From Candidatus Thorarchaeota archaeon (GTDB taxonomy: Archaea > Asgardarchaeota > Thorarchaeia > Thorarchaeales > Thorarchaeaceae): a stretch of DNA of 56,773 nucleotides. The translations under genes and the position numbers were made by a program. Under the pieces are notes generated by a model that was not told the DNA's origin, did no database searches, and worked only from the letters and a program-made list of their open reading frames with translations. The DNA is taken from the NCBI GenBank assembly GCA_030669595.1, contig DAOVDG010000002.1, positions 1 through 56,773 of the forward strand. The letters are read 5' to 3'. Position 1 is the first letter of the stretch. The number at the start of each line of letters is the position of its first letter. Of the stretch, positions 1 to 56,773 are shown piece after piece.

Positions 1-1121
1 CGCTCGATGTATATCGTGCGACCATAGACGTTCTTTACCCTGGCCCGCTCTTCGATTCGGATGTCATCACCATAGAGTGAGTCCGTCCTTGCGCGTTCGC
101 GGATTAGAATCTCCTTTGAGTGAACAAAGCCGCTGACTTCGGCCTTCTTGCCAATACGAAATCCATCTTCGGCATAGGTTTCTTCGGCGTCAATCCTCCC
201 GCCAACTATGATGCGGAATGTCTTGATCTTGCCGCCCACCTCAATTCTGCCGCCTACCTTTATCTTCCGCTCACAGGTCAGGTCGGCTCCAACTTCGATT
301 GTTCCTCCGACATCGATATCATCACTTAGGTGGAGTGAACCATCCACACGGACTTTCCCGCCCACGTCGATTGTATGACCAGTCGCGTCACCATCGATGC
401 CCACACTACCTCCGACGTCAATGCTGCCGAAGGTTAGGTCACCTGATCCCTTGAAGGAGCCTCCAACATCAACAGAGTCCACCTTGGAACCAGAACCAAC
501 TCTTGCAGATCCACCCACGTCAATCTCTTCAACCTCAACAGCTCCCTCGGCCTTGAAGCTTCCACCTATGTTCACCTTACCAATGCGACCAACTGTGCAC
601 TTGCCGGATCCACCGACGTCCACCTCATCGCAATCGATACGGCCTTCAACCTTGATTGACCCTCCGGCGTCCAATCTCTGGACATCTGCATCACCCACAA
701 TCTTGATTGAGCCGCCTCCGTTCAGTCGCCTTGCCTTGGCGTTTCCGCCGACCTTGATTGATCCGCCACCCTTGCCAGAGTCACATGTCAAGTCTTTCTC
801 GACGCGCAATGAACTACCTGCCTCTATCACACGGGCACTGGCACTTCCTGTTACCTCTAGTGTACCTTTTTTCACAACAGCGCTTTCTTCAATAATCAGG
901 TCGCCGTCCACAAGGATTCGGTTTCTGGTTTTGGCTTCCAAATTGCGAGCTCTTAATGAGCCATCAATCTCTAGTTCACCCTGCACGTACAGGGTCCCAG
1001 CAATCACAATTTCGGAACCTTGCTGGGGAATCAAGTATCTGCACTTCTTGATTTCAACGTCGCCCTCGACTGTTCCGAGCTCGACGGTTTCTTCGTTTTC
1101 AAACTTCAATCGTTCAGCCAT
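1..1121 (-). CDS. Bactofilin-like beta-helical repeat protein (polymer-forming cytoskeletal family type). The C-terminus runs off the left window edge.
   Basis: Absent from the ORF track because no stop codon lies inside the window. Reading the minus strand from the ATG at 1121..1119 gives MAERLKFENEETVELGTVEGDVEIKK... with no stop down to position 1. More than 10 degenerate ~18-20 aa repeats follow, e.g. GGGSIKVGGN, GGGSIKIVGD, AGGSIKVEGR, VGGSFKAEGA, VGGSFKGSGD, VGGSVGIDGD, VGGKVRVDGS, VGGTIEVGAD, VGGRIEVGGK. Confidence 0.6.
   Translation of the reverse strand, partial: MAERLKFENEETVELGTVEGDVEIKKCRYLIPQQGSEIVIAGTLYVQGELEIDGSLRARNLEAKTRNRILVDGDLIIEESAVVKKGTLEVTGSASARVIEAGSSLRVEKDLTCDSGKGGGSIKVGGNAKARRLNGGGSIKIVGDADVQRLDAGGSIKVEGRIDCDEVDVGGSGKCTVGRIGKVNIGGSFKAEGAVEVEEIDVGGSARVGSGSKVDSVDVGGSFKGSGDLTFGSIDVGGSVGIDGDATGHTIDVGGKVRVDGSLHLSDDIDVGGTIEVGADLTCERKIKVGGRIEVGGKIKTFRIIVGGRIDAEETYAEDGFRIGKKAEVSGFVHSKEILIRERARTDSLYGDDIRIEERARVKNVYGRTIYIE
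180..776 (-). repeat. Intragenic degenerate tandem repeats (~54-60 nt period) encoding the xVGGSxKVxG beta-helix rungs
   Basis: The GG(S/K/T/R)-(I/F/V)-(K/R/E)-V motif recurs periodically in the minus-strand translation. The P/T/S-rich plus-strand ORF 397..1302 is its antisense shadow. Confidence 0.5.
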
Positions 1122-1226
1122 TTGTTATTCGTCCTTGGCCTTTTTCCTATGTATAGCACTGGATTTTTGGCATATAAAGCGGAACCACAATAAGTGGTCA
1201 CAAGATGTGACTATCTCCAAAGCACA

Positions 1227-1532
1227 CTACATACCTATGATTGGGTCCGGGATAGGTATTCCTACAAGCCCTGCCATCCTCTTGTATAGTTCTAGATACT
1301 GATGTCCTCGGACTGTGACCTTGTAGACCCTCCTACCGTCGTCATCCTCATCTTCGAGAAGGCCTCTATCCAATAGCTCTGTGAGGCTAGTCTTTGCACG
1401 GTCTACTGGCATGTTTGTGGATCGGGCTGCGCGAGTCAGTGGACAGTGGCCGTAGATATAGATCACACGGATGAGCTCTGCATAGATATCATATCTCGTC
1501 CGTTTCAGATGCTCTTTCTTCTTCCTGGCCAT
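1227..1532 (-). CDS. Small winged-helix DNA-binding protein
   Basis: ORF 1227..1604. The likely start is the internal ATG at 1532 (MARKKKEHLKRTRYDIYAELIRVIY...). The segment CPLTRAARSTNMPVDRAKTSLTELLDRGLLE...RRVYKVTVRG is a typical HTH plus wing. Confidence 0.6.
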   Translation of the reverse strand: MARKKKEHLKRTRYDIYAELIRVIYIYGHCPLTRAARSTNMPVDRAKTSLTELLDRGLLEDEDDDGRRVYKVTVRGHQYLELYKRMAGLVGIPIPDPIIGM

Positions 1533-1708
1533 TGAACGCAACCGAATCCTAGCATACTTCTCAACATAAAAAAGCAGTGAATGACTGCTTTCGGAGAGTA
1601 TCACCTAGCAATATTTATGACCGACGGAATGGCTGAACTCATGCAGGGAAGCCAGTGATACTGCGAGTCCTTTTGCTACGACGAAACGTTGGCGAGCATC
1701 TCTGCGGC

Positions 1709-2392
1709 ATGTCATTTGAGGACAATGTTTCGAAGAACACCACATCGATGCCCTCTCACATCAGAGCATGTGTCACGCTTTTTGGCTCAAGAGAAAGCAC
1801 TGCAAATGGTCGTGCCTACACGCTTGAGCAGGATGACTTGGTTTGGGTTTACATGTTCTTTGAGATATTCGCAGTCGTGGTGTTAACAACTAAGGGCGAG
1901 GACATCCCACGCCTTCGGAAGCGAATGCTCTCTCTTGGCAAAGCTTTTGCCAAGTCATACGGGTACATGATAGCATCCTGGAGCGGCGATATGAGCGATA
2001 TCGAGGGAGTCGGTGCGCTTGTAGAACGATATATTCGTTTCGATTTAGACCTTGGAAATGGTATTCTGTCTGAGATTGAGAGCCTAGTCAACACTGTTCT
2101 TGAGAATTACGATGTAGCCTACGCCGGAGTCTTTGATGCTGGAGGAGACCTGCTCTCGGGGGATATCCCGGACAGTCATATCCAAAGCATCCAAGATGAA
2201 ATATCCGTCGCAGGAATCAATTCCGGAGTGGAGCTAATGCCACATGCAATTGATATTCAAGGTCATAGTGTGCAGATGCTCAGGGTCAGCTCCCTATCAA
2301 TTGCTGTAGCTGCGTACCGTGATGAAAGCCGGATGGCAGCCGCAAAAGCAGTGAGCGAGATTGCACAAGCAATTCACGAAGCAATGGACTAG
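1709..2392 (+). CDS. Two-domain regulatory protein: longin-like N-terminal half plus Roadblock/LC7 (MglB-like) C-terminal half
   Basis: ORF 1655..2392; the ATG at 1709 (MSFEDN...) is the likely start. The C-terminal half (VAYAGVFDAGGDLLSGDIP...HAIDIQGHSVQMLRVSSLSIAVAAYRDESRMAAAKAVSEIAQAI) fits the roadblock pattern. The N-terminal half (LVWVYMFFEIFAVVVLTTKGEDIPRLRKRMLSLGKAFAKSYGYMIASWSGDMSDIEGVGALVERYI) fits a longin/sigma-adaptin-like pattern. Domain calls are by eye. Confidence 0.5.
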   Translation: MSFEDNVSKNTTSMPSHIRACVTLFGSRESTANGRAYTLEQDDLVWVYMFFEIFAVVVLTTKGEDIPRLRKRMLSLGKAFAKSYGYMIASWSGDMSDIEGVGALVERYIRFDLDLGNGILSEIESLVNTVLENYDVAYAGVFDAGGDLLSGDIPDSHIQSIQDEISVAGINSGVELMPHAIDIQGHSVQMLRVSSLSIAVAAYRDESRMAAAKAVSEIAQAIHEAMD

Positions 2393-2444
2393 ATTACGCA
2401 ATCGCTAAATGGTAACTGACCTGTAAACGGATAGGTGATTTCCG

Positions 2445-3113
2445 ATGGATTTGGCCACTGAAATCATTGCGACTGCCGAGAAGGACATAGAGCAAGCACT
2501 CTGGCAGAGTGTTCGAGATAATGACAACGACAAGGCATTGGCTGTCTATCACAAATCGCGGATCAAACTAGTGTCACTGACCAATCTATCTGATGCAGAA
2601 GAGAGGGACCGGAACCGCGTTCTCGCTTACTGCCTAATGCGCGTCGACGATACATTATTCTCCAAGGGCGATACTGCGGACGCCGTGAGTCGAACTCAAG
2701 AGGCATTGCGCATAGCACAACGTTCCGAAGATGAGGTTCAAATTGCTAGATGTCAGTTGCTGCTGGGTGCTCGGCTCATGAATCAGGGAAAGATAGCAGA
2801 GGCGGAGGAGCATTATCGCGGGATACTTGCAACTCACATGGACAGTGAAGATGAGGATTTAATCCAAGTGGTTGGGTGGACCCTAATAACGAGGGGCCAT
2901 CTATTGGATGACAAACGCCTCCATGACCAGGCGCTCTTTGTACTTCTTGATGCCGAAAATCGACTGAAATCCATCGATAACTTCGCAGGTATTGCCGCAG
3001 CGAACGAACTCTTGGTGAAAGTGTACTCGAATCTTGGATGGTCAGAGGATGCCCAAAAATGTCGTCGAATGGCCATCAAGTATAAAGAGAAGGCAAAACG
3101 CGAGCAGAGGTGA
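2445..3113 (+). CDS. TPR-like helical repeat protein
   Basis: 222-aa ORF with helical-hairpin repeats, e.g. AVSRTQEALRIAQRSEDEVQIARCQLLLGARLMNQGKIAEAEEHYRGIL and AAANELLVKVYSNLGWSEDAQKCRRMAIKY. Confidence 0.55.
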   Translation: MDLATEIIATAEKDIEQALWQSVRDNDNDKALAVYHKSRIKLVSLTNLSDAEERDRNRVLAYCLMRVDDTLFSKGDTADAVSRTQEALRIAQRSEDEVQIARCQLLLGARLMNQGKIAEAEEHYRGILATHMDSEDEDLIQVVGWTLITRGHLLDDKRLHDQALFVLLDAENRLKSIDNFAGIAAANELLVKVYSNLGWSEDAQKCRRMAIKYKEKAKREQR

Positions 3114-3212
3114 GCGTTCTAGCAGAGAGGGCATCTCGCAGCATGGTACGAAACAAAGAAGTACTACGCGGCACGCGTAGGCTTTGTCAATGGACGCGAG
3201 GTTTGCTAAGCA

Positions 3213-3839
3213 ATGATTGTCGGCATCTGCGGTTCACCCAAGAAGGAACGTTCCAACACTCGTTACCTGCTCGAGAAGGCTCTCGAAGCAGCTTCAGACA
3301 TTCCTTCAGAGGGCAAGACCAAGCGCGCAACAACTGTTCTGCTTGACATAAGTGACTTCGAGATACGACACTGTACAGGATGCGACACGTGTGTGAGAAA
3401 GAAGCCCTGCCCTGAGAGTGAACACGACGACATGCCCAAGATCGAAGAGAAGCTGCTCAAGGCGGATGGAATCATCATTGCTGCTCCGTCATACTTCACT
3501 GCTGTCCCTGGCGTGCTGAAGGACTTCATAGACCGCTCGAGACCGATGAAGATGTTGGACCATCAGCTGAAAGACAAGCTCTTCGGTGCTATCACCTATG
3601 CTGGTCTACGTTATGGTGGGCAAGAACACGTGATTGACTACCTCAATAGATACGCTCTAGGACAGGGGATGATTGTCATTGGAGCTGTGGGGAGTCCAGT
3701 AAGAGATGGCACCTTCGGGTCGGGAAGTATGCAGACGGATGAGGGTGAATGGAGGTCCGCGAAGAAGGACCAGCTGGCAGTTGAGGGTAGTCAGCAGCTT
3801 GGTCGTCGAATGGCTGAGCTTGTCAAGAAATTGAAGTGA
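3213..3839 (+). CDS. Iron-sulfur flavoprotein / NADPH-dependent FMN reductase family (Isf-like)
   Basis: Flavodoxin-like N-terminus MIVGICGSPKKERSNT. Compact Cys cluster C-TG-C-DT-C-VRKKP-C (CX2CX2CX5C), as in Isf proteins. GIIIAAPSYF motif. Confidence 0.7.
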   Translation: MIVGICGSPKKERSNTRYLLEKALEAASDIPSEGKTKRATTVLLDISDFEIRHCTGCDTCVRKKPCPESEHDDMPKIEEKLLKADGIIIAAPSYFTAVPGVLKDFIDRSRPMKMLDHQLKDKLFGAITYAGLRYGGQEHVIDYLNRYALGQGMIVIGAVGSPVRDGTFGSGSMQTDEGEWRSAKKDQLAVEGSQQLGRRMAELVKKLK

Positions 3840-4417
3840 AGCAAGGGATTGTCATGGGGAAATCAAACACAGGCGGTAAGGTTCAGGTATACACTGGCAA
3901 TGGCAAGGGCAAGACGACCTGCGCGTTAGGCCTTGGCATAAGAGCAGCGGGTCACGGACTTGAAGTGCTCATGATTAGTTTTATGAAAGCGAAGGTCGCC
4001 GAAAGGAGCGGAGCAAACGAGGTAAACTATGGGGAGTTCAAAACCATTGAGCAGATTCCGAACTTCACAATCATACCTGTTGGACGTGAAACCTTTGTCA
4101 ACAAGGCTAACCCTGACCCTGTAGATATCGAGATGGCCCAGAATGGCTTGAAGATGGCGCAGGACGCGCTTGCAGAACACAAGTGTAATGTCTTGATTCT
4201 CGACGAGATAAATGTGGCAGTGGAGTGGAACTTGATTTCCTTGGATGACCAGTTGGGCCTGATTAAGATGAAACCCGCGGATGTCGAGGTCATCATGACT
4301 GGTCGCTATGCCAGTGAAGAAATCATTGAGGCTGCAGATTTGGTCACCGAGATGAGAGAGGTCAAGCACTACTTTGAAACGGAGAAGATTCTAGCTCGGA
4401 GAGGTTTCGAGTTCTAG
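3836..4417 (+). CDS. cobO: Cob(I)yrinic acid a,c-diamide / cob(I)alamin adenosyltransferase (CobA/CobO/BtuR type)
   Basis: VQVYTGNGKGKTTCALGLGIRAAGHG P-loop, LILDEINVAVEW and VIMTGRYASEEIIEAADLVTEMREVKHYF. The GTG start overlaps the upstream stop (GTGA). The ATG at 3854 is an alternative start. Confidence 0.8.
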   Translation: MKQGIVMGKSNTGGKVQVYTGNGKGKTTCALGLGIRAAGHGLEVLMISFMKAKVAERSGANEVNYGEFKTIEQIPNFTIIPVGRETFVNKANPDPVDIEMAQNGLKMAQDALAEHKCNVLILDEINVAVEWNLISLDDQLGLIKMKPADVEVIMTGRYASEEIIEAADLVTEMREVKHYFETEKILARRGFEF

Positions 4418-4465
4418 TCCAAGAAGGGCATTGCGGTTACCTGCATCCCTTGCAGAATCGAACAG

Positions 4466-4473
4466 TTAATATT
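4466..4473 (+). promoter_or_regulatory. Possible archaeal TATA-like box (TTAATATT) upstream of the mutase paralog 1 gene
   Basis: AT-rich octamer about 42 nt upstream of the GTG start at 4515. GGAGG at 4502..4506 lies 8 nt before the start. No BRE was verified. Confidence 0.25.
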
Positions 4474-4514
4474 GCGCTCGAAAGAGCTGGTCGTTTGTTG
4501 AGGAGGATATCCTA

Positions 4515-6176
4515 GTGGGTGACCAGAGTTCCATCAAGAAAGCGAAGAAGAGCTGGGAATCAAGTAAGCTCTCCAACCAGAAGCAGTGGCGAGATGAGTT
4601 CGTCACGACCTCAAGCAAGCCGGTTAAGGTGATCTACACTCCACTAGACATTCCTGACCTCGACTACATGCGGGACCTAGGATTTCCCAGTGAGTATCCG
4701 TACACTCGCGGCGTGCAGCCTTCGATGTATCGGGGCCGCATTTGGACAATGCGGCAATTTGCTGGGATGGGCAGCGCACAGGAAACGAACCAACGTTTCA
4801 AATTCTTGCTCAATCATGGTCAGACAGGACTGAGTGTAGCTTTCCATCTGCCAACAATCTATGGACGGGACTCCGACCACCCATATGCGCTTGGTGAGGT
4901 TGGAAAGCTTGGCGTTGCCATTGACACGCTAAAGGATATGGAGATACTAAGTGATGGACTTCCTCTTGATAAGGTCACTACTTCAATGACAATCAACGCT
5001 CCTGCCTCGATACTCCTCGCCATGTATATGCTTGCCGCTCAGAAACAGGGAATTGCTCCGACTCAGATTGGAGGGACTATTCAAAACGATATTCTGAAGG
5101 AGTACATGGCCCAAAAATCATACATCTACAGTCCTGAGCCATCAATGAGGATCATCACAGACATCATGGGCTATTGCGCGAAAAACATCCCCCGTTGGAA
5201 CACCATCTCCATCTCCGGCTATCACATTCGGGAAGCTGGTTCGACTGCAGCTCAGGAGCTTGCATTCACATTGGCCAACGGACTGACGTACGTACAAGCA
5301 GGCATTGACGCGGGACTGGATGTGGACGTTTTCGCTCCCCGTCTATCATTCTTCTTCAATTCCCATAATGACATATTCGAGGAGGTCGCGAAGTTCCGAG
5401 CCGCACGCCGCATCTGGGCGCGCGAGATGAAGGAACGGTTTAAGGCGAAGAAGTCAAGGTCTCTTTGGATGCGATTCCACACTCAAACTGCTGGTTGTTC
5501 ACTAACTGCTCAGCAGCCAATTGTCAATGTCGTGCGTACAGCGTACCAAGCCCTCGCGGCAGTTCTTGGAGGTACTCAGTCTCTCCACACAAACAGCATG
5601 GACGAAGCTTTCTGTTTACCAACAGAAGATGCAGTCCGTGTGGCGCTCAGGACTCAGCAGATCATCGCCCATGAAAGTGGAGCGGCCAACACGATAGACC
5701 CACTTGCGGGCTCGTACTATATCGAATCGTTGACCAACGAAATGGAGGAGGAGGCCTACAAGTACTTCGGTCGGTTCGATGCCATGGGCGGTGTTATCCC
5801 AGCCATCGAGAAGGGATTCCCGCAGAGGGAGATAGCCAACGCATCGTACAAGTACCAGCGCGAGATTGAAACTAACAAGAGGAAAATAGTAGGTGTCAAT
5901 GACTTTGTTCTTGAGGGCGAAGAGGTCACAATCCCGGTGCTCAAGATAGATCCTGAGATTGAGAGAAAGCAGGTGGAACGTACTCAGAGAATCCGGAGAG
6001 AGCGTGACAAGAAGAAGTTCGAGGAATCTCTCAACGGGCTGAGGAAGGCCTCTGAGGGGACAGACAATGTTATGCCACATATCATCAATGCGGTGAAGGC
6101 CCATGCTACTGTGGGTGAGATATGTGATGTCTGGCGGGACATCTGGGGTGAATGGGAAGAACCGAAGATATACTAA
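4515..6176 (+). CDS. Methylmalonyl-CoA-mutase-family large (catalytic) subunit, paralog 1. Substrate is uncertain.
   Basis: [75 protein letters not shown] and [16 protein letters not shown]. There is no B12-binding domain in this ORF. GTG start preceded by GGAGG. Confidence 0.85.
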
Positions 6177-6236
6177 GTCCGAAAGAACATCAGAGCACAG
6201 CTCTCATCATTCTGCCTTGTCAAGTTCGTTATGTGC

Positions 6237-7574
6237 CTAGGATATCATGGCTTCCTCATCTTCGGAGTCAAGCACTGACCACTCGGCTGGTTCATTCTCA
6301 GGGGCTTCCGCAGTTGCAGCTTCTGCAACATCATCAAGTGCCCTGACTGATGGAGCCAGCAAAGCGGCAGTCGCTAGCACGATTGTCGTCACTCCTGAGG
6401 CTACAAACCAAATCGGAACACCGTAAACATCTGCTACGGGTCCAGCAATGGCCAATCCAATGGGCATCATCGCACCAGCCCCACTAACAACAAGCGCAAA
6501 CACTCTCCCTTGCATATCTGCAGGGATTGTCGATTGCAGCAATGCAAGGATGGACCCATTCACAATGGTGCCGAGAGCTGCTGAGAGGAAAAACAAAGCA
6601 GTTGCTTGGAGGAATGCATCTGGCGGCATCAGACCTATCAACCCTTGTACGATTCCACCCAGGATTAGTGCGGTAAGTGCTGTTACAGTCCGTCTTTTCC
6701 CGCCTCCCCAAAAGCCAAGAAATACTCCCGAAAGCACCATTCCTATGGCACTTGCTGACTGGATTATGGCTAACGCTGTTACATCACCGTGAAAATGGTT
6801 GGTGACAAGAATGGGGATCAGGGCAGAAGCAGGCGCTGCCACCAAGTTCAGGAACATCGCCATCACGACTATCAGAAGTATTCCCCGCGATTTCCTCAGG
6901 AAGCGGAAGCCCTCCATCATGTCACCGATAACAGATTTTTCCACTAGTGTGCTCTTTCGCTCAGGCTGAGGGACATGAACGATTGCAAGCGCACCAATCG
7001 CAATGATAGCAGTTACCACATCTATCATCAGGATTGTACTCATCGGAAGCAGAATCAAAACAAGTGCTCCAAGCGGCGGTGCAATTATGCCCGCTGCTCC
7101 TTGGAGTGCCTGGTTCATGCCCCCAATGCGTGATAGGTGCTCTTTAGGCACCATCAGAGTGGTTGACGCTAGCATTGCCGGCCAGTGGAATCCGCCTGCG
7201 GCTGAACCAATGAGCATGGCCAGATAGATGTGCCAGATCTCTATAGTCTCAAAGTAGAACATGGCAGCCAGAAAGAGAATGCTTAGGGCGGTAATCATAT
7301 CTGCAACAATCATGGTTCTGCGTCTATTCCATCGGTCCACATACGACCCTGCAAAGGGTGTGATCAAGACCTGCGGCAACAAGGCCATTATCATAGTGAT
7401 TGCAAGCACAGTAGCAGAACCAGTTTGAAGTGTCAACCACCAGACAATAGTGAATCGTACGAGCCGACTCCCGAACAAAGATACCGCCTGACCACCCCAC
7501 ATGATGGCGAACGGGCGGAATGACTCGGTGGTTTCTTCCTTTGGCTGTTCAGACAACATCGTATCGAGTTTCAC
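6237..7574 (-). CDS. MFS-family transporter
   Basis: 445-aa ORF with about 12 hydrophobic segments. An MFS loop-type motif DRWNRRRTM follows TM2. Acidic C-terminal tail. Confidence 0.75.
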   Translation of the reverse strand: MKLDTMLSEQPKEETTESFRPFAIMWGGQAVSLFGSRLVRFTIVWWLTLQTGSATVLAITMIMALLPQVLITPFAGSYVDRWNRRRTMIVADMITALSILFLAAMFYFETIEIWHIYLAMLIGSAAGGFHWPAMLASTTLMVPKEHLSRIGGMNQALQGAAGIIAPPLGALVLILLPMSTILMIDVVTAIIAIGALAIVHVPQPERKSTLVEKSVIGDMMEGFRFLRKSRGILLIVVMAMFLNLVAAPASALIPILVTNHFHGDVTALAIIQSASAIGMVLSGVFLGFWGGGKRRTVTALTALILGGIVQGLIGLMPPDAFLQATALFFLSAALGTIVNGSILALLQSTIPADMQGRVFALVVSGAGAMMPIGLAIAGPVADVYGVPIWFVASGVTTIVLATAALLAPSVRALDDVAEAATAEAPENEPAEWSVLDSEDEEAMIS

Positions 7575-7613
7575 GTCCTTGGTGAGATATATTGCAACTG
7601 GTTTGGGTAAGAA

Positions 7614-7748
7614 CTAGCAATTGGACTCACTCTTGCCGGAATCCTTCACTTCACTGGTCTTCAACCGCCAGCAGTCGATGCAGATCCTGCGGCCAACATG
7701 CGCCCCCTTCCCATAGCGGTCAATTGTAGAACAGGTTTCGCAGGGCAT
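7614..7748 (-). CDS. Possible 44-aa zinc-ribbon mini-protein
   Basis: Below the ORF-track length cut-off. The minus-strand ATG at 7748 gives MPCETCSTIDRYGKGAHVGRRICIDCWRLKTSEVKDSGKSESNC, with a CxxC...(16)...CxxC pattern. It ends 39 nt upstream of the MFS gene on the same strand. Confidence 0.3.
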   Translation of the reverse strand: MPCETCSTIDRYGKGAHVGRRICIDCWRLKTSEVKDSGKSESNC

Positions 7749-7948
7749 TTCCTCATTCTTCAACATTGGTCAAGATTAATCCTGCGTTGTGTGCTCCGAC
7801 CGACGAGGAGCTTGCCAGAACGATGCGAACGTGGCCTTGGCTCATTGAACGCCTCTAGTCGATACCCATTTATTAGGGGGACTTGCAGCGACGTATCGCT
7901 TTCGACAATCCATTCCTCGGCCCTGCCGCTGAGAACGGAGGACTAAGA

Positions 7949-9469
7949 TTGGTAGAGTACAATAAGGTCACGGACGAAGTTGTGAAGAAGCTGGCTGCAA
8001 TCTGTGGCGAGAAATACGTCACGGACAGCGAACCGCTACGCTACAGCTATATGGCAAAAGGCATCATGGGACTGGAGGCCGTTCTTCCTGAGGTCGTAAT
8101 CAGACCTGCAAATACTGAGGAAGTTCGGAAAATCCTCATGGTGGCCAACGATAACCTGAGCCCTGTCACTCCCGCTGCAGGCGGTCTCAGCGGGGGCTTT
8201 GCGTTGCCAGCGATTGAGCCGGGGGGCATTTTGATGGACATGACACGGATGAACAAGATGGAGGTCGACACAGAGAACCGAGTCATGATAGTTGAGCCTG
8301 GCGTGAGATGTGGTGACGCTTGGCGTATCTTCAAGAAGCGATGGCCAGATTGGGCGCCACCAATTCCTGATGGAGCACCACCAGGAGCTACCATCCTAGG
8401 CGATGCCATAGAACGCGGCTTCTCACTCGTGACCGGGAGGTACGGACCGCAGGCTGATATGATCATGGGTCTTGAGGTAGTCCTACCAAGCGGTGAGATG
8501 TTCAAGACTGGTTCATGGGCACTTGATGGTGCGAAGGCGTTCTATAGGTGGGGTGTCGGGCCAAACCCCGACGGCCTATTTCTGGGTTCTCAGGGCTCGA
8601 TGGGCATCATCACCAAGGCTGCTGTAAAGATTGTACCTCATCCACACTTCAAAACGATTGTCGCGTATGGTGGTGATAGCTGGGAACACATTGTTGAGCC
8701 GGCCTGGGAGATTGGCAAGTACGAAATGGGGATTTCCGATAATACGGTCATGGTCCAAGGAGGTAACTGGCCCCTTGTGATGACCCGCTGGCCCAAGAGC
8801 AACGTGCCGCTCGATTATAAATTCTACGAGAAAATCGGCATTGACGAGTATTGGATGAACTCAGAGGTGTGGGCGCACTCCCAAGAAGAGCTTGATTTCA
8901 CGCTGAAGAGGATTGATGAAATTTACAAGGACTACGAGGTTAAGCAGAAGACAACGTGCAAACAGCAGCAATTGCATCCGAAGCAGATTGCGTCAAGGCT
9001 CAAGAAGCCGAACCTGATTGCAGTTCCATACGGTCTGTACGAGGCTGGGTTCTTGTTCATTACTTTCTACTGTCCTTGGCTGGAAAGCGCGAGAATGATG
9101 GAAGAGTATTGCGCAGCCATGGAGAACTACGGTTTCCCACCTACGATGTGGGTCGCTTCAATAGATCATGCAAGGCAAGCCATAGTCATGCCAATACTCT
9201 GCTTTGATAGCAGTGAGCCTGACATATACGAGAAGATACGCGAATTCAATCTTGAAACCACAAAGAGCTTCTTGGACAAGGGCTGGGTCAATTACCGTCC
9301 TGACCCATTCGTTCACGCACCTGAAACATTCATCCGAGCCAAAGAGTATTACAGGATGCTAGTGAAATTTAGAAAAGTACTCGACCCGAATTTCATCCTA
9401 CATCCTGGGCGACTGGCCATTCCTTGGGGATCTGTTACAGACCTGCCGAATCCATTGGAGGGGGAATAA
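7949..9469 (+). CDS. FAD-linked oxidase (GlcD / D-lactate dehydrogenase / vanillyl-alcohol-oxidase-type PCMH fold)
   Basis: ORF 7883..9469. The TTG at 7949 lies 7 nt after GGAGG (7937..7941) and is the more likely start. FAD-binding segment: PEVVIRPANTEEVRKILMVANDNLSPVTPAAGGLSGGFA...ENRVMIVEPGV. Confidence 0.7.
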   Translation: MVEYNKVTDEVVKKLAAICGEKYVTDSEPLRYSYMAKGIMGLEAVLPEVVIRPANTEEVRKILMVANDNLSPVTPAAGGLSGGFALPAIEPGGILMDMTRMNKMEVDTENRVMIVEPGVRCGDAWRIFKKRWPDWAPPIPDGAPPGATILGDAIERGFSLVTGRYGPQADMIMGLEVVLPSGEMFKTGSWALDGAKAFYRWGVGPNPDGLFLGSQGSMGIITKAAVKIVPHPHFKTIVAYGGDSWEHIVEPAWEIGKYEMGISDNTVMVQGGNWPLVMTRWPKSNVPLDYKFYEKIGIDEYWMNSEVWAHSQEELDFTLKRIDEIYKDYEVKQKTTCKQQQLHPKQIASRLKKPNLIAVPYGLYEAGFLFITFYCPWLESARMMEEYCAAMENYGFPPTMWVASIDHARQAIVMPILCFDSSEPDIYEKIREFNLETTKSFLDKGWVNYRPDPFVHAPETFIRAKEYYRMLVKFRKVLDPNFILHPGRLAIPWGSVTDLPNPLEGE

Positions 9470-9518
9470 GAAATGGAAGCGTGTCCACAACATAAGTTTC
9501 AAAACATAACCTACACAA

Positions 9519-9523
9519 GGAGG
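9519..9523 (+). promoter_or_regulatory. Shine-Dalgarno-like GGAGG
   Basis: GGAGG lies 10 nt upstream of the ATG at 9534. Confidence 0.45.
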
Positions 9524-9533
9524 CAAGATTCCA

Positions 9534-10844
9534 ATGACTAGTCTTGAAGAGCTTCGCAAGATCAACGCGCGTTGCATACACTGTCGCGCCTGCCAATATG
9601 CCTATTCTAACGAGCCGGATAGGGAGGGGGCGGACGAGGAGTACACTGGCATGATGCTATCATGTCCAGGCGGCAACTTCTACGGTTGGGAAGGCTACTT
9701 CAACAGTGGCAGGATGTGGATGGCCCGAGCATTCCTTGAGGGCGACCTCAAACCCAGTCAAGAGATGCTTGAGGTTATTGAGGCATGCACGACCTGTGGT
9801 CTGTGTGCTGAGCAATGCACAAACTACATTGATACAGTCGATATCATTGAAGAGCTGAGAGCTGCCATTATCGAGTCAGGCGTTGAGCCTTTGAGCAGGC
9901 ATAAGGTCATTGGAGATCGGGTCCTTGACACAGAGATGAGAAACCCCTATCACGATCCGAGGAGTGAGCGCACCGCATGGTATGACGGAGAGCTAGATAA
10001 CAAGGATGCGAAAATCGCCTATTATGTTGGTTGCACAGGGGCCTACAGACAACAGGGCGTCGCTAGGCACACTACAAGCATTCTGAGGAAGCTAGATGTT
10101 GACTTTACGATCCTGACTGACGAGGTGTGCTGTGGCTCTCCCATATTGCGCACTGGTCAAAAGGCCATCTTCAACACAGTCATGAATGAGAACTTGGAGC
10201 TCTTCAAGGACTTCGACTTACTCGTGTTCTCATGTGCTGGCTGCTTCCGTACTTTCAAATTGGACTATCCCAAGCAGAGCGGCAAACCACTGCCCTTCAA
10301 AGTTGCGCATACCCTAGACATTGTCTATGACCTCATCACTGAAGGCAAGCTCAAGATTGAGAAGCCCTACAACAAGAAGGTGACTTGGCACGATCCATGT
10401 CACACTATACGGCATATCGGACTATCAATTGAGAGGAAGATTCTCGAGGAATCGAAGAACTGGTTGCTTGATAGTAGGAAAGCGACCAAGGCGAAGGAAG
10501 CATGGTACGAGCGGCCCAGAGAAGTTATTCGTGCCATTCCAGGCATGGACTTTGTCGAGATGTACAGGATCAAGGGTAACAGTTTCTGCTGCGGAGCAGG
10601 GGGCGGTGTCAAGACACAATTTCGGGACATGGCCAACGACACTGCGAGAGAGCGTATCAAGGAAGCCGCATCAACCGGTGCGGAAGTCTTGTTGACTAGT
10701 TGTCCCTTCTGCATAACCAACTTCAACGATGCCGTCAAGGCGTTGAAGAAGGAAGAGGAAGAAACTGGTAAGGACTTGTCCGCTGTAGGTTCAAAGATTG
10801 AAGTGGTAGAGCTTCTGGAGCTAATGGACCAGCTGCTTGACTAG
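9534..10844 (+). CDS. Fe-S oxidoreductase with two ferredoxin-type clusters and two CCG domains (GlcF / HdrD / LutA-like)
   Basis: CIHCRAC and CTTCGLCAEQC cluster motifs. Two CCG motifs: EVCCGSPILR and NSFCCGAGGG, plus SCPFC. Confidence 0.75.
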   Translation: MTSLEELRKINARCIHCRACQYAYSNEPDREGADEEYTGMMLSCPGGNFYGWEGYFNSGRMWMARAFLEGDLKPSQEMLEVIEACTTCGLCAEQCTNYIDTVDIIEELRAAIIESGVEPLSRHKVIGDRVLDTEMRNPYHDPRSERTAWYDGELDNKDAKIAYYVGCTGAYRQQGVARHTTSILRKLDVDFTILTDEVCCGSPILRTGQKAIFNTVMNENLELFKDFDLLVFSCAGCFRTFKLDYPKQSGKPLPFKVAHTLDIVYDLITEGKLKIEKPYNKKVTWHDPCHTIRHIGLSIERKILEESKNWLLDSRKATKAKEAWYERPREVIRAIPGMDFVEMYRIKGNSFCCGAGGGVKTQFRDMANDTARERIKEAASTGAEVLLTSCPFCITNFNDAVKALKKEEEETGKDLSAVGSKIEVVELLELMDQLLD

Positions 10845-10922
10845 TTGAACTACTGGACTGGGTGGGATTGCTCCCGCCCAGACCCCTAGTTTTCAATAGA
10901 ACACCCAATTTCTCCGGTTTCC

Positions 10923-11183
10923 ATGGTCTTCGATATGCCAGATGATATGAGAGATGTTGCAGAGAAGCTGTTCAAGAATACGGAGAAAACGGGGAGCGAA
11001 CGCATGGGGAACTGCAAGAATCCCGCCTGTGGCTTCGAGGCACCGGACAATACCCTCTTCAAATGCGAGTTCTGCGGAGCAGATATCTGTAGCGAATGCT
11101 CCGATATAACCGACGATTTTGAATACATCTGCAGGGACTGTATCAATGCCAAGGGACTGACATCGGAGGACCTACAGTTCTAA
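10923..11183 (+). CDS. Small Cys-rich zinc-finger protein (8 Cys, two predicted Zn sites)
   Basis: CKNPAC...CEFC...CSEC...CRDC in an 86-aa ORF. The 3' end overlaps the convergent DUF998-like ORF by about 40 nt. Confidence 0.45.
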   Translation: MVFDMPDDMRDVAEKLFKNTEKTGSERMGNCKNPACGFEAPDNTLFKCEFCGADICSECSDITDDFEYICRDCINAKGLTSEDLQF

Positions 11184-11841
11184 CTGGATCGCACCTGAGT
11201 GGCCTTTCCAATAATGGTCCACTAACAATGCCGGACAATCTTCCAGTATAATGTAGACAATTAACAACCCAAGTCCATCCGACCGCGATAAGCGCCTCTG
11301 CTAGCTCCCTAATGGCGACGCTTGCCCCTGCTTGGAAGATGGTCAGATAGCTCACCGCGGAAAGAACAAGCGTCAAGATGGCAAATGGACGCAACTCCCT
11401 GAATCTCAACCAAGCGAGCCCTGCTATCCCCAGTGCAATCGGAATTGACAGGAAGAAACCTAGTGCTGATAGAACGTGAGGTAACGGGAAGTCCTCTGAG
11501 AATACTCCCACAGAAGCCAAGAATATGCACGTTGTCATGAATGCTATCATGGCTATCTTTGTTGACCAATCATTCAGCATCCGGAAAAATGACACAGTGA
11601 AGTAGAGCAGCAAGAGCCCTCCTATTATGAGGCCCCCATTGAAAACTACTGCACTGAGAATTTGGAGGTTTCCAAGGTCTGTTCTGAACCAGCTACCAAG
11701 ATCACTGAGTGGATTTGATTGTCATGAGAATCCGGGCAAGAGCAAAACTGCAACTGGTATTGATATTAGCCCTATCAAGGGCCCCAAAAAGCCTGCAAGA
11801 TTGGGCTTAGGAATACCAGCTAGCTTTTCACGGAATGACAA
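11143..11841 (-). pseudogene. DUF998-like membrane protein paralog interrupted by an in-frame TGA (11722..11724)
   Basis: The track ORF 11143..11613 aligns only with the C-terminal two-thirds of the neighbouring 219-aa paralog. The same frame continues upstream as (L)SFREKLAGIPKPNLAGFLGPLIGLISIPVAVLLLPGFS*QSNPLSDLGSWFRTDLGNLQILSAVVFNGGLIIGG. The neighbour reads MSLSEKIREVPKPILMAAIAPLIALTCIAIAILISPDFSWTGNALSDLGHYIQTDIGPNPVVRAIIFNAGLAITG. The TGA falls exactly at the neighbour's Trp. Confidence 0.6.
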
Positions 11842-11850
11842 CGAACCACC

Positions 11851-12510
11851 TCATTTGATGATGTTCGCGAGCTTGCCAGTGTGGTGTAGGTAGACAAACC
11901 CCCAAATCCACATGATGGCAGTTAGAGAAGTCAGCATCTCAGGCAAGGCAACACCTGTCCAAGGCATTACTCCGGCAAACGTTCCCCACCACAGGTAGAT
12001 TGAGATAAAGGGCAACGCGAGTGATATCAGGACAAACCACCAGAGCTCTCGAAACTGTATCCAGCTAAAACCAATGAACCACATGGCCCACGGGAATGAG
12101 AAGAAGAATCCCACGGATACGATGTAGTGAGTAGGGCTGAAGTTCTCCGAGAAGACACCAATGGCTGTTAGAAAAACGGACGCTATGAAATACGGGATGA
12201 TGGCAATCTTTGTTGGTAGGTCAGTGAGTTGACGAAGGAGCCAAATGATGTAGTACACCATCGCTGTCCCAGTGATAGCCAGTCCTGCATTGAAGATAAT
12301 CGCGCGGACAACTGGATTTGGACCGATATCAGTTTGTATATAATGCCCTAGGTCGCTCAGTGCGTTGCCAGTCCAAGAGAAGTCTGGTGAAATGAGAATC
12401 GCAATTGCAATGCAAGTCAAGGCAATAAGTGGGGCTATTGCAGCCATGAGGATTGGCTTCGGTACCTCCCGAATCTTCTCAGATAGCGACATAAAACCTC
12501 TGGCAAGCAA
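11851..12510 (-). CDS. DUF998-like multi-pass membrane protein
   Basis: 219-aa ORF with 6-7 hydrophobic segments and the N-terminal motif ISPDFSWTGNALSDLG. The likely start is the internal M (MSLSEKI...). Confidence 0.6.
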   Translation of the reverse strand: MLARGFMSLSEKIREVPKPILMAAIAPLIALTCIAIAILISPDFSWTGNALSDLGHYIQTDIGPNPVVRAIIFNAGLAITGTAMVYYIIWLLRQLTDLPTKIAIIPYFIASVFLTAIGVFSENFSPTHYIVSVGFFFSFPWAMWFIGFSWIQFRELWWFVLISLALPFISIYLWWGTFAGVMPWTGVALPEMLTSLTAIMWIWGFVYLHHTGKLANIIK

Positions 12511-12644
12511 TCCTATATTTGAGTACTCCTACACATGGCGATATGTCTACATGTTTCCCGAGCAGTTCAAGCCAAGAATTCATTAGATGGATTATTCGTG
12601 TTCACGCCACACAAGCCCCCTAGCTCATAGAGGAGATGAATAAG

Positions 12645-13679
12645 ATGCCAGTGCCATTCAGAGTCCTGCAATTTGGCCTTGGAACCATGGGCAGGATAAT
12701 CACGCAGACACTCATGGACCGAGGAAACCTTGAACTGGTTGGGGTCGTTGATGTTGACCCCGAATACGCAGGCAAGAGTGTCGAGGAGATTCTGGGTTCG
12801 GGTCGCAAGACATCCACATCGGTCTTTACCAGCCTAGAGAGCGCACTTCACGTACTAGGAGATCAACCCGCTGACATTACCCTGATTGCGACGTTGTCCT
12901 CTCTCAATGACATTGCATCATCAATCTCAGATTGCTTTGAGGCTGGGATGAACGTAGTATCCCTCTGCGAAGAACTGTCGTATCCTTACATTCGCCATCC
13001 GGAACTCTCACGAAACCTGGATGGGTTAGCCAAGAAACACGGAAAGACGGTTCTGGGCACAGGCATCAATCCCGGCTTCCTAATGGACCTCCTTCCCATA
13101 TGCCTATCAGCTCCCTGTCAGAGAGTAGACACTATACACGTGACACGTTGCATTAACTCTAGTCGCCGCCGAAGTTCATTTCAGAAGAAGATTGGAACTG
13201 GGATGAGTCCAGAAGACTTCAAGACGGCCATATCTGAGGGTGCAATCACTGGTCACGTGGGCTTGGTAGAATCCATTCGAATGATTGACGATGCTCTTGG
13301 TCTGGAACTCGATTACGTGGAAGAGCTGCCTCCTGAGCCGGTAATCGCTTCTGCTGACATTGAAACGCCTGTTGCAGATGTGAAGAAGGGGTGGGTAATC
13401 GGATTGAAGAGCACGGGGATTGGCAGAAAAGACCAGAGGAATGTGGTGACCCTCAGCTTCGTTGCGCATGCAGGAGCCACGCCAGAGTTTGATGAGGTTA
13501 GCATTGAAGGCCATCCAAAGATTGTCCAGCGCATCGAGGGTGGAGTTCAGGGTGATTATGGCACTGTTGGGATGGTCTTGAATATGATTCCATTGGTTAT
13601 TGAAGCTCAGCCAGGCCTCTTCACGATGAAAGATCTACCATGTCCAAGAAACACGCAGTCATTCTGGAGAAGTGACTAA
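12645..13679 (+). CDS. NAD(P)-dependent amine dehydrogenase / DapB-like oxidoreductase (2,4-diaminopentanoate dehydrogenase family type)
   Basis: ORF 12636..13679. The ATG at 12645 lies 9 nt after GAGGAG (12630..12635). Rossmann N-terminus FRVLQFGLGTMGRIITQTLMDRGNLELVGVVD. GTGINPGF motif. Confidence 0.6.
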   Translation: MPVPFRVLQFGLGTMGRIITQTLMDRGNLELVGVVDVDPEYAGKSVEEILGSGRKTSTSVFTSLESALHVLGDQPADITLIATLSSLNDIASSISDCFEAGMNVVSLCEELSYPYIRHPELSRNLDGLAKKHGKTVLGTGINPGFLMDLLPICLSAPCQRVDTIHVTRCINSSRRRSSFQKKIGTGMSPEDFKTAISEGAITGHVGLVESIRMIDDALGLELDYVEELPPEPVIASADIETPVADVKKGWVIGLKSTGIGRKDQRNVVTLSFVAHAGATPEFDEVSIEGHPKIVQRIEGGVQGDYGTVGMVLNMIPLVIEAQPGLFTMKDLPCPRNTQSFWRSD

Positions 13680-13721
13680 CGAACTCTCTAGATAATGCAT
13701 TACTAAATCAGGTGAACAAGA

Positions 13722-15029
13722 ATGCTTGAGAAGTATAAGCAAGCAACTCCGAAATCACGCGATCTTTGGAACAGAGCTCTAAAGGTGTTCGCGGGAGGTG
13801 TTAACCACAACATACGAACTTTCGGCATGGTGTCCCCGGGTGCATACCCTCCCTACATCAAGCGTGGAAAGGGTAGTAAAATCTGGGATGTGGACGGTAA
13901 CGAGTATGTTGATTGGTGGATGACACACTACTCGCATATCTTGGGCCATAATCATCCGCGAGTGAGAGAAGCAATTCAGAAGCAGATGGAAGACTGTATT
14001 CACCTTGGTACTTTGAATGAGCATCAGGTTATCTTTGCTGAGAAGATTCAGGAGGCCATCCCATACCTCAAGAGAATGCGATTCTGCGCTACTGGAAGTG
14101 AGGCTGCCATGTATGCAGTCAGGCTCTCTCGCCTATTTACCGGGAAGCGTCTAGTAGCTAAGGCACGTGGGGGTTGGCACGGCGGCAGTGATGCACTTGG
14201 CTATCACATTCGCTACCCCTTCTCCGATGATCCATTTTATGACGGGGTTTCATTTGAGTTCAATGACCGTGACAGCGTGGACTTGCTAATGAAGAAATAC
14301 GGAACGGAGCTTGCCGCCATGGTAGTTGAGCCCGTGCTTGGAGCGGGAGGCGGGATTCCGCCAGAGCCGGACTTCCTTCCTTATCTTCGCGAGGAAACAG
14401 AAACACGGGGTATCTTATTGATATTCGATGAGATAATCACTGGCTTTCGTCTTCGTTATGGTGCAGCGGGGAAAGACATCTTTGGGGCGGAGCCCGACCT
14501 TCTCACATTGGGCAAGATTGCAGCTGGTGGAATGCCCCTCGGAGTCTACGGCGGACGCGAAGATGTCATGGCATTGGCCGCACCCGGGGCAAAAGGCGGG
14601 CGCTGGGTGGGCGGTGGAACTTTCTCAAGTCACCCACTCTCTATGGTTTCAGGGATAGCGACTTTGGATCAACTACGTTCATTATCAGATGACTACGCTT
14701 CGCTGAACAAGCGGGGAGATGGCTTCCGAGAGAAACTGAACCAAATAATGATGAACAAGAACGTCAACGCCTTGGCTACGGGCTATGGTTCAATGTTGTT
14801 CATCAATTGCCTCAAGGGCGATTTCAGAGGCTCGACGCTGACCGGAAGTAGTATTGGAGAAGCGTTTGACAAGCGCAGTCAGGATATGTTCCAGGCAAGA
14901 CTGATGGAGCAGGGTGTGTTTGGCTACCATGGACTGGGTGCGATATCGTTTGAACACTCCGAGCAGGATTTGGAAAAGACTCTCGAAGCTGTAGCAATAG
15001 CAGCCAAGAAACTGAAATGGGAGGCATAA
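13722..15029 (+). CDS. Class-III PLP-dependent aminotransferase / aminomutase (glutamate-1-semialdehyde aminomutase-like)
   Basis: ATGSEAAMYAVRLSR, LIFDEIITGFR, LGKIAAGGMPLG (PLP lysine) and GGTFSSHPL. AGGTGA lies 6 nt upstream of the ATG. Confidence 0.8.
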   Translation: MLEKYKQATPKSRDLWNRALKVFAGGVNHNIRTFGMVSPGAYPPYIKRGKGSKIWDVDGNEYVDWWMTHYSHILGHNHPRVREAIQKQMEDCIHLGTLNEHQVIFAEKIQEAIPYLKRMRFCATGSEAAMYAVRLSRLFTGKRLVAKARGGWHGGSDALGYHIRYPFSDDPFYDGVSFEFNDRDSVDLLMKKYGTELAAMVVEPVLGAGGGIPPEPDFLPYLREETETRGILLIFDEIITGFRLRYGAAGKDIFGAEPDLLTLGKIAAGGMPLGVYGGREDVMALAAPGAKGGRWVGGGTFSSHPLSMVSGIATLDQLRSLSDDYASLNKRGDGFREKLNQIMMNKNVNALATGYGSMLFINCLKGDFRGSTLTGSSIGEAFDKRSQDMFQARLMEQGVFGYHGLGAISFEHSEQDLEKTLEAVAIAAKKLKWEA

Positions 15030-15045
15030 AGAGAGCATAACAGAC

Positions 15046-15180
15046 ATGAAGAAGAACTTGGAATTATTCGACTATGCGAAGCAGCGGATATTCGTGGTGC
15101 TGTCTGTAATATATATCATCGCGGTCACTGCCGTTGCCCGAAACTTGTACAATCTTTTGGACATCAATGTCCTTGACTGA
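15046..15180 (+). CDS. Possible 44-aa single-pass membrane mini-protein
   Basis: ATG at 15046 gives MKKNLELFDYAKQRIFVVLSVIYIIAVTAVARNLYNLLDINVLD. Below the track cut-off and supported only by its hydrophobic core. Confidence 0.2.
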   Translation: MKKNLELFDYAKQRIFVVLSVIYIIAVTAVARNLYNLLDINVLD

Positions 15181-15408
15181 TGTTCGGTTCCTGCATCATC
15201 GAGGTTGCTTTTTGTTAATCCTGAATAATTAACTGAAAGTCTTACGTCCTCTCCACGGGCATTTTACGTCCCCGGCCAACTGACGGTGACGGTAGAGTCA
15301 TCCTTGGACTTGGTTCTCGTCCTTGACTGACACTACACGTACAGGTTCCTCTCTGGAGTATATTAACACCCATAAAAAAGGGTCTTCGATTCGCTATTCA
15401 TCTAAGAG

Positions 15409-15693
15409 ATGTCCAGCTTTGTACAGGTTTTCTGCAGCTGTTACATACCCTCTCTCGTGGGGACAGTCTACCATGCCAAGCAACCCAGTATTGATTTTTC
15501 GGAACAAAAGCATGAAATCGGGGCCAAGTATGAAGTAGTTGTCGAGCCTATTGAGGACGATGATGTCGTTGGGTTTGTGACCCGATTTGATATACCGCCG
15601 TCAGGAACGAAGCTTTACATCTTGAATGATGACATTGCACGTTTGACGCGATTCATGATACAGCTGCTCCGTTCGAATTTCAATTCTGAATAA
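15409..15693 (+). CDS. Hypothetical small protein, the only ORF in a 0.8-kb gap
   Basis: 94-aa ORF. The C-terminal part (YEVVVEPIEDDDVVGFVTRFDIPPSGTKLYILNDDIARLTRFMIQLL) looks protein-like, the N-terminal part does not. No recognisable RBS. Confidence 0.25.
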   Translation: MSSFVQVFCSCYIPSLVGTVYHAKQPSIDFSEQKHEIGAKYEVVVEPIEDDDVVGFVTRFDIPPSGTKLYILNDDIARLTRFMIQLLRSNFNSE

Positions 15694-15856
15694 GGCATTG
15701 ACACAATTCGTGCATGACCAACTGAGAGAAGCATATCATTCCAATTACGCGGTTCTTACCAATGAAAAGGCAATATGGCATTTTCCAGTCAAAGATAAAA
15801 GGGTGGCATGAGAGTGACGGATTCAATCAAAGGTCCGTCCTTCGCGGTGAATCAAG

Positions 15857-16771
15857 TTGGCAGAATCCGGAATAAAAGACAAACGAATAACTCTCGCTGA
15901 GGCGGCCAAGATGGTCCCAGATGGGTCTGGGCTCTTCTGGGGCGGCTTTGGCTTCCAGAGACCTCCGATAGCTTTTGCGTCAGAGTTGATCAGACAAAAG
16001 AAGCGCAATCTCACAATCTATACATGTGGTTCAGAGGTTGACCTCGAGATATTGGTTGGGGCGGGAGTTGTTCCACGCCTTGAGATCGCTTTCGTGGCGA
16101 TTGAAGCACTAGGGCTTGCTAACAACACGCGCCGAAGAGTTGCTGAGGGCAAGGTCGAAATTGAGGACTATAGCAACCTGGCAATGGCGATGAGGTTCTT
16201 GGGTGGTGCACTGAATGTTCCGTTCATGCCGCTGCGCAGCTTGATGGGGACCGACATGGTTGCCAAATCCCGGTATAGAGGCGACAAGAAGCTCAAGGTG
16301 ATTGATTGCCCGTTCACGGGAGAGAAGATCTGCCTTGTCCCATCGATTCAACCAGACTTCAGCATAGTCCACGCGCAGCGTGTAGATATGTCTGGGAACG
16401 CACAAATCGATGGAATCGTGGGTGAAGATCTTGAGGGCAGCCGCTGTGGAAAGAAACTCATTATCTTAACAGAGGAGCTCGTTGATGAAGAGGAAATTCG
16501 CTTCGCGCCTGAACAGACCAAGATTCCCTCCATGTACGTTGATCATGTTGTACTTGTTCCATTCGCAGCTCACCCAATGATGTGTCACGGCTACTATGAT
16601 TATGACTTGGAGTTCTTGCAGATGTTCCATAAGATTACCCGGAAGGAAGAGACTTGGCAGGAGTATCTGGATACCTACATCCTTGGGGTTGAGAATCATG
16701 AGGCCTATCTGGATAAGATTGGATGGAGTCGCTTGAACAAGCTGAGGGCCATCAAGCCAAGGGGGTACTGA
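15857..16771 (+). CDS. CoA-transferase subunit A (glutaconate / 3-oxoacid CoA-transferase family)
   Basis: TTG start. MVPDGSGLFWGGFG, IVHAQRVDMSGNAQIDG. It is immediately followed by the subunit B gene. Confidence 0.75.
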   Translation: MAESGIKDKRITLAEAAKMVPDGSGLFWGGFGFQRPPIAFASELIRQKKRNLTIYTCGSEVDLEILVGAGVVPRLEIAFVAIEALGLANNTRRRVAEGKVEIEDYSNLAMAMRFLGGALNVPFMPLRSLMGTDMVAKSRYRGDKKLKVIDCPFTGEKICLVPSIQPDFSIVHAQRVDMSGNAQIDGIVGEDLEGSRCGKKLIILTEELVDEEEIRFAPEQTKIPSMYVDHVVLVPFAAHPMMCHGYYDYDLEFLQMFHKITRKEETWQEYLDTYILGVENHEAYLDKIGWSRLNKLRAIKPRGY

Positions 16772-16776
16772 GGAGG
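16772..16776 (+). promoter_or_regulatory. Shine-Dalgarno-like GGAGG directly after the subunit A stop
   Basis: The stop and RBS overlap in tGAGGAGG: TGA stop at 16769..16771 and GGAGG at 16772..16776, 7 nt before the ATG at 16784. Confidence 0.5.
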
Positions 16777-16783
16777 TCACACA

Positions 16784-17557
16784 ATGGTCGAGTACAGCAA
16801 TATTGAGTTCTTAGCAGCCTGTGCTTCTAGACATGTTAGAAACGGCGAGAATGTCTTCGGCGGTACTGGTCTGCCTTTATTGGCCGCATTGTTGGCTAAA
16901 GAAACACACGCACGCAACATCAACTTGATTTCCGAGGCAGGGTTCATCGACGCAAGGCCCAGAGAGGTTCCACTGTCAGTAGCGGACTCGAGGTATTACC
17001 TCGGCTGCTCTGCTTCGATCGGCCTTATTGAAACCTTGGGGTTCATCCTTCAAGCCGGTCATATTGATGTTGGTTTTCTAGGCGCCGCTCAGATTGATGA
17101 GTATGGTAACCTAAATACCACATACATAGGGCCTTACGAAGCGCCTAAGGTTAGGCTTCCTGGAAGTGGCGGAGGAAATGACATTGCCTCCTCAGCCAAA
17201 CGCCTGATAATCATAATGACCCACGACAAGCGCAAGTTTGTCAAGCAATTGGACCATTTGACAAGCCCCGGCCATCTTGAAGGCCCAGGGTCTCGTGAGA
17301 AATGGTCGCTGGTGGGAAGGGGCCCTGAGGTGGTTATAACTGACATGTGTCAGATGGACTTCGACCCACGGACTCTGAAAATCAGACTGATGTCGGTGCA
17401 TCCGGGGTACACTGTGCAGGACGTTCTCGATAATGTGATGTTCGACTTGATAATACCTGACGATGTTCCAACGACCGACGAACCCACTCAGGAACAGATT
17501 GACGTTATGCATCGCCTGGACCCACATAGCATATACTTGGGCAAGGGCGGGAGCTAG
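16784..17557 (+). CDS. CoA-transferase subunit B
   Basis: NLISEAGFID (candidate catalytic Glu region), GAAQIDEYGNLNTT, LPGSGGGNDIASSA. Confidence 0.75.
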   Translation: MVEYSNIEFLAACASRHVRNGENVFGGTGLPLLAALLAKETHARNINLISEAGFIDARPREVPLSVADSRYYLGCSASIGLIETLGFILQAGHIDVGFLGAAQIDEYGNLNTTYIGPYEAPKVRLPGSGGGNDIASSAKRLIIIMTHDKRKFVKQLDHLTSPGHLEGPGSREKWSLVGRGPEVVITDMCQMDFDPRTLKIRLMSVHPGYTVQDVLDNVMFDLIIPDDVPTTDEPTQEQIDVMHRLDPHSIYLGKGGS

Positions 17558-17576
17558 TTCGGAGATTGCACCCCTC

Positions 17577-18320
17577 GTGACTTCGCTTGAACTGAGTCAA
17601 TTTGAAGCGATACTCTTCGATTTGGACTCGACACTGATACACACGGGCGAATACGCTTTCAAGGCCTGCGAGTGGTTTTTGTCCAAGATCGTAGAGGACA
17701 CATCAAGTATTCGTGACCCCTACTTCAGATCGCTCTTCTCGAACTACCGGGCTGAGATTGAGCGCATTGTCAACGGAGAACCATATATCACTCCGACGAA
17801 ATGCGTGAGGAATGCTCTGAGGAAAAGCTTGGAAGATGTTGGGCTTGAGGTCGTCAACTCTCTGCTGGACGAAGTCACAGACATGTTCAGGAGGCTTCAT
17901 GTAGAACTCTCGAGGCCCATGCTTGGTACAGAATCTCTGCTCCAACGTCTTTCTGCGAACGGAATCAAGATGGGTGTGATAACCAATAGCTTTGTGGGAG
18001 ATGTCAACACGATTCTGGGGAGTTTCGATTTGACGAAATTCTTCACAGTCATGACTGACTCTGGAGACATGAAGGCCTTCAAGCCAATGCCCGAGATATT
18101 TGAGTATGCCATGAGAGAACTGGGAGTTACTGAGAACGAAGTGCTCTTTGTTGGTGATGAGTACTACGCGGATATAGTCGGTGCCGCGCACGCGGGGATT
18201 CCATCTGTTTGGGTAAATGTCAGAGGGTCCTCATATGAGATGAGCTTGGCCAAGTATGGTGATCATACCGCACCGCTCCTTGTGCTTGATACTCTAGCCG
18301 AGTTCGAGAACTACATTTGA
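17577..18320 (+). CDS. HAD-superfamily hydrolase
   Basis: ORF 17463..18320 overlaps the upstream gene, so the GTG at 17577 is a more likely start. Motif I is ILFDLDSTLIHT (DxDxT). Also GVITNS, K...FVGDEYYADIVGA. Confidence 0.7.
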   Translation: MTSLELSQFEAILFDLDSTLIHTGEYAFKACEWFLSKIVEDTSSIRDPYFRSLFSNYRAEIERIVNGEPYITPTKCVRNALRKSLEDVGLEVVNSLLDEVTDMFRRLHVELSRPMLGTESLLQRLSANGIKMGVITNSFVGDVNTILGSFDLTKFFTVMTDSGDMKAFKPMPEIFEYAMRELGVTENEVLFVGDEYYADIVGAAHAGIPSVWVNVRGSSYEMSLAKYGDHTAPLLVLDTLAEFENYI

Positions 18321-18359
18321 CTCTCCTGTCAAGCGGCAGAGCGCCTTGTTTAGCTCAAT

Positions 18360-18887
18360 TTGAGTGGCGCCAGACGAACAATACATATTAGCAACCCGCG
18401 AGAACGGAGTCCTGAAAGCACGAAAGGAGCTGCATCCAATTTGAGCGGCGAAAATGACGAAAAGGGCCCACTCCAAGCGCGTTCCGACCTCATTGACATA
18501 CTCAGTAGTGATCCTGAGAACACCGACGCCCTAGTCACAATCATTGAAAGCGAGCTGAAGGACATCAAGGAAGGTGATGTTGTTGACAAGATTTCGGCTG
18601 CAATAGCTAGCGCCGCTGACGGGACTGAAATAGGCTCGAAAGCCCGTGACAATCTCCTGTTCTGGTTGACGGAAACAAGCCCAGATGCTAGACAAATGAT
18701 CTTAGTGCAAACGATTGAGCACCTTCTACAAAATCTGGAATGTCGCAAGCCAACTCTTTCTGCCCTTGCTAAGGTATCATCCAAAGGGAATGTCAAACTA
18801 GTGCTTGATTGGCACGAACGTGGAATTCTGACACTCAATCAGGCAGTCTTTGTTCTACTTTATCCCGATTCATCCACGCTGGGTTAG
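18360..18887 (+). CDS. Hypothetical helical protein. Start is uncertain.
   Basis: The 175-aa plus-strand ORF has a normal composition (DALVTIIESELKDIKEGDVVDKISAAIASAADG...QMILVQTIEHLLQNLE). The overlapping minus-strand ORF 18350..18838 is Ser/Leu/Arg-rich and reads like an antisense shadow. Confidence 0.4.
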   Translation: MSGARRTIHISNPRERSPESTKGAASNLSGENDEKGPLQARSDLIDILSSDPENTDALVTIIESELKDIKEGDVVDKISAAIASAADGTEIGSKARDNLLFWLTETSPDARQMILVQTIEHLLQNLECRKPTLSALAKVSSKGNVKLVLDWHERGILTLNQAVFVLLYPDSSTLG

Positions 18888-18908
18888 GTGCATTAGACGG
18901 CCCCACTC

Positions 18909-19193
18909 CTACACCATAATATCGGGTAAGAACTTTCGGACATGCTTCTCCCAGGCCGGCTTCAGTTCGATAGTCTTCTTGGCGCAAGCGATTGCCTCAT
19001 CTTTCTGCCCCAGTCGATGATGTAACTGCGCCTTGTAGAACCATGCTTTCTCGAAGCTTGGATTGAGTTTTATGGCCTCTTCATACGCTTTTAGAGCACC
19101 TTCCGAGTCGCCAGCTTTTTCTCGAATCTTAGCTTCTCCAAACCAATCGTACTCTGTATAATCTTCAGATTCTACGGACATTGCTTGGAACAC
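18909..19193 (-). CDS. Small TPR protein
   Basis: GDSEGALKAYEEAIKLNPSFEKAWFYKAQLHHRLGQKDEAIACAKKTIELKP gives two canonical TPR units. Confidence 0.7.
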   Translation of the reverse strand: MFQAMSVESEDYTEYDWFGEAKIREKAGDSEGALKAYEEAIKLNPSFEKAWFYKAQLHHRLGQKDEAIACAKKTIELKPAWEKHVRKFLPDIMV

Positions 19194-19293
19194 CTGCTTT
19201 GTGTTTCCTATACCACTCAGCCTAATAAATCAAGAGCTAAGCATCGGGAGTTAGGAGAGAAAACCAAATATGGAGTTGACATGCATTTCCTGA

Positions 19294-19830
19294 GTGGTGT
19301 GGATAGTGCGGATGGCGAAGGAGCACTTGGTGTCAGTAATCATAGCATCTGTAACTCTTCTACTGCCAATGGGCTTTGTTGAATGGCATCATCTCTTTAT
19401 TGACACAATCGGCGACACCAGCTGCTACTTCATTTGGGGTGGTTATAGCGTTCGATACAATCGGTTTGGCATCTATGACTCCACTGGTTTCGGTCCAATC
19501 AACTATGAGGCATCGGTTGCCCTTGCCATAATTTGGGTGACCATCGCAGCTGCTCTGATTGCTAGCAATCTTGCTCTCTCCAGACAGATGGTGACCGTTC
19601 GGACGAATTTCATCATTGCTTTCCTATGTTTACTGGCTCAAATCGTCGTCCCGATTGCTGTCTTCACGATGGCTCTCTCCCCGAACTTCGCGATGACCTT
19701 TGCTGCACCCCTACCAGTTCCCAGTTTCCTGCAAATAGTCTGCTACTTGGCTACGCGCTTTTTCTCGAAAGGTCAAAGCCAGATCTCTCGACCAATCTCT
19801 GATGCGGGCCTAACAATCGAAAGGCTTTAA
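19294..19830 (+). CDS. Hypothetical integral membrane protein
   Basis: 178-aa ORF with about 4 hydrophobic segments. GTG start at 19294, with an alternative ATG at 19312. Confidence 0.5.
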
Positions 19831-19879
19831 ATTGTCACTAAGAACACATCGGCATCTGACTACTAGTAGAGGGAGTCCC

Positions 19880-20281
19880 TTGAGTTCATCGAAGAAAATA
19901 CGTGTACTGGTTGCCAAACCCGGTCTTGATGGACATGATCGGGGCGCGAAGATTGTTGCTAGGGCGTTGCGGGACGCCGGGATGGAAGTTATCTATACCG
20001 GCCTTCGACAGACCCCGGAGATGATTGTCGAAGCGGCAATTTCTGAAGATGTCAATGTAATAGGACTAAGCATTCTATCCGGTGCACACAATGCTCTCTT
20101 CCCCAAGATCATGGAGCTTTTGAAGGCTGAAGGGGGGGACAACATCCTTGTAATCGGCGGAGGAATCATACCCCATGACGACGTTCCTGCGCTCAAAGCC
20201 GTAGGCATCGCAGAGGTATTCGGTCCAGGTACTCCTCTGGCAGACATAGTGGGATATATCGAATCCAACGTTAAGTTGTAG
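19880..20281 (+). CDS. Methylmalonyl-CoA mutase small subunit (cobalamin-binding domain)
   Basis: ORF 19832..20281. The TTG at 19880 follows [43 protein letters not shown] carries the DxHxxG B12-binding motif. Also GLSILSGAH and VIGGGIIP. Confidence 0.85.
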
Positions 20282-20306
20282 TTGACCTTCCGAGAGGACA
20301 AATGCC

Positions 20307-21266
20307 TTGCCGGCGATAAAACTTGTGAAAGGGGTTCTCAAGGGGAACAGGCGAGACCTGGCTCGACTAATCACACTGATAGAAAATGAGCACTCCTCAG
20401 CGGCAACCGCTCTCAGCATGCTCTACAAGCATACTGGCAATGCTCACATAGTGGGAGTGACAGGGCCTCCAGGCTCAGGCAAGAGCACATTGGTGACCAG
20501 GATTACTGCTGAGTATCGAAAGAGAAGCAAGACTATCGGAATAGTGTGTGTTGACCCGTCGAGTCCATTCACTGGCGGTGCACTGCTCGGCGATAGAATT
20601 CGGATGCAGGAACACAGCCTGGATAAGGACGTCTATGTGCGGAGCATGAGTACTAGAGGTCATCTCGGTGGCCTGGCTAGGGCGACATCAGATGCAGTGC
20701 GTGCCATAGACGCCTCTGGCAAGGATATAGTCATTGTGGAAACAGTGGGCGCCGGTCAGTCTGAGGTCCAAGTTGTGGAGGTTGCACACACAGTCATTGT
20801 GGCAGATGTCCCAGGGGCAGGGGACGACATTCAGGCAATTAAAGCCGGCATAATGGAGATTGCAGATATCTTTGTCGTCAACAAGGCTGACTATCCGGGG
20901 GCTGATAGGAAGGTCATTGAGATCAACGCAATGCTCGATCTCGATTCTCGGGAAAGAAGTTGGCGGCCCCCGGTATTGCTCACCAATGCGCTCACTGGGG
21001 AGGGCATTCCGGAACTTGTAGACACGATAGGCGCACACATGTCCTATCTGCAAGAAACCGGTCTCTTGAAGCAGAAGGGGCTTCAGCGCAGCCGTGATGA
21101 GCTTGAACAGATAATGGAATACAAGCTGACCAACGAGCTCTTCACAAGGCTCCGGGGTACTCCAGAGTACGAACAGGCGATTAAGAAGATAGCTGGACGG
21201 AATGACGATCCGTACTCGGTTGCCGAGCGACTAATTGCTGACTTTTTGATCAGTGTTAGGGAGTAG
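20307..21266 (+). CDS. meaB: Methylmalonyl-CoA mutase-associated G-protein chaperone (MeaB/ArgK)
   Basis: GVTGPPGSGKSTL P-loop, DPSSPFTGGALLGDRIRM, VETVGAGQSE and VVNKADY. Confidence 0.9.
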   Translation: MPAIKLVKGVLKGNRRDLARLITLIENEHSSAATALSMLYKHTGNAHIVGVTGPPGSGKSTLVTRITAEYRKRSKTIGIVCVDPSSPFTGGALLGDRIRMQEHSLDKDVYVRSMSTRGHLGGLARATSDAVRAIDASGKDIVIVETVGAGQSEVQVVEVAHTVIVADVPGAGDDIQAIKAGIMEIADIFVVNKADYPGADRKVIEINAMLDLDSRERSWRPPVLLTNALTGEGIPELVDTIGAHMSYLQETGLLKQKGLQRSRDELEQIMEYKLTNELFTRLRGTPEYEQAIKKIAGRNDDPYSVAERLIADFLISVRE

Positions 21267-21276
21267 GTGAAAAAAA

Positions 21277-22947
21277 TTGGGATCTGAAAAGGGTCTCCGC
21301 AAGACATTCAAGGAATGGGACGAGGGTCCTGTCGCAAAGACACTGGCCAAGTTTCCCGAGAGGAAGGAGCAATTTGAAACTCTCTCAGGAATACCGGTTG
21401 ACCGCCTGTATGGCCCTTCAGAGAAGGCGCTGATGGAGTATGAACAGGAGCTGTGCTTCCCTGGCATGTTTCCTTTTACACGCGGCGTTCAGCCTACGAT
21501 GTATCGTGGACGCTTTTGGACGATGCGTCAATACAGTGGTTTTGCCACCGCGAAGGAAACTAACGAGCGTTTCAAGTTCCTGCTTAATCAGGGGCAAACT
21601 GGTCTCTCTATAGCCTTCGACCTTCCAACTCAGATTGGCTATGACTCTGACAATCCTCTCGCCCAAGGTGAGGTTGGTAAGGTCGGAGTGGCAATCAACT
21701 CCCTAGCCGACATGGAGCTGCTATTCGACGGTATCCCATTGGATAAGGTCAGCACATCCATGACGATCAACGCTCCTGCAGCTATTCTCCTGGCAATGTA
21801 TATCGCCGTAGGTGAGAAGCAGGGCGTGCCCATGAACAAGCTTCGCGGGACAATTCAGAACGATATTCTAAAGGAGTATGTCGCCCGCGGGACTTTTATC
21901 CATGGACCCAAGGAATCCATGCGTCTCATCACTGACACATTCAAGTTCTGTTCGGAGAATATGCCGCTTTGGAACACAATCTCCATATCCGGCTATCATA
22001 TCCGAGAGGCTGGCTCGACGGCCGTGCAGGAGGTTGCCTTCACGCTAGCCAACGGGATTGCTTACGTCGACGCCGCTATCAAGGTCGGTCTCGATGTAGA
22101 TTCATTCGCATCTCGATTGTCTTTCTTCTTTGGTTCGCACAGTGACTTCTTTGAAGAGATTGCAAAGTTTCGGGCAGCTCGAAGGCTTTGGGCGAAGATA
22201 ATGCATGATAGGTTCGGCGCAAAGGATGACAGCTCTTGCAGAATGAGGTTCCATACGCAGACAGCTGGCTGTACGCTGACCGCGCAGCAGCCGGACAACA
22301 ACGTTGTGCGGGTGACTCTTCAAGCACTGCAGGGCGTGTTGGGTGGAACGCAGTCGCTCCACACGAACTCCAGGGATGAAGCACTGTCGCTCCCGACGGA
22401 ACAGTCAGTTCAAATCGCACTTAGGACTCAGCAGATAATCGCTTACGAAACCGGAGTGGGCGACACAATCGACCCGCTAGCAGGTTCCTACTTCATAGAA
22501 CACTTGACTGATGAAGTAGAGAAGAGAGCAATGGAGTACATCATAAAAATCGATGATCTGGGCGGTGCTCCTGCTGCAATCGAGAAGGGATTCATCCAGA
22601 GGGAAATCAACGACAGTGCCTATGAATTCCAGCAGGCCATTGATAATAGCACAAGAGTCGTAGTGGGACTCAACAAGTTCACCGTGGAGGAAGAGCAACA
22701 GTTCGACTATCTGAGAGTGGACCCGGCAGTAGAAGCAGAGCAGATTGGGCGATTGCAGGAGATGCGAGAGGAACGTGACCAAGCGGCTGTCGAAAAGACA
22801 CTCGAAGCGTTGAGGTCTGCTGCAGAAAGTGATAGTAACCTAATGCCCCTGATTCTTGATGCTGTCAAGGCGTACGCGACTCTAGGCGAGATGTGTGGAG
22901 TGTTGCGTGAGGTCTTCGGTGAGTACAGAGCGCCAGACATATTGTAG
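21277..22947 (+). CDS. mcmA: Methylmalonyl-CoA mutase large (catalytic) subunit, paralog 2
   Basis: TTG start. [45 protein letters not shown] (Arg retained), [26 protein letters not shown]. Flanked by the B12-binding subunit, MeaB and the epimerase. Confidence 0.9.
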
Positions 22948-22959
22948 GGAGCGAGAAAC

Positions 22960-23370
22960 GTGCCAATCGACAAGTTGGACCACATCGGAATCGCAGTGAA
23001 GAGCATTGAAGAGGGTCTCAAGTATTATCGAGATGTGCTTGGGATGGAGTATTTGGGCGAGGAAGAAGTGACCGAACAGAAGGTGCGTGTGGCATTCCTT
23101 AAGCTTGGCGAGAGTCGGATGGAGCTTCTTGAACCAACCTCTTCGGACAGTCCGGTAGCGAAGTTCCTTGAAAAGCGAGGCGCGGGTATTCATCACATCG
23201 CAGTTCTAGTTGATGACATCGAAGCCGCTTTGAGTGGCCATCGCAAAGCTGGGACCCGTCTTATTGACGAAACGCCCCGAGTTGGTGCGCATAGTATGCT
23301 AATCGCCTTTGTTCACCCGAAATCCACTGGTGGGGTTCTCCTTGAACTATGCCAACGCCCACCTGAGTAA
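22960..23370 (+). CDS. mce: Methylmalonyl-CoA epimerase (VOC/glyoxalase fold)
   Basis: GTG start. LDHIGIAVKSIEEGLKYY...VAFLKLGESRMELLEP...GAGIHHIAVLVDDIEA...VHPKSTGGVLLEL. Confidence 0.85.
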   Translation: MPIDKLDHIGIAVKSIEEGLKYYRDVLGMEYLGEEEVTEQKVRVAFLKLGESRMELLEPTSSDSPVAKFLEKRGAGIHHIAVLVDDIEAALSGHRKAGTRLIDETPRVGAHSMLIAFVHPKSTGGVLLELCQRPPE

Positions 23371-23396
23371 GCGCGGAGCGCGTACCAGAACAATCT

Positions 23397-24446
23397 TCAG
23401 ATTCTAGCAGAATTAAGGATTTCCTCCGCCGCACTGGCTACCCTCGATAGATTCTCCCGCTCCACCATTCTGTTGAGAACAAATCTAACGCGCTTTCCGT
23501 ACTCTCCATAGACGAGGACCCCTCGTTTCTTCAACTCCATAGAGAATTCTTCAGCGTTGATGCTGAAGTCGCTAAGATGCACGAAAATGATGTTGGTTTC
23601 GGGTTCGTCAACGATGAGACCATCTATCTTCGAAAAAGCCTTGTAGAGAATCTTTGCATTGGCATGGTCGTCTGCCAATCGGTCGACCATCTTCTCAAGA
23701 GCCACAATGCCTGGCGCCGCTATCAAGCCTGCCTGCCTCATTCCACCACCAAGCCGTTTTCTGACTCTTCGGGCAGTGTGGATGAACTCGTCAGAACCCG
23801 CAATCATGGACCCTATCGGCGCAGAGAGACCCTTGCTAAGGCAGATTTGAACGCTCTCGACATTCTCTATCAGCTTCTTCGCCGGAATGCCAAGGGCAAC
23901 TGCGGCGTTAAACAACCTTGCACCGTCACAATGCACAAGGAGGCCGTTCTCATGAGCCACCTCTGCAAGGGCTTTGACCTGTTCTGGTCGCGTGATTGTG
24001 CCTCCTGCGTAATTGTGCGTGTTCTCAATCACGACCATCGATGTTCTTGCGTAATGGGTATCATCAGGGCTTACCACTGATTGTAGGGTTTCGGGCAGAA
24101 TGTAACCGCGAACCCCCTTCACAGGCTTGGGGAATAGACCCCCCAGTGATGCCATCGACCCAGCCTCAAAGAGGTATGTATGCGACTGCTCTTCCACTAC
24201 AATCTCATCCCCTCTTCTTGTCTGAGCTAAGAGAGCGATGACATTGCCCTGTGTTCCTGAAGTGACCAGCAGCGAAGACTCCTTTCCTAGAATCCGCGCA
24301 GCCTTATCTTCGAGCTCGTGGACGACCTCATCCTCGCCGATGACATCATCTCCGAACTTGCCTTCCCTGTGTGCAGACACAATCGCTTCGATCATCTCGT
24401 CCGTTGGAAGAGTCACAGTGTCGCTTCGAAGGTCGATGATCTTCAT
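23397..24446 (-). CDS. ltaE: Low-specificity L-threonine aldolase (PLP, beta-eliminating lyase family)
   Basis: MKIIDLRSDTVTLPTDEMIEAI, VTSGTQGNVIAL, HCDGARLFNA, LSKGLSAPIGS (PLP lysine region). Confidence 0.8.
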   Translation of the reverse strand: MKIIDLRSDTVTLPTDEMIEAIVSAHREGKFGDDVIGEDEVVHELEDKAARILGKESSLLVTSGTQGNVIALLAQTRRGDEIVVEEQSHTYLFEAGSMASLGGLFPKPVKGVRGYILPETLQSVVSPDDTHYARTSMVVIENTHNYAGGTITRPEQVKALAEVAHENGLLVHCDGARLFNAAVALGIPAKKLIENVESVQICLSKGLSAPIGSMIAGSDEFIHTARRVRKRLGGGMRQAGLIAAPGIVALEKMVDRLADDHANAKILYKAFSKIDGLIVDEPETNIIFVHLSDFSINAEEFSMELKKRGVLVYGEYGKRVRFVLNRMVERENLSRVASAAEEILNSARI

Positions 24447-24882
24447 GATTGGCGTTGGAACTGATTTCTCGGTTTAGTCTTTCGGTGTACTAATCTATGA
24501 ATAACAAAAAGACGTGCAAGACCACGCCTTGTAGGTAATTTTCGGTTTGTTATTTCTGATATGCTCACCTCGATTGAGTTTCATATATTCAGAGGTATTT
24601 TTGATGAATCCCTCTCGTAGAACTGAGAAGATACGAGCAACCTAAATATACTTGTCAGGGCTATTGCTGGAGCGCACGGTACTAGGACCATCCTACTGAA
24701 CTGACATGTGCACGGGATAGGACTACTGACGACCCCCAAGTAGCCTGTAGCCCTTCACATAGCAGATCTTGGCACGGCAATCGATAGTCGCGTGGATTCA
24801 GTCCAGTTGTCAAAGTAGCATGCACTAGCGAAGGAGCACCGTAAACTCACTCAGCCAAGGATAGAACAAGGTAGTTTCTTAA

Positions 24883-27495
24883 ATGAGCGATAATCACTCA
24901 CACGCTCCCCACAACGATGATGAAACCAATGCACGAGAGCAAATCAAAAGGGCGGAGGCTCGATACCGGGCTCTCTTCGACACTATACCCATTGGACTCT
25001 ACCGTAGTACGTCTGAGGGGGCAATTTTGGATGTCAACCCTCGCTTGGTTCAGCTTCTGGGACACAGTAACAAGAACTCCCTAATCGAGACAAGTGCGGC
25101 TGATCTATATGTCAATTCTCAAGCCCGTCAGAAATGGCAAGTCTTGATGAAGAACGAGGGAGTTGTGCGCGGTTTTGAAACACAGGTTCGCCGGCATGAC
25201 GGACAGCTCATCTGGGTGCGAGATAGTGCACGAGCAATCCGAGATGCTAGCGGTCGGATCACGCACTATGAGGGAAGCTTGGAGGACATCAACGAGCGCA
25301 AGCTCGCGGAGGATAAGATCCGGAAGAGCGAGACGAGATTCAGGACGCTGTTTCAAGAAGCGCCTATCGGACTTCTAAGCATTGATATTCATGGGGCCAT
25401 TCAAGGTGTCAATCGGACTGCCTTGGAACTCCTAGGGTCCCCATCGAAAAAGGCGACCAAACAAATCAACATTCTCACCTTCCAACCATTGAGGGATGCG
25501 GGTATCTCTGTTCGTTTCGAGGAGTGTGTCAAGGAAGGCAAGATTGTTGGTGATGAACAGCCATACACGTCAAAATGGGGCAAGTCTGCAGTTTTGCAGT
25601 ACAAGCTGGCTCCTTTATTCGACACGGATAGCAACATCATCGAGGTCTTGTGTGGTTTCGTTGACATTAGTGATCTCAAGCGGTCCGAGCAGGAGCTGCG
25701 CGAGAGCGAAGAACGACTGCGTCAAGTGATAGACATGGTTCCACACCAGATATTCGTGAGGGATCGTGAAGGACGACTTGTACTACTGAACAAAACCTTT
25801 GCGGAAAGCTATGACGCTACAGTCGAGGATATTCTCGGGAAGAGATTCAGTTCCATCCATGCGGATGCGCATGAGGTTGAAACGTTTCTCCGGGAAGACG
25901 CCGAGGTCATCAGAACAAAGAAACAAACACACTTTCCCGAATCTCAATTCACCATGCTCGACGGTTCAGTCCGGTGGCATGACACACGCAAGATTCCCAT
26001 CCGATTCGGTGACTATGGAACCTGTGTTCTAGGTGTGGCGTTGGACATCACTGAGAACAAACAAGCCGCGGAAGAGATTCGGAAAAGCGAGGAGAAGTTC
26101 AGGATGCTCTTCCAAGAAACCCCTATTGGAATTCTGACTTGTGATGTTGAAGGAAACATCCTGAGCGTCAATAGAACTGCTCTTGAGCTGCTTGGTTCAC
26201 CTTCGGAAAAGGCAACCAAGCAAATCAACCTCTTGACATTCAAGGCCTTACAGGATGCTGGTATTTCAGACGACGTTAAGCGTTGCATGACGCAATCCAA
26301 AACAGTTGAATCTGAACGGCCATATGTTTCCAAGTGGAGGAAGTCTATATTCCTGCGAATTAAAATTATCCCCATGTCGAACCAAGATGGGACAGTTAAT
26401 GGAGTTCTGGCTGCTTTCGAAGACATCAGCGAGCGCAAATTGGCAGAGGAAGCGCTCAGTCAGAGCGAAGAAACTCACCGGACAATCATCCAGTCGATGA
26501 ATGACTTGATTTTTGTGTTTGATAAGAACGACCGCTTTACAAACATCCACGCGTCAACGCAGGAATTGATGATCGCATCGCCTGAGGAGTTCCTAGGCAA
26601 GACGATTGCAGAGGCAATGCCATCACCAATTGCAGGACAATTCTCCAATCTCAGTCGAGTTGTGAGAGAAACTGGCGAAACCAAGAGAATGGACTACTCT
26701 TCTGAGATTGACGACAAAGAACACTGGTTCTCTGCGGACTTCAATCCCCATGAAGATGGAGAGCGAATTGTCGTTGTTGTGAGGGACATAACGGAACTGA
26801 AGGCCGCCGAAAAACGCATCAGAGCGGAGAGAAATGGGGCAATGTTCTACTTGGATCTCATGGCGCACGATTTTCGGAATCAACTGCAAGTGATTCTAGC
26901 CAACTCTGCGCTCCTTGGAGCTACAAACGACCTGACAAGTCAGAGGTCTATGCTTGCCCAGATTGAGCAATCATGCGAGAAGTGTTCCGAGATGATCGAT
27001 AAGGTCAAGTTGACCGAACAACTCATGACTGTATCCCTGAAGGAAACGTCCCTAGACGAGACCTTGAGGAGCTGCATTGAGAACCTACGTATTCGTTTTA
27101 GAAACATCTCTGTTGAAAGCTCATTTGATGTCAAAGATGCTGTAGTTCTTGCTGACGAGTTTCTCGAACGACTCCTATCGAATCTGATGATGAATGCAGT
27201 AGAGCATAATCCTAACAGCGAGAAACACATCTGGATTAGCCTTCAAAAGCAAGAGAGAGGTTACGTAGTTGCTATCGCAGACAATGGCCCTGGGATCTCT
27301 GACACGATGAAGACAAGTTTGTTTGACATGTCTCGCCGGTTCGGAGGTATCGGGCTGCACCAAGCCAAGCAAATTATCGAGAAGTATGGGGGACAAATCG
27401 AGGTCCATGACCGTGTGCCTAGCGCTTTCAGCAAGGGGGCTGAGTTTCGTCTATACTTTCCGAGGTTCAGAAGTGAATCGACTGTGACTTCCTAG
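24883..27495 (+). CDS. Multi-PAS sensor histidine kinase (cytoplasmic)
   Basis: At least five PAS-like modules, marked by repeated Y(R/K)xLF...PxG...D..G.I...N motifs. Phospho-acceptor region MAHDFRNQLQVI. HATPase motifs NLMMNAVEHN, IADNGPGIS, GGIGL. No TM segment. Confidence 0.85.
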   Translation: MSDNHSHAPHNDDETNAREQIKRAEARYRALFDTIPIGLYRSTSEGAILDVNPRLVQLLGHSNKNSLIETSAADLYVNSQARQKWQVLMKNEGVVRGFETQVRRHDGQLIWVRDSARAIRDASGRITHYEGSLEDINERKLAEDKIRKSETRFRTLFQEAPIGLLSIDIHGAIQGVNRTALELLGSPSKKATKQINILTFQPLRDAGISVRFEECVKEGKIVGDEQPYTSKWGKSAVLQYKLAPLFDTDSNIIEVLCGFVDISDLKRSEQELRESEERLRQVIDMVPHQIFVRDREGRLVLLNKTFAESYDATVEDILGKRFSSIHADAHEVETFLREDAEVIRTKKQTHFPESQFTMLDGSVRWHDTRKIPIRFGDYGTCVLGVALDITENKQAAEEIRKSEEKFRMLFQETPIGILTCDVEGNILSVNRTALELLGSPSEKATKQINLLTFKALQDAGISDDVKRCMTQSKTVESERPYVSKWRKSIFLRIKIIPMSNQDGTVNGVLAAFEDISERKLAEEALSQSEETHRTIIQSMNDLIFVFDKNDRFTNIHASTQELMIASPEEFLGKTIAEAMPSPIAGQFSNLSRVVRETGETKRMDYSSEIDDKEHWFSADFNPHEDGERIVVVVRDITELKAAEKRIRAERNGAMFYLDLMAHDFRNQLQVILANSALLGATNDLTSQRSMLAQIEQSCEKCSEMIDKVKLTEQLMTVSLKETSLDETLRSCIENLRIRFRNISVESSFDVKDAVVLADEFLERLLSNLMMNAVEHNPNSEKHIWISLQKQERGYVVAIADNGPGISDTMKTSLFDMSRRFGGIGLHQAKQIIEKYGGQIEVHDRVPSAFSKGAEFRLYFPRFRSESTVTS
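25318..25692 (+). repeat. Intragenic duplicated PAS module, copy 1 (125 codons)
   Basis: IRKSETRFRTLFQEAPIGLL...VNRTALELLGSPSKKATKQINILTF...DISDLKRSEQ. It aligns without gaps to copy 2. Confidence 0.8.
26077..26451 (+). repeat. Intragenic duplicated PAS module, copy 2 (125 codons)
   Basis: IRKSEEKFRMLFQETPIGIL...VNRTALELLGSPSEKATKQINLLTF...DISERKLAEE. By hand count, 70 of 125 positions are identical to copy 1. The copies start 759 nt apart, in frame. Confidence 0.8.
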
Positions 27496-27692
27496 CTTGG
27501 GTCAGGTGGCAGTGTTCGCCCCAGGATGACTTGTTTCATGCAACAGACATGCAAGGGCCATCTAGATTGGAGTCGCAATGTGCATCATCAGGAACGCATA
27601 AAGGCGATGTCGATTGTTGGGCCCTCCACGCACTTCTGAGATTAGGGGATAATCCGGTGACAGAGAATGAAGAGCTTGGATACATAGGCAAG

Positions 27693-28943
27693 ATGCGGCT
27701 CTTCAGTGCAGATGCCAGGCTCTTCATTGCGTTTAACGCGACGCGTGCATTCTCTTGGAGTATGGGGGGCGTCATCTTCAATCTCTATATGGTTGAGGCC
27801 GGCTTTGAAGCCGACTTTCTCGGTGTATTCCTAGCGGTCGCGATGTTTGCCACCGCGGGCGTTTCCATCATTGCAGGACTGTTTACCGACAGGCGAAGTA
27901 GGAAGAACATCATACTTGTATCATCTGCGGTTTCGTTTTTCGCCATCGCCCTTCAGTATGCGGTGCTTGATGCGTCTTGGCTTTTGATCTCACAGGCTCT
28001 TCTCGGTTTCTCTAGCGCATTCATTATGGTGGCTTGGTCTCCCTACGTGACAGGCTTGTCAACATCTAAAGAGCGAGCACACCTGTTCGGATTCAGCAGC
28101 GGCGTTGCCTTGCTTGCGGTTCTTGCGGGCAGTGTCTTAGGCGGTTATCTGCCACATCTCCTCATGGAGCTACAGGGTGTTGCTCCCACACTCTTCTGGG
28201 CTTATAGGAAGACCCTCTGGCTCAGCCTCCTACCCCTAGCGGTTTCAACTCTGATTGTCGTGCCAATGACACGCGACCGTCCCACAAGCGTTACTCGAAG
28301 CTTTGGTGTTGGTCACATCACGAATTCGAGGTTCATCGCCAAATACGCGGCCACTGTCACAGTTGTTGGGATGGGTGCTGGGATTATTGTCATGTACTTC
28401 AACCTGTTCTTTTCATGGTGGGGCGCAGACTCTACTCTCATCGGCATAATCTTTGGCCTTAACATTCTCGTCCTCTCGGCTGGCAACTTCTTGGCGCCAG
28501 CCATGGCTGACCGCATTGGCAAGGTGAAGACCGTTGTAATCACCGAGGCTCTTTCGATACCATTTCTATTGATGCTTTATTGGTCACCTTTCTTCAGCTT
28601 GGCAGTCTTGGCATACATTGCAAGGGGCACGCTCATGAATATGGCTGGACCTGTTTCTAATACTCTCTTCATGGAAGGACTTACCAAGGAGGAGCGGTCC
28701 ACTGCAATGGGTGTTGTCGGAACGGGTGACCAGTTCGTTCGAGGCGTGGGTGCCATTATTGGCGGAGGGTTTCTTGCAGCTGGGCTGTACAAAGAGCCCT
28801 ATTTACTAGTGTCAGGACTCTACGTTCTAGCAGTTGTCATGTTCTACTATTTCTTCAAGAACAAAGAACAGGAGATTGAAGCAATCGCGAAAATCAAAGT
28901 CACACTGGCGGAAGAAACCGAGGCCACTTCAGATATCATCTGA
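27693..28943 (+). CDS. MFS-family transporter
   Basis: ORF 27531..28943. The ATG at 27693 (MRLFSADARLFIAFNATRAFSW...) fits an MFS N-terminus. About 12 hydrophobic segments. DRRSRKN loop motif. Confidence 0.7.
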   Translation: MRLFSADARLFIAFNATRAFSWSMGGVIFNLYMVEAGFEADFLGVFLAVAMFATAGVSIIAGLFTDRRSRKNIILVSSAVSFFAIALQYAVLDASWLLISQALLGFSSAFIMVAWSPYVTGLSTSKERAHLFGFSSGVALLAVLAGSVLGGYLPHLLMELQGVAPTLFWAYRKTLWLSLLPLAVSTLIVVPMTRDRPTSVTRSFGVGHITNSRFIAKYAATVTVVGMGAGIIVMYFNLFFSWWGADSTLIGIIFGLNILVLSAGNFLAPAMADRIGKVKTVVITEALSIPFLLMLYWSPFFSLAVLAYIARGTLMNMAGPVSNTLFMEGLTKEERSTAMGVVGTGDQFVRGVGAIIGGGFLAAGLYKEPYLLVSGLYVLAVVMFYYFFKNKEQEIEAIAKIKVTLAEETEATSDII

Positions 28944-29844
28944 AGTACATTTCAAGGGCGCGGCGCATTACGTCCTCGTCGGCTGGGAATACCAGCGGGA
29001 TTGCCGTATAAGTTGCAGTGCAGGGATTTCCTCTGGCAACATGGAACACAACCTTTGGTCGACCATTCTCACCTGGGTGATCTATCTCCACTACATAGCT
29101 CGTCACTGTAGACATTTGCCCCTCGCCAGAGCTGTGTTTGCAGATGCTCGACTGACTTGGACCTTCGCCATGGTCCTTTAGAGCGGAAAAAACGTCTTGG
29201 ACGCTGGTAACGTTTTTGAATAGCTCATAGCCACGGTCAACTCGTATCGTCGAGTTCACAAAGCTGTCAACACCCTTTGAGCCCAAATGCTGACTAAGAA
29301 CTTCCTCAGTATCAAGCATGATGTGATGTCCCGCGCGGAGCACTTTCCGTTCGGACCACTCGATTGAATAGTCATTCCCCGCAATCTCAATAACAAGCAT
29401 ACTGTCGTGGTCCGCAAGAATGAGGTTTCCCCACTGGAATTTCCGGCCGTTCCTTAGCTGGTCCACAGTCATTCTGAAACCGTCCTCTGCATCCTTGGCG
29501 AACACAAGTATCTGTTCGGTGAGGATATCATATGTTGGGTCCTCTGTGCCCATGACGTGGCTATTTGCCACTGCAAGGCCGTATCGGTTCACGCCAATCG
29601 AGAGACCACCAGTCTTGCCTGTAACCATGTCGATTCCTCTCACACCAAATGCATCGACATCGTGAAAAAGCACATCCCTATGGGAGGTGGAGTACAGGTC
29701 CCTGTTCTTGAAGAGAAGCGTCTTGTTGAGGTCACGAAGAATTACTGCACCTGCAAAGCTCGCCATTGTCCTCTCACACCCAATAGCAACAGCGCTATCC
29801 CGCACACAATATAAGTCATCATTGTACATAGAAGTTAAAGGCAT
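28936..29844 (-). CDS. Ntn-hydrolase-type protein (peptidase C45 / acyl-CoA:6-APA acyltransferase / choloylglycine-hydrolase-like)
   Basis: LFKNRDLYSTSH, GLSIGVNRYGLAVANSHV, WGNLILADHDSMLVIEIAGN. Family assignment is by pattern only. Confidence 0.45.
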   Translation of the reverse strand: MPLTSMYNDDLYCVRDSAVAIGCERTMASFAGAVILRDLNKTLLFKNRDLYSTSHRDVLFHDVDAFGVRGIDMVTGKTGGLSIGVNRYGLAVANSHVMGTEDPTYDILTEQILVFAKDAEDGFRMTVDQLRNGRKFQWGNLILADHDSMLVIEIAGNDYSIEWSERKVLRAGHHIMLDTEEVLSQHLGSKGVDSFVNSTIRVDRGYELFKNVTSVQDVFSALKDHGEGPSQSSICKHSSGEGQMSTVTSYVVEIDHPGENGRPKVVFHVARGNPCTATYTAIPLVFPADEDVMRRALEMYFR

Positions 29845-30673
29845 GGCAGGGAGTCATCCAAAACGGTCTGATGGTGCTAGATGGAGCGTGAATGCGGTCG
29901 ACCCTCGGGCTATCCTGAATGGAATTGACTTGGTTCTGCTTGAGCCGAACATAGTATGTGTGAATCAGACAGAGTCAACAAACGTCTTGGCTAGGGTCAT
30001 GGTAGAAGGAGGTCTCGGCGAAGGACTTGTCATAGTTGCTGATCTGCAGACCAAGGGACGAGGGAGACATGATAGGACGTGGCATTCCCCCTTGGGTGGA
30101 CTCTACTTCTCTATCGTGTTGAAACCCCGAATCGCGGACGAGACTGCGCCATTGTTGGGGTTCCTTACAGCTTGTGCAATTGCCACAGAGATTCGCGAGG
30201 TTCTTGGTTTGGAGGTTTCTCTGAAGTGGCCCAATGATATCTTGGTTGGTGACCGAAAGCTGGGCGGCATTCTCAGTGAAACCATTTCGACGAATGGCAG
30301 TCTGTTAGCCGTTATTGGGGTCGGCATCAACCAGAACGTGAAGAGAGAAGACTTGCCAGCTGAGCTACAAGATAATGCTACTACGATTCTCAGCGAAATC
30401 GGCAGAGAAACGTTAAGAGAAAATCTCATCTCAGCTATCATCAGTGGAATCGATTCCAGACTCGGTCGAGTGGAGTCTGATTCATCGTTCAGCTCAATCC
30501 TTGACGAGTGGACTGGTCATAGCAGCACCATTGGCAGGTCAGTACGCGTTCGTGATGGGTCTGAAATCATCGAAGGGCTTGCTATCGGCATTGGGCCTGA
30601 TGGATCACTGGAGGTAGAGGGCAGCGACGGCGAGCTGAAGAGAATACTCATCGGAGATATCTTCCATCTCTAG
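29843..30673 (+). CDS. birA: Biotin--[acetyl-CoA-carboxylase] ligase
   Basis: ORF 29687..30673 with the first ATG at 29843. TESTNVLA, QTKGRGRHDRTWHSPLGGLYFSIVL, KWPNDILVGDRKLGGILSE, GVGINQN. Confidence 0.85.
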   Translation: MAGSHPKRSDGARWSVNAVDPRAILNGIDLVLLEPNIVCVNQTESTNVLARVMVEGGLGEGLVIVADLQTKGRGRHDRTWHSPLGGLYFSIVLKPRIADETAPLLGFLTACAIATEIREVLGLEVSLKWPNDILVGDRKLGGILSETISTNGSLLAVIGVGINQNVKREDLPAELQDNATTILSEIGRETLRENLISAIISGIDSRLGRVESDSSFSSILDEWTGHSSTIGRSVRVRDGSEIIEGLAIGIGPDGSLEVEGSDGELKRILIGDIFHL

Positions 30674-30758
30674 GTACGTACGAAGGAAGGCTTTTCTCCC
30701 GAGTGCATATTCATGAAACTATGGATTTTCTTGTCTTGTCCAATAGTCGAAGGTTTGA

Positions 30759-31640
30759 ATGAGCGGAGTGGAACTATTCTTGGGAACGACTGTAATCAAA
30801 GTCGATGGCTCAGAACTCGATGAGCTACGTAGCCTGCTACTCAAGGCTCCTTCCACAGCGGAGAAGCGGACGACAAATGAGTACGAGTCTTTCAGAATCG
30901 GATACAGCGGCGGCTCCATAATCGGATATTCAAGCGGGAAGGTGGTCATCACTTCCGAACCAGCGGTCCAGCTAGTTCGCGAAGCCCTTCAGAAGATGGT
31001 TTTCAAGGACGCGGACTATGACCTTGTCATAGGATCTGACGAAGCTGGGAAGGGGGAATGGTTGGGTCCTATGGTCGTTGCGGCAGTGGCGCTAACTCCA
31101 ACCCAATCGAGTGATTTGAGAGCAGAAGGGGTCATGGATAGCAAAGCCCTGTCGTTGGATCGAATAGGTGAGCTTGCCCACGTGATAGTTAAGCTCAACA
31201 CTGCTCTGAAGACAGTGACTCTCCCGCCAGATGCGTTTAATGCGCTTCTGAAGGAGTTTCATGATGAAGGGAAGAATCTGAATGACCTTCTAGCCTGGGC
31301 TCATGCGAAAGCAATATCACAAGTGGTTTCCGAGCTAGACCTAAGAAACGGCAACCAACAGGTCCGGATTGTGGTTGACGAGTTTGCACGTTCCAAGACA
31401 GAGAAGCGCCTTGCCAGAGTGATAGACCTCGATTCTGTTGACCTCATTCAGAGACCTCATGCGGAAGATGAGATGGCAGTTGCGGCATCCAGCATAGTTG
31501 CCAGGAATGCACGCGAGGATTGGATTGATCAAGCCTCGATCAGGTTGGAAATGAACCTGCGAACACTAAGCATGAAGGAAGCCGCTAACAGGGATGATTG
31601 CAATCTCTATGCAAAGACCAGCTATCTTCGCAGGGATTAG
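30759..31640 (+). CDS. rnhC: Ribonuclease HIII-like (RNase HII/HIII catalytic domain with an N-terminal TBP-like/DUF3378-type domain)
   Basis: The N-terminal ~85 aa reads ESFRIGYSGGSIIGYSSGKVVITS. Then IGSDEAGKGEWLGPMVVAAV, VMDSKAL, IVVDEF and AVAASSIVAR. Confidence 0.6.
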   Translation: MSGVELFLGTTVIKVDGSELDELRSLLLKAPSTAEKRTTNEYESFRIGYSGGSIIGYSSGKVVITSEPAVQLVREALQKMVFKDADYDLVIGSDEAGKGEWLGPMVVAAVALTPTQSSDLRAEGVMDSKALSLDRIGELAHVIVKLNTALKTVTLPPDAFNALLKEFHDEGKNLNDLLAWAHAKAISQVVSELDLRNGNQQVRIVVDEFARSKTEKRLARVIDLDSVDLIQRPHAEDEMAVAASSIVARNAREDWIDQASIRLEMNLRTLSMKEAANRDDCNLYAKTSYLRRD

Positions 31641-31657
31641 TTATCATCCATTCCTAA

Positions 31658-33622
31658 ATGGATTGTTTTGTGATTGCTAACACAACAAAGATTAAGGTCC
31701 GGGGACCCCCTTGTAGAGTTGTTTTGGCGTTGAAGCGACAGTTGACACCACGTGTGTTTGGTTGGGATACGAGGGAATTTTCTAGTCTGGTTTTGATAGT
31801 CGCGATTCTTGCTTTTGCCTTATTTCCTACATCCATTAGGTCCCAGCCCCTCCTTGAGCTTGGATTGAAGAATGGTCCCTTCGTTGACAAGATACAGTTC
31901 AAAGTAATACCAGACGACGATCAACAGGTTCTTGCACTGCTGAACGATGAGATTGATCTCATTGGCAGCATGATTCATCCTAGCTTCCTCTCCCAGTTGA
32001 ATATGTCTGAGAGTGTCAATGTTGTTAATCACCTCCGAAATGGATACGGCTACATCGTGATCAACTGTACAAAGTATCCTTTCAATATCACTGCCTTTAG
32101 AAGGGCCGCCGCTTTTGCTCTCGACAAGTATGCGATTTCTGAAGATATATGGGAGGGTTTCTCACAGCCTCAGGACTCGTGCGTGCCATCGATGAACCCC
32201 TTCTCTATCGAGGGCCAACTATCCTACTCCTACTACGATGCCAATATCGAGCTTGGTAATCAATTGCTTGATGATGCTGGGTTCCTTGATGTGGACGTGG
32301 ATGGATTCAGAGATGCCCCTGACGGTTCAAACTTCGACATCCTCGTGGAAGTAGTGCAATCCTCGAATATGGCGATAGAGGTTGGGGAGAAGATGGCTGA
32401 GGGACTGCGAGCCCTCAACATCAATGCTATTTCAGAGCCAATAGACATCCCCGAGTATGGAATCGAGGATTTCGACATGGTCTTCCTCGGCTTGAGCTTC
32501 GACAGCTTCGACGTTGATTGGCTCGCATACGAGTTCTGGGGAGAGCACGTAGATGAGCCCTACCAGAACATGGCGAGCTGGAGGAATGCAAGTTATGATA
32601 GGTGGCGTGACCAGCTCCTCAATTCCACTTCCTACGAGGAGGTCTATGAGGCTGCGATTGAGATGCAAAGAGTGTGGGTCTATGAGTGTCCGTGGGTTAT
32701 CTGCTACGAGAACTTCCACATCTCAGCCTACCGGACAGACAAGTTCGAGGGTCACGTTAACGATTGGTCCGATGGAGTTCCCGGCAGTTGGACGAACAAG
32801 AAAGCCCATCTAAAGGCTGACCAGGGTGGTCCGTTCGGCGGAACCCTTCGCCGGAGCAACTCGTTCGACCCCGACACATTCAACTTGTTGAGTGCTAGCT
32901 CAGCTTACACCATCCAAGTGTTGATCGAGCTCTATGACAGCATGATGACCCTTGGTCCCGAAGGCAATGACATGATGTGGCTGGCCAAGACATACTTGGC
33001 TGAAACGCATGCTACGAATGCCGCAATCCCTGCAGGACATACCCGATTCACCTTCCAATTGCTCCAGAATGCAACTTGGACTGATGGTACTCCATTGACG
33101 GCTGAGGATGTCGCGTTCTCACTGAACTTTCTAAGAAACGCACCTAGAAACAGATATCGGCAAGACCTGCTGGACATGAGTGCAGCATATGCTCCATCAA
33201 CCTACACAGTCGTTGTTGAGTTCAGCACTGAATCCTACTGGCACTTACACGGCGTTGCATTCAAGCCAGTCTTTCCGAAGCATATCATGAAGGAGATCTT
33301 GATTGAGGACTGGGCTTACTGGAGCCCCAATCCTCCAGTTGAGGAGATGGTGACCTCTGGACCATTCAATGTATCTGAGTATGTCGCAGGTGAGTTCTGC
33401 GAGTTGACGTACAATCCGAACTACTTCTTCGGACTGAATCGAAGCGCAGGAGGCGAGCCAAACTCGACAACTCTTCCGAGTAACGGCACGCCGCCTGTCA
33501 CCTCATTTGGTTGGTTTGATCCGTTCGGCGAGATGGACCTCGCTGGACGTGTCGTAACGACTGGATCATTATTCGTGATAGTCGTGGTCATCGTTCTTTG
33601 GTGGAAAGACACACGAGACTGA
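31658..33622 (+). CDS. ABC-transporter family-5 (peptide/nickel, OppA/DppA-like) substrate-binding protein with a C-terminal TM anchor
   Basis: Paralog of the next gene. LRNGYGYIVINCTKYPFN, RRAAAFALDK, WTDGTPLTAEDVAFS. C-terminal hydrophobic segment TGSLFVIVVVIVLWW. The start is uncertain; the GTG at 31754 would give a shorter, signal-peptide-like N-terminus. Confidence 0.7.
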   Translation: MDCFVIANTTKIKVRGPPCRVVLALKRQLTPRVFGWDTREFSSLVLIVAILAFALFPTSIRSQPLLELGLKNGPFVDKIQFKVIPDDDQQVLALLNDEIDLIGSMIHPSFLSQLNMSESVNVVNHLRNGYGYIVINCTKYPFNITAFRRAAAFALDKYAISEDIWEGFSQPQDSCVPSMNPFSIEGQLSYSYYDANIELGNQLLDDAGFLDVDVDGFRDAPDGSNFDILVEVVQSSNMAIEVGEKMAEGLRALNINAISEPIDIPEYGIEDFDMVFLGLSFDSFDVDWLAYEFWGEHVDEPYQNMASWRNASYDRWRDQLLNSTSYEEVYEAAIEMQRVWVYECPWVICYENFHISAYRTDKFEGHVNDWSDGVPGSWTNKKAHLKADQGGPFGGTLRRSNSFDPDTFNLLSASSAYTIQVLIELYDSMMTLGPEGNDMMWLAKTYLAETHATNAAIPAGHTRFTFQLLQNATWTDGTPLTAEDVAFSLNFLRNAPRNRYRQDLLDMSAAYAPSTYTVVVEFSTESYWHLHGVAFKPVFPKHIMKEILIEDWAYWSPNPPVEEMVTSGPFNVSEYVAGEFCELTYNPNYFFGLNRSAGGEPNSTTLPSNGTPPVTSFGWFDPFGEMDLAGRVVTTGSLFVIVVVIVLWWKDTRD

Positions 33623-33707
33623 TGTTGATTCTCTGCCATTCCATTATGTATTCAAAAGCACAAGAAGGCTTTTGTGAAAGTTCTGACTTAGCAAACCCGC
33701 GTGCAAG

Positions 33708-35576
33708 ATGGAACGAGTCATGAAAACAACGGGTTCTCTTCTAAAAGGAAGAATGCTCGCTGCACTGTCTTTGATGCTCACACTTGTATCCATAAGCATC
33801 ATTCCATGGCCCGTACTTGCCATCTCGGATGTTCCCGGTCATGCTAACAGCGGACCTTATCTCGACAAGCTCCAGGCTCAGATAATAACCTCAGATGATT
33901 TGCAGGCTCTTGCCCTGCTAACCGACGAGATTGATTTGATTGGCAACTCGGTGCATCCCGACTTCTTCGATGCTCTGTCTAAGGCAACAGACATCGAGAT
34001 AATTCAGACTCCTCGCAACGGTTACGCCTACCTTACGATTAACACACTCAAGAATCCATTCAATTATACTTCATTTCGAAGAGCTCTCGCGTTTGCCATA
34101 GATAAGGAGGCCATCTCTGAAGAGGTGTGGAACGGATTCTCGAAGCCGCAGGACTCATGCGTACCTAGTGCTAACCCTTACTCGGTTGAAGGGCTACTGC
34201 CCTACAGCTACCATGAAGCCAACGTCGAACTAGGAAACCATCTGCTCAACGAGTCGGGATTCAGCATTAACAACGGAACGGGGTTCAGAACCGACCCGCA
34301 TGGCAATCCCTTTTCAGTGTGTCTCGAGGTTCTGCAATCATCCAGTGTGGCCATTGAGTCCTGTGAGAAGGTGATGGATGCATTTGACGCGCTTCATATT
34401 GAGGCCGTTCTCACGCTTCCTTCCTTCTACAGTTATCTTGGCCGCCTGTACGGGCACGGAGATTATGATATCGCCTTCCTTAGCAGATCATTTTGCAGTT
34501 GGCATGTCAACTGGCTTGCCTACAACTTTCACTCATACTTCGCAGATGTGCAGGGCTTCAATTATCCCAACTTCAGCAACGAAAGTCTCGATATTTGGAT
34601 AGACCATCTCCTTCATTCTGTAGATTACGATGAGGTGTACGAAGCAGCTGTCGAGATTCAGAAGATTCTGGCGTACGAATGTCCGGAGATAGTCCTGTAC
34701 GAGAATGTGATTCTGTCCGCTTACAGAACTGATAAATTTGAAGGGTTCGTCAACGACGCTAGTACTGGTATCCCCTGTTGGTGGACATACCAGAAAGCAC
34801 ACCTGAAAGCAGTAGAGTGCGGTCCGTTCGGAGGAACCCTTCGCACTAGCATGCCTCTTTATGTTCCTGGGTTCAACTTCATGACAGCCATTGCAGATTA
34901 TCCTCTGAACGGGATGCTCTACATGATGTATGATAGTCTACTTAAGCCAAATTCTGACGGCTTTGACATACCATGGCTGGCAGAGTCATACGAGGTAACA
35001 ACACATTCCGATGACTTGACAGTTCCTAAGGGCCATACCAGAGTTGTGTTTGACATTCGGAGAAACGCAACTTGGAGCGATGGTATTCCAATCACTGCAA
35101 ATGATGTTTCATTCACGATCAATTACTACCGTGACATGCCCGGCAGTCCTTACCGTCCAAGTCTATGGAACATGTCACAGGCAGTTGCGCTCACGGACTA
35201 CCGTGTTCGGTTTGAGTTCAATACAGAGTCACTTTGGCATCTGCATTCGATTGCGTACAAGCCCATCATTCCGAAGCATATCTTTCTCGAAATTGGCTTG
35301 GAGGGATGGGACAAATGGGATCCAATACCTCCAGGGGACTCCATTGTTACATCAGGTCCTTTCCTAATCTCAGACTACATCCCTGGAGATGTTTTGGAGT
35401 TCACACCCAATCCGAATCACTTCTTCTACATTTCTGGAGTAACTGTGGGACCCCCCACGCCAACAACTCCCAGCAATCCCCCCTTCGGTTCTTTTGGTTT
35501 AAGAGAGCTCAGTGTGGGAATCGTAGCTGCCGTGGTCGTGGTAATCGTAGGAATCTATTCCCTCCACAGGCGCTAG
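33708..35576 (+). CDS. ABC-transporter family-5 substrate-binding protein with a C-terminal TM anchor (paralog)
   Basis: N-terminal signal/TM segment MLAALSLMLTLVSISIIPWPVLA. PRNGYAYLTINTLKNPFN, RRALAFAIDK, WSDGIPITANDVSFT. C-terminal segment VGIVAAVVVVIVGIYSL. Confidence 0.75.
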   Translation: MERVMKTTGSLLKGRMLAALSLMLTLVSISIIPWPVLAISDVPGHANSGPYLDKLQAQIITSDDLQALALLTDEIDLIGNSVHPDFFDALSKATDIEIIQTPRNGYAYLTINTLKNPFNYTSFRRALAFAIDKEAISEEVWNGFSKPQDSCVPSANPYSVEGLLPYSYHEANVELGNHLLNESGFSINNGTGFRTDPHGNPFSVCLEVLQSSSVAIESCEKVMDAFDALHIEAVLTLPSFYSYLGRLYGHGDYDIAFLSRSFCSWHVNWLAYNFHSYFADVQGFNYPNFSNESLDIWIDHLLHSVDYDEVYEAAVEIQKILAYECPEIVLYENVILSAYRTDKFEGFVNDASTGIPCWWTYQKAHLKAVECGPFGGTLRTSMPLYVPGFNFMTAIADYPLNGMLYMMYDSLLKPNSDGFDIPWLAESYEVTTHSDDLTVPKGHTRVVFDIRRNATWSDGIPITANDVSFTINYYRDMPGSPYRPSLWNMSQAVALTDYRVRFEFNTESLWHLHSIAYKPIIPKHIFLEIGLEGWDKWDPIPPGDSIVTSGPFLISDYIPGDVLEFTPNPNHFFYISGVTVGPPTPTTPSNPPFGSFGLRELSVGIVAAVVVVIVGIYSLHRR

Positions 35577-35607
35577 TACTCCCAATAAATGTAGAGCTGA
35601 TTGCTAT

Positions 35608-36426
35608 TCATCCGATATTCAGAGTTCCGCAACTCGGGCAGACGAATTCCTCACCAGAGGCAAGGAGTTTCTGCAGAGGAGTACCACAGTGTTGGCATCG
35701 CGCTACATGAATACCATTCGACTTCAGCTTTCGCGACACCTCCGCGGCATCAGCGGACACGAACTCGTCTGTTGATGGGTTGAACCTGCCAGAAACTTCG
35801 CCGGCTCCAACAAGGTCAAAGACCAGCTCACGCGTATCCTCTTCCGAAATCTCCGAATACTTCGTAAGGTTGGCTATATTGATTCTTGGTACTGACTTCA
35901 GAACACCAAGGACTCTCATTCTGACCCCTCCATTCACTACTGGGGCCGTGAATTGCGGTGCAGCAGCGACTGGGGTTTCGGACTTCTCAATCCAAGTAAT
36001 CCTCTTCTTGAGTCTGCCCAAGGCACCTCTCTTGTAGCCAGCATATCTTCGTTCCGCTTTGAGTCTTGTTCGAGAGCTCACCTCAAGGTCTCGGAGTATA
36101 CCACACGAGTACAGCGGCGTAACGTCAATCTCCGGCAGAGGATTGTTAGTAAGTACAATCTTGCTTAGTGCAATGTGGTTTGCCAGAGGCGCCAGGTTCA
36201 ACTGCGTGAGGCGGTTGCTGCTCAAGTCAAGTCTCGTTAGTTCTGGACATTTTTCTAGTGGTGATAGATCAATCTCCTGCAAATGGTTTCTACGAAGTAC
36301 AAGCTCTCGCAGTGTGTGGCATGTCCTTAGGGGTGTCAGGTCCAGAGTCTGTAGTTCATTTGAGTATATCTTGAGCTTCCTCAGTCGGGTGAACTGCAAA
36401 AGGGGTGAGAGGTCTATGTGCGTCAT
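35608..36426 (-). CDS. Leucine-rich-repeat protein with a winged-helix-like middle domain and a C-terminal zinc ribbon
   Basis: Five to six ~23-aa LRRs: LRKLKIYSNELQTLDLTPLRTC, LRELVLRRNHLQEIDLSPLEKC, LTRLDLSSNRLTQLNLAPLANH, LSKIVLTNNPLPEIDVTPLYSC. Then INIANLTKYSEISEEDTRELVFDLVGAGEVSGRF. Finally CQHCGTPL...CPSCG. Confidence 0.7.
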   Translation of the reverse strand: MTHIDLSPLLQFTRLRKLKIYSNELQTLDLTPLRTCHTLRELVLRRNHLQEIDLSPLEKCPELTRLDLSSNRLTQLNLAPLANHIALSKIVLTNNPLPEIDVTPLYSCGILRDLEVSSRTRLKAERRYAGYKRGALGRLKKRITWIEKSETPVAAAPQFTAPVVNGGVRMRVLGVLKSVPRINIANLTKYSEISEEDTRELVFDLVGAGEVSGRFNPSTDEFVSADAAEVSRKLKSNGIHVARCQHCGTPLQKLLASGEEFVCPSCGTLNIG

Positions 36427-36720
36427 ATCCTTGCCGGAGAAATCAAGGTTGGTACTGCTGCTTCCGACACGAATTCATTTCTCTCTTCCCTTTTTGTCTC
36501 TGTAGGTGAAAGTCATCGTGACCACTGATTATCGCCTCTAGATGCTATGACATCGAAAAACCCTCTATACCTTTTGCTGTGATGAATTGCGTGGCGCATC
36601 CTAACCAAGAAAACGCCATTCCTCCACATAGTGCGCATTATCACAGCTTTTTCTCTACGGCAGAAGATTCAAATTCCCCAAAACTGGCACCGTGAGACTC
36701 AAGCAGTGGAGCGCCTAACT

Positions 36721-38268
36721 ATGTCAAAAAAGAAGTTCGAGGAGCTTACAAAGAAGCGCGAAGAAGCCAAACTTGCCGGGGGCAAGGAACGCATCGAAAA
36801 ACAGCACAAGAAAGGCAAGTACACGGCACGAGAGAGAGTTGAGAAACTGCTTGATCCTGACTCATTCGTAGAGATTGACGAGTTTGTTGTCCACCGTGAA
36901 ACTGCATTCGGGATGGACAAGAACAAGGTACTTGGTGACGGAGTAATCACAGGTTACGGCACGATTGACGGTCGAAAGGTGTTCATCTTCTCCCAAGACT
37001 TCACTATCTGGGGTGGGTCCCTTGCAGAGATGTACGGTCTAAAGGTCTGCAAAATAATGGATCTGGCGATGGAGGTCGGTGCTCCTGTCATCGGTCTAAA
37101 CGATAGTGGTGGGGCTCGCATTCAGGAAGGCGTCAAATCACTGGCCAGCTACTGTTGGATCTTTAAACGCAATACACTTGCTAGTGGCGTAGTACCGCAG
37201 ATTTCCGCCATCATGGGTCCTTGCGCAGGAGGCGCAGTCTACAGCCCCGCTGTGACGGACTTTACGTTGATGGTTAAAGAAACGTCGCACATGTTCATTA
37301 CGGGCCCAGAGGTCATTAGAACGGTGACCGGTGAGAAAGTAAGCTTCGAGGAACTCGGTGGTGCTATGACACACGCCTCCACGAGTGGAGTGGCTGGTTT
37401 TGCCAGTGAGGACGAGGATGACTGCTTCATGCAAATCCGCAAACTGCTCAGCTACATGCCGAGCAACAATCTGGAAGAACCACCCAGAATCAACACTGGT
37501 CATGCCCCTGACGACGTGGACGAGTCTATTGACGATTTCCTTCCAGCGGATGCAAACAAGCCGTATGACATGCGGGATGTTGTGACCAAGGTTGCAGACA
37601 ATGGGGAATTTTTCGAGGTGCACGAACACTGGGCCAGGAATATGATTGTTGGCTTCGCGCGCTTTGACGGGCGTTCTGTTGGAATCGTGGGCAATCAGCC
37701 GGCTCACCTGGCAGGGACTCTTGACATCGATGCATCTGACAAGTGTGCTCGCTTTGTGCGATTCTGTGACGCGTTTAACATTCCAGTCATCACATTCATG
37801 GACGTTCCCGGGTTTCTCCCGGGTACATCTCAAGAGTGGGGCGGTATTATCAGACACGGTGCCAAGATTTTGTATGCCTTTGCTGAAGCCACAGTTCCCA
37901 AGATAACCATAATCACAAGAAAGGGATACGGTGGAGCTTATGATGTAATGTCATCTCGGCATATTGGAGCCGATCTTGTCTATGCATGGCCTGCGGCGGA
38001 GATTGCAGTCATGGGGCCTGATGGTGCGATTAACATCATCTTCCGCAAGGAAATTGAGAACGCAAAGGACAAGGCAAAGAAACGGGCTGAACTTGCCAAG
38101 AAGTATCGCGAGCAGTTTGCCCATCCGTACATTGCTGCCGGACTTGGGTACATCGACAAAGTGATTTTTCCGCATGAAACCCGCCAGTTGATATGCAAGG
38201 GACTCGATATTCTCTCAAGCAAAAGGCAAGCCAGGCCGCCAAAGAAACACGGGAATATTCCATTGTGA
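36721..38268 (+). CDS. Acyl-CoA carboxyltransferase (propionyl-CoA carboxylase beta / methylmalonyl-CoA decarboxylase alpha / transcarboxylase 12S type)
   Basis: ORF 36631..38268 with the ATG at 36721 ([21 protein letters not shown]). [81 protein letters not shown]. Confidence 0.9.
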
Positions 38269-38281
38269 GAGGCCATCCGCA

Positions 38282-39868
38282 ATGACCAAGCTCAAGATCA
38301 CGGACACAACGCTGAGAGATGCGCACCAATCGCTAATCGCTACACGCATGAGAACGGAGCATATGCTACCAATCTGTGAGAAGATTGACAAGGTAGGCTA
38401 TCATTCACTTGAGATGTTCGGTGGAGCGACCTTTGACAGCATGATGCGATTCTTGGATGAGGATCCTTGGGAACGAGTAGAAGCATTGCGTGATGCGATG
38501 CCCAATACGAAGTTCCAGATGCTGCTTCGGGCCTCCAATGTGGTCGGTTATCATATCTATCCAGATGATGTCCTTGAGGCTTTCGTTGTTGAGGCAGTCA
38601 AGGTCGGGATTGACATCTTCAGAATATTCGATGCGCTCAACGATATCCGTAATATGAAGGCCTCCATGAAGTTTGTGAAGCGAGAAGGAGGACATGTCCA
38701 GGCCAGTATCTGCTACACACTTAGCCCATATCATAGCAATGAGAAGTTCGTTGAGAAAGCAAAGACCCTCTACTCAATGGACGCTGATTCGATTTGCATT
38801 AAGGACATGGCAGGACTCATCTCCCCCGAGGCCGCTTCTGACCTCGCAACGCGCCTAAGGGATGAGATTGACATCCCAATCCAATTGCACTCTCACTACA
38901 CTAGCGGGATGGCCTCAATGGCCTATCTCAAGGCAGCAGATGCAGGTGTTGACATAGTGGATTGCGCGATATCGTCACTATCCCTCGGCACCTCACAACC
39001 GGCAACTGAATCGATGGTCGAGGCGTTGAAGGGCACGCCGAGGGATACAGGCCTAGATGTCAACCTTCTCTCTGAGATTGCAGATTACTTCAGAAAGGTT
39101 CGTCGCAAGTATTCCCAGTTTGAGGGAAGTCTCCAGGGAGTGAATCCCAAGGTATTGGTATTCCAGATTCCCGGGGGGATGCTGTCAAATCTGGATAACC
39201 AGCTCAGAGAGCAAGATGCTCTGGACCGATATGACGAGGTTTTGGAGGAAGTTCCTCGCGTGCGTGCGGAGCTCGGCTACCCTCCGTTGGTGACTCCATC
39301 TAGTCAGATTGTGGGAACTCAGGCTACACTGAACGTCATAACCGGGGAGCGTTACAAGATTATACCGCATGAAGTTAAGCAATACGTTAGGGGGTATTAC
39401 GGACGACCGCCCACGGAGATTGACTCTGATATCAAGAAGAAGATAATCGGGAATGAGGAGCCCCTGAAGGTGCGCCCTGCTGACCTGCTCCAACCTGAGT
39501 TGCCCAAGGCAAGAGCGGCGTTGAAAGACACCCCCCACCTGCCTCGAGATGAGGTTTCGTATGCATTGTTTCCGCACTATGCACTTGACTTCTTGAAGCG
39601 AAAGGCGAATCGTCTTGCGCTTGGCGAGATGACGGAGGCACAGATGATTGCCATAATCGCCTCTGTACTTCATAGCAGTACCGCAAGCATAGGCGGCATA
39701 TCCTCGTCCGGTCTGCGTGGTGATGCATGGGCACTTGCTGGCCGTAATGACCTGATGGACGGACAAACGGTTGAGTATGGTTCTGGCAAATGGGAACGGG
39801 CCGAGTCTGCTTGGACTTCGGCAGGAAGAAAGACCCTGATGAAAGGCAGGCGACAGGGGGGTCCATGA
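38282..39868 (+). CDS. Pyruvate/oxaloacetate carboxyltransferase (oxaloacetate decarboxylase alpha / PycB / transcarboxylase 5S type) lacking a fused biotinyl domain
   Basis: MTKLKITDTTLRDAHQSL, LEMFGGATFD, FRIFDALND, IKDMAGL, LHSHYTSGMA. It ends in a Gly/Ser/Arg-rich tail. The stop overlaps the next start (ATGA at 39865..39868). Confidence 0.85.
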   Translation: MTKLKITDTTLRDAHQSLIATRMRTEHMLPICEKIDKVGYHSLEMFGGATFDSMMRFLDEDPWERVEALRDAMPNTKFQMLLRASNVVGYHIYPDDVLEAFVVEAVKVGIDIFRIFDALNDIRNMKASMKFVKREGGHVQASICYTLSPYHSNEKFVEKAKTLYSMDADSICIKDMAGLISPEAASDLATRLRDEIDIPIQLHSHYTSGMASMAYLKAADAGVDIVDCAISSLSLGTSQPATESMVEALKGTPRDTGLDVNLLSEIADYFRKVRRKYSQFEGSLQGVNPKVLVFQIPGGMLSNLDNQLREQDALDRYDEVLEEVPRVRAELGYPPLVTPSSQIVGTQATLNVITGERYKIIPHEVKQYVRGYYGRPPTEIDSDIKKKIIGNEEPLKVRPADLLQPELPKARAALKDTPHLPRDEVSYALFPHYALDFLKRKANRLALGEMTEAQMIAIIASVLHSSTASIGGISSSGLRGDAWALAGRNDLMDGQTVEYGSGKWERAESAWTSAGRKTLMKGRRQGGP

Positions 39869-40389
39869 TGAGTCCTGAGTACGAAGTCAAACTTGCCGAT
39901 CGCGGTTACACCGTGGAGGTGCGGAGGTTGGACGAGGGAGGGCTTCTGATTGTTAAGCTCGGTTCTCAGAGTTTTACGTTGAAGCCAATGCTCAATGATG
40001 ACGGCTCATGGACCGTCAGTGACACGGCGGCCAATCATAGCGTCAAAATCCTGAAGAAGGCCGGCAGCAAGGTTTCTGTGGAAGTGAATGGTCAAGCTTG
40101 TGACTTCGAGTGGGTCCGAGTTCGTAAACAGGACGAGGGCACTCCCAAGACCACTTCAGCATCAGGCTCAAGAGTAACTGGTGGTGTATATCCGCCAATG
40201 CCTGGCAAGATTAGTGAAATACTGGTCAAGCCAGGCGATGAGGTGAAGAGCGGCCAGACTTTATGCATACTCGAAGCAATGAAGATGTTCAATGAATTGA
40301 AATCGCCTTCCGAGGGCACCGTGAAAGAGGTCCACATAAAGGCTGGCTCCAGCGTAACCCAGAGTTCTCTTCTAATACTCATTGAGTGA
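39865..40389 (+). CDS. Biotin carboxyl carrier protein (1.3S-like biotinyl subunit)
   Basis: ORF 39790..40389. The ATG at 39865 overlaps the upstream TGA. C-terminal biotinyl domain: PMPGKISEILVKPGDEVKSGQTLCILEAMKMFNELKSPSEGTVKEV. The EAMKM lysine codon is at 40282..40284. Confidence 0.85.
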   Translation: MMSPEYEVKLADRGYTVEVRRLDEGGLLIVKLGSQSFTLKPMLNDDGSWTVSDTAANHSVKILKKAGSKVSVEVNGQACDFEWVRVRKQDEGTPKTTSASGSRVTGGVYPPMPGKISEILVKPGDEVKSGQTLCILEAMKMFNELKSPSEGTVKEVHIKAGSSVTQSSLLILIE

Positions 40390-40400
40390 GGCTGCTCCAA

Positions 40401-41567
40401 ATGAAACCTGTCTATGTCGTAGGAGTTGGCATGACCCATTTTGGAGTGCTAGAGGATTCGATTCTTGAGCTGGCCGAGAACGCTGCATATGAAGCAATGG
40501 AAGATTCAGGCACAATCGAGCACAAGTTTGATAGGATTGTAGTCGGGTCCCAGAATCCTGACGAATTTACAGGAATGGGTCATCTGTCAACACTTCTGGC
40601 TGACCGATTAGGGATGGTTCCTGCAGGAGCGACGCGGGTAGAAACAGGACCTTCATCCGGTTCCAGTGCTTTTGAAGTGGCCTATGCATTTGTCGCGGCT
40701 GGACTGGCTGATCTAGTTCTTGCGATTGGCGTCGAGAAGATGTCGAGCGTTGATCGCGGAACGGCTTCTGGTATCCTCGCCAAGATGATGTCGTATGAGA
40801 ATGAGACTCGATATGGTGCAACGCCTACTGCACTTGCTGCTATGGTAGCTAGACGCTACATGCATGACTTTGGACTCACCAGAGAAGAGCTATCCTTGGT
40901 GCCGGTGAAGGCTCACCGAAACGGGGCAAAGAACCCGTTGGCACATTTTCGGAAAGAGGTTTCAGTGGAGAAGGTCAGCAATGGCCGTATCGTTTCAGAC
41001 CCTTTGACACTGTATGACTGTTGTCCTACAAGTGATGGGGGTGCAGCTTTGGTTGTCCTGTCCAAAACCAAGATGAGGGAACTTGGATGCTCTGACAGAG
41101 CCATCAAGGTACTAGGTGTTGGCCATGGCACCGATTTTCATGCTGTTCAACATCGTCTTTCTCTCACATCATTTGGGGCAACAGTTGAGGCGGCCCGGAA
41201 TGCGTTCAAGATGGCCAACCTCCAGCCGAGCGCCATTGATGTAGCTGAGATTCACGATGCATTTTCCATTCTTGAACTTGTGAATATGGAGGACATTGGA
41301 TTTGTCGACTCCGGGAAGGCTATTGGCTTGGTCCGTGATGGTTCGGCTCAAGTTGAGGGTGATTTGCCAATAAACCCCAGTGGAGGTCTCAAGGCTCGGG
41401 GTCACCCGACGGGCGCCACTGGCATCGCTCAGATTCGTGATGTGGTGCTCCAGCTCAGGAATGAATCACCAAATGGACTGCAGGTCGACTCGCCAGAACT
41501 AGCACTCACTCATAATATCGGGGGCTTTGGAAACAACATGGTTGTGGCAATCTTCGGAGTCACCTGA
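40401..41567 (+). CDS. Thiolase-fold protein (SCP2/archaeal thiolase-like) lacking the canonical nucleophilic Cys
   Basis: ORF 40386..41567 with the ATG at 40401 (MKPVYVVGVGMTHFG). LYDCCPTSDGGAALVV, INPSGGLKARGHPTGATG, THNIGGFGNN. Where thiolases have VEAACASG, this protein has VETGPSSGSS (Pro codon at 40650..40652). Confidence 0.75.
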   Translation: MKPVYVVGVGMTHFGVLEDSILELAENAAYEAMEDSGTIEHKFDRIVVGSQNPDEFTGMGHLSTLLADRLGMVPAGATRVETGPSSGSSAFEVAYAFVAAGLADLVLAIGVEKMSSVDRGTASGILAKMMSYENETRYGATPTALAAMVARRYMHDFGLTREELSLVPVKAHRNGAKNPLAHFRKEVSVEKVSNGRIVSDPLTLYDCCPTSDGGAALVVLSKTKMRELGCSDRAIKVLGVGHGTDFHAVQHRLSLTSFGATVEAARNAFKMANLQPSAIDVAEIHDAFSILELVNMEDIGFVDSGKAIGLVRDGSAQVEGDLPINPSGGLKARGHPTGATGIAQIRDVVLQLRNESPNGLQVDSPELALTHNIGGFGNNMVVAIFGVT

Positions 41568-41874
41568 GAGGACTTCAGCACCACCTAGATTCCAGTTCTC
41601 GGTGCTTTAATTCCCGTGGAAGTTAGAAGAAAGTTCATCCACCATTTTCTTATTAGTAACCTAGAGATTCGTCATTCTGTTAGAACGCTCATAGGACTAG
41701 ATGAGTGCGCATCCTTAAGCCGTTGCGCAGCGGGGATTTGACGAATCGTTCTAAGCCTGCACTGCGAAGACGCGCAGCAGTGGACGCCTATGAGGGAGAC
41801 GCCCCCGTTAATTGCCTCTCTTTTCCTATTGTGTTACATCCATGCGCTCAAGACAACATGGAGATGAATGAAAG

Positions 41875-43041
41875 ATGCCCGAAGGATTAGCCGTACTGAA
41901 ATGGGATGATGAGCTGGGCCCTGTTGTGACCTCAAAGACACCAACGGGTCTGAAGGTTGGACTTGATCCAACCACATCAATGAGAGTCTATGGAATAGCT
42001 ACGTTGGGAGAAACTGAAGAGGCCCAAAAGCCTGGCTTCAGTTCTCTGTCGTTTGACAAGTTCAAACTGGCAGTCTACTATGGTGGACTCAACATGCACC
42101 TCAAGGGATTACCTTCGATGGTGTTCCTTGTTCTGGATCCAGATGAAGATCCGGATGTCTACAAGGATGCCTTGCCAGAGATAGCGACACAGATATTTCT
42201 CAACGCAGATGGCAAGAAGTACATCAAAATGGTGCCAAAGCTATACGAGCAGATAGCAAGATACACAATGATGACTCCTGAGCAACGTCAGGCGTCCATC
42301 CTGAGCGACCCCATCCGGAGAGCGATTCTCCGGACCCTCATGAGGGATGGTACCTTACAATCCACAGATCTCGAACAGATTATCTTCGAAGAGGTTGGCA
42401 AGAAGATAGATGTCGACCTAATCCTGAGACCTCTTGTCAAGATGGGCATCGTCGCGACAGGCTGGATTGAAGGTCTTTCCTCCGAAGTAATCTACCTTAC
42501 GAGGGCTATCTTTATTTTGCGCAGGATATCTCAAGACACCATTCGAGCAGTGAAGTCAGGATCACTACCGCCAGAGGTCATCGATAGCTTCCTCGATTCC
42601 ACAAAGCGCTATCACAGGGACTACATTGCGAAGCTGAGGAGAAACCTAACCGATACGATTTGGACTGAGGCAGAGGAGTTGTCAAAGTACCTGCTCGATT
42701 TCGAGGCCTATGATCTTCTTCAGATTCTACGAGAAGGGCCAAAGCAAACTGAGCACTTGCCGAGTCTTCTCGAAACCACGAAAGCAAAGCTGAGAAAGAA
42801 GCTGAAAACGATGGAGAAAGCTGGCATTCTCGTGCGCGTCAATGACGAGGATGGCAAAGAGCATGTCCTGCTCAAGAGCAGTCCAGAAGTGGTCACTGTC
42901 TACCCAGAATGGCTAATTCAGCGGACGGTTGACCTCTACAATCAAGAAGAGATTCACAGCCGGCAAGCGGGGCACTATCTTGAGATTCTCAAAAAGTTCC
43001 ATCCAAGTGCTGTTTCTTCCACTATGATGGAGCTGGAATAA
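41875..43041 (+). CDS. Longin/roadblock-like N-terminal domain plus two winged-helix domains (first gene of the cluster)
   Basis: The N-terminal ~130 aa reads MPEGLAVLKWDDELGPVV...FSSLSFDKFKLAVYYGG...SMVFLVLDPDEDPDVYKDALPEIATQIFL. WH1 is DPIRRAILRTLMRDGTLQSTDLEQII...LRPLVKMGIV. WH2 is YDLLQILREGPKQTEHLPSLLETTKAKLRKKLKTMEKAGILVRVNDEDGKEHVLL. Confidence 0.6.
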   Translation: MPEGLAVLKWDDELGPVVTSKTPTGLKVGLDPTTSMRVYGIATLGETEEAQKPGFSSLSFDKFKLAVYYGGLNMHLKGLPSMVFLVLDPDEDPDVYKDALPEIATQIFLNADGKKYIKMVPKLYEQIARYTMMTPEQRQASILSDPIRRAILRTLMRDGTLQSTDLEQIIFEEVGKKIDVDLILRPLVKMGIVATGWIEGLSSEVIYLTRAIFILRRISQDTIRAVKSGSLPPEVIDSFLDSTKRYHRDYIAKLRRNLTDTIWTEAEELSKYLLDFEAYDLLQILREGPKQTEHLPSLLETTKAKLRKKLKTMEKAGILVRVNDEDGKEHVLLKSSPEVVTVYPEWLIQRTVDLYNQEEIHSRQAGHYLEILKKFHPSAVSSTMMELE

Positions 43042-43042
43042 A

Positions 43043-43117
43043 GTGCGCAGGACCGGCCATATTCTGATTCTGGCGGCATTTGTGGTATTCCTAATGCTTC
43101 CTATGGGTGTTGGCGAC
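43043..43117 (+). other. Signal-peptide-like N-terminus of the giant protein
   Basis: MRRTGHILILAAFVVFLMLPMGVGD has a basic n-region, a hydrophobic core and small residues before D. Confidence 0.6.
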
Positions 43118-46100
43118 CAAGCTACTCCTCTCCGCAGCGATGCGGATGGCCTCCCCATGCTGGTTGATGGTGGATACCAAGTCGCGGGAGGCCAGGATTC
43201 AGCGGACTGGTGGAACTCCACTTACGTTTACCGCCGCTACTATAACTTCACGGAGCCCGGTGTGACTTCTAGAACCCTGACTCCAGTACATCTGTACCTC
43301 TCCTTCTCTGATGGCCATTGTTACAGGGATTCGATACGTGTGGGCTACTACGACACCCCTGGATGGTCAATACTCCCGTTTCAGCTATGGAACACGACCT
43401 ACGATTCGACTGGCAACTACATTGAATCGACGCGTGTCAGCTTTATGGTTAATGTGAGCCAAGGGCAGACAGAGTCCAACTACTACATCTACTATGCCAA
43501 GATTGACGTTGGCTCAGTCAGCTATCCTGACTTTTATCCCTTCATCTACAAGAGCTTCACATTCTCGCTGGTCAACCTTGTTTCATACTATGACAGCAAC
43601 AAGTACCTGGTTGAGATGTATGATACTGCAGGCGAGCAGTGGGATGACCCCGGGAATGTTGACTCAAGGTGGTCCTCGAGCCAAGTGACTCCAAACAACA
43701 TCCCCAACGGCACGCTTGACAGGTTCGAAAACATGAGATACGAGCCGACCAGCTACAGCTACACCAAGTTTCGTGGGTACTACGCAGTCTACTCCAACTA
43801 TCCGCTGGCAGTGACCATGGGTCAGGGCAACATGGGCTCAAACCCTGCAATCAACGACTGGTATCCCGGCGTCAACCAACTCAGCTCTGGAGTGGGCACC
43901 GAGTTCATTATTGGCGGGGTCGAGGGGTTCGAGAGTCGCAATGAGGGCAAGTACTGGGTCTTGGCAGTCGAGGACAACACAGAGGTGTATGCTTGGACCT
44001 CGGGTGAAACCGCCGACACGGGCTGGAAGTTCTCTGGCAATAACTCGGACATCACAGCGTGGCCGGCTGTGTTGAGGGCAGGCGAGTACGTATCTAAGAG
44101 AGACATGGTCTACACAACCTATGTGAAAGTGAACTCGACTAAGCCCATGGTGATCCGACAGGGGGACTCTGACTGCTCTTACGCAAGGGACATCTGGGCG
44201 TTCTATCCGGACATGACCGGTGCTCTCGCCGGGGAGGAGTTCTACACGATTGACATGGGCAATGGGAACGACCGTACCCGAGTCACGAACTTGGGCGACA
44301 CTAGCGTCCAGGTAGACTGGTGGAGAGACTCTGGTTCGGGTTGGGGAACTAAGAGCACGTTGACAATAGCGGCTAACAGTTCCCAGTTGATCAGCCAAGG
44401 CACTGCCAGTTCGACGAACCAGGAAGATGTTCTCCACATCAAGGGACCTGGCGGCTCGATGCTGATGGTCGAGGGAGTGTATAACCCTGGTTCGGCAACC
44501 GACGCTGGGGACTGGGTTCCGACGATCACTGGACACCGCTTCGGCACCAATCTGAAACTGTGGGGTAGAAACGGCTACAAATTCATGGTCGTGGCCACTG
44601 AGAACGCACTTGTCGACATCAGCGGCTACAATGATGGTCAGCTTGAAATCCCTGCAGGTGGAATGGCCGCATTTCGGCCATTGTCATCCAGCACAACTCT
44701 GTACCACATCACATCGAATGCGTCGGTTGGCGTTGTCGACCTTGGGCGGTTCTCAACTTCCACTCCCTACAATCCAACCGGGGACACAGGCTATGGCTGG
44801 CAGGTCCCGGCGTACGTGCCTGAACAGGACCAGAAGGGCTTCTCGATTGACCTCGGTGAGGAGCGACACCTGTTCGAGTTCGACATCACTGTAGTAGATC
44901 TTGATGACGTAGCGGTTTCCAGTGCCACTGTCACTCTTCACAACGCAAGCACAGGCGATGTCTGGGAGGACGAGCAGCACAAGAACCGCACGGGAACCAC
45001 GGACAGCAATGGTCTTATCATCTTCGAGGGCCTCAGCAATGGGACCTACGAGGTTCGAACCCGGATCGATGCAGCTCCGTGGCTGGCCATGTCGGCTTCG
45101 ATCACCCACGTGTGGATAACGGACGTGTCGAATCATCCCATCACAGGTTCTGTCACCCCCGTCACCATTACGCTGAACATGGCGTCCCTTGACATACATC
45201 TGGACGATCTGATGGACTCGTCGATGGATGACACTCTTGATGAGGACATCTACATGAGAGCCTGCAACGATACTGGCGATGACTCCATCTATATACACCA
45301 GGCGCAAGCGAACTCAACAGGTTGGCTGCACTTCCCAAGGATCCCACAGGATGACTACTACTTCAGGGCAAGATACACAGGCGAACACACGTGGAACTCG
45401 TATGGATTCGATGACCTACTGAGGTTCGCCAACTGGTCTGTTTCTGCCAGCGAGTTCGCGTCTGGGTCTTTCACGAAGCCCGCCTGGAAGCTACCTCTGA
45501 TTACAGTCCAAATCCATGTTCATAGCTGGGATGATATGGTCGTTCCTGACGCATTCATCAAGATGAACAACAGCCTTGAGCCTCTCACATATGTCATGAC
45601 GGAGAGCACAGATTCCAACGGGAACTACACATTCAACAGGATAGTGAACGGCACATGGAATCTTGATGTCTGGCGGAATGACGACTTTGGGCTGAAGGTA
45701 GTAAACAACACAGGCGCCGCGAGGCTGACAGACTTGCAGGGCTACACCTCCTTCGAGGTGCAGCTGCGACTCACGAAGCTCAATATCAGAGTGCAGAGGT
45801 CCGGAGGTGACCGTGTGCCCTATGCCACAGTGACAGTCTATCTGAACAACCAGACACCTGTGGCCTACGGGCAGACGGACCCAAGTGGGGAGGTCGTGTT
45901 CGAGTGGATTCGTGGCAACATGACGGACCCCTGGTTCTACTGGTACACGATAGATGTTGTCAAGGGTGATGCAAACAGAACGAGGGTGAATGTTACTGCC
46001 GACTCGGACTATACAGTATGGAACATAATCGTACTCCCTGATCCCACCTACTCAAAGACCTACACTGAGATAACTTCGGACTACAGTTTCGAACAGCGGT

Positions 46101-49100
46101 ACTGGTACGTGGATCTCGTATTCTGGATAGACTACTACAACCTCACTGGTTCAGAACCCGGTGTTGGCACCAACATAACGTACGATGCCACAACCCTGCT
46201 CGAGTTCGAGATATATCGTGGAGTCACTCTGGTCGGACGAGGAAATTGGACCACAGGCAGTAAGTCCTTCATGGAGAACATGCCGTGGCCAGGTGGTCGA
46301 AGGTTCACCATTACAATAGATCTTGACTACTGGAAGCTCAACGCAAGTGACACGGCCTACAGGATTGCCATCACAGCCTACACCAACGGCTATGATGACC
46401 CAGACCCTCTGGTTGTGTATTTGACAGTGCTCCAAGCTGAAACCTCCTGTGGGTCAGACGTTTCAGTGATCTCCGAGCCCTATCAGATGCACCATGAACA
46501 CCTGTTCTGGCTCACGGATCTGACGAACGACGGCAATCTGTCCGTTCTTGACACCTACAACTACACAGTGAAGTCAGGACTCACCACTGTTCTCGCCGGC
46601 TATCTATACAACAATGGGAATGGCACATTCAGTCTGCTCCCGAGCATGCTTTCCGGTCTGGTAGTTGGGGAATACGTCTTGGTCATCGAGCTGGATGAAC
46701 TCAACTGTGTCGGCGCAACGATTGAGGTACAGCTGGAGGTCACTGAAGCACCCATGGTTGTAGTTCTCTCCAATCCGGGCAACTACGAATGGTCCTTGAG
46801 TGCTGACAGTATGTCGTTCCAGTATCTGTGGGACAATTCCACAAGCCCTGACCTCTTGAGTGTTGACGTGACCATCCAATGGATCAACAACGACACAGGC
46901 CAAGTATATATCACAGTCCATCTTACACTCGACCCCATCGGTTCCAACTACATCTATGGTTTCAACCGGGATGTTGTGCCAAGCGGCAACTGGGATGTGA
47001 ATGTGACATGCTCCAAGGCCAACTATGCCTCCGCATGGGACTACTACGCCTATGTCTTGGTCACAGAGGCAGAAACGGGCTTGTGTGTCATCACGATTGA
47101 CCCCGTCACTGTGGAATGGGGCAGTGACGCCACATTCGAGGTCGTCTATAATCGGACAAGTGACGGATCAGGTCTTCCTGATGCCGCGTCCTCTCACAAC
47201 TGGTCTAGAGGAGTCACCGTTGACGATCTTGGCTCTGGACATTACTCGATCACTGTGGACACACTGGTTGAGTCAGGAAGCTATGCACTTCTGCTTGACA
47301 TGTCACTTGCGAATCACCAGACAGCAGTCATCAACCTGAACATCACGATACGGATTCCTCTTCGGATAGAGTCAGACTATGACTCCATTGAAACTCCACT
47401 GGAAGCCTACTGGACTCACAACTTCAGTCTCAGTGTGGTTCTCATAGATCAGTCAACCAACCAGCCAATCGCCGGAGCAACGGTCACCTACTCATGGTAT
47501 CTAGAGTTCGTAGTCGATTTGGAGGGTAACCTTGATCCCTACAGTGGCGGCATATACAATACGACACTGAACGGATGGGATGCAGTCCCACTGGAAGACC
47601 TGTATTCCATCGTGATCACAGCCAACATGGCGGGCTGCACTGAAACATCCGCGATCATCTTCTTGCGTATCAACGAGGTCCCGAACGAGATTGTGCTGGA
47701 AACCGAGTACTTCGAGGCGTTCTACGCAGATGTGTTCGATGTCAGGTTCTACTGGAACAACACTCTGGACAATGCACCAATCGAATATGCAGACGCGGAG
47801 GAATACTACCTGATCACCCTCGGCAGAAGCATAGCGACTGGTGTCAATGAGGGTGGAGGTTGGTATCACTTCGCCGTGAACACAAGAGATCTGGAGATGA
47901 GTGCCAAGGTGCAGGGATCGGTCTATGTGATTAGAATCACTATGACGAAGAGCGGACTTCAGGCCCATGAGCTCACAACGGTGATTGTGTTGGTGCGCGA
48001 GACCGACGCGTCCCTTGTGATTGACGCGATTGGCAACGTGAACTGGTCTGATCCGTTCCAAATCACGGCCCGTCTTTACGATGCTCATCCCGATCACGGG
48101 CACATGTTGATCTGGGATGGCGCAGTGGTGACAGTGAGCTATGGATCATTATCGATACAGATGACGAACAACGGAGACGGTACGTTCTCAGCAACTAACC
48201 AGTCAGACGCGTGGTTCTCTGCATCATCAAGTCCCTACAATCTGACCTTCACCTATACCCTGCCAAACTACGTGGACAATGTAAACATGTCCGCAATTGT
48301 CATCGTTCCGATACCCGGTCTCATCCTGAAAGACGCCCCAACGGGGACTCCTCTTGAGTACACATGGGGGACATCGTTCGAGCTCAAGGTTCATGTGTAT
48401 AACATCTATGAGGGAGCGTCCGACTCGTTGGCGGACGCCGCTGTCTTCTATCTCTGGAGCAGCTTCGACAGTCTATACCCGTTGGTCTACAGGTCCGGTG
48501 TGTTCTACTACAACGTGTCAGTTCTTACAACGCAGGTGTCTGCAGGGTCCTATTACCTCATAGTTAGAGTGGTCAACGAGAACCTCACAATTCCGGATTT
48601 GGAGGTGCCTATTACTGTCGCGCCTGTTGGCACGACTTTTGGGAGCGATACTGATAGGATCGATGTGATTCAAGGTGTGGACGAAACCACAATAATCACC
48701 TTGACCTACCTTGATGAACAGAGCAACCGGCTCGATGACGCTACAGTCTACTACGAGTGGGCGGGTCTCATGAGATATGGGTCCTACAGCGCGGGTGTGT
48801 TTGTGTGCGAGTTCAATCCCAGCGGGTCAAGTCTGACGGTGCCTGGAATCTACACTCTGACATTCCATGCTGAACTTCAGAATTACACATCTAGGATCTT
48901 CAATGTGACACTTGTCCTCAATGCAGCCACTGAGATGCGTGCTGACGATGCCATTTTAGAGTCAGACCAGACATTGACGTTGTACTTCATATTCTGGGAT
49001 CTTACGAACGATGCTGAGGTGCCAACTGACATTGTCACATCTGTGGGTGTGATTCTGCCTGGCGGTACGCAAGTCACTCCAGCGGTTGAACACGACACTA

Positions 49101-50110
49101 ACGGATACTATGTGATCTTGACTGCTGGTCAAATTGGCGAGATACAGACTGAGGGGTATGATATCATTTTGGTGGGGATTGCGCCTGGATACCAGAATCA
49201 CACACAGAGCGTCAATCCGCAGTTCGTTGAGGTCACCATAATCGAGCCGCAGGTGTTCATCCCCCTAATATCGAGTCTTATAGGTCCCATCCCACGATCA
49301 ATGCTCATCCTCACAGGATTTCTGGTTGCCATATTCGGGGCGCTTGTGGGAAGTACAGTCGCGATTCGTCGTTGGCGCATCCCCTATCAAATCAAGCAAA
49401 TCAACAAGGCCCTGAAGGCAGTGGAGTCTGGTAAGCGGGCAAAGGTTGAGAATATCAAGACTATGGGTGGGGTGATATCCGATGTGCTAGCACCAGGATT
49501 GGCAGCACTGGATATCACTGCTCCAATTATTGATGAGGTCACTGAGGATCGCATCGAAGAAATCCTGGGTGAGGATACCGAGGAACTTCTCGACGAACTC
49601 GATGCCCTTGATGAGATTGGGGCTGATGAAGTCGAGGCACCAGAGGAAGCACCTGATTTTGAAGCGGAACTTGCCGCTGAGATAGAAACAGTCGTTGAGG
49701 AAACACCTGAGCCAGAAGAGCTAATCGAAGCACCTGCAGAAGTGGAGGAACCGGAAGCTGAACTCGAGGAGGTTCTTGAGGAGCCAGAGCCTGAGCCAGA
49801 AGAGCTTGAGGCAGAGGTTGTAGAATCAGAGGTCGAGGAACCCGAGCTCACCACTGAGGAGGTTCCCGAGGACGTTGAGGAGAAACTCCCTGAATCTGAG
49901 CTTGAGCCAGAAACCCCCGTAGAAGAGGAAGCTGAGCCTGAGCCAGAATCGACTGAACCTGAGTCAAGAACGCAGTTGACAAAGAGGGAGCTAATCGAAC
50001 AGCTACCTTCCGAAATCAAGGAATCAATGTCTGAAGACGAGCTGAGGAAGCTCTCAAAGAAGGAACTCCACGCACTTTTCGACTCCATGAATAATACTGA
50101 GGATGCATGA
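43043..50110 (+). CDS. Giant (2355 aa) type-I membrane / surface protein: signal peptide, sequon-rich beta-rich ectodomain, one TM segment, acidic cytoplasmic tail
   Basis: The GTG start lies 1 nt after the upstream stop. Single uninterrupted 7.07-kb ORF. Carboxypeptidase-regulatory/prealbumin-like segments include VTLHNASTGDVWEDEQHKNRTGTTDSNGLIIFEGLSNGTYEVRTR, TESTDSNGNYTFNRIVNGTWNLDVWR and VTVYLNNQTPVAYGQTDPSGEVVFEWI. By manual count there are about 48 N-x-S/T sequons before the TM segment. Confidence 0.9.
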   Translation: MRRTGHILILAAFVVFLMLPMGVGDQATPLRSDADGLPMLVDGGYQVAGGQDSADWWNSTYVYRRYYNFTEPGVTSRTLTPVHLYLSFSDGHCYRDSIRVGYYDTPGWSILPFQLWNTTYDSTGNYIESTRVSFMVNVSQGQTESNYYIYYAKIDVGSVSYPDFYPFIYKSFTFSLVNLVSYYDSNKYLVEMYDTAGEQWDDPGNVDSRWSSSQVTPNNIPNGTLDRFENMRYEPTSYSYTKFRGYYAVYSNYPLAVTMGQGNMGSNPAINDWYPGVNQLSSGVGTEFIIGGVEGFESRNEGKYWVLAVEDNTEVYAWTSGETADTGWKFSGNNSDITAWPAVLRAGEYVSKRDMVYTTYVKVNSTKPMVIRQGDSDCSYARDIWAFYPDMTGALAGEEFYTIDMGNGNDRTRVTNLGDTSVQVDWWRDSGSGWGTKSTLTIAANSSQLISQGTASSTNQEDVLHIKGPGGSMLMVEGVYNPGSATDAGDWVPTITGHRFGTNLKLWGRNGYKFMVVATENALVDISGYNDGQLEIPAGGMAAFRPLSSSTTLYHITSNASVGVVDLGRFSTSTPYNPTGDTGYGWQVPAYVPEQDQKGFSIDLGEERHLFEFDITVVDLDDVAVSSATVTLHNASTGDVWEDEQHKNRTGTTDSNGLIIFEGLSNGTYEVRTRIDAAPWLAMSASITHVWITDVSNHPITGSVTPVTITLNMASLDIHLDDLMDSSMDDTLDEDIYMRACNDTGDDSIYIHQAQANSTGWLHFPRIPQDDYYFRARYTGEHTWNSYGFDDLLRFANWSVSASEFASGSFTKPAWKLPLITVQIHVHSWDDMVVPDAFIKMNNSLEPLTYVMTESTDSNGNYTFNRIVNGTWNLDVWRNDDFGLKVVNNTGAARLTDLQGYTSFEVQLRLTKLNIRVQRSGGDRVPYATVTVYLNNQTPVAYGQTDPSGEVVFEWIRGNMTDPWFYWYTIDVVKGDANRTRVNVTADSDYTVWNIIVLPDPTYSKTYTEITSDYSFEQRYWYVDLVFWIDYYNLTGSEPGVGTNITYDATTLLEFEIYRGVTLVGRGNWTTGSKSFMENMPWPGGRRFTITIDLDYWKLNASDTAYRIAITAYTNGYDDPDPLVVYLTVLQAETSCGSDVSVISEPYQMHHEHLFWLTDLTNDGNLSVLDTYNYTVKSGLTTVLAGYLYNNGNGTFSLLPSMLSGLVVGEYVLVIELDELNCVGATIEVQLEVTEAPMVVVLSNPGNYEWSLSADSMSFQYLWDNSTSPDLLSVDVTIQWINNDTGQVYITVHLTLDPIGSNYIYGFNRDVVPSGNWDVNVTCSKANYASAWDYYAYVLVTEAETGLCVITIDPVTVEWGSDATFEVVYNRTSDGSGLPDAASSHNWSRGVTVDDLGSGHYSITVDTLVESGSYALLLDMSLANHQTAVINLNITIRIPLRIESDYDSIETPLEAYWTHNFSLSVVLIDQSTNQPIAGATVTYSWYLEFVVDLEGNLDPYSGGIYNTTLNGWDAVPLEDLYSIVITANMAGCTETSAIIFLRINEVPNEIVLETEYFEAFYADVFDVRFYWNNTLDNAPIEYADAEEYYLITLGRSIATGVNEGGGWYHFAVNTRDLEMSAKVQGSVYVIRITMTKSGLQAHELTTVIVLVRETDASLVIDAIGNVNWSDPFQITARLYDAHPDHGHMLIWDGAVVTVSYGSLSIQMTNNGDGTFSATNQSDAWFSASSSPYNLTFTYTLPNYVDNVNMSAIVIVPIPGLILKDAPTGTPLEYTWGTSFELKVHVYNIYEGASDSLADAAVFYLWSSFDSLYPLVYRSGVFYYNVSVLTTQVSAGSYYLIVRVVNENLTIPDLEVPITVAPVGTTFGSDTDRIDVIQGVDETTIITLTYLDEQSNRLDDATVYYEWAGLMRYGSYSAGVFVCEFNPSGSSLTVPGIYTLTFHAELQNYTSRIFNVTLVLNAATEMRADDAILESDQTLTLYFIFWDLTNDAEVPTDIVTSVGVILPGGTQVTPAVEHDTNGYYVILTAGQIGEIQTEGYDIILVGIAPGYQNHTQSVNPQFVEVTIIEPQVFIPLISSLIGPIPRSMLILTGFLVAIFGALVGSTVAIRRWRIPYQIKQINKALKAVESGKRAKVENIKTMGGVISDVLAPGLAALDITAPIIDEVTEDRIEEILGEDTEELLDELDALDEIGADEVEAPEEAPDFEAELAAEIETVVEETPEPEELIEAPAEVEEPEAELEEVLEEPEPEPEELEAEVVESEVEEPELTTEEVPEDVEEKLPESELEPETPVEEEAEPEPESTEPESRTQLTKRELIEQLPSEIKESMSEDELRKLSKKELHALFDSMNNTEDA
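49301..49366 (+). other. Single predicted transmembrane helix of the giant protein
   Basis: MLILTGFLVAIFGALVGSTVAI is followed by the positive stop-transfer sequence RRWRIPYQIKQINK. Confidence 0.7.
49532..49966 (+). repeat. Low-complexity acidic E/P/A/L-rich cytoplasmic tail segment
   Basis: DEVTEDRIEEILGEDTEELLDELDALDEIGADEVEAPEEAPDFEAELAAEIETVVEETPEPEELIEAPAEVEEPEAELEEVLEEPEPEPEELEAEVVESEVEEPELTTEEVPEDVEEKLPESELEPETPVEEEAEPEPESTEPES. The Ser-rich minus-strand ORF 49387..50088 is its antisense shadow. Confidence 0.85.
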
Positions 50111-50267
50111 ATGTGATGCGCTCATTTCGGGTTTCAAAGACAGACGCACAATCCTCAAATGAGGAATTTTGTATCTTCGTCTATGAGGCCACCATAGGAC
50201 TGGGTCTAAGGTTCTTTGGTGCGCACTCCACCCCAGATCTGCATGGCAGACGGACTGTGATGTACAC

Positions 50268-51149
50268 ATGATACGAGAGATTCACGTCTTCAAGGACGGG
50301 CAAACCCTCTTTGAGGACGTCATTGTCCCGAATAGGGACCTTGACACGAACGCAGTCATGATGTTGGTTTCCTCCTCAACGAAGAAGTTGCAGGAGTGGA
50401 AGATTGACAGCATGGAGATTGAGCGTTTTCGATATGTGTACATGAACAGCCATGACACGCAATTCATCATCACGATGGATCGGCAAGCCTCCCTGATGAA
50501 GGTCAATGAGGCCATGATGAACATGGTTTCCAAGTTCATGACTGTCTTCGAGAGCGTTCTTGAAACTGACGAGTGGAAATCCACAGATTTCTCTCCATTC
50601 GGGGTTGCCTTCAGACATCTTGTGGGACGCATTCCGGTGAAGCTCTGCCTAGCGGGGCATGGCGGAACTGGCAAGACTACGTTGCTGGAACTTGCGACGC
50701 TTCCCTCACAAGGTCCGCCACAGGAGTACGTGCCAACCTTCTTTGGCGACAAGGCGATGTTGAAAGCTGATTTCGATCCTTACGTGTTCAGCATCTTCGA
50801 CCTAGGTGGTCAGGACCGATTTGTGCAGGAGTGGGGGAAGATAATTCGTGCAGGCAGCATGGTTGTCATAGTATCGGACTCAACTAAGGACAATATAGCC
50901 TGGACGAAACGAGTGGCCTACCCTGTCTTGAAAACCGAGCTGCCATATGCTCGATGCATTGCAGTCGCCAATAAGCAGGACCTCAAAGGTGCGATGTCGC
51001 CACAGGAGGTGGGCCGGAAACTTGGCGTACCCGCGTATGGCATGCAAGCCAATCAGCGGGATTTCAGGCAAAGATGGCTTGGTCTCCTCAAGGAGCTTGC
51101 CTTTGAAACATGTGATTTTAAAATCGCAGCAGAGATTGAGGTGGATTAG
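50268..51149 (+). CDS. Arf-family-like small GTPase with an N-terminal ~120-aa longin/roadblock-like domain
   Basis: G1 is GHGGTGKT (50655..50678). Switch-I candidate is YVPTFFG. G3 is DLGGQ (50799..50813). G4 is NKQD (50970..50981), within AVANKQDLKGAMSPQEVGRKLG. The N-terminal domain reads MIREIHVFKDGQTLFEDVIV...ERFRYVYMNSHDTQFIITMDRQASLMKVNEAMMNMVSKFMTVFESVLETDEW. Confidence 0.8.
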   Translation: MIREIHVFKDGQTLFEDVIVPNRDLDTNAVMMLVSSSTKKLQEWKIDSMEIERFRYVYMNSHDTQFIITMDRQASLMKVNEAMMNMVSKFMTVFESVLETDEWKSTDFSPFGVAFRHLVGRIPVKLCLAGHGGTGKTTLLELATLPSQGPPQEYVPTFFGDKAMLKADFDPYVFSIFDLGGQDRFVQEWGKIIRAGSMVVIVSDSTKDNIAWTKRVAYPVLKTELPYARCIAVANKQDLKGAMSPQEVGRKLGVPAYGMQANQRDFRQRWLGLLKELAFETCDFKIAAEIEVD

Positions 51150-51722
51150 ATGTCTCCTGAAAATGAATCAAAGAGTATAATCAATGAAGCGGAACGAAAA
51201 CGCCTCGTAGAGGAGATTGGTCGGATAAAGGACGTGCTTGATTCGTTCAAGTATGGCCTGAATTTTGAAGATTTCGCCGACGAGCTCTTCAAGACTGTAA
51301 ACAGGCAGACGATTACTATCAAGAATCTCGATGCGAAGATGTCAGATATCGTTTCTCGTATGGAGCGCCTTGAAGAACGTCTGAACGAAGGCATCAAGGT
51401 CCGAGTTTCAGGACTGAGCGGAGAACTGACAGGAGACCTTGCTGAGGGTAAGGAGGTCATAATCGAAGGGCCTCTTGTCGAGGAGCCCCCTGAGGAGGAC
51501 CTTGCCGCCAAGGCATCACGAGAGGAGCTTGAAACGGAAGCGGCCAATATTGAAACCAAGATTGCCAAGCTCTTCGAGAAAGAGAACGAGCTTCTTGAAA
51601 TGGCGTTGAACGACCCCGCCGGGGCCGATGAGTACGATGGACGGGCCAAGGTGGCAATAGAGATGAGAGGAGAACTTGAAGCATCTCTCAAGAAGATAAA
51701 GGAACAGCTTAAGCAATACTAG
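51150..51722 (+). CDS. Acidic coiled-coil protein (190 aa)
   Basis: The ATG immediately follows the GTPase stop (TAG at 51147..51149). GAGGTGG at 51138..51144 lies 5 nt upstream. Heptad-like helices at both ends (AERKRLVEEIGRIKDVLDSF; REELETEAANIETKIAKLFEKENELLEMAL; ELEASLKKIKEQLKQY). Confidence 0.7.
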   Translation: MSPENESKSIINEAERKRLVEEIGRIKDVLDSFKYGLNFEDFADELFKTVNRQTITIKNLDAKMSDIVSRMERLEERLNEGIKVRVSGLSGELTGDLAEGKEVIIEGPLVEEPPEEDLAAKASREELETEAANIETKIAKLFEKENELLEMALNDPAGADEYDGRAKVAIEMRGELEASLKKIKEQLKQY

Positions 51723-51725
51723 AAT

Positions 51726-51732
51726 GAGGTGG
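51726..51732 (+). promoter_or_regulatory. Shine-Dalgarno-like GAGGTGG
   Basis: It lies 8 nt upstream of the ATG at 51741. Comparable elements sit at 51138..51144 (GAGGTGG), 52099..52105 (GAGGTGA) and 53459..53463 (GGAGG), before the other downstream cluster genes. Confidence 0.5.
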
Positions 51733-51740
51733 AAGTGAAT

Positions 51741-52100
51741 ATGGGATTATTCGACAGCTGGAGAAGAAGAAGACGAAAGAAAGAAGTTGTGGCACCGAAA
51801 GAACGCAAGAGTTCAGAAGCTGAGGCACCCACGCCTACTCGTCCGGAAGGACTAACTCCTGTCGAAAAGGGCGAGGTTGCTGATCTTGTGGCTCAGTATG
51901 AGAAGCTCCACAAGAGGCGCGCTGAGCTTCATACGGAACGAGCGCAGTTGACGGATCAGCTTGATACTGGTGAACTGACAGCTCTTAAGTTCCGCAAACA
52001 GCTTATGTTGAAAATACAAGAAGCTGCGCAGGTTTCTGACAACTTGAAGGAAACGGTCTCTAGGCTTATTGCACTCGGCTATCGTGGTGTGCTTCACTGA
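51741..52100 (+). CDS. Small protein with a basic N-terminus and a helical hairpin (possible Snf7/ESCRT-III-like N-terminal core)
   Basis: ORF 51729..52100. The ATG at 51741 is favoured by RBS spacing. MGLFDSWRRRRRKKE is followed by a Pro/Ala/Glu linker. Then come two long helices: VADLVAQYEKLHKRRAELHTERAQLTDQLDTGELTALKFRKQLMLKIQEAAQVSDNLKETVSRLIALG. Confidence 0.6.
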   Translation: MGLFDSWRRRRRKKEVVAPKERKSSEAEAPTPTRPEGLTPVEKGEVADLVAQYEKLHKRRAELHTERAQLTDQLDTGELTALKFRKQLMLKIQEAAQVSDNLKETVSRLIALGYRGVLH

Positions 52101-52111
52101 GGTGATTATTC

Positions 52112-53446
52112 TTGCCGGGTCGGGAAGAAAGGGGCCGAAACGACTCTGGTCCTTCAGACACAGAAGAGGAAACTCAGCGACTCATGGAGGACGCCATGAG
52201 CGGCGATATCTCTGAGAAGTCCCCAAAGGAAATTCTGGTCACCACAGCTGCAGAATCTATCGACGAAACATTCCACCGCATTCAGGTTCGCATAGAGGAC
52301 ATTCTTTCTTCCATCGAAGATAGCGTGAGATTAGTTGAACCCGAACTTAACGAGAAGCTCGAAGTCACTTTGGAGCGGCTGAATACACGGCTCAAAGGTG
52401 CTGGTCTGGGAGTTTTTGTAACGACTGCCATGAAGATGACCGATGAAGAACTAAGGAAAGGCATGTCAGCGGAGGGTCTTCTCTCACCGATTCTTAACGC
52501 TATTAGTGAAAGTCGTAGCGAAGTTGAAGACATCGTGATGAAGGCCGGCAGGGGTGCTGTACGTAACGTTGGTGAGTCCACAGGGAGTCTTCAAACCAAG
52601 ATTGTGCAGATGTATGCTACGCTGAATGAGCATGAGAAACAGCTTGATGCCACCCGCGCAGAATTGAAACGATGGAGAGAACGGGCAAACGAACTTCAGG
52701 ACCTTGTCAAGTCGAGAGACGAAACGATGGAACGGTCCGTTGAAGTTCTTGAACAAATGCGAACGGCTCGTGCCGAACTAGAGCGCTTGAATGAGGAGCA
52801 TGAACAGACTATCTCTACCGTGAAGGGCGAACTCAGTCAGGCGCAGTCGCAGATAGAACAACAAAAAGAGCTTTTAGATAAACATGGTTCATTTGAGGAA
52901 ATCGCGCAGGACTATGAAACGAAGCTAGTTGAGCTATCTGAGGTACAAGGGCAGCTTGCTGAGGCTCAGGAGCGACTGGCGCAAAGAGAAGACACTGTCG
53001 AATCATTGAAAGCTGAGGTTCAGATGCTAAAAGAGAGCAACTCGAATCTAGAATCACAGATGAGCTCGATGACAGAGGAGGCAGCTGCTCTTAGAGGTGT
53101 GAAGAAATCTGACCAAACTGAGCTGGAGTCATTAAAGGCACAACTAGATGAGCTGAAAGCACGATGGGAGAATCTCTATCAGGTCGCAGAGGATGAACCG
53201 GCTTTCAGAGCATATTTCATGATAGCGGACAAGAAATTCACTTGGCTTCCACTCTCGCACCTTTCACAGGCCCTAGGTGTTCCAACCGTTCTACTGAAGA
53301 GGAATTTGCAGAAGTTCGTTGATGCAGGCCTTGTAGAGATCGAGGGTGACCGTGTTCGTCCCTTGAGCATGTCTGAATTAGCAGCAAAGCCAGAGGATGC
53401 AGACAAGTCAGACGCAACAGGCAGTCAGGACAACACTAGCGAGTAG
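52112..53446 (+). CDS. Long coiled-coil protein with a C-terminal winged-helix domain (444 aa)
   Basis: The TTG start lies 6 nt after GAGGTGA. An extended heptad region covers roughly residues 170-350 (QLDATRAELKRWRERANELQDLVKSRDE...LESLKAQLDELKARWENLYQ). The C-terminal part reads FTWLPLSHLSQALGVPTVLLKRNLQKFVDAGLVEIEGDRVRP. Confidence 0.7.
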   Translation: MPGREERGRNDSGPSDTEEETQRLMEDAMSGDISEKSPKEILVTTAAESIDETFHRIQVRIEDILSSIEDSVRLVEPELNEKLEVTLERLNTRLKGAGLGVFVTTAMKMTDEELRKGMSAEGLLSPILNAISESRSEVEDIVMKAGRGAVRNVGESTGSLQTKIVQMYATLNEHEKQLDATRAELKRWRERANELQDLVKSRDETMERSVEVLEQMRTARAELERLNEEHEQTISTVKGELSQAQSQIEQQKELLDKHGSFEEIAQDYETKLVELSEVQGQLAEAQERLAQREDTVESLKAEVQMLKESNSNLESQMSSMTEEAAALRGVKKSDQTELESLKAQLDELKARWENLYQVAEDEPAFRAYFMIADKKFTWLPLSHLSQALGVPTVLLKRNLQKFVDAGLVEIEGDRVRPLSMSELAAKPEDADKSDATGSQDNTSE

Positions 53447-53472
53447 CATTTCTAGATTGGAGGATTTTGCAG

Positions 53473-53814
53473 ATGCCCAAACCACTCGGCGAGGTAATGA
53501 GATTCCTAGAGAACTACACACTAGCATGGCATCACTGGCTAATTGTGCTGTCACTCTTGAAGCTAAAAGGTAGTGGAACAAAAGGTCAAATCTTTCCAGT
53601 CTTCAAGAAGGAGGGTTTCTCTCTTCATGCTATTGAGGGGATATTCAAGCGAGACCTCGAAGAACTAGGTGAGGTAATCGAGGTTGAGGAGGGCATCGAC
53701 AATCTCCAAGACAGCAGTACTATATACCTTACCGAAGACCCGAAGTTCAGATCTTATCTGAAGAAGCATTTGAAACCTGTTATCCGGACCCTTAAGACGC
53801 GCAAGATAGACTAA
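53473..53814 (+). CDS. Small winged-helix-like protein (last gene of the cluster)
   Basis: ORF 53467..53814. The ATG at 53473 lies 9 nt after GGAGG (53459..53463). WHHWLIVLSLLKLKGSGTKGQIFPVFKKEGFSLHAIEGIFKRDLEELGEVIEVEEG. Confidence 0.5.
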   Translation: MPKPLGEVMRFLENYTLAWHHWLIVLSLLKLKGSGTKGQIFPVFKKEGFSLHAIEGIFKRDLEELGEVIEVEEGIDNLQDSSTIYLTEDPKFRSYLKKHLKPVIRTLKTRKID

Positions 53815-53830
53815 GTGCGATGGCTTTAGT

Positions 53831-53856
53831 CTTCTCCAGAAGTCTTTTCTGAGAAG
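53831..53856 (+). terminator. Possible hairpin with an internal T-tract just after the cluster
   Basis: In CTTCTCCAGAAGTCTTTTCTGAGAAG, CTTCTC pairs with GAGAAG and AGAA(G) pairs with (T)TTCT, with one bulge. It starts 17 nt after the stop at 53814. Confidence 0.3.
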
Positions 53857-53875
53857 TCGTCCCCAACTCCGGTGG

Positions 53876-54205
53876 ATGTCTGAAATGGGAATCAACGCCT
53901 CGAAGTGCATGGGGTGTGACAGAGCCCTTGTTCCACCGAGAACAACCTGCCCCTATTGCGGAAAGTCGGCTGGAACCATGATTCCAGTTCAACTCAAGAA
54001 CGAAGGCACTATACTCAGCTACACAATCTCTCAGATGCCGCCGGAGGGGTTCAAATCGCCTCTTGTGCTTGCTCTTGTTCAGTTAGAGCAGAGTGCTGTT
54101 GTGCTATGCCTTGGTGACCTCTCTGACCCCGTTCCTCTTGAGATTGGCATGGAGGTTTCTGTTAAGGAGGACGGAGAGGGTAGATTTCTGCTTGACCATC
54201 TTTGA
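53876..54205 (+). CDS. DUF35 Zn-ribbon/OB-fold protein (usual partner of archaeal thiolase-fold proteins)
   Basis: CMGCDRALVPPRTTCPYCG zinc ribbon, followed by an OB-like segment GTILSYTISQMPPEGFKSPLVLALVQLEQSAVVLCLGD. Confidence 0.75.
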   Translation: MSEMGINASKCMGCDRALVPPRTTCPYCGKSAGTMIPVQLKNEGTILSYTISQMPPEGFKSPLVLALVQLEQSAVVLCLGDLSDPVPLEIGMEVSVKEDGEGRFLLDHL

Positions 54206-54334
54206 TGTAATCTGCATAGCTGTCAAGCACATTGCTGGTACTCGATTCGCTGCGTAATGAGTAGCATCGGTATGCTCTTCCCAACTGAATCCAGCTAGGG
54301 ATTTAAGGAGCTGATTCTCTGAAGCGTCTAGGTT

Positions 54335-55516
54335 GTGCAGATGACAGGATACCTAAGCAACGTACTCTGGACTGAAGATGAGGTTGAGTTCCGCAAGGAA
54401 GTGCGGGCGTTCTGCGATAAGGAGATCTATCCGATAGCGGATGAGATGGATGCGGGGCCATATCCACGTGAGCTGATTCGCAAGATTGGCAAAGCCGGCT
54501 ACATGGGAGTACATCATCACAAAGACGCGGGTGGCACTGGTCGAGGTCTCTCCTATGAGGTCATAGTTGCTGAAGAAATTTCTGCTGCGAACGGAGGTCT
54601 CGACATGGCTCGGATGGCATCCACAACTTTGTACGGTATGCCAGTGACAAAGTTCGGGACAAAAGAACAGAAGGAGAAGTACCTGAGGCCAGTTGTCACG
54701 GGAGAAAAGATAGGCTGCATTGGCATTACTGAACCAGACGTCGGCTCCGATACAGCAGCCATGAAGACCAAGGCAGAGAAGGATGGCGATGAGTGGATCA
54801 TCAATGGAGAGAAGCGGTTTATCACAAACGGCAGCCAAGCTGACTACATGTGCGCCTTTGTGGTTACAGACCCGTCCGTCAAGTCGAAAGATGGCATGAC
54901 AGCATTCATTATCGACACGAAGAGCGACGGTTTCAGCGTCGTGCAAGACCATGACCTGCTTGGCATGAAGTCGGCGAGAGTGTCGTGGTTGAAGATGGAA
55001 GATGTGCGTGTGCCTCCCGGGATGATTGTCGGCGAGCCAGGACAAGGGTTCCGAATCATGATGGATGAACTTGATAGTGAAAGGACTGCCATCGCAGGCG
55101 AAGCTATTGGATACGGTCGAACTCCGTATGAGGTGGCTGTCAAGTATTCAACTGAGCGCGAGCAGTTCGGGCGGCAAATCAGGATGTTCGAGGGTGTTAG
55201 TTTCAAGATTGCGAACATGGCAATGAAGCTTGAAGCAGGGCGCGCACTCACGTTGACAGCCGCCCGGATGTACGACAAAGGAATGAAGATTACAAAACCG
55301 GCAGCGATTGCCAAGCTGTACACGACCGAGGCCGCGTTAGAGATTACTAACGATGCGATGCAGATACTGGGTGGCGTGGGCTACACAACCGATTATCCAG
55401 TTGAGAGATTCCTTAGAGACGCAAGGTTGATGACAATAGGCGGCGGCACTGCTGAGATTCTAAGATTTATCATCCAACGTGAGGTCTTCAAGGAACTGAA
55501 GGCTGGACTCATCTAG
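54335..55516 (+). CDS. Acyl-CoA dehydrogenase
   Basis: GTG at 54335 or ATG at 54341. LWTEDEVEFRKEVRAFC, GCIGITEPDVGSDTAAMKT, WIINGEKRFITNG, ERTAIAGEAIG, QILGGVGYTTDYPVERFLRDARLMTIGGGTAEI. The G-G-G-T in place of Y-E-G-T suggests an IVD/LCAD-type placement of the catalytic Glu. Confidence 0.9.
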   Translation: MQMTGYLSNVLWTEDEVEFRKEVRAFCDKEIYPIADEMDAGPYPRELIRKIGKAGYMGVHHHKDAGGTGRGLSYEVIVAEEISAANGGLDMARMASTTLYGMPVTKFGTKEQKEKYLRPVVTGEKIGCIGITEPDVGSDTAAMKTKAEKDGDEWIINGEKRFITNGSQADYMCAFVVTDPSVKSKDGMTAFIIDTKSDGFSVVQDHDLLGMKSARVSWLKMEDVRVPPGMIVGEPGQGFRIMMDELDSERTAIAGEAIGYGRTPYEVAVKYSTEREQFGRQIRMFEGVSFKIANMAMKLEAGRALTLTAARMYDKGMKITKPAAIAKLYTTEAALEITNDAMQILGGVGYTTDYPVERFLRDARLMTIGGGTAEILRFIIQREVFKELKAGLI

Positions 55517-55584
55517 GAGGCGAATTCAGGTTAGCTGCGTTTCATCAAGACTAGCATAACCGGCTGATGGCGGCAAAGGCCCCA

Positions 55585-55607
55585 GAGGGGGAAAGCAATC
55601 CCCCCTC
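55585..55607. terminator. GC-rich hairpin between convergent genes
   Basis: In GAGGGGG-aaagcaat-CCCCCCTC, a 7-bp stem forms between GAGGGGG and CCCCCTC. It lies between the stop at 55516 (+) and the stop at 55613 (-). Confidence 0.35.
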
Positions 55608-55612
55608 CCTGG

Positions 55613-56773
55613 CTAGTTCTTGACGAAGGCCACGATTCGATATTGTTCTCCTACAATCTGGATTGTGGCTGTGAAGTTGTCGCCAAGTTCCATTGTGAGA
55701 AGCGCGTACCAGTCAGTATGGTTCATCCACATTCTTGCACCTTCAATATACAAGTAGGACGAATTGTCGGTGCCGAGGAGGACGTGTGTGTCCCCGTTCT
55801 CGACAAAGGCTGTCGTACTGGTCACATTTGCAGTCAACTCAAATATGTCTGAGAGAGTGGCTCCGAACAGAGCGACATAGCCTTCTCGTGTTGCTCGAAC
55901 GAGGTCTTCTCCCCAGATTGCGCCACCGGTTTCCTGGATGTAGTGCCTGTTGATATTCGATGCATCAACGAGGGCAAGGGCATGCAGGTTCATATCCGTG
56001 AAAACGTAATAGTCTGAATCATCGTAGTAGCCTTTCACCCAGAAAATGGGAGCATACCAAGTCCATGCTGTCTGAGATGGACTGATTTCAACGGGGTAGA
56101 GAAGCGGCATTGAGGCGAAGTAGAATCCCGATGCAGGGGGAGTCAGTTGACCGACCACATTCTCAGCTGCAGCATCTCCACTCACGTAATTATGGGCACT
56201 AAGGTCGTGGTAGTACACAATAGTACGTGTAGCTCTGAAGATACCGGCAAGCGTTCTTGAGCTTGTAACCGGGTGAACCGCAACTAATGCCTCAACTCTA
56301 TTGCTGTCAGGGTTGATTATGTATCGAGTATCTTCTGTCATCTCAAGGCGATCGCTTGAGGGAGGAATGGACCAAAGGAAACCTCCTGCAAACAGGTCAA
56401 AACCATCATCTCTGCGGTATCCTCCCCATCTGGACACCTGTCTCTCTAGCCACTCCTCAGAATAGGCTTGAGTGATCCAATCGGGAGTTTCCCCAATAGT
56501 CGCGTACGTAATGATAGTGCCATTCTCGAAATAGACGATTGGACCACTTGCTCTCTCGACGAAGCCAAAGTCTATTGGAGTGCGAGTCTGGACATAAGCG
56601 AGGACGCCCAGTGGGTCCCAAGTTGGGTACGCATACTGAAATGCTGAGGTCATATCGTTGAGGTAATTGCTGAACTGGATATTCTTGTCCCAGAATAGGC
56701 CCTCTCCCAATGGAAGGTTAATGTCCTCTATTATCTCAGGCTCTATTCCCTGTGGGTCATTAGCATCCACCAC
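55613..56773 (-). CDS. Hypothetical protein. The N-terminus runs off the right window edge.
   Basis: Open minus-strand frame of 386 codons to the window end. Normal composition, rich in aromatic residues (W/Y/F). No motif recognised. Confidence 0.6.
   Translation of the reverse strand: MVDANDPQGIEPEIIEDINLPLGEGLFWDKNIQFSNYLNDMTSAFQYAYPTWDPLGVLAYVQTRTPIDFGFVERASGPIVYFENGTIITYATIGETPDWITQAYSEEWLERQVSRWGGYRRDDGFDLFAGGFLWSIPPSSDRLEMTEDTRYIINPDSNRVEALVAVHPVTSSRTLAGIFRATRTIVYYHDLSAHNYVSGDAAAENVVGQLTPPASGFYFASMPLLYPVEISPSQTAWTWYAPIFWVKGYYDDSDYYVFTDMNLHALALVDASNINRHYIQETGGAIWGEDLVRATREGYVALFGATLSDIFELTANVTSTTAFVENGDTHVLLGTDNSSYLYIEGARMWMNHTDWYALLTMELGDNFTATIQIVGEQYRIVAFVKN

Follow-up and report, generated by a model that had tools for sequence, protein, structure and literature searches.

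A conserved Asgard gene cluster connects a giant single-pass surface protein with longin-type and Arf-like GTPase genes

What could join a giant surface protein, an Arf-like GTPase and a set of small cytoplasmic proteins in one run of seven genes in a thorarchaeal genome? The genes lie at 41875-53814 of the window, i.e., the whole stretch of 56,773 nucleotides that was analysed (Table 1). The ORF listing and the junction read-out confirmed seven same-strand, closely packed ORFs, and the gaps given in the original prediction (1, 157, 0, 18, 11 and 26 nt) matched exactly with its chosen starts. The Shine-Dalgarno-like motifs claimed for four downstream genes were present as well: GAGGTGG is located 5 nt upstream of g4 and 8 nt upstream of the ATG of g5, GAGGTGA precedes the g6 start by 7 nt, and the g7 start is preceded by GGAGG. 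Searches of Pfam, NCBIfam and PADLOC found no enzyme family besides the GTPase among the cluster proteins, as had been proposed. The literature search found no paper describing the cluster or a characterised system with its gene set, in agreement with the earlier statement that none was known.

Table 1. Features of the cluster and its flanks in the window, and the fused relatives of g1 and g2.
Feature	Position	Strand	Description
Thiolase flank	40386..41567	+	Pfam Thiolase_N/C; outside the system, marks the conserved insertion site
g1	41875..43041	+	388 aa, ATG; N-terminal longin-like domain and two winged-helix-like domains; proposed adaptor/regulator
g2	43043..50110	+	2355 aa, GTG; single-pass surface protein
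g2 TM helix (aa 2083-2108) and cytoplasmic juxtamembrane motif (aa 2109-2165)	49289..49537	+	RRWRIPYQIKQINKALKAVESGKRAKVENIKTMGGVISDVLAPGLAALDI; proposed docking site
g2 acidic low-complexity cytoplasmic tail	49538..50107	+	C-terminal motif LTKRELIEQLPSEIKESMSEDELRKLSKKELHAL
g2-g3 spacer	50111..50267	+	Hairpin TCCTCAAATGAGGA (50152-50165), then ATTTTGTATC
g3	50268-51149	+	293 aa; longin and Arf-like GTPase
g3 N-terminal longin-type domain (aa 1-120)	50268..50627	+	AF2 model
g3 Arf-like small GTPase domain (aa ~121-293)	50628..51149	+	G1 GHGGTGKT, T157, G3 DLGGQ, G4 NKQD
g4	51150..51722	+	190 aa, acidic (pI 4.6), predicted coiled coil; accessory
g5	51741..52100 (ATG, 119 aa) or from 51729 (GTG, 123 aa)	+	Basic, pI 9.8
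g6	52112..53446	+	444 aa, TTG; acidic coiled-coil protein with C-terminal winged-helix-like domain
g7	53473..53814 (ATG, 113 aa) or from 53467 (TTG, 115 aa)	+	Basic, pI 8.8, conserved
DUF35/ChsH2-type OB-fold and zinc-ribbon flank	53876..54205	+	Pfam OB_ChsH2_C, zf-ChsH2; outside the system
Acyl-CoA dehydrogenase flank	54335-55516		After the DUF35 gene; outside the system
Fusion representatives			P0258, P0275, P0282, P0286, P0292, P0308, P0310, P0268, P0260; whole g1 module after ectodomain, TM helix and juxtamembrane motif

The domain assignments of the original prediction mostly stood, and that of g3 was fully borne out, with all G motifs of the GTPase present and invariant across 30 orthologs. 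The protein matched Pfam Arf (E 2e-12, 47 bits, cut-off 22.3), and the closest solved relatives of its GTPase domain were the Asgard ArfR structures 8oun/8oum and Arf1. The longin domain was modelled by AF2 with a pLDDT of about 90 and a predicted topology of bb-a-bbb-a-a, with no N-terminal helix. It is conserved through the loci of Atabeyarchaeum (L041) and LC30 (L042), with 36% identity over the full length, and a g3 paralog in the LC30 locus gave a weak Fuz_longin_1 match. That longin-GTPase fusions are common in Asgard archaea has been reported before: 26 of the 74 small GTPases of MK-D1 are combined with roadblock or longin domains, and such genes are generally not found in operons with longin/roadblock genes, their partners being unassignable (PMC10933270). 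Although g3 falls into the same architecture class as these GTPases ('Rag-like, annotated Arf'; ArfL/ArfR/RagGtr; MK-D1 and others), unlike them it has conserved neighbours, among which are the genes of another longin protein and of a surface protein.

This other longin protein is g1, in which both the longin fold and the two winged helices were recovered, the winged helices being weak (about aa 141-217 and 276-342). Its longin-like domain (aa 1-130) carries an invariant W10-D11-x3-G15-P16. At least 192 homologs share 67-98% identity, all named ones being Asgard, and the exhaustive search yielded 241 cluster representatives of the family. The AF2 model of g1 is of only moderate confidence (pLDDT 65) and suggests an N-terminal topology of bb-a-bbb-aa. 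No Foldseek match with this model reached E 1e-3; the best structural neighbours of the N-terminus were NPRL2 chains, FLCN/FNIP and an Asgard roadblock, namely MK-D1 Roadblock3, and about 139 N-terminal columns matched the GATOR1 NPRL2-size chains 9o5d_D and 9v0j_A (prob 1.0, E 9e-3).

Among the closest known systems are the eukaryotic longin GAP complexes, i.e., GATOR1 NPRL2-NPRL3 with RagA/B, FLCN-FNIP with RagC/D and C9orf72-SMCR8 with Arf. As in these, the gene of a longin-fold protein is located beside that of an Arf/Rag-like GTPase, on which it would presumably act at a membrane. The W-D-x3-G(-P) of g1 is placed in the beta1-beta2 loop with the same spacing as W33-D34...G38-P39 of C9orf72 and lies where GAP longins have their characteristic GP motif (PMC12290439, section 2.4). 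The 'GP' form is confined to Thorarchaeota-like members, 6 of the 77 representatives. Unlike the GAP longins, g1 has no arginine at the loop where NPRL2 and FLCN have the arginine finger and shows no significant sequence or profile similarity: sequence profiles connected its longin family with none of the Pfam or PDB longins, and the hhalign comparisons with NPRL2 and C9orf72 were not significant (prob 0.2% and 1.5%). The suggested likeness to the GATOR1/C9orf72 GAP longins is one of motif and predicted fold only. Moreover, g1 has winged helices instead of DENN/CTD modules, the longin of g3 is N-terminal rather than a C-terminal roadblock as in the Rag GTPases, and the cluster is tied to a giant surface protein instead of the lysosome.

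That surface protein, g2, had been described as a 2355-aa protein with a signal peptide, a sequon-rich ectodomain, one TM helix and an acidic tail, and the analysis agreed. It has a hydrophobic, signal-like N-terminus (aa 3-26), a single TM helix, prealbumin/CarboxypepD_reg-like repeats at aa ~616-954 and 48 N-x-S/T sequons in the ectodomain versus 21.3 +/- 4.0 in shuffles. These features indicate a secreted or anchored, heavily sequon-bearing protein, as judged from its sequence. The cytoplasmic tail comprises 250 aa (pI 4.05) with 84 D/E versus 20 K/R, and its C-terminal motif is shared by the window and the loci L004, L007, L012 and L015. The orthologs of g2 in Thorarchaeota are 32-54% identical. 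The TM/juxtamembrane segment, of which the cytoplasmic portion measures ~55 aa, is the most conserved part (mean identity of 0.66 versus 0.28-0.57 elsewhere in g2). The juxtamembrane motif is also recognisable in Atabeyarchaeum, LC30, the relocated giants of type-B loci and the Loki-type fusions.

The remaining four genes encode smaller proteins. The coiled coils called in g4 and g6 were confirmed: g4 gave weak coiled-coil-type matches only, and g6 (coiled coil at about aa 130-360, winged-helix-like domain at about aa 375-430) gave generic SMC/Rad50-arm-type matches and a weak HTH_Crp_2 match, its Atabeyarchaeum ortholog matching HVO_A0114 and HTH_69 weakly. The presence of filament-type partners, also suggested earlier, found no evidence in support. 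The N-terminus of g5 is basic, as had been noted, and conserved as MGLFDxWRRKKK, with M1, G2, D5, W7 and R9 (near-)invariant; it is followed by a variable linker and a helical hairpin of ~70 aa. The search for solved relatives of g5, ESCRT-III/PspA among them, gave none. We propose that g5 may serve as a membrane-binding tether. Meanwhile, the winged-helix-like assignment of g7 found no support, as the protein had no match in Pfam, NCBIfam or PDB and its profile showed no similarity to the winged helices of g1 and g6. The protein is 45-78% identical in all Thorarchaeota loci and 29% identical in L039.

The gene-neighbourhood comparison recovered the cluster in synteny in 38 genomes of Thorarchaeota, each standing for one species. 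As the order recurs in all of these species representatives, the arrangement is not due to chance. The thiolase gene is directly upstream of g1 and the DUF35 gene downstream of g7 in every Thorarchaeota locus reaching that far. The order thiolase-g1-g2-g3-g4-g5-g6-g7-DUF35 is found in 13 complete and 11 partial species-level loci, and the core g1-g3-g5-g7 in every locus long enough to show it. In the 12 type-B species of the 38, g4 and g6 are missing; g2 is absent from the locus in eight of these and located beyond the thiolase gene in four. Outside type A, g4 was seen in L039 (g3-g4-g5-g6-(g1-like?)-g7), and it is missing from the Atabeyarchaeum and LC30 loci. The seven genes are thus no obligate set; the conserved core is g1, g3 and g5 (plus g7), with g2, g4 and g6 dispensable.

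Beyond Thorarchaeota, the loci of Atabeyarchaeum and LC30 have the order giant-g1-g3-g5-g6 with overlapping stop/start codons and no thorarchaeal flanks, and their identity to the window is 32-34% for g1 and 36% for g3; g6 occurs there in a short form, being an accessory gene in Thorarchaeota. In every long-enough locus, these two and L039 included, g5 follows g3 directly or via g4. The giants adjoining g1 in L041, L042 and the Loki-type contigs L045-L047 are homologous to g2. In the latter three, the giant is directly followed by the g1 homolog (1-4 nt junction) with no GTPase gene adjacent. In at least nine cluster representatives, a giant TM protein carries the g1 module at its C-terminal end, attached through a linker of ~90 aa. 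Two such fusions are in tandem in L048, and in L044, a Loki-type contig, the gene after the fusion encodes a full-length homolog of g3 (E 3e-51). Across Asgard classes, the g1 gene hence either lies beside the gene of the giant protein or is joined to it, and g3 adjoins g1 in Thorarchaeota, Atabeyarchaeia and LC30 and, on a single Loki-type contig, the giant-g1 fusion. The connection of the cytoplasmic module with the giant, which was the core of the original prediction, is real in all these groups; the three-way link is not universal, since eight thorarchaeal species have no nearby giant and L045-L047 no adjacent GTPase gene. In this respect, the earlier interpretation holds for the link and not for seven genes as a fixed unit.

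The spacer between g2 and g3 varies from 5 to 343 nt across the loci and, in several orthologs, has a stem-loop and a T-run right after the g2 stop, so that g1-g2 and g3-g7 may be transcribed as two separate units. The TCCTCAAATGAGGA hairpin was scored as a terminator-like match, and a motif around CCTCAAAT is common to the spacers of six loci. The spacer could be a terminator/attenuator or an operator, possibly with an internal promoter region.

We consider the cluster to encode, with a probability of about one half, a conserved Asgard membrane-proximal small-GTPase module that assembles at the cytoplasmic face of a giant single-pass glycoprotein of the cell surface. Longin and roadblock domains are known to dimerise in Rag-Ragulator, GATOR1, FLCN-FNIP, C9orf72-SMCR8 and MglB. 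In the module, g1 would bind the juxtamembrane segment or tail of g2, and the longin domains of g1 and g3 would pair, placing the G domain of g3 under the control of g1 as a GAP or GEF. The hydrophobic-plus-polybasic N-terminus of g5 would keep the complex at the membrane, and the acidic coiled-coil proteins g4 and g6 may be optional scaffolds or effectors. We infer a GTPase switch on the tail of the surface protein, the GTP/GDP state of g3 coupling the state, position or turnover of this protein to the cytoplasm, either as outside-in signalling or as inside-out control. The synteny, the distant rearranged loci, the fusions, the tight junctions and the juxtamembrane conservation argue for this module, as do the predicted folds, the W-D-x3-G(-P) motif and the g5 N-terminus. 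On the other side, small GTPases are so abundant in Asgard genomes that some of the adjacency could be due to chance, and the stem-loops behind the g2 gene suggest that g1-g2 is transcribed apart from g3-g7. The protein contacts, the GTPase regulation, the membrane binding and the co-transcription are all putative.

In bacterial MglA-MglB polarity modules, a Ras-superfamily switch works with a roadblock/longin-superfamily partner (the GAP MglB), coiled-coil/scaffold proteins and envelope-spanning adhesion complexes. The proposed module resembles this prokaryotic MglA-MglB module (10.1101/2022.03.17.484758), known with RomR/RomX and the Agl-Glt focal-adhesion machinery. It differs in the classical catalytic Gln and Arf-type sequence of g3, in having no motor or Glt-like genes in the cluster and in its coupling to a single-pass glycoprotein, by direct fusion in some lineages.

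It is doubtful that the cluster serves transmembrane transcription control instead, with g1 (perhaps also g6 and g7) as DNA-binding winged-helix regulators and the giant as a sensor of the ToxR/CadC kind, by which the regulator is tethered or sequestered. Where the two are fused, the giant would act as the regulator in its own right. The GTPase would modulate this step, with gene expression as the output and not a membrane or cytoskeletal process. A likeness to ArsR/MarR is recognisable in the second winged helix of g1 (Pfam HTH_20, E 7e-6; MarR-family PDB matches; Foldseek prob ~1.0 of the C-terminus with MarR/ArsR repressors), aa 255-347 match the PADLOC Csa3 wHTH, the first winged helix weakly matches ArsR/SmtB (NCBIfam ArsR, aa 141-169), many copies in the databases bear an ArsR/HxlR regulator annotation, and g6 and its Atabeyarchaeum ortholog have a weak C-terminal wHTH. 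In spite of this, all wHTH scores are under the curated cut-offs (26.4 vs 27; 26.9 vs 55), and about aa 289-305 of g1, where the second winged helix has its helix 2 and its recognition helix begins, form the least conserved stretch of the consensus in an otherwise 67-98% identical family, an unusual feature in a regulator with a specific operator. The palindrome of the g2-g3 spacer, with a related motif in five other loci, would suit an operator, but it also reads as a terminator hairpin, and its 12-mer is not enriched in the window. Winged helices can also be protein-protein modules, as in eukaryotic longin complexes and ESCRT-II, and a place behind a membrane protein, joined to it by a linker, fits an adaptor equally well. 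The Loki-type fused proteins share an extracytoplasmic domain, one TM helix and cytoplasmic winged helices with ToxR/CadC-type one-component regulators; however, their topology is reversed, with the wHTH C-terminal after the longin domain, and the giant ectodomain, the associated GTPase and the sub-threshold wHTH scores set them apart.

In the eukaryotic SRP receptor, the longin-like SRX domain of SRalpha is bound to the Arf-like GTPase SRbeta at the membrane. A biogenesis or trafficking device, in which the longin adaptor and the Arf-like GTPase act like SRX-SRbeta or an Arf/coat system and direct the insertion, glycosylation-coupled export, polar placement or turnover of the giant rather than signalling, is likewise an unlikely explanation. 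It would draw on the same gene linkage and fusions as the GTPase module and on the resemblance of the longin-Arf-like pairing to SRX-SRbeta. The closest solved GTPases belong to the Arf/ArfR family, which shares a single clade with SRbeta (10.1101/2024.02.28.582541); the module kept in eight species without a neighbouring giant would be expected if the cargo were encoded elsewhere. The weak Pfam SRPRB match of g3 (E 0.025) is, however, insignificant, the cluster has no SRP54-type NG domain and the GTPase no TM anchor. The context is not a secretion locus, as neither the cluster nor its flanks contain genes for a translocon, SRP, an oligosaccharyltransferase or a coat, and a permanent adaptor-cargo fusion is hard to square with a catalytic targeting factor. 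It is very improbable that there is no functional unit at all, the genes being neighbours by shared ancestry in one archaeal order, with an S-layer/adhesin gene landed between unrelated regulatory genes. Synteny within Thorarchaeota proves little, because the thiolase, DUF35 and acyl-CoA dehydrogenase flanks are conserved there as well as the cluster, and g2, g4 and g6 can be lost. Nevertheless, the linkage outlasts rearrangement and 32-36% identity in other Asgard classes without these flanks, the junctions are 0-20 nt or overlapping, and the g1-giant fusions in many independent clusters largely refute such a reading.

The cluster thus gives one of the many unexplained 'eukaryote-like' GTPases of Asgard archaea a testable set of partners.

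The ORF listing of the window placed seven plus-strand genes at exactly the positions of the original prediction, and with its start codons the junction read-out gave the same gaps of 1, 157, 0, 18, 11 and 26 nt. The GAGGTG(G/A) or GGAGG elements that it had described were found 5-9 nt ahead of g4 (acidic coiled coil), g5 (basic N-terminus and helical hairpin), g6 (coiled coil and winged helix) and g7 (small basic protein). The neighbours of the cluster are genes of acyl-CoA and amino-acid metabolism.

Features in and around the g1-g7 cluster, by position in the window
Feature	Position	Placement or content	Source
Acyl-CoA and amino-acid fermentation genes	3836-4417, 4515-6176, 12636-18320, 20307-22947		
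Multi-PAS histidine kinase gene (HATPase_c)	24883-27495	870 aa; amid metabolic genes	
Thiolase gene	40386-41567	directly upstream of g1	Pfam
Cluster g1-g7 (+)	41875-53814		ORF listing
Palindromic hairpin TCCTCAAATGAGGA	50152-50165	g2-g3 spacer; followed by ATTTTGTATC	
DUF35/ChsH2-type OB-fold gene	53876-54205	directly downstream of g7	Pfam
Acyl-CoA dehydrogenase gene	54335-55516	downstream of DUF35 gene	
ORF of at least 386 aa (-)	55613-56773	runs into window edge	

The fermentation genes are plentiful and include two methylmalonyl-CoA-mutase-family large subunits, MeaB, a corrinoid adenosyltransferase, a 2,4-diaminopentanoate dehydrogenase-like gene, a class-III aminotransferase and two CoA-transferase subunits. 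The minus-strand ORF at the window edge has no obvious family from reading alone; at the matching position, the compared locus L001 carries a 594-aa minus-strand gene having no Pfam match.

As the junctions from g3 to g7 measure 0-20 nt and carry Shine-Dalgarno-like motifs, it is plausible that these genes form an operon. The longin and winged-helix gene g1 is coupled to the giant glycoprotein gene g2 by the 1-nt junction. The weak point of the single-operon idea is the spacer between g2 and g3, the gene of the longin-fused Arf-like GTPase. The length of this spacer ranges from 5 to 343 nt among the orthologous loci, and in several of them it opens with a G+C-rich stem-loop followed by a T-rich sequence. 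One transcript has the same likelihood as two transcription units or as attenuation downstream of g2, and the palindrome or hairpin may serve as terminator, operator or promoter element. The palindrome CCTCAAATGAGG was also considered as a repeated operator and rejected, as it is not enriched in the window (13 matches with at most two mismatches, a single one of them exact, where 6.8 +/- 2.9 would be expected). A 42-aa ORF called between g2 and g3 in L001 was likewise discarded for lack of conservation; the spacers cannot be aligned save for a loose motif (AGACAAACA..ATA.CCTCAAAT) common to the window and to L001, L004, L008, L015 and L036. In the closest relative (L002, g3 95% identical), the g2-g3 gap is only 13 nt and matches both ends of the window's 157-nt spacer; therefore, the hairpin-bearing 144 nt are either a recent insertion in the window or a deletion in L002.

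Species-representative genomes were scanned with the g3 alignment, which yielded 42 loci, and the ORFs of these loci were then searched by tblastn and iterative HMM searches. Thorarchaeal-type loci accounted for 38 of the 42, with a g3 identity of 73-95%, and the homologs that are 67-98% identical to g1 or g3 are nearly all labelled Candidatus Thorarchaeota, so that the window derives from a Thorarchaeota-like Asgard archaeon. The thiolase gene upstream of g1 and the DUF35 and acyl-CoA dehydrogenase genes downstream of g7 are present in every Thorarchaeal-type locus extending far enough. In archaea, thiolase and DUF35/ChsH2-type genes normally lie side by side and work together. The cluster splits the thiolase gene from the other two (53876-55516), and this split is kept in L001-L040, in long and short loci alike.

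The full order g1-g2-g3-g4-g5-g6-g7 was found in 13 distinct loci, and 11 truncated loci are consistent with it. Twelve loci have the short form g1-g3-g5-g7, while a single one (L013) reads g1-g3-g5-g6-g7. In a neighbour-joining tree built from g3, the short form is scattered over at least three separate clades; as the outgroups bear g2 and g6, or g4 and g6, it is more simply explained by repeated loss. In every locus reaching far enough, g5 comes after g3, either directly or past g4. Identity to the window is highest for g3 and g1, followed by g7, then by g4 and g5, and finally by g6 and g2. The conserved core is g1, g3, g5 and g7, and g2, g4 and g6 are accessory. The predicted seven-gene unit thus stands as the full Thorarchaeal arrangement but not as an obligatory set, given the 12 short loci. 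A strict co-loss of g2, g4 and g6, as suggested by tblastn, was weakened by four of these 12 (L024, L026, L028 and L029), in which a giant protein with a transmembrane (TM) helix and a juxtamembrane motif that can still be recognised is encoded immediately upstream of the thiolase gene. Only eight species truly lack a giant partner at the locus.

Outside the Thorarchaeota, the order giant-g1-g3-g5-g6 was found in the complete genome of Candidatus Atabeyarchaeum deiterrae (L041) and in the LC30 MAG (L042), with overlapping stop and start codons and with all the Thorarchaeal flanks absent. The giant protein there is sequon-rich, single-pass and 1604 or 1238 aa long; g1 is 32-34% and g3 36% identical to the window, and they are accompanied by a g5 homolog and a short g6 homolog with a coiled coil and a winged helix. 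A further locus (L039, g3 identity 56%) carries g3-g4-g5-g6, a 510-aa ORF with a weakly g1-like N-terminus, and g7. In L041 (12101-12652) and L042 (12001-12546), a minus-strand gene for a Rab/Ras-like GTPase of 181-183 aa stands tail-to-tail after the g6 homolog, and L042 encodes a second longin plus Arf/RagA-like GTPase of 338 aa at 12788-13804 on the plus strand, with a weak Fuz_longin_1 match (E 1.8e-3, below the cut-off).

An exhaustive profile search with the g1 alignment returned 241 cluster representatives at an E-value of at most 1e-3. At least nine of them bear the whole g1 module at the C-terminus of a protein of 590-2550 aa. In the four fusions inspected, a sequon-rich ectodomain and a TM helix are followed by the juxtamembrane motif YRxxKxAxIPxFVKKVRxxKKAI, a linker of about 90 aa and a longin domain beginning MKWDERIGTE, with the winged helices behind it. 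The fused cytoplasmic part gave 605 matches in a word-index search, covering both fused and free 367-aa forms and labelled Lokiarchaeia, Promethearchaeota, Hodarchaeota or Thorarchaeota. In the Loki-type locus L044 a full-length homolog of g3 (HMM positions 2-278, E 3e-51) comes after the fused gene, and L048 holds two consecutive giant-g1 fusions (1-1467 and 1616-9469). Three long Loki-type contigs encode a Laminin_G_3 protein of 1380-1852 aa with a free g1 homolog 0-4 nt on and no adjoining GTPase gene. The gene order across Asgard classes and the fusions agree with the predicted link between a giant surface protein and cytoplasmic longin and GTPase genes. The expected conservation of the neighbourhood held for g1, g3 and the giant gene in other Asgard classes, but not for the Loki-type contigs in which the giant-g1 pair lacks an adjacent GTPase. 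L044 also carries two minus-strand genes side by side: one (1414-3294) for a 626-694-aa protein with a g3-like longin and GTPase followed by a second GTPase domain, the other (457-1188) for a 243-aa coiled-coil protein with a weak g6 match. The pair possibly represents another copy of the module that has diverged.

The giant protein g2 has the predicted surface-protein architecture, namely a signal-like hydrophobic N-terminus, a sequon-rich ectodomain (48 sequons against 21 +/- 4 expected), a single TM helix at aa 2083-2108 and an acidic cytoplasmic tail (250 aa, pI 4.05). It also contains prealbumin-like repeats. Among 14 Thorarchaeal orthologs, the best-conserved part is the stretch of about 55 residues after the TM helix, with a mean identity of 0.66, compared with 0.28-0.57 for the ectodomain, the TM helix and the tail. 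Its motif, R-x-x-[RK]-I-P-[YF]-x-I-K-[QK]-I-[ND], is recognisable in the giants of Atabeyarchaeum and LC30 and in the relocated giants, and is looser in the fused proteins. Such a pairing of a fast-changing ectodomain with a fixed cytoplasmic stub would suit a surface protein whose intracellular partner is conserved. Individual loci vary further. The acidic tail of the L015 ortholog (ORF 2561-9772) has an insert, IPGIGPTIEDRLANAGYTTVSALSEADPLVLAEVEGISENKAEQIVDEAR, which looks like a helix-hairpin-helix and is absent from the g2 of the window; L008 has two tandem giants (ORFs 6-3281 and 3324-9881), each with the juxtamembrane motif. In the Thorarchaeal locus L038 (5053-8572), only fragments of g2 remain (91 and 693 aa, juxtamembrane motif retained) and g3 falls into two pieces of 57 and 235 aa; a copy in decay, a variant with a short ectodomain and an error of assembly are all conceivable.

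The GTPase g3 scored above the threshold of Pfam Arf (PF00025; 47.3 bits, cut-off 22.3, E 2.1e-12), as predicted for an Arf-like protein, and above that of TIGR00231 small_GTP (46.7, cut-off 42.5). Its motifs are complete: the P-loop G1 of the GxxxxGK[ST] type (GHGGTGKT, aa 130-137), G3 with the catalytic Gln (DLGGQ, aa 178-182) and G4 (NKQD, aa 235-238) are, like T157, invariant in 30 orthologs. A Trp stands at +7 from the catalytic Gln, as in Arf1. The best solved matches are the Asgard ArfR structures 8oun/8oum and Arf1. No Arf-type N-terminal amphipathic (myristoylated) helix was found on g3, which has a 120-aa longin-type domain there instead; a hydrophobic-plus-polybasic N-terminus is borne by a separate protein, g5. 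In the AF2 model of aa 1-120 (pLDDT of about 90), DSSP assigned E2-9, E12-18, H27-39, E46-51, E54-61, E64-71, H76-98 and H111-119. This beta-beta-alpha-beta-beta-beta-alpha-alpha order without an N-terminal helix is the longin topology. The Foldseek list for g3 was dominated by the GTPase domain, and neither a curated longin or roadblock profile in Pfam nor a PDB sequence matched its longin part. Unlike the Rag/Gtr GTPases, g3 has no C-terminal roadblock dimerisation domain; it carries its accessory domain at the N-terminus and in longin form, and its last G-domain helix is trailed by only about 15 residues. At the arginine-finger loop, whose equivalence was judged by sequence and topology, the g3 longin has no Arg.

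The predicted composition of g1, a longin-like domain and two winged helices, agrees with the topology of its AF2 model and with weak profile matches to both winged helices. The overall pLDDT is 65 (55-80 in the longin part), and in aa 1-130 DSSP assigned E4-11, E15-21, H32-44, E54-59, E64-69, E80-87, H99-109 and H115-130, a longin topology with two winged-helix-like units after it. No Foldseek match of the model fell below E 1e-3. Among the structures nearest to the N-terminus were NPRL2-size chains (9o5d_D, 9o5a_H and 9v0j_A; 139 columns, rmsd 4.3, prob 1.0, E 9e-3 to 4.5e-2), the MK-D1 roadblock Roadblock3 9jue (E 0.03) and FLCN-FNIP. The presence of NPRL2 in the GATOR1 PDB entries was confirmed by comparison with the reference sequence.

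A GP motif that closes the beta1-beta2 loop has been reported as specific to the GAP longins FLCN, NPRL2, SMCR8 and C9orf72 (PMC12290439). In g1, this loop reads W10-D11-x3-G15-P16, with G15-P16 invariant in 30 Thorarchaeal orthologs; the spacing is that of C9orf72 (W33-D34...G38-P39), and hhalign placed the two in register. In the wider g1 family, the W[DNE]xxxG pattern is present in 65 of 77 diverse representatives and only the Gly is kept, followed by Pro in 6 of the 77 and otherwise by Ala, Thr or Val. With loop equivalence judged by sequence and topology, the arginine finger of NPRL2 (R78), FLCN (R164) and SMCR8 (R147) was not found in g1, whose loop before beta5, YYGGLNMHLKGLPS, has an invariant H75 and a near-invariant K77 but no Arg. 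The g1 profile did not align significantly by hhalign with NPRL2 1-151 (prob 0.2%) or C9orf72 1-224 (prob 1.5%, E 0.033); the reference sequences used are 100% identical to 6ces_N and 6lt0_C. No curated longin or roadblock profile in Pfam or PDB sequence matched the g1 longin. Since the profile comparison is non-significant, the Pro is not general, and both the arginine and a Pfam or PDB profile match are missing, the case is weak, and we use the label GAP-longin-like as a lead and not as a classification. Most Thorarchaeal MAGs encode a family of an NPRL2-like longin with a C-terminal domain (Liu et al., 10.1101/2020.10.19.343400). Its identity with g1 was rejected, as g1 has no Pfam NPR2/NPR3 match and the hhalign comparison was non-significant.

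The remaining proteins gave few matches. The acidic g4 has weak coiled-coil matches; g6 has generic SMC/Rad50-arm matches over aa ~130-360 and a weak C-terminal winged helix. The basic g5 (pI 9.8) has no Pfam match, and its near-invariant N-terminus MGLFDxWRRKKK begins with MGLFD, a start resembling that of ESCRT-III/PspA/Vipp1 proteins. As a truncated member of that group g5 was rejected, because a profile of 20 orthologs against all PDB sequences found only designed or generic coiled coils at E of at least 1e-3, with no ESCRT-III, PspA or Vipp1 among them. No match was found for g7 in Pfam, NCBIfam or PDB searches, nor any profile likeness to the winged helices of g1 and g6, which leaves the winged helix of the original prediction putative. 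Homology within the cluster was also rejected, all hhalign comparisons (g7 with the g6 or g1 winged helices, g4 with g6 or g5, and the g3 with the g1 longin) giving probabilities below 7%.

In the main alternative to a GTPase-centred system, the winged helices would bind DNA and the cluster would act as a transmembrane switch of transcription. At the fold level, the second winged helix of g1 does resemble ArsR/MarR proteins, and MarR/ArsR repressors are the best Foldseek neighbours of the g1 C-terminus. However, every winged-helix score of this half lies under its curated cut-off (HTH_20 26.4 vs 27, HTH_5 17.3 vs 22, NF033788 26.9 vs 55), and within an otherwise highly conserved protein, conservation is lowest around the recognition helix. 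A second variant gives the module an SRX-SRbeta-like role in biogenesis or targeting. A defence island or mobile element was rejected on the grounds that PADLOC returned no defence-system model, with only SMC-arm-type matches for g6 and a weak Csa3 winged helix for g1, that the GC content is flat across the window (0.48-0.55) and that the flanks are conserved. The same scan, together with Pfam and NCBIfam, found no enzyme other than the GTPase g3, in line with the original prediction. Purely coincidental neighbourhood is largely ruled out by the giant-g1 fusions and by conservation of the genes after rearrangement.

We favour the GTPase-centred system. Going beyond folds, motifs, gene order and fusions, we infer from the fusion or adjacency of the two genes that the site of g1 action is the giant protein's cytoplasmic end. 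As g1 and g3 both start with longin domains, which characteristically pair, the two proteins would form a longin heterodimer, placing the G domain of g3 under the control of g1. By analogy only with LAMTOR1 in Ragulator, g5 is a candidate membrane tether, and g4 and g6 may be optional acidic coiled-coil partners. Such a switch would either report on the ectodomain or control the placement or turnover of the surface protein. In its widest form, the reading makes g1 an archaeal counterpart of the eukaryotic GAP-longin subunits of the C9orf72/NPRL2 type, held on the giant glycoprotein by binding or fusion and controlling a longin-fused Arf/Rag-like GTPase; the lysosome- or organelle-bound longin-GAP/Rag-Arf nutrient and trafficking switches of eukaryotes would then derive from a cell-surface receptor-adaptor-GTPase device. 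We consider this unlikely, with a probability of roughly 15%.

GTPases fused to longin or roadblock domains are a known, abundant Asgard class (PMC10933270), Asgard Arfs with longin N-termini have been noted (PMC11914678), and other longin/GTPase neighbourhoods were described by Liu et al. (10.1101/2020.10.19.343400). Asgard genomes encode dozens of small GTPases and more than 100 longin or roadblock proteins, rarely in operons (PMC10933270). Full-text searches, which exclude most subscription journals and so are no proof of novelty, turned up neither this gene set nor the g1 family, nor any linkage or fusion of that family to giant surface proteins. As judged from sequence, the new feature appears to be the conserved physical coupling of a longin-regulated small-GTPase module to a giant single-pass surface glycoprotein.

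Through this cluster, one Asgard GTPase gains a conserved set of partners: another longin protein, whose loop motif resembles that of C9orf72/NPRL2, a small candidate membrane tether, coiled-coil proteins, and a giant surface glycoprotein whose partnership is backed by the fusions and by the order of the genes in several Asgard classes. It offers concrete pairs for binding, GAP/GEF and membrane-recruitment assays. If g1 is truly a GAP-longin counterpart, this would be the first matched set of GTPase, regulator and membrane partner in Asgard archaea. If the link between surface protein and GTPase holds, the coupling of transmembrane proteins to a small-GTPase switch would be older than eukaryotes.

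What the first reader, a model, noticed from the sequence alone, without database searches (positions are those of the whole stretch)
43043..50110. 2355-aa type-I membrane protein with about 48 N-glycosylation sequons and an extremely acidic E/P-rich cytoplasmic tail
This single 7.07-kb ORF has a signal-peptide-like start (43043..43117). The ectodomain is built from beta-rich modules, and several segments resemble carboxypeptidase-regulatory/prealbumin-like folds. I counted about 48 N-x-S/T sequons by hand, e.g. NST, NFT, NTT, NVS, NGT.

One TM helix lies at 49301..49366, followed by the stop-transfer sequence RRWR. The tail that follows is about 247 aa. Its core (49532..49966) is almost entirely E, P, A, L and V, with PEPE/EEPE repeats. 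It ends in a more ordinary helical segment (TKRELIEQLPSEIKESMSEDELRKLSKKELHALFDSM).

Surface giants are common, but a long structured-looking cytoplasmic tail encoded next to a small GTPase and coiled-coil proteins suggests outside-in or inside-out coupling rather than a passive S-layer or adhesin role.
Basis: partly seen in the sequence, partly recalled or inferred. Interest (0 to 1): 0.62.

Follow-up and report, generated by a model that had tools for sequence, protein, structure and literature searches.

The report
Variable giant Thorarchaeota surface receptor
This gene encodes a huge, sugar-coated, fast-evolving cell-surface protein of an uncultured Asgard (Thorarchaeota) archaeon; its conserved inner tail and its inheritance together with two coiled-coil proteins inside a small-GTPase operon make it a testable candidate for an adhesion or recognition receptor wired to the cell interior.

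Summary
The ORF at 43043..50110 is intact (2355 aa). It has a signal-peptide-like start, 48 ectodomain N-x-S/T sequons (21.6±4.0 expected), one TM helix followed by RRWR, and a 247-aa acidic tail.

It belongs to a family found full-length only in one family of Thorarchaeota, always at the same locus.

New here:
- The head (residues ~60-610) folds as a compact all-beta unit with no PDB match.
- The gene is hypervariable. It is 49% identical to a relative whose flanking genes are 95-96% identical. It is mosaic against a congener (84/43/84%).
- The tail has three parts: an invariant ~100-aa juxtamembrane module, a variable acidic linker, and a ~40-aa terminal motif. The motif also ends other, unrelated giant membrane proteins and occurs in a soluble HEAT-repeat protein.
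- The upstream 388-aa gene, 1 nt away, is an NPRL2-like longin plus tandem winged-helix protein.
- The giant, cc190 and cc444 sit at three positions interleaved among the core genes (p388, Arf-like GTPase, cc123, p115). The giant co-occurs with both: cc190 in 29/33 genomes with the giant versus 0/20 without.

Best reading: a polymorphic adhesion or recognition receptor coupled to a cytoplasmic GTPase/coiled-coil module. The coupling is inferred from genomics only.

The parts
41875..43041 (+). p388: NPRL2-like longin domain (res 1-131) followed by two winged-helix domains (res ~135-217 and ~276-342). Its stop codon lies 1 nt before the giant's start codon.
   Evidence: The AF2 model has pLDDT 86.1 and pTM 0.75, with bb-a-bbb-aa topology in the N-terminal domain. 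Foldseek finds GATOR1 NPRL2 chains (prob 0.99-1.0; rmsd 4.6 over 144 columns), DENND10, ESCRT-II and PF0095. HTH hits appear. The 1-nt spacing is conserved in L007, L008, L009, L019 and L020.
43043..50110 (+). Giant type-I surface glycoprotein gene (2355 aa).
43043..43117 (+). Signal-peptide-like N-terminus (res 1-25).
   Evidence: Hydropathy analysis. Its position is conserved in homologues. No signal-peptide predictor was available.
43217..44875 (+). Compact all-beta head (res ~59-611). Its first beta-sandwich (res ~50-165, WWNSTYVYRRY...) is shared with many other large Asgard ORFs.
   Evidence: AF2 of res 26-620 gives pLDDT 85.4 and pTM 0.86. There is no global PDB or BFVD match (TMq <=0.2). 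This region has the densest invariant columns in the protein. The phylum scan finds matches to res 8-200 in ORFs of 1264-2602 aa.
44873..46042 (+). Transthyretin/CarboxypepD_reg-like modules (res ~611-1000).
   Evidence: Pfam CarboxypepD_reg, SpaA and SdrD_B, plus weak MG, fn3_3 and NOMO hits.
46043..49300 (+). Long beta-rich stalk (res ~1001-2086), probably about 10 Ig-like modules. This is inferred; the region was not folded.
   Evidence: Only weak Pfam hits. Homologues carry precomputed Ig_DR_A0283-like, bMG3 and SdrD_B hits.
45143..47632 (+). Central variable cassette (res 701-1530).
   Evidence: It is 43% identical to the congeneric orthologue P0003, against 84% for res 1-700 and 84% for res 1531-2355.
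49301..49366 (+). Single TM helix (res 2087-2108), followed by RRWR.
49367..49687 (+). Conserved cytoplasmic juxtamembrane module (res 2109-2215): RRWRIPYQIKQINKALK...GGVISDVLAPGLAALDI.AP...LLDELDALDEIG...DFEAELAAE.
   Evidence: Invariant columns are P2114, K2118, Q2119, I2120, A2123, G2142, L2149, A2150, G2152, L2153, P2161, L2183, L2186, L2189 and E2213. The module is kept in the paralogues P0036 and P0038. In the alignment of the tail with L019's (59% identical overall), this stretch reads as nearly identical (by eye), while the whole giant is 49% identical to L019's.
49688..49966 (+). Acidic E/P-rich linker (res 2216-2308). It is variable in sequence and length and is presumably disordered.
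   Evidence: Some orthologues carry a helix-hairpin-helix insert here (P0020; HHH_5 E 4e-11 and 3e-11).
49967..50089 (+). Terminal ~41-aa helical motif (res 2309-2349), a portable C-terminal tag.
   Evidence: An HMM finds it in the second giant P0040 and in a soluble HEAT-repeat protein of the same genome. A profile search gives 38 hits, including the extreme C-termini of other giants of 2251-3730 aa. P0008, P0010 and P0016 lack it. The DUF7179 match is below cutoff.
50268..51149 (+). Arf-like small GTPase (G domain res 124-255) with a ~120-aa N-terminal extension. It is a core gene of the cluster.
   Evidence: Pfam Arf E 2.1e-12. The best PDB matches are Arf1, Arl and 8oun_A. The motifs GHGGTGKT, DLGGQ and NKQD are read.
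51150..51722 (+). cc190: acidic coiled-coil protein, inherited together with the giant.
   Evidence: Present in 29/33 giant-bearing and 0/20 giant-less family genomes.
51729..52100 (+). cc123: basic N-terminus (MGLFDSWRRRRRKK) plus a helical hairpin. It is a core gene.
   Evidence: An orthologue (45% identity) is present in the giant-less locus L055. No PDB relative was found.
52112..53446 (+). cc444: long coiled coil with a C-terminal winged-helix-like end, inherited together with the giant.
   Evidence: Present in 29/33 giant-bearing and 1/20 giant-less family genomes, on the giant's contig a few kb from its end in the genomes where both are placed (e.g. G027, G075). Only coiled-coil family hits were found.
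53467..53814 (+). p115: small core protein of the cluster.
   Evidence: An orthologue (60% identity) is present in the giant-less locus L055.

Best explanation
The gene encodes an accessory, hypervariable, heavily N-glycosylated type-I surface protein specific to Thorarchaeota.

A compact, strongly conserved all-beta head sits at the tip of a long stalk of transthyretin-like and Ig-like modules. It is the likely ligand- or partner-binding end. The stalk's middle third is exchanged between strains.

Behind one TM helix lies a cytoplasmic tail with three parts: an invariant ~100-aa juxtamembrane helical module, a flexible acidic tether, and a portable ~40-aa end motif shared by several families of giant membrane proteins.

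I propose that the protein is a polymorphic adhesion or recognition receptor for cell-cell, cell-partner or cell-substrate contact. Its placement, anchoring or turnover in the membrane would be controlled from inside by the operon's switch. That switch consists of an Arf-like GTPase and an NPRL2-like longin/winged-helix regulator (p388). The two co-inherited coiled-coil proteins (cc190, cc444) would act as adaptors that bind the juxtamembrane module.

Shown here:
- architecture and sequon excess;
- lineage restriction;
- hypervariability and mosaicism;
- tail conservation pattern;
- the fold of the head and of p388;
- tight gene spacing;
- co-inheritance.

Inferred:
- glycosylation itself;
- cytoplasmic location of the tail;
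- any physical contact between the tail and neighbouring proteins;
- the adhesive function;
- the direction of control.
For: Architecture.

Tail location. RRWR follows the TM helix. Orthologue tails carry helix-hairpin-helix inserts. The end motif also occurs 2-3 times in a soluble HEAT-repeat protein with no hydrophobic segment. These points place the tail in the cytoplasm.

Constraint inside the cell. 15 residues of the juxtamembrane module are invariant in 34 homologues at 42-70% identity. The module is retained in the 34%-identical paralogues.

Surface exposure and diversification. The L019 genome is 95-96% identical in thiolase, p388, GTPase and acyl-CoA dehydrogenase, yet its giant is only 49% identical. 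Identity to congeneric P0003 is 84/43/84% across three segments. The locus carries 0, 1 or 2 giants in different genomes.

Coupling to the operon:
- p388 stops 1 nt before the giant's start in 5/5 loci read.
- In L007 the p388+giant pair is duplicated as a unit.
- Giant, cc190 and cc444 occupy three positions interleaved with core genes and co-vary. cc444 is in 29/33 giant-bearing versus 1/20 giant-less genomes. cc190 is in 29/33 versus 0/20. Both states occur within genera g1, g8 and g12.
- My hand-computed hypergeometric point probability for the cc190 table is about 5e-11, uncorrected for phylogeny.
- Giant-less loci L047 and L055 keep p388, GTPase, cc123 and p115.

The switch. p388 is NPRL2-like. 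The GTPase is Arf-like.

Context from the literature. Asgard cells lack a cell wall and are decorated with surface proteins. They crawl while adhered, and an ARF GTPase co-precipitates with Lokiactin (PMC13716822).
Against:
- Thiolase upstream and DUF35 plus acyl-CoA dehydrogenase downstream flank the cluster in the four genomes whose loci were read and in the two giant-less loci. Plain vertical synteny therefore explains part of the linkage.
- The co-occurrence counts are not phylogenetically independent. The giant scan scored only 2 candidates per genome.
- The end motif occurs on giants without GTPase neighbours (P0040). Three orthologues lack it.
- The head has no recognisable ligand-binding relative.
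- The tail and cc190 are both acidic, which does not favour a simple electrostatic contact.
- AglB was not found in this MAG.
Confidence: 0.5

Rival explanations
1. It is a passive surface coat or glycocalyx protein that acts as an S-layer substitute. It shields the wall-less cell, and its variability comes only from virus or predator pressure. The neighbouring GTPase and coiled-coil genes help only with its biogenesis or are linked by descent.
For: It is very large, has a high sequon load (about one per 43 residues) and a C-terminal membrane anchor. It is hypervariable within conserved flanks, as is typical for exposed envelope proteins. The metabolic flanks of the locus are syntenic too.
Against: It is absent from many >=90%-complete genomes of the same family and even the same genus, so it cannot be the essential envelope. 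The head is the best-conserved extracellular part, which points to specific binding rather than shielding. An invariant ~100-aa cytoplasmic module and co-inherited cytoplasmic partners are not needed for a passive coat.
Confidence: 0.2
2. The giant is cargo. Its tail (juxtamembrane module, acidic cluster, end motif) is a sorting or retention signal. The Arf-like GTPase, the longin proteins and the coiled-coil tethers read this signal to deliver or confine the giant to particular membrane regions such as protrusions or vesicles. This would be a proto-trafficking system.
For: Arf-family G domain. NPRL2/DENN-like longin regulator. Golgin- and tether-like coiled coils. The same end motif tags several unrelated giant membrane proteins and a HEAT-repeat (solenoid) protein, as expected for a shared sorting tag.
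Against: The end motif is dispensable in orthologues that keep the cluster. It also occurs on giants without such neighbours. No coat-like protein is encoded in the cluster. No internal membranes are known for Thorarchaeota.
Confidence: 0.18
3. The gene order is a historical accident. The giant was inserted into a pre-existing p388-GTPase operon and persists there without any functional tie. The coiled-coil genes belong to the GTPase system only.
For: The p388-like and GTPase-like paralogues lie on the same contig without a giant elsewhere in the genome (C136). Reduced clusters function without the giant.
Against: Three interleaved genes are present or absent together within genera. The 1-nt p388-giant spacing is strictly kept in all 5 loci read, and in L007 each of the two tandem giants has its own p388 copy directly upstream.
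Confidence: 0.12

Closest known systems
Fibrillar or giant adhesins of prokaryotes (head plus tandem Ig-like stalk plus anchor, e.g. SiiE, LapA/Bap-type, MpIBP) and archaeal C-terminally anchored surface glycoproteins (e.g. the Haloferax S-layer glycoprotein)
   Same: Large size, a distal folded head, a repetitive beta-sandwich stalk, heavy glycosylation sites, membrane anchoring at the C-terminus and strain-level variability.
   Different: There is no RTX, LPXTG or PGF-CTERM anchor. Instead there is a true TM helix followed by a 247-aa cytoplasmic tail with an invariant module. The gene is embedded in a small-GTPase operon. The head fold has no solved relative.
Eukaryotic type-I adhesion receptors whose tails are read by adaptors under small-GTPase control (integrin-talin-Rap1/Arf6, cadherin-catenin)
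   Same: Single-pass topology, a glycosylated modular ectodomain, a short conserved membrane-proximal cytoplasmic segment, and genetic association with a small GTPase and elongated adaptor-like proteins. This is how it may work.
   Different: There is no sequence or fold homology to integrins or cadherins. This protein has no FG-GAP propeller, beta-I or cadherin domains (the other giant of the genome, P0040, does have FG-GAP repeats). No heterodimer partner is shown. Coupling is inferred from gene linkage only.
GATOR1 NPRL2/NPRL3 acting on Rag GTPases, and the 'NPRL2-like' family reported in most Thorarchaeota MAGs (Liu et al., bioRxiv 10.1101/2020.10.19.343400)
   Same: p388 has an NPRL2-like longin domain plus C-terminal winged-helix-type domains. 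It is encoded beside, or one gene away from, a small GTPase.
   Different: The partner GTPase is Arf-like with its own N-terminal extension, not a Rag heterodimer. GAP activity and an arginine finger were not tested. A giant membrane protein lies between the two genes.
Bacterial membrane-linked small-GTPase modules: MglA/MglB with the Agl-Glt focal-adhesion machinery of Myxococcus, and the actinobacterial conservon (CvnA-D)
   Same: A Ras-superfamily GTPase and a roadblock/longin-fold regulator are encoded together with a membrane or surface component. In Myxococcus they control surface adhesion sites from inside the cell.
   Different: The GTPase family differs (Arf-like, not MglA). There is no sensor kinase. 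The surface component is a single giant glycoprotein. The lineage is archaeal.

Membership tests
CarboxypepD_reg / transthyretin-like domain proteins (Pfam PF13620) | Match to the Pfam model above its gathering score | tested here: met
   50 bits against a cutoff of 32.3, E 3.9e-13, 3 stretches, the best at res 616-674. This covers only a small part of the protein.
Archaeal S-layer protein | Universal presence in the lineage, as expected for the main envelope component | tested here: not met
   Absent from 20 listed genomes of the same family, 10 of them >=90% complete. This includes genomes of the same genera as carriers.
Archaeal S-layer protein | Forms a regular two-dimensional lattice and is among the most abundant proteins | not testable with these tools
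   Needs cryo-ET or proteomics of a Thorarchaeota culture or enrichment.
PGF-CTERM / archaeosortase-processed surface glycoproteins | PGF motif plus a TM helix plus a short basic end at the extreme C-terminus | tested here: not met
   The TM helix (res 2087-2108) is followed by 247 residues, and there is no PGF motif.
Integrin alpha-type receptors | FG-GAP beta-propeller head | tested here: not met
   No FG-GAP hit in P0001. The head model has no propeller match. FG-GAP hits occur only in the other giant, P0040.
DUF7179 (Pfam PF23804), for the terminal motif | Match above the gathering score (27 bits) | tested here: not met
   20.4 bits on the isolated motif and 18 bits in the genome scan. The same model gives sub-cutoff matches (E<=1) in 7 of 14 control genomes.
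Thorarchaeota giant family defined here (P0001-P0035) | Full-length collinear alignment, a conserved head, an invariant juxtamembrane module and the same locus downstream of p388 | tested here: met
   34 sequences of 2320-2841 aa (all but one 2320-2453 aa) at 42-70% identity. The locus is conserved in the 5 loci read, and p388, giant, cc190 and cc444 are co-located on one contig in many more genomes.
NPRL2-like longin proteins (for neighbour p388) | Longin fold (bb-a-bbb-aa) with structural similarity to NPRL2, plus a C-terminal winged-helix-type domain | tested here: met
   AF2 topology. Foldseek finds 9o5a_H, 9o5d_D and 9v0j_A at prob 0.99-1.0. The global TM-score is low (0.25) because the domain arrangement differs.
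NPRL2-like longin proteins (for neighbour p388) | GAP activity towards the partner GTPase through an arginine finger | not testable with these tools
   R37 and R129 are invariant, but their position relative to a GTPase cannot be modelled here.
Arf-family GTPases (for the neighbour at 50268..51149) | G1-G4 motifs and a best match to Arf/Arl | tested here: met
   Pfam Arf 47.3 bits against a cutoff of 22.3. Top PDB hits are Arf1/Arl. The motifs GHGGTGKT, DLGGQ and NKQD are present. Whether the N-terminal 120 aa is a longin domain was not tested. An hhalign comparison against the p388 longin profile was negative, with shallow profiles.

The most novel reading that the evidence does not exclude
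Thorarchaeota possess a prokaryotic counterpart of a regulated adhesion complex. A polymorphic giant surface receptor would be clasped at its invariant juxtamembrane module by coiled-coil adaptors (cc190, cc444). Its engagement, clustering or removal would be switched by an Arf-like GTPase under an NPRL2-like longin regulator. The shared C-terminal motif would dock a whole class of giant surface proteins onto one common cytoplasmic (HEAT-repeat or cytoskeletal) partner. This would be an archaeal forerunner of eukaryotic receptor-adaptor-GTPase logic in adhesion and trafficking.
Probability: 0.17. Interest if true: 0.9.

Novelty: new variant of a known kind. Interest (0 to 1): 0.66.

Why it matters
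[quoted passage not shown] Cultured members have no cell wall and carry unidentified surface proteins. They adhere and crawl using actin, and an ARF GTPase co-purifies with that actin (PMC13716822).

Which membrane proteins mediate adhesion is unknown. So is which regulators and effectors belong to which of the dozens of Asgard small GTPases. One reason is that these genes are usually not in operons (PMC10933270; bioRxiv 10.1101/2020.10.19.343400).

This locus offers a matched, conserved set:
- a GTPase;
- a longin-type regulator;
- two coiled-coil candidates for effectors or adaptors;
- a transmembrane partner with a defined ~100-aa cytoplasmic module.

All of these are small enough, or divisible enough, for pull-downs, structure prediction of complexes and heterologous expression.

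The strain-level replacement of the ectodomain also marks the protein as a likely target of viruses or a determinant of partner specificity in natural populations.

Tried and rejected
- DUF7179 as the identity of the terminal motif: below cutoff and unspecific.
- A known family for the head. Pfam on fragments at E<=10 gave nothing meaningful and NCBIfam gave nothing. Foldseek against PDB and BFVD found only local beta-sandwich, bicupin or jelly-roll similarity, with TMq <=0.2.
- From memory I suspected a DUF2341-like first domain. No Pfam match supports this.
- PGF-CTERM or sortase-type anchoring: not present.
This is untested by structure.
- Homology between the GTPase N-terminal extension and the p388 longin domain: hhalign probability 0.1 with very shallow profiles, so the result is uninformative.
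- A donor for the divergent allele of L019: its central cassette is also only 42% identical to that of P0008.
- Distant p388 relatives in other lineages. The genome-contig scan used very conserved peptides and returned only Thorarchaeota orthologues.
- AglB in the window's own genome: not found, probably because the MAG is incomplete.

Tools lost:
- The Python machine failed. As a result I could not run dN/dS, recombination-breakpoint, sliding-identity or phylogeny-corrected co-occurrence analyses.
- Only two structure jobs were allowed, so the stalk and the tail were not folded.


Full report
**Observation.** The window is the whole contig C18 of a 2.17-Mb MAG that is 84.6% complete.
- The ORF 43043..50110 (+) is intact: GTG start, 2355 aa.
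- Residues 1-25 look like a Sec signal peptide.
- The only other strong hydrophobic segment is residues ~2087-2108, followed by RRWR.
- I count 49 N-x-S/T sequons. 48 lie in the ectodomain, against 21.6±4.0 in composition-preserving shuffles.
- At least seven sequon asparagines are invariant in 34 homologues.
- The 247-aa tail has 70 Glu, 14 Asp and 21 Pro.
- Pfam recognises only CarboxypepD_reg/SpaA/SdrD_B-type modules around residues 611-710, plus weak MG/fn3/NOMO-like hits.

An oligosaccharyltransferase gene (STT3/AglB) was not found in this incomplete MAG. It is present in 19 of 21 relatives, including five of six congeners. N-x-S/T glycosylation has been shown in a cultured Asgard archaeon (PMC11284389).

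**Who has it.**
- A search of 5.8 billion proteins returned 38 relatives. Nearly all are 2320-2450 aa and 40-69% identical. Those with names are labelled Candidatus Thorarchaeota.
- In a scan of 301 Asgard genomes, full-length matches occur only in the window's own GTDB family (33 genomes), plus a weak one in a sister family.
- A ~2200-aa paralogue aligns from residue ~610 onward at 33-36% identity. It has a different head and lies in tandem with the giant in several genomes.
- The first domain (residues ~8-165/200, WWNSTYVYRRY...) matches many other ORFs of 1264-2602 aa across the phylum. It is a common cap of Asgard giants.

**Ectodomain.**
- AlphaFold2 on residues 26-620, with 33 aligned sequences, gave a confident compact all-beta model: mean pLDDT 85.4, pTM 0.86.
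- Foldseek found no global relative in the PDB or in BFVD (query-normalised TM <=0.2). It found only local bicupin, jelly-roll or beta-sandwich resemblance.
- This head carries the densest set of invariant Trp/Gly/Asp/Tyr/Pro columns in the protein. I read it as the functional, binding end.
- The remainder (residues ~611-2086) is a beta-rich stalk. Its module count is an inference, because I had no further structure jobs.

**Hypervariability.** Genome GCA_054182255.1 (locus L019) is a close relative. Identities to the window are:
- thiolase 95%;
- p388 95%;
- GTPase 96%;
- acyl-CoA dehydrogenase 95%;
- cc444 85%.

Its giant at the same position is only 49% identical. The tail is 59% identical overall, and its juxtamembrane ~115 aa read as nearly identical in the alignment (by eye).

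Against the congeneric orthologue P0003, residues 1-700 are 84% identical, residues 701-1530 are 43%, and residues 1531-2355 are 84%. The gene is therefore a mosaic in which the central stalk, or the whole ectodomain, is replaced between strains. The locus holds zero, one or two giants in different genomes. This is the behaviour of an exposed protein under diversifying or frequency-dependent selection, from viruses, predators or partner and kin recognition.

**Tail.** Aligning 34 homologues splits the tail into three parts.
1. *Juxtamembrane module* (residues 2109-~2215): RRWRIPYQIKQINKALK...GGVISDVLAPGLAALDI.AP...LLDELDALDEIG...DFEAELAAE. It has 15 invariant residues and is also kept in the 34%-identical paralogues.
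2. *Acidic E/P linker.* It varies in sequence and length. Some orthologues carry a helix-hairpin-helix insert here (P0020, P0170, P0176; HHH_5 E ~1e-11).
3. *Terminal motif* of ~41 aa (LTKRELIEQLPSEIKESMSEDELRKLSKKELHALFDSM).

An HMM of the terminal motif finds two more carriers in the same genome.
- One is a second giant, P0040 on contig C5 (2306 aa). It has FG-GAP and Big domains, several TM helices and an acidic tail with the same ending.
- The other is a soluble HEAT-repeat protein on C59 that contains the motif 2-3 times.

A profile search of 1.84 billion representatives gave 38 hits.
- These include the extreme C-termini of giants of 2251-3730 aa with other domain content: DUF7738, BigA_N and Gmad2.
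- One of them, P0189, has the same plan: single TM, E/P/V-rich acidic tail, motif.
- Orthologues P0008, P0010 and P0016 lack the motif, while P0008's locus (L007) still has the full cluster and P0010's genome keeps p388, cc190 and cc444 on the giant's contig (G128).

I conclude that the acidic tether plus end motif is a portable cassette of Thorarchaeota giant membrane proteins. It presumably docks onto a common cytoplasmic partner. The juxtamembrane module is the family-specific element. The soluble HEAT-repeat carrier, the HhH inserts and the positive-inside rule all place the tail in the cytoplasm.

**Neighbourhood.** The gene order is:
- thiolase;
- 307-nt gap;
- p388;
- 1 nt;
- giant;
- 157 nt;
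- GTPase;
- 0 nt;
- cc190;
- 6 nt;
- cc123;
- 11 nt;
- cc444;
- 20 nt;
- p115;
- DUF35;
- acyl-CoA dehydrogenase.

The same order holds in the loci L007, L008/L009 and L019; in L020 a second giant precedes the GTPase and the contig ends inside p115. In all of them the p388 stop lies 1 nt before the giant's start. In L007 the p388+giant pair is duplicated as a unit.

*p388.* It folds confidently (pLDDT 86.1, pTM 0.75). The model shows an N-terminal longin topology (bb-a-bbb-aa) followed by two winged helices. Foldseek's best matches are:
- NPRL2 chains of GATOR1 (prob 0.99-1.0; rmsd 4.6 Å over 144 columns);
- SEA-complex chains and DENND10;
- for the winged helices, ESCRT-II subunits and PF0095.

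An 'NPRL2-like' family in most Thorarchaeota MAGs is already in the literature (bioRxiv 10.1101/2020.10.19.343400).

*GTPase.* The G domain is Arf-like, and longin-GTPase fusions are known in Asgard archaea (PMC10933270). I did not test whether its 120-aa N-terminal extension is a longin domain. A profile comparison with the p388 longin domain was negative, but the profiles were very shallow.

**Co-inheritance.**
- Two of the most divergent p388 loci fetched (L047, L055) read thiolase, p388, GTPase, cc123 orthologue, p115 orthologue, DUF35, acyl-CoA dehydrogenase. They have no giant, no cc190 and no cc444. For L055 this was confirmed by pairwise identities of 76%, 45% and 60%.
- Among 53 genomes of the family, cc444 is found in 29 of 33 giant-bearing genomes and in 1 of 20 giant-less ones.
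- cc190 is found in 29 of 33 giant-bearing genomes and in 0 of 20 giant-less ones.
- At least four of the exceptions lie at contig ends (G016, G176, G185, G209); the others are in fragmented assemblies.
- Both states occur within genera g1, g8 and g12.
- The p388 orthologue is present in all but one giant-bearing genome (G281, 87% complete, gave no match) and in some giant-less ones. About 14 genomes have only a ~26%-identical paralogue. That paralogue lies on the same contig as a 598-aa Arf-like GTPase in the window's genome (C136).

The family therefore shows three states: full cluster, reduced cluster or none. The giant, cc190 and cc444 occupy three positions interleaved with core genes, yet they come and go together. 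My hand-computed hypergeometric point probability for the cc190 table is about 5e-11. It is not corrected for shared ancestry, and the giant scan scored only two candidates per genome. The numbers should be taken as strong but not final.

**Interpretation.** The extracellular part looks like an adhesin or recognition receptor: a conserved head on a long, glycosylated, strain-variable stalk. The intracellular part and the gene linkage argue that it is not free-standing.
- An invariant membrane-proximal module is under stronger constraint than almost all of the ectodomain.
- The only genes that track the giant's presence are two cytoplasmic coiled-coil proteins, embedded in an operon of an Arf-like GTPase and an NPRL2-like regulator.

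The most economical mechanism is as follows. cc190 and cc444 bind the juxtamembrane module and connect the receptor to the GTPase switch. The switch controls where or whether the receptor is engaged.

I give this reading about 0.5. Rival readings are:
- a passive coat (0.2; contradicted by patchy distribution and by the conserved tail);
- a cargo-sorting system (0.18);
- accidental linkage (0.12).

Nothing here shows binding, signalling direction, glycosylation or expression.

**Comparison with known systems, and novelty.**
- Architecturally the protein resembles prokaryotic fibrillar adhesins and archaeal anchored surface glycoproteins.
- Functionally the closest analogies are eukaryotic receptor-adaptor-GTPase adhesion systems and the bacterial MglA/MglB focal-adhesion and conservon modules.
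- It is a member of none of these. S-layer universality, a PGF-CTERM anchor, an FG-GAP head and DUF7179 membership were tested and not met.
- My literature searches found no description of this giant family, its tail modules or its co-inheritance with the coiled-coil genes.
- Recent work stresses that Asgard adhesion molecules are unidentified and that an ARF GTPase associates with Lokiactin (PMC13716822).
- Earlier notes of this scan report the same themes in other Thorarchaeota genomes. I treated them as leads and re-derived the shared points here.

I classify the finding as a new variant of a known kind, with interest 0.66.

Noticed in passing
G000 contig C5:13328-20245 (-) = L015:8325-15245 (-): A second giant membrane protein of the same genome (P0040, 2306 aa). 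It has FG-GAP repeats and Big/filamin-type Ig domains, then several TM helices, an acidic tail and the same terminal motif (LTKSDLIDLLPPEIKESVGLEELTKLSKSALEALL). Its neighbours are metabolic genes (nitronate monooxygenase, Fe-ADH, aldehyde:ferredoxin oxidoreductase), not GTPases.
   Followed up: partly
G000 contig C59:9100-10299 (-) = L069: A soluble HEAT-repeat protein of ~370-400 aa. It carries 2-3 copies of the giants' terminal motif separated by Lys-rich and acidic linkers. Its orthologue is P0184. Its neighbours include a VWA-domain protein, an Rce1-like CAAX protease and an NfeD-like protein. It is a candidate common partner or competitor for the tail motif.
   Followed up: partly
G000 contig C136:829-5498 = L014: A paralogous mini-locus. 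It has a p388-like protein (27% identity) and a 598-aa Arf-like GTPase with a long C-terminal extension, here separated by a DDE transposase. The p388-like paralogue is present in nearly every genome of the family.
   Followed up: partly
window 40386-41567 and 53876-54205: A thiolase-fold gene and a DUF35 (zf-ChsH2/OB) gene flank the 12-kb cluster. In giant-less relatives they are only ~4.6 kb apart (L055). The cluster looks like an expandable insert inside a fatty-acid or acyl-CoA gene block.
   Followed up: partly
window 43118-43642 (res ~26-200 of the giant): The first beta-sandwich domain with the WWN[ST][ST][FY].YRR signature matches, at 31-43% identity, the N-termini of many other ORFs of 1264-2602 aa in other Asgard families. 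No Pfam model matches it.
   Followed up: partly
P0020, P0170, P0176 (orthologues, tail region): Some orthologues have a helix-hairpin-helix (HHH_5) domain inserted in the acidic cytoplasmic linker. This is an odd domain to find in the tail of a surface protein.
   Followed up: no
window 33708-35576 (+): A 622-aa family-5 solute-binding protein with an N-terminal signal sequence, a Pro/Thr-rich linker, a C-terminal TM anchor and several sequons. It is the same protein class as the only highly N-glycosylated protein found in the cultured Asgard archaeon P. syntrophicum (PMC11284389).
   Followed up: no
window 35608-36426 (-): A 272-aa protein with leucine-rich repeats followed by a C-terminal zinc ribbon. 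Its function is unknown.
   Followed up: no
window 51729-52100 (+): The core protein cc123 begins MGLFDSWRRRRRKK, a short hydrophobic and strongly basic N-terminus that could bind membrane. This start is conserved in the giant-less locus L055 (MGIFDRWRRKKK).
   Followed up: partly
window 55613-56773 (-): An ORF of at least 386 aa that runs off the contig end. It has no Pfam match.
   Followed up: no

Follow-up and report, generated by a model that had tools for sequence, protein, structure and literature searches.

Longin domains joined to Arf-like GTPases have been described repeatedly in Asgard archaea: five such domains were reported in 2016 as parts of Arf-like GTPases from Lokiarchaeum (PMC4917890), and similar fusions followed in 2021, 2024, and 2025. 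In 'Ca. Prometheoarchaeum syntrophicum' MK-D1, 26 of the 74 small GTPases carry a fused roadblock or longin domain (N-terminal fusions included), and this fused class is Rag-like but near Arf, and often annotated as Arf (Tran et al., 2024, PMC10933270). The MK-D1 GTPase genes generally do not share operons with genes for longin, roadblock, or TRAPPC3 proteins, and it is therefore hard to pair these GTPases with regulators (PMC10933270). Some AArfs also bear N-terminal longin domains (PMC11914678), and published phylogenies recover a further group, ArfL, that has no direct relation to eukaryotic Arf (bioRxiv 10.1101/2024.02.28.582541; PMC11914678). The fusion analysed here, which the preliminary description of the locus regarded as unusual, is therefore of a kind on record since 2016 for Lokiarchaeum, and by itself adds little, longin–GTPase fusions being a documented hallmark of Asgard genomes. 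What is possibly new is the conserved gene set around it.

The window (the whole stretch of Thorarchaeota DNA that was analysed, 56,773 nt) contains an ORF of 293 aa with an ATG start and a stop codon, and direct translation places both the ORF and its G1, G3, and G4 motifs where the preliminary description had them (Table 1). The databases hold 138 homologues of the protein (74–95% identity, all ~293 aa, nearly all from Thorarchaeota), and copies of the gene were found in 41 species-representative genomes; it is therefore a genuine conserved gene, and a chance ORF is ruled out. The family constitutes a separate orthologous group in Thorarchaeota, Atabeyarchaeum, and LC30, with close orthologues already deposited under the name 'ADP-ribosylation factor-like protein'. 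Rfam and tRNA scans of the whole window returned no matches.

Table 1. Coordinates of the GTPase gene, its domains and motifs, and the neighbouring genes (positions in the window).
Feature	Position	Strand	Remarks and evidence
388-aa partner (HTH388)	41875..43041	+	Conserved; uncharacterised N-domain, then winged-helix domains
Giant surface protein, 2355 aa, optional	43043..50110	+	N-terminal hydrophobic signal-like segment; 49 N-x-S/T sequons
Giant protein, single TM helix	49298..49366	+	Predicted
Giant protein, conserved cytoplasmic juxtamembrane segment	49379..49525	+	Residues 2113–2161
Giant protein, acidic tail	49526..50107	+	Follows the juxtamembrane segment
Longin–ArfL small GTPase gene	50268..51149	+	ORF and translation; 138 homologues; Pfam Arf, E 2.1e-12
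Longin domain (predicted)	50268..50627	+	Residues 1–120; AF2, Foldseek
G domain, ArfL class (by sequence)	50634..51101	+	Residues 123–278 (~123–280); Pfam, PDB search, BLASTP, NJ tree
G1, GHGGTGKT	50655..50678	+	Residues 130–137
Switch-I Thr, T157	50736..50738	+	Direct translation
G3, DLGGQ	50799..50813	+	Residues 178–182
G4, NKQD	50970..50981	+	Residues 235–238
G5-like, A261-N262	51048..51053	+	Atypical 'QAN'
190-aa coiled-coil protein	51150..51722	+	Gap of 0 after the GTPase stop codon
123-aa small coiled-coil protein	51729..52100	+	Basic N-terminus; cluster core member
444-aa long coiled-coil protein	52112..53446	+	C-terminal winged-helix-like domain; cluster comparison, Pfam
115-aa protein	53467..53814	+	No known fold; cluster core member

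The first ~120 residues had been described as longin- or roadblock-like and as free of nucleotide-binding motifs. We likewise find no nucleotide-binding motif in residues 1–120, and the AF2 model of this region (pLDDT 90.4) is the alpha-beta-alpha sandwich that the preliminary description had put forward as a check, of longin type, with the topology bb-a-bbb-a-a by DSSP (b1 2–9, b2 12–18, a1 27–39, b3 46–51, b4 54–61, b5 64–71, a2 76–98, a3 110–119), two C-terminal helices, and no N-terminal helix. Foldseek searches of the PDB matched the modelled domain to the AP-2 and AP-1 sigma-adaptins (E 3e-5), VAMP7 (TM 0.74), and Sec22b (TM 0.69), and further to zeta-COP, Bet5/Trs23, and SRX (1nrj_A). 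The roadblock half of the earlier assignment did not survive: the roadblock/LC7 topology (a-b-b-a-b-b-b) starts with a helix, the model begins with a strand, and roadblock LAMTORs cover less of the domain (TMq ~0.42). As modelled, residues 1–120 have the longin rather than the roadblock fold.

In sequence the domain is strongly divergent. The HMM searches that had been proposed recovered Arf by Pfam (E 2e-12) and no longin model above its gathering score, the nearest hits to the N-domain being the sub-threshold Intu_longin_3 (E 0.097) and Longin (E 0.12, Atabeyarchaeum homologue), and a PDB profile search returned chance-level matches to Smc and cytochrome b562 only. Exhaustive phmmer with the N-domain gave 7 matches; one of them, a PAS-repeat kinase, we take to be either spurious or an echo of a generic fold. 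The N-domain profile does find the N-domains of published ArfL proteins (11–29 bits) and of a second LC30 fusion (40 bits), and R3, I51, Y58, F66, D71, R72, and F90 are invariant across distant members. The preliminary description also likened the N-terminus to those of two other proteins encoded in the window. For the protein at 41875 (HTH388) this likeness disappeared, with nothing by BLASTP, an hhalign probability of 0.15%, and no hmmsearch match; for the 1655/1709 protein the likeness is only weak (12 bits by hmmsearch, nothing by BLASTP).

The remainder of the protein carries the motif set of the Ras superfamily (G1, switch-I Thr, G3, G4, and a G5-like motif), all without variation across 40 aligned homologues; in distant family members G1 is GFGGVGKT. 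The atypical G5 is also seen in aligned ArfL references. Pfam Arf is the best family for the G domain, its best PDB sequence matches are GerdArfR1, Arf, and Arl, and the block ANKQDLKGAMSPQEVGRKLG, which had been singled out as Arf-like, aligns with the counterpart block of Arf1 in the PDB search. Residues 143–175 (switch I and interswitch) have pLDDT below 50 in the AF2 model, which is uninformative on the interswitch toggle.

Within this general Arf likeness, each of the 11 published ArfL references scored 68–90 bits by BLASTP and the Arf/ArfR references 22–60 bits, with every non-ArfL class at or below 60 bits and the Rab-like, Rag, and MglA references at or below 30 bits (RagGtr 20–25, MglA at most 27). 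In an NJ tree the GTPase family nested among eight N-terminally extended ArfL references (bootstrap 100%), with the ArfR references and Arf1 in a clade of their own apart from it; this is a small distance tree rather than a full ML analysis, and support for ArfL as a whole is low (17–19%) with more references. By BLASTP and tree alike the G domain groups neither with MglA, the contrary outcome envisaged in the preliminary description, nor with Rab- or Rag-like GTPases. The alignment also shows the three ArfL signatures, namely TDS[ST]xxN after b4, ANKQDLPGA[LM]xPxE, and a short G5 of the form YG[ML]xA, which read SDSTKDN, ANKQDLKGAMSPQE, and YGMQAN in the GTPase.

The protein could instead be read as a true Arf-family member (ArfR/AArf with eukaryotic Arf, Arl, Sar, and SR-beta) that works as an Arf1-like membrane-recruitment switch. 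With the Arf family proper it shares Pfam Arf as top family, GerdArfR1 and Arf1 as top PDB sequence matches, DxGGQ with its third-position Gly (DLGGQ) and Trp at +11, NKQD, GKTT, and a similar interswitch length. However, each ArfL reference outscores any Arf or ArfR, and the GTPase nests within ArfL; the Leu-Asp at G1 positions 2–3 that serves as an Arf-family criterion (GLDxxGKT; PMC11914678) is absent from GHGGTGKT; the G5/b6 region is short, as in ArfL; and there is neither an Arf-type N-terminal amphipathic helix nor Gly2, the N-terminal MIREIHVF being longin strand b1 by translation and AF2. A true Arf identity, already disfavoured, is accordingly highly improbable. From these sequence comparisons we assign the G domain to the Asgard-specific ArfL group, in its N-terminally extended subclade, and not to ArfR or eukaryotic Arf; the earlier Arf-like label holds by Pfam and PDB ranking, but not as membership of the ArfR/eukaryotic Arf family.

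The gene lies in a tight cluster (downstream gaps of 0–20 nt) whose synteny is kept in 41 loci. HTH388 is encoded upstream in 31 of the 31 loci with a detectable copy, Atabeyarchaeum and LC30 included, either directly adjacent (15 loci) or separated by the giant gene (16 loci). Thus, the earlier description of a membrane-protein operon fits about half of the informative loci, in which the giant surface-protein gene stands between the two, but the invariable neighbours are cytosolic. The N-domain of HTH388, which has no Pfam or PDB sequence match, contains the aligned invariants W10-D11-D12..G15(-P16), T43-L44-G45, and Y69-G70-G71-L72; the first of these reads WDDELGP (WDxxLGP) in Thorarchaeota, with P16 replaced by Thr in Atabeyarchaeum and LC30, and WNEKEGL in locus L038. 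HTH388 matches Pfam HTH_20 just under the cutoff (E 6.9e-6), and the PDB profile search with the family gave weak winged-helix matches only (MarR/ArsR/TFE, E ~0.03–0.07). In the giant protein a tail motif, IP[YF]xIK[QK]I[ND]xA..LLxPGLAxLD, is common to Thorarchaeota, Atabeyarchaeum, and LC30.

Downstream, the 190-aa coiled-coil gene occurs only in loci with the giant gene, plus L038. The 123-aa protein is found in the Thorarchaeota loci, and in L038, whenever the downstream part is covered, with by-eye candidates in L040 and L041, and the 444-aa protein has shorter counterparts in L040, L041, and L038 (by eye and from a weak Pfam HTH_69 match). The 115-aa protein, to which no Pfam family matched, is 44–91% identical across the covered Thorarchaeota loci and 28% identical in L038. 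Nothing further on the cluster neighbours came from the precomputed Pfam annotation of a 548-kb contig of Thorarchaeota.

We consider the GTPase to be, more likely than not, a cytosolic two-domain switch of the known longin–Arf-like kind, with the longin domain (1–120) fused directly to an ArfL G domain. The folds of both domains, the full invariant motif set, and the ArfL class are shown by the analysis. GTP would be bound and hydrolysed by the G domain, the catalytic Gln182 of DLGGQ and the switch-I Thr157 both being present in the sequence. Longin and roadblock domains serve as platforms for MglA, SR-beta, Rab, and Rag GTPases. By analogy and from the synteny, the longin domain of the 293-aa protein may be a built-in platform that forms a dimer, either with a second copy of itself or with a partner encoded alongside, and that would set the position of the G domain fused to it or regulate that domain. 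Longin helix a3 continues directly into G-domain strand b1, at the sequence position of the Arf amphipathic helix, so that the nucleotide state could couple to the longin domain instead of to membrane insertion. To judge from synteny, the switch would most likely work with its constant neighbours, the 388-aa winged-helix, 123-aa coiled-coil, and 115-aa proteins. On these analogies, the protein likely functions as a GTP switch whose longin platform is built in.

How the partners enter this function can be read in several ways. The GTPase and HTH388 might together be a small version of the longin-GAP complexes GATOR1 (NPRL2/NPRL3) or C9orf72–SMCR8: HTH388 would consist of a longin domain and then winged helices, would pair with the GTPase longin domain in a heterodimer, and would hold the G domain or regulate it. 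Longin-type GAP subunits (FLCN, SMCR8, NPRL2, C9orf72) bear a GP motif in the loop between b1 and b2, and the catalytic subunit an Arg finger as well. The pair is kept across Thorarchaeota, Atabeyarchaeum, and LC30 with at most the giant gene between its members; W10-D11 and G15 of HTH388 (and P16 in Thorarchaeota) are spaced like W33-D34...G38-P39 of C9orf72 (PMC12290439, section 2.4), where the W33G/D34K change leaves the C9orf72 complex without GAP activity on ARF1 (PMC8213707); NPRL2 and NPRL3 consist of an N-terminal longin domain and at least two winged HTH domains (PMC3747258); and a family of NPRL2-like organisation is present in most Thorarchaeota MAGs (Liu et al., 10.1101/2020.10.19.343400). 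Against this reading, the N-domain of HTH388 is without Pfam or PDB sequence matches, the Pro of its motif is not kept in Atabeyarchaeum and LC30, the L038 motif deviates further, and family alignments of both proteins lack an invariant arginine at the expected longin-GAP finger position (near Y69-G70-G71-L72 in HTH388). Scores also stay within the shuffle range: hhalign gave 18.0 and 14.3 for HTH388 versus C9orf72 and NPRL2 (approximate query sequences), compared with a mean of 15.3 and a maximum of 22.5 for shuffled NPRL2, and hmmsearch gave at most 2.6 bits with the Asgard GP-motif longins OLS15917.1 and KKK41504.1 (shuffle maximum 7.1). A 510-aa protein of L038 reached 8.2 bits (shuffle maximum 7.1). 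As statistical support is lacking, the link to C9orf72/NPRL2 is a motif-level lead, and we regard a longin-GAP pair as conceivable, though on the unlikely side. The winged helices of HTH388 could alternatively mark a GTPase-controlled transcription unit, in which HTH388 and the further winged-helix proteins encoded in the cluster would be DNA binders modulated by the GTPase. The HTH_20/ArsR-type and MarR/ArsR/TFE matches of HTH388, the winged-helix-like C-terminus of the 444-aa protein, and database names such as 'ArsR family' are consistent with this; however, every HTH match falls under its curated cutoff, and winged helices of the NPRL2/3 type may have DNA, RNA, or protein as ligands and need not bind DNA (Levine et al., PMC3747258). 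Transcriptional control is distinctly unlikely.

The cluster might instead serve the giant surface protein as a polarity or adhesion module, loosely comparable to MglA-controlled complexes, with the cytosolic GTPase, longin, and coiled-coil proteins docking on the conserved cytoplasmic tail of that protein and controlling its placement, anchoring, or signalling. The giant single-pass gene lies beside the pair in 16 Thorarchaeota loci and in the window, with another gene order in Atabeyarchaeum and LC30; a juxtamembrane segment of ~50 aa is conserved across classes whereas the ectodomain is poorly conserved; and where the 190-aa and 444-aa coiled-coil genes occur, the giant gene is mostly present too. 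Yet 13 Thorarchaeota loci and L038 carry the pair with no giant gene nearby, so that the core function cannot depend on the surface protein; that the cluster exists to serve it seems to us unlikely. A broader and equally doubtful proposal is that the GTPase, HTH388, and the small coiled-coil proteins make up an Asgard module that is the prokaryotic counterpart of longin-dimer GAP/GTPase systems (GATOR1–Rag, C9orf72/SMCR8–Arf), with the GTPase supplying its own longin half, and that in many lineages would be docked on the tail of the giant protein, tying a eukaryote-like switch to the envelope. The built-in longin switch remains our preferred reading of the GTPase itself. That one ArfL family keeps the same partners in at least three Asgard lineages provides a concrete candidate set of GTPase, regulator, and effector, and if HTH388 were truly a C9orf72/NPRL2-like longin protein, the locus would become an archaeal model in which the origin of longin-type GAP complexes could be approached by experiment.

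Among described proteins, the longin–ArfL GTPases of Lokiarchaeia and Helarchaeales (for example Lokiarch_05490 KKK45962.1, OLS12519.1, and NVM28342.1; Klinger et al., 2016, cited through PMC4917890; Table S3 of 10.1101/2024.02.28.582541) have the same order, an N-domain of ~125 aa followed by an ArfL G domain. Their G domains are 32–37% identical to that of the Thorarchaeota GTPase and have TDS[ST]xxN, ANKQDLPGAxxPxE, and YG[ML]xA in common with it, their N-domains are found by the GTPase-family profile, and the NJ tree places them in one subclade with it (bootstrap 100%). Many of them have an extra C-terminal helical region that the Thorarchaeota GTPase lacks, and the literature does not report its conserved neighbours for them. 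The MK-D1 fusions differ in organism and sequence; the Thorarchaeota family sits in a conserved cluster, whereas the MK-D1 GTPase genes generally lie outside operons of the kind named above. With C9orf72–SMCR8 and NPRL2–NPRL3, HTH388 shares WDxxLGP in the C9orf72 spacing, the NPRL2/3 order of an N-domain followed by winged helices, and a gene position beside an Arf/Rag-like GTPase; unlike them, it lacks a DENN domain and a conserved arginine finger, and no similarity to their sequences has statistical support. Rag/Gtr proteins are also small GTPases joined covalently to a dimerisation platform of the longin/roadblock superfamily, but the order is opposite, as the preliminary description had recognised, with a C-terminal roadblock domain in Rag versus an N-terminal longin domain here; RagGtr references are distant by BLASTP, and Pfam Gtr1_RagA did not match the GTPase at E up to 1. 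In the SRX domain of SR-alpha with SR-beta, and in MglB with MglA, a longin or roadblock domain likewise binds an Arf- or Ras-like GTPase as platform or regulator, but as separate polypeptides, whereas the Thorarchaeota GTPase carries both domains in one chain.

The 293-aa GTPase consists of two domains, a longin fold and a G domain of the Asgard-specific Arf-like class ArfL; its nucleotide-binding and catalytic motifs are complete and invariant, and its gene cluster is conserved. Direct translation confirmed the reading frame and the G1, G3, and G4 positions given in the preliminary description, and these motifs, together with the switch-I threonine and the G5-like pair, do not vary across an alignment of 40 homologs. 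A word-indexed protein search recovered 138 homologs (74–95% identity), nearly all of 292–299 aa and, where named, from Ca. Thorarchaeota, and scanning a single genome for each species located it at 41 loci, with one further match to an unrelated GTPase; thus, the window is a contig of Thorarchaeota (Asgard archaea) and the gene is real. Orthologs have already been deposited as ‘ADP-ribosylation factor-like protein [Candidatus Thorarchaeota archaeon]’.

Residues 124–255 match Pfam Arf (E 2.1e-12), far above Roc, Ras, and SRPRB; the Pfam search gave no match to Gtr1_RagA, and the top PDB sequence matches are the Asgard GerdArfR1 (8oun/8oum), followed by Arf and Arl proteins. Using curated Asgard GTPases of assigned class as references (Table S3 of Vargova et al., bioRxiv 10.1101/2024.02.28.582541), BLASTP with the G domain gave 68–90 bits against all 11 ArfL references, compared with 60 bits for GerdArfR1, 58 for yeast-type Arf1, 47 for human ARF1 (approximate sequence), 22 for a lokiarchaeal ArfR, and 17–30 for Rab-like, RasL, RagGtr, and MglA proteins, which upholds a grouping with Arf-like proteins rather than MglA. 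In small, distance-based (neighbor-joining) trees, the GTPase and its relatives from Atabeyarchaeum and LC30 form one clade (bootstrap 100%) that sits among the eight N-terminally extended ArfL references (bootstrap 100%); in the larger of these trees, support was weak both for the overall ArfL grouping and for where it falls with respect to Arf and Rag. The alignment also reveals the ArfL signatures SDSTKDN, ANKQDLKGAMSPQE, and a short G5 region, YGMQAN. Among the features considered specific to Arf, namely the Gly in DxGGQ, the Leu-Asp of GLDxxGKT, and an N-terminal amphipathic helix (Zhu et al., PMC11914678), the protein has the Gly but lacks the other two. Judged by sequence, the G domain is assignable to ArfL. 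Given this placement and the feature comparison, ‘Arf-like’ is therefore correct as a statement of similarity, as the Pfam and PDB matches indicate, but the protein should not be placed in the Arf family proper.

The N-terminal domain (residues 1–120) was modeled with AlphaFold2 from the family alignment with a pLDDT of ~90 (full-length pTM 0.77), and with a pLDDT of 90.4 and pTM of 0.85 when modeled alone. The predicted order of elements, β1-β2-α1-β3-β4-β5-α2-(short helix)-α3, which lacks a helix at the N-terminus and ends in two helices, is that of a longin domain and not of a roadblock domain, so that only the first half of the earlier ‘longin/roadblock-like’ label stands. Longin domains lead the Foldseek ranking against the PDB (AP-2 and AP-1 sigma subunits, VAMP7 with TM 0.74, Sec22b with 0.69, zeta-COP, Bet5/Trs23, and the SR-alpha SRX domain), whereas roadblock LAMTOR proteins cover a smaller share of the domain at TM ~0.42. 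The sequence itself is highly divergent: Pfam longin models reach only E ~0.1, a PDB profile search gave chance matches only, and an exhaustive phmmer search of 1.84 billion representatives returned seven proteins, comprising three fragments of the same family, three full-length proteins of the same architecture (27–38% identity), and a PAS-repeat kinase taken as noise. A profile built from this domain nevertheless finds the N-terminal extensions of published ArfL from Helarchaeales and Lokiarchaeum (11–29 bits) and, at 40 bits, another longin-GTPase of the LC30 locus; thus, the fusion is common to that part of the ArfL group.

Fusion of an N-terminal regulatory domain to a GTPase, previously regarded as unusual, is not so in Asgard archaea, judging from literature of 2016–2025 and the deposited orthologs. 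Longin domains fused to Arf-like small GTPases account for 5 of 41 in Lokiarchaea (Klinger et al., 2016, as quoted in Box 1 of Dey et al., 2016, PMC4917890), and several GTPases with fused longin domains were reported by Liu et al. (10.1101/2020.10.19.343400). In MK-D1, Tran et al. (2024, PMC10933270) counted 26 roadblock/longin fusions among 74 GTPases, N-terminal ones included, and characterized the fused class as Rag-like yet near Arf; some AArf N-termini also carry longin domains (Zhu et al., 2025, PMC11914678). The GTPase is a fresh member of this described fusion type. The proposed N-terminal resemblance to the 388-aa protein encoded at 41875 was not borne out by BLASTP, profile-profile comparison (probability 0.15%), or hmmsearch; that to the 1709 protein (ORF at 1655..2392, +) is reduced to a weak hint, in that the longin profile gives its N-terminal part 12 bits (E 7e-6, single comparison). 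The latter protein (245 aa, no Pfam family, followed by a TPR protein at 2445..3113) has a C-terminal half that is roadblock-like by eye, and may be a stand-alone longin/roadblock protein.

The genomic context is the most informative of the results. Genes are closely spaced in the window: the giant surface-protein gene is separated from the GTPase gene by 157 nt, and the successive downstream gaps are 0, 6, 11, and 20 nt. The 388-aa protein (41875..43041) is always a member of the cluster: its gene lies directly upstream of the GTPase gene in 15 loci, those of Atabeyarchaeum deiterrae and LC30 among them (32–34% protein identity), and the giant gene separates the two in the window and in 16 loci from Thorarchaeota; in the remaining loci, upstream sequence is missing or occupied by giant genes. 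The 123-aa coiled-coil and 115-aa proteins occur in every Thorarchaeota locus with downstream sequence, and the coiled-coil proteins of 190 aa and 444 aa are found mostly in loci that have the giant gene. The order in both Atabeyarchaeum and LC30 is giant, partner, GTPase, and two coiled-coil genes, with a Rab-like GTPase encoded in the opposite orientation. A family member with 56% identity (P0124, in L038) has a rearranged cluster at 9992..14848, with neither giant gene nor upstream partner, in which the GTPase is followed by coiled-coil proteins of 191, 111, and 406 aa, a 510-aa protein (start ...GIALCSWNEKEGL...) that is possibly related to the 388-aa partner, and a 113-aa protein. In Thorarchaeota (L002–L037) the module is always flanked by a thiolase gene and by genes for a DUF35-type OB/zinc-ribbon protein and acyl-CoA dehydrogenase. 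Archaeal thiolase and DUF35 proteins usually act together and their genes are usually adjacent; thus, the module looks inserted between them.

Coordinates of features of the GTPase, its cluster, and related loci
Feature	Location	Strand	Basis or remark
GTPase ORF, ATG to stop, 293 aa	window 50268..51149	+	direct translation
G1 GHGGTGKT	residues 130-137, 50655..50678	+	translation
Switch-I threonine and G5-like pair	T157; A261-N262	+	translation
G3 DLGGQ	residues 178-182, 50799..50813	+	translation
G4 NKQD	residues 235-238, 50970..50981	+	translation
Giant-protein transmembrane helix and tail	window 49298..50107		same tails in L002, L014, L015, L019, L031, L037, L040, L041
Genes flanking the module	window 40386..41567 and 53876..55516		thiolase on one side, DUF35-type and acyl-CoA dehydrogenase on the other
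Rab-like GTPase gene	L040 12101..12652	-	Atabeyarchaeum cluster
Rab-like GTPase gene	L041 12001..12546	-	LC30 cluster
Second longin-GTPase, 338 aa, C-terminal coiled coil	L041 12788..13804	+	Pfam Arf, weak Fuz_longin_1

In the giant proteins, a single C-terminal transmembrane helix precedes a conserved ~50-aa cytoplasmic segment, after which comes an acidic tail. The segment motif, IP[YF]xIK[QK]I[ND]xA..LLxPGLAxLD, is conserved across Thorarchaeota, Atabeyarchaeum, and LC30; the ectodomains are poorly conserved, with CarboxypepD_reg as the sole match. The closest relative (L001, 95% identity) apparently has two tandem giant genes in the 10 kb preceding its GTPase gene; within 1807..3945, a match to the C-terminal tail runs to about 3213, and one to the N-terminus starts at about 3496. 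The remaining window genes are metabolic (4515..6176, 20307..22947, 36631..40389), including two methylmalonyl-CoA mutase large subunits, MeaB, CoA transferases, a carboxyltransferase/PYC_OADA/biotinyl carboxylase set, and a 2,4-diaminopentanoate dehydrogenase-like gene; a multi-PAS histidine kinase is encoded at 24883..27495.

Synteny is what would link the GTPase to the partner, coiled-coil, and surface proteins. Invariant in the partner alignment are W10-D11-D12, G15, T43-L44-G45, and Y69-G70-G71-L72, and Thorarchaeota partners begin WDDELGP, with the spacing of W33-D34...G38-P39 in C9orf72 (PMC12290439), where W33G/D34K abolishes the ARF1 GAP activity of the complex (PMC8213707). In the partner, winged helices (sub-threshold HTH_20) come after the N-domain, as they do in NPRL2/NPRL3 (PMC3747258), and an NPRL2-like family was reported in most Thorarchaeota MAGs (Liu et al., 10.1101/2020.10.19.343400). 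However, the partner N-domain has no Pfam or PDB match, and its hhalign and hmmsearch scores with C9orf72, NPRL2, and Asgard GP-motif longins are within the shuffle range. Because the likeness thus lacks statistical support, the Pro is not kept outside Thorarchaeota, and no conserved arginine finger is visible in the alignment, we treat a C9orf72/NPRL-like partner as a lead, not a finding. Two proteins from Table S3 of 10.1101/2024.02.28.582541, the lokiarchaeal ArfR OLS15917.1 (...SHFDNVLGP...) and the unannotated GTPase KKK41504.1 (...YFDQVQGP...), each carry, fused in front of the GTPase, a domain bearing a C9orf72/FLCN-like [FWY]Dxx.GP motif, and both have an Arg-Gly pair further on (GRGAKE, ARGGKE); their similarity to the 388-aa partner is not significant. 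The GTPase locus would matter more should its conserved partners turn out to form a module resembling longin GAPs.

In the model, longin helix α3 runs directly into G-domain strand β1, which puts it where the Arf sequence has its amphipathic helix; nucleotide-dependent changes may therefore pass to the longin domain instead of a membrane anchor. By analogy with MglB-MglA, SRX-SR-beta, the Rag C-terminal domains, TRAPP, Mon1-Ccz1, and longin GAPs, the longin domain would serve as a built-in platform that dimerizes and positions or regulates the attached G domain.
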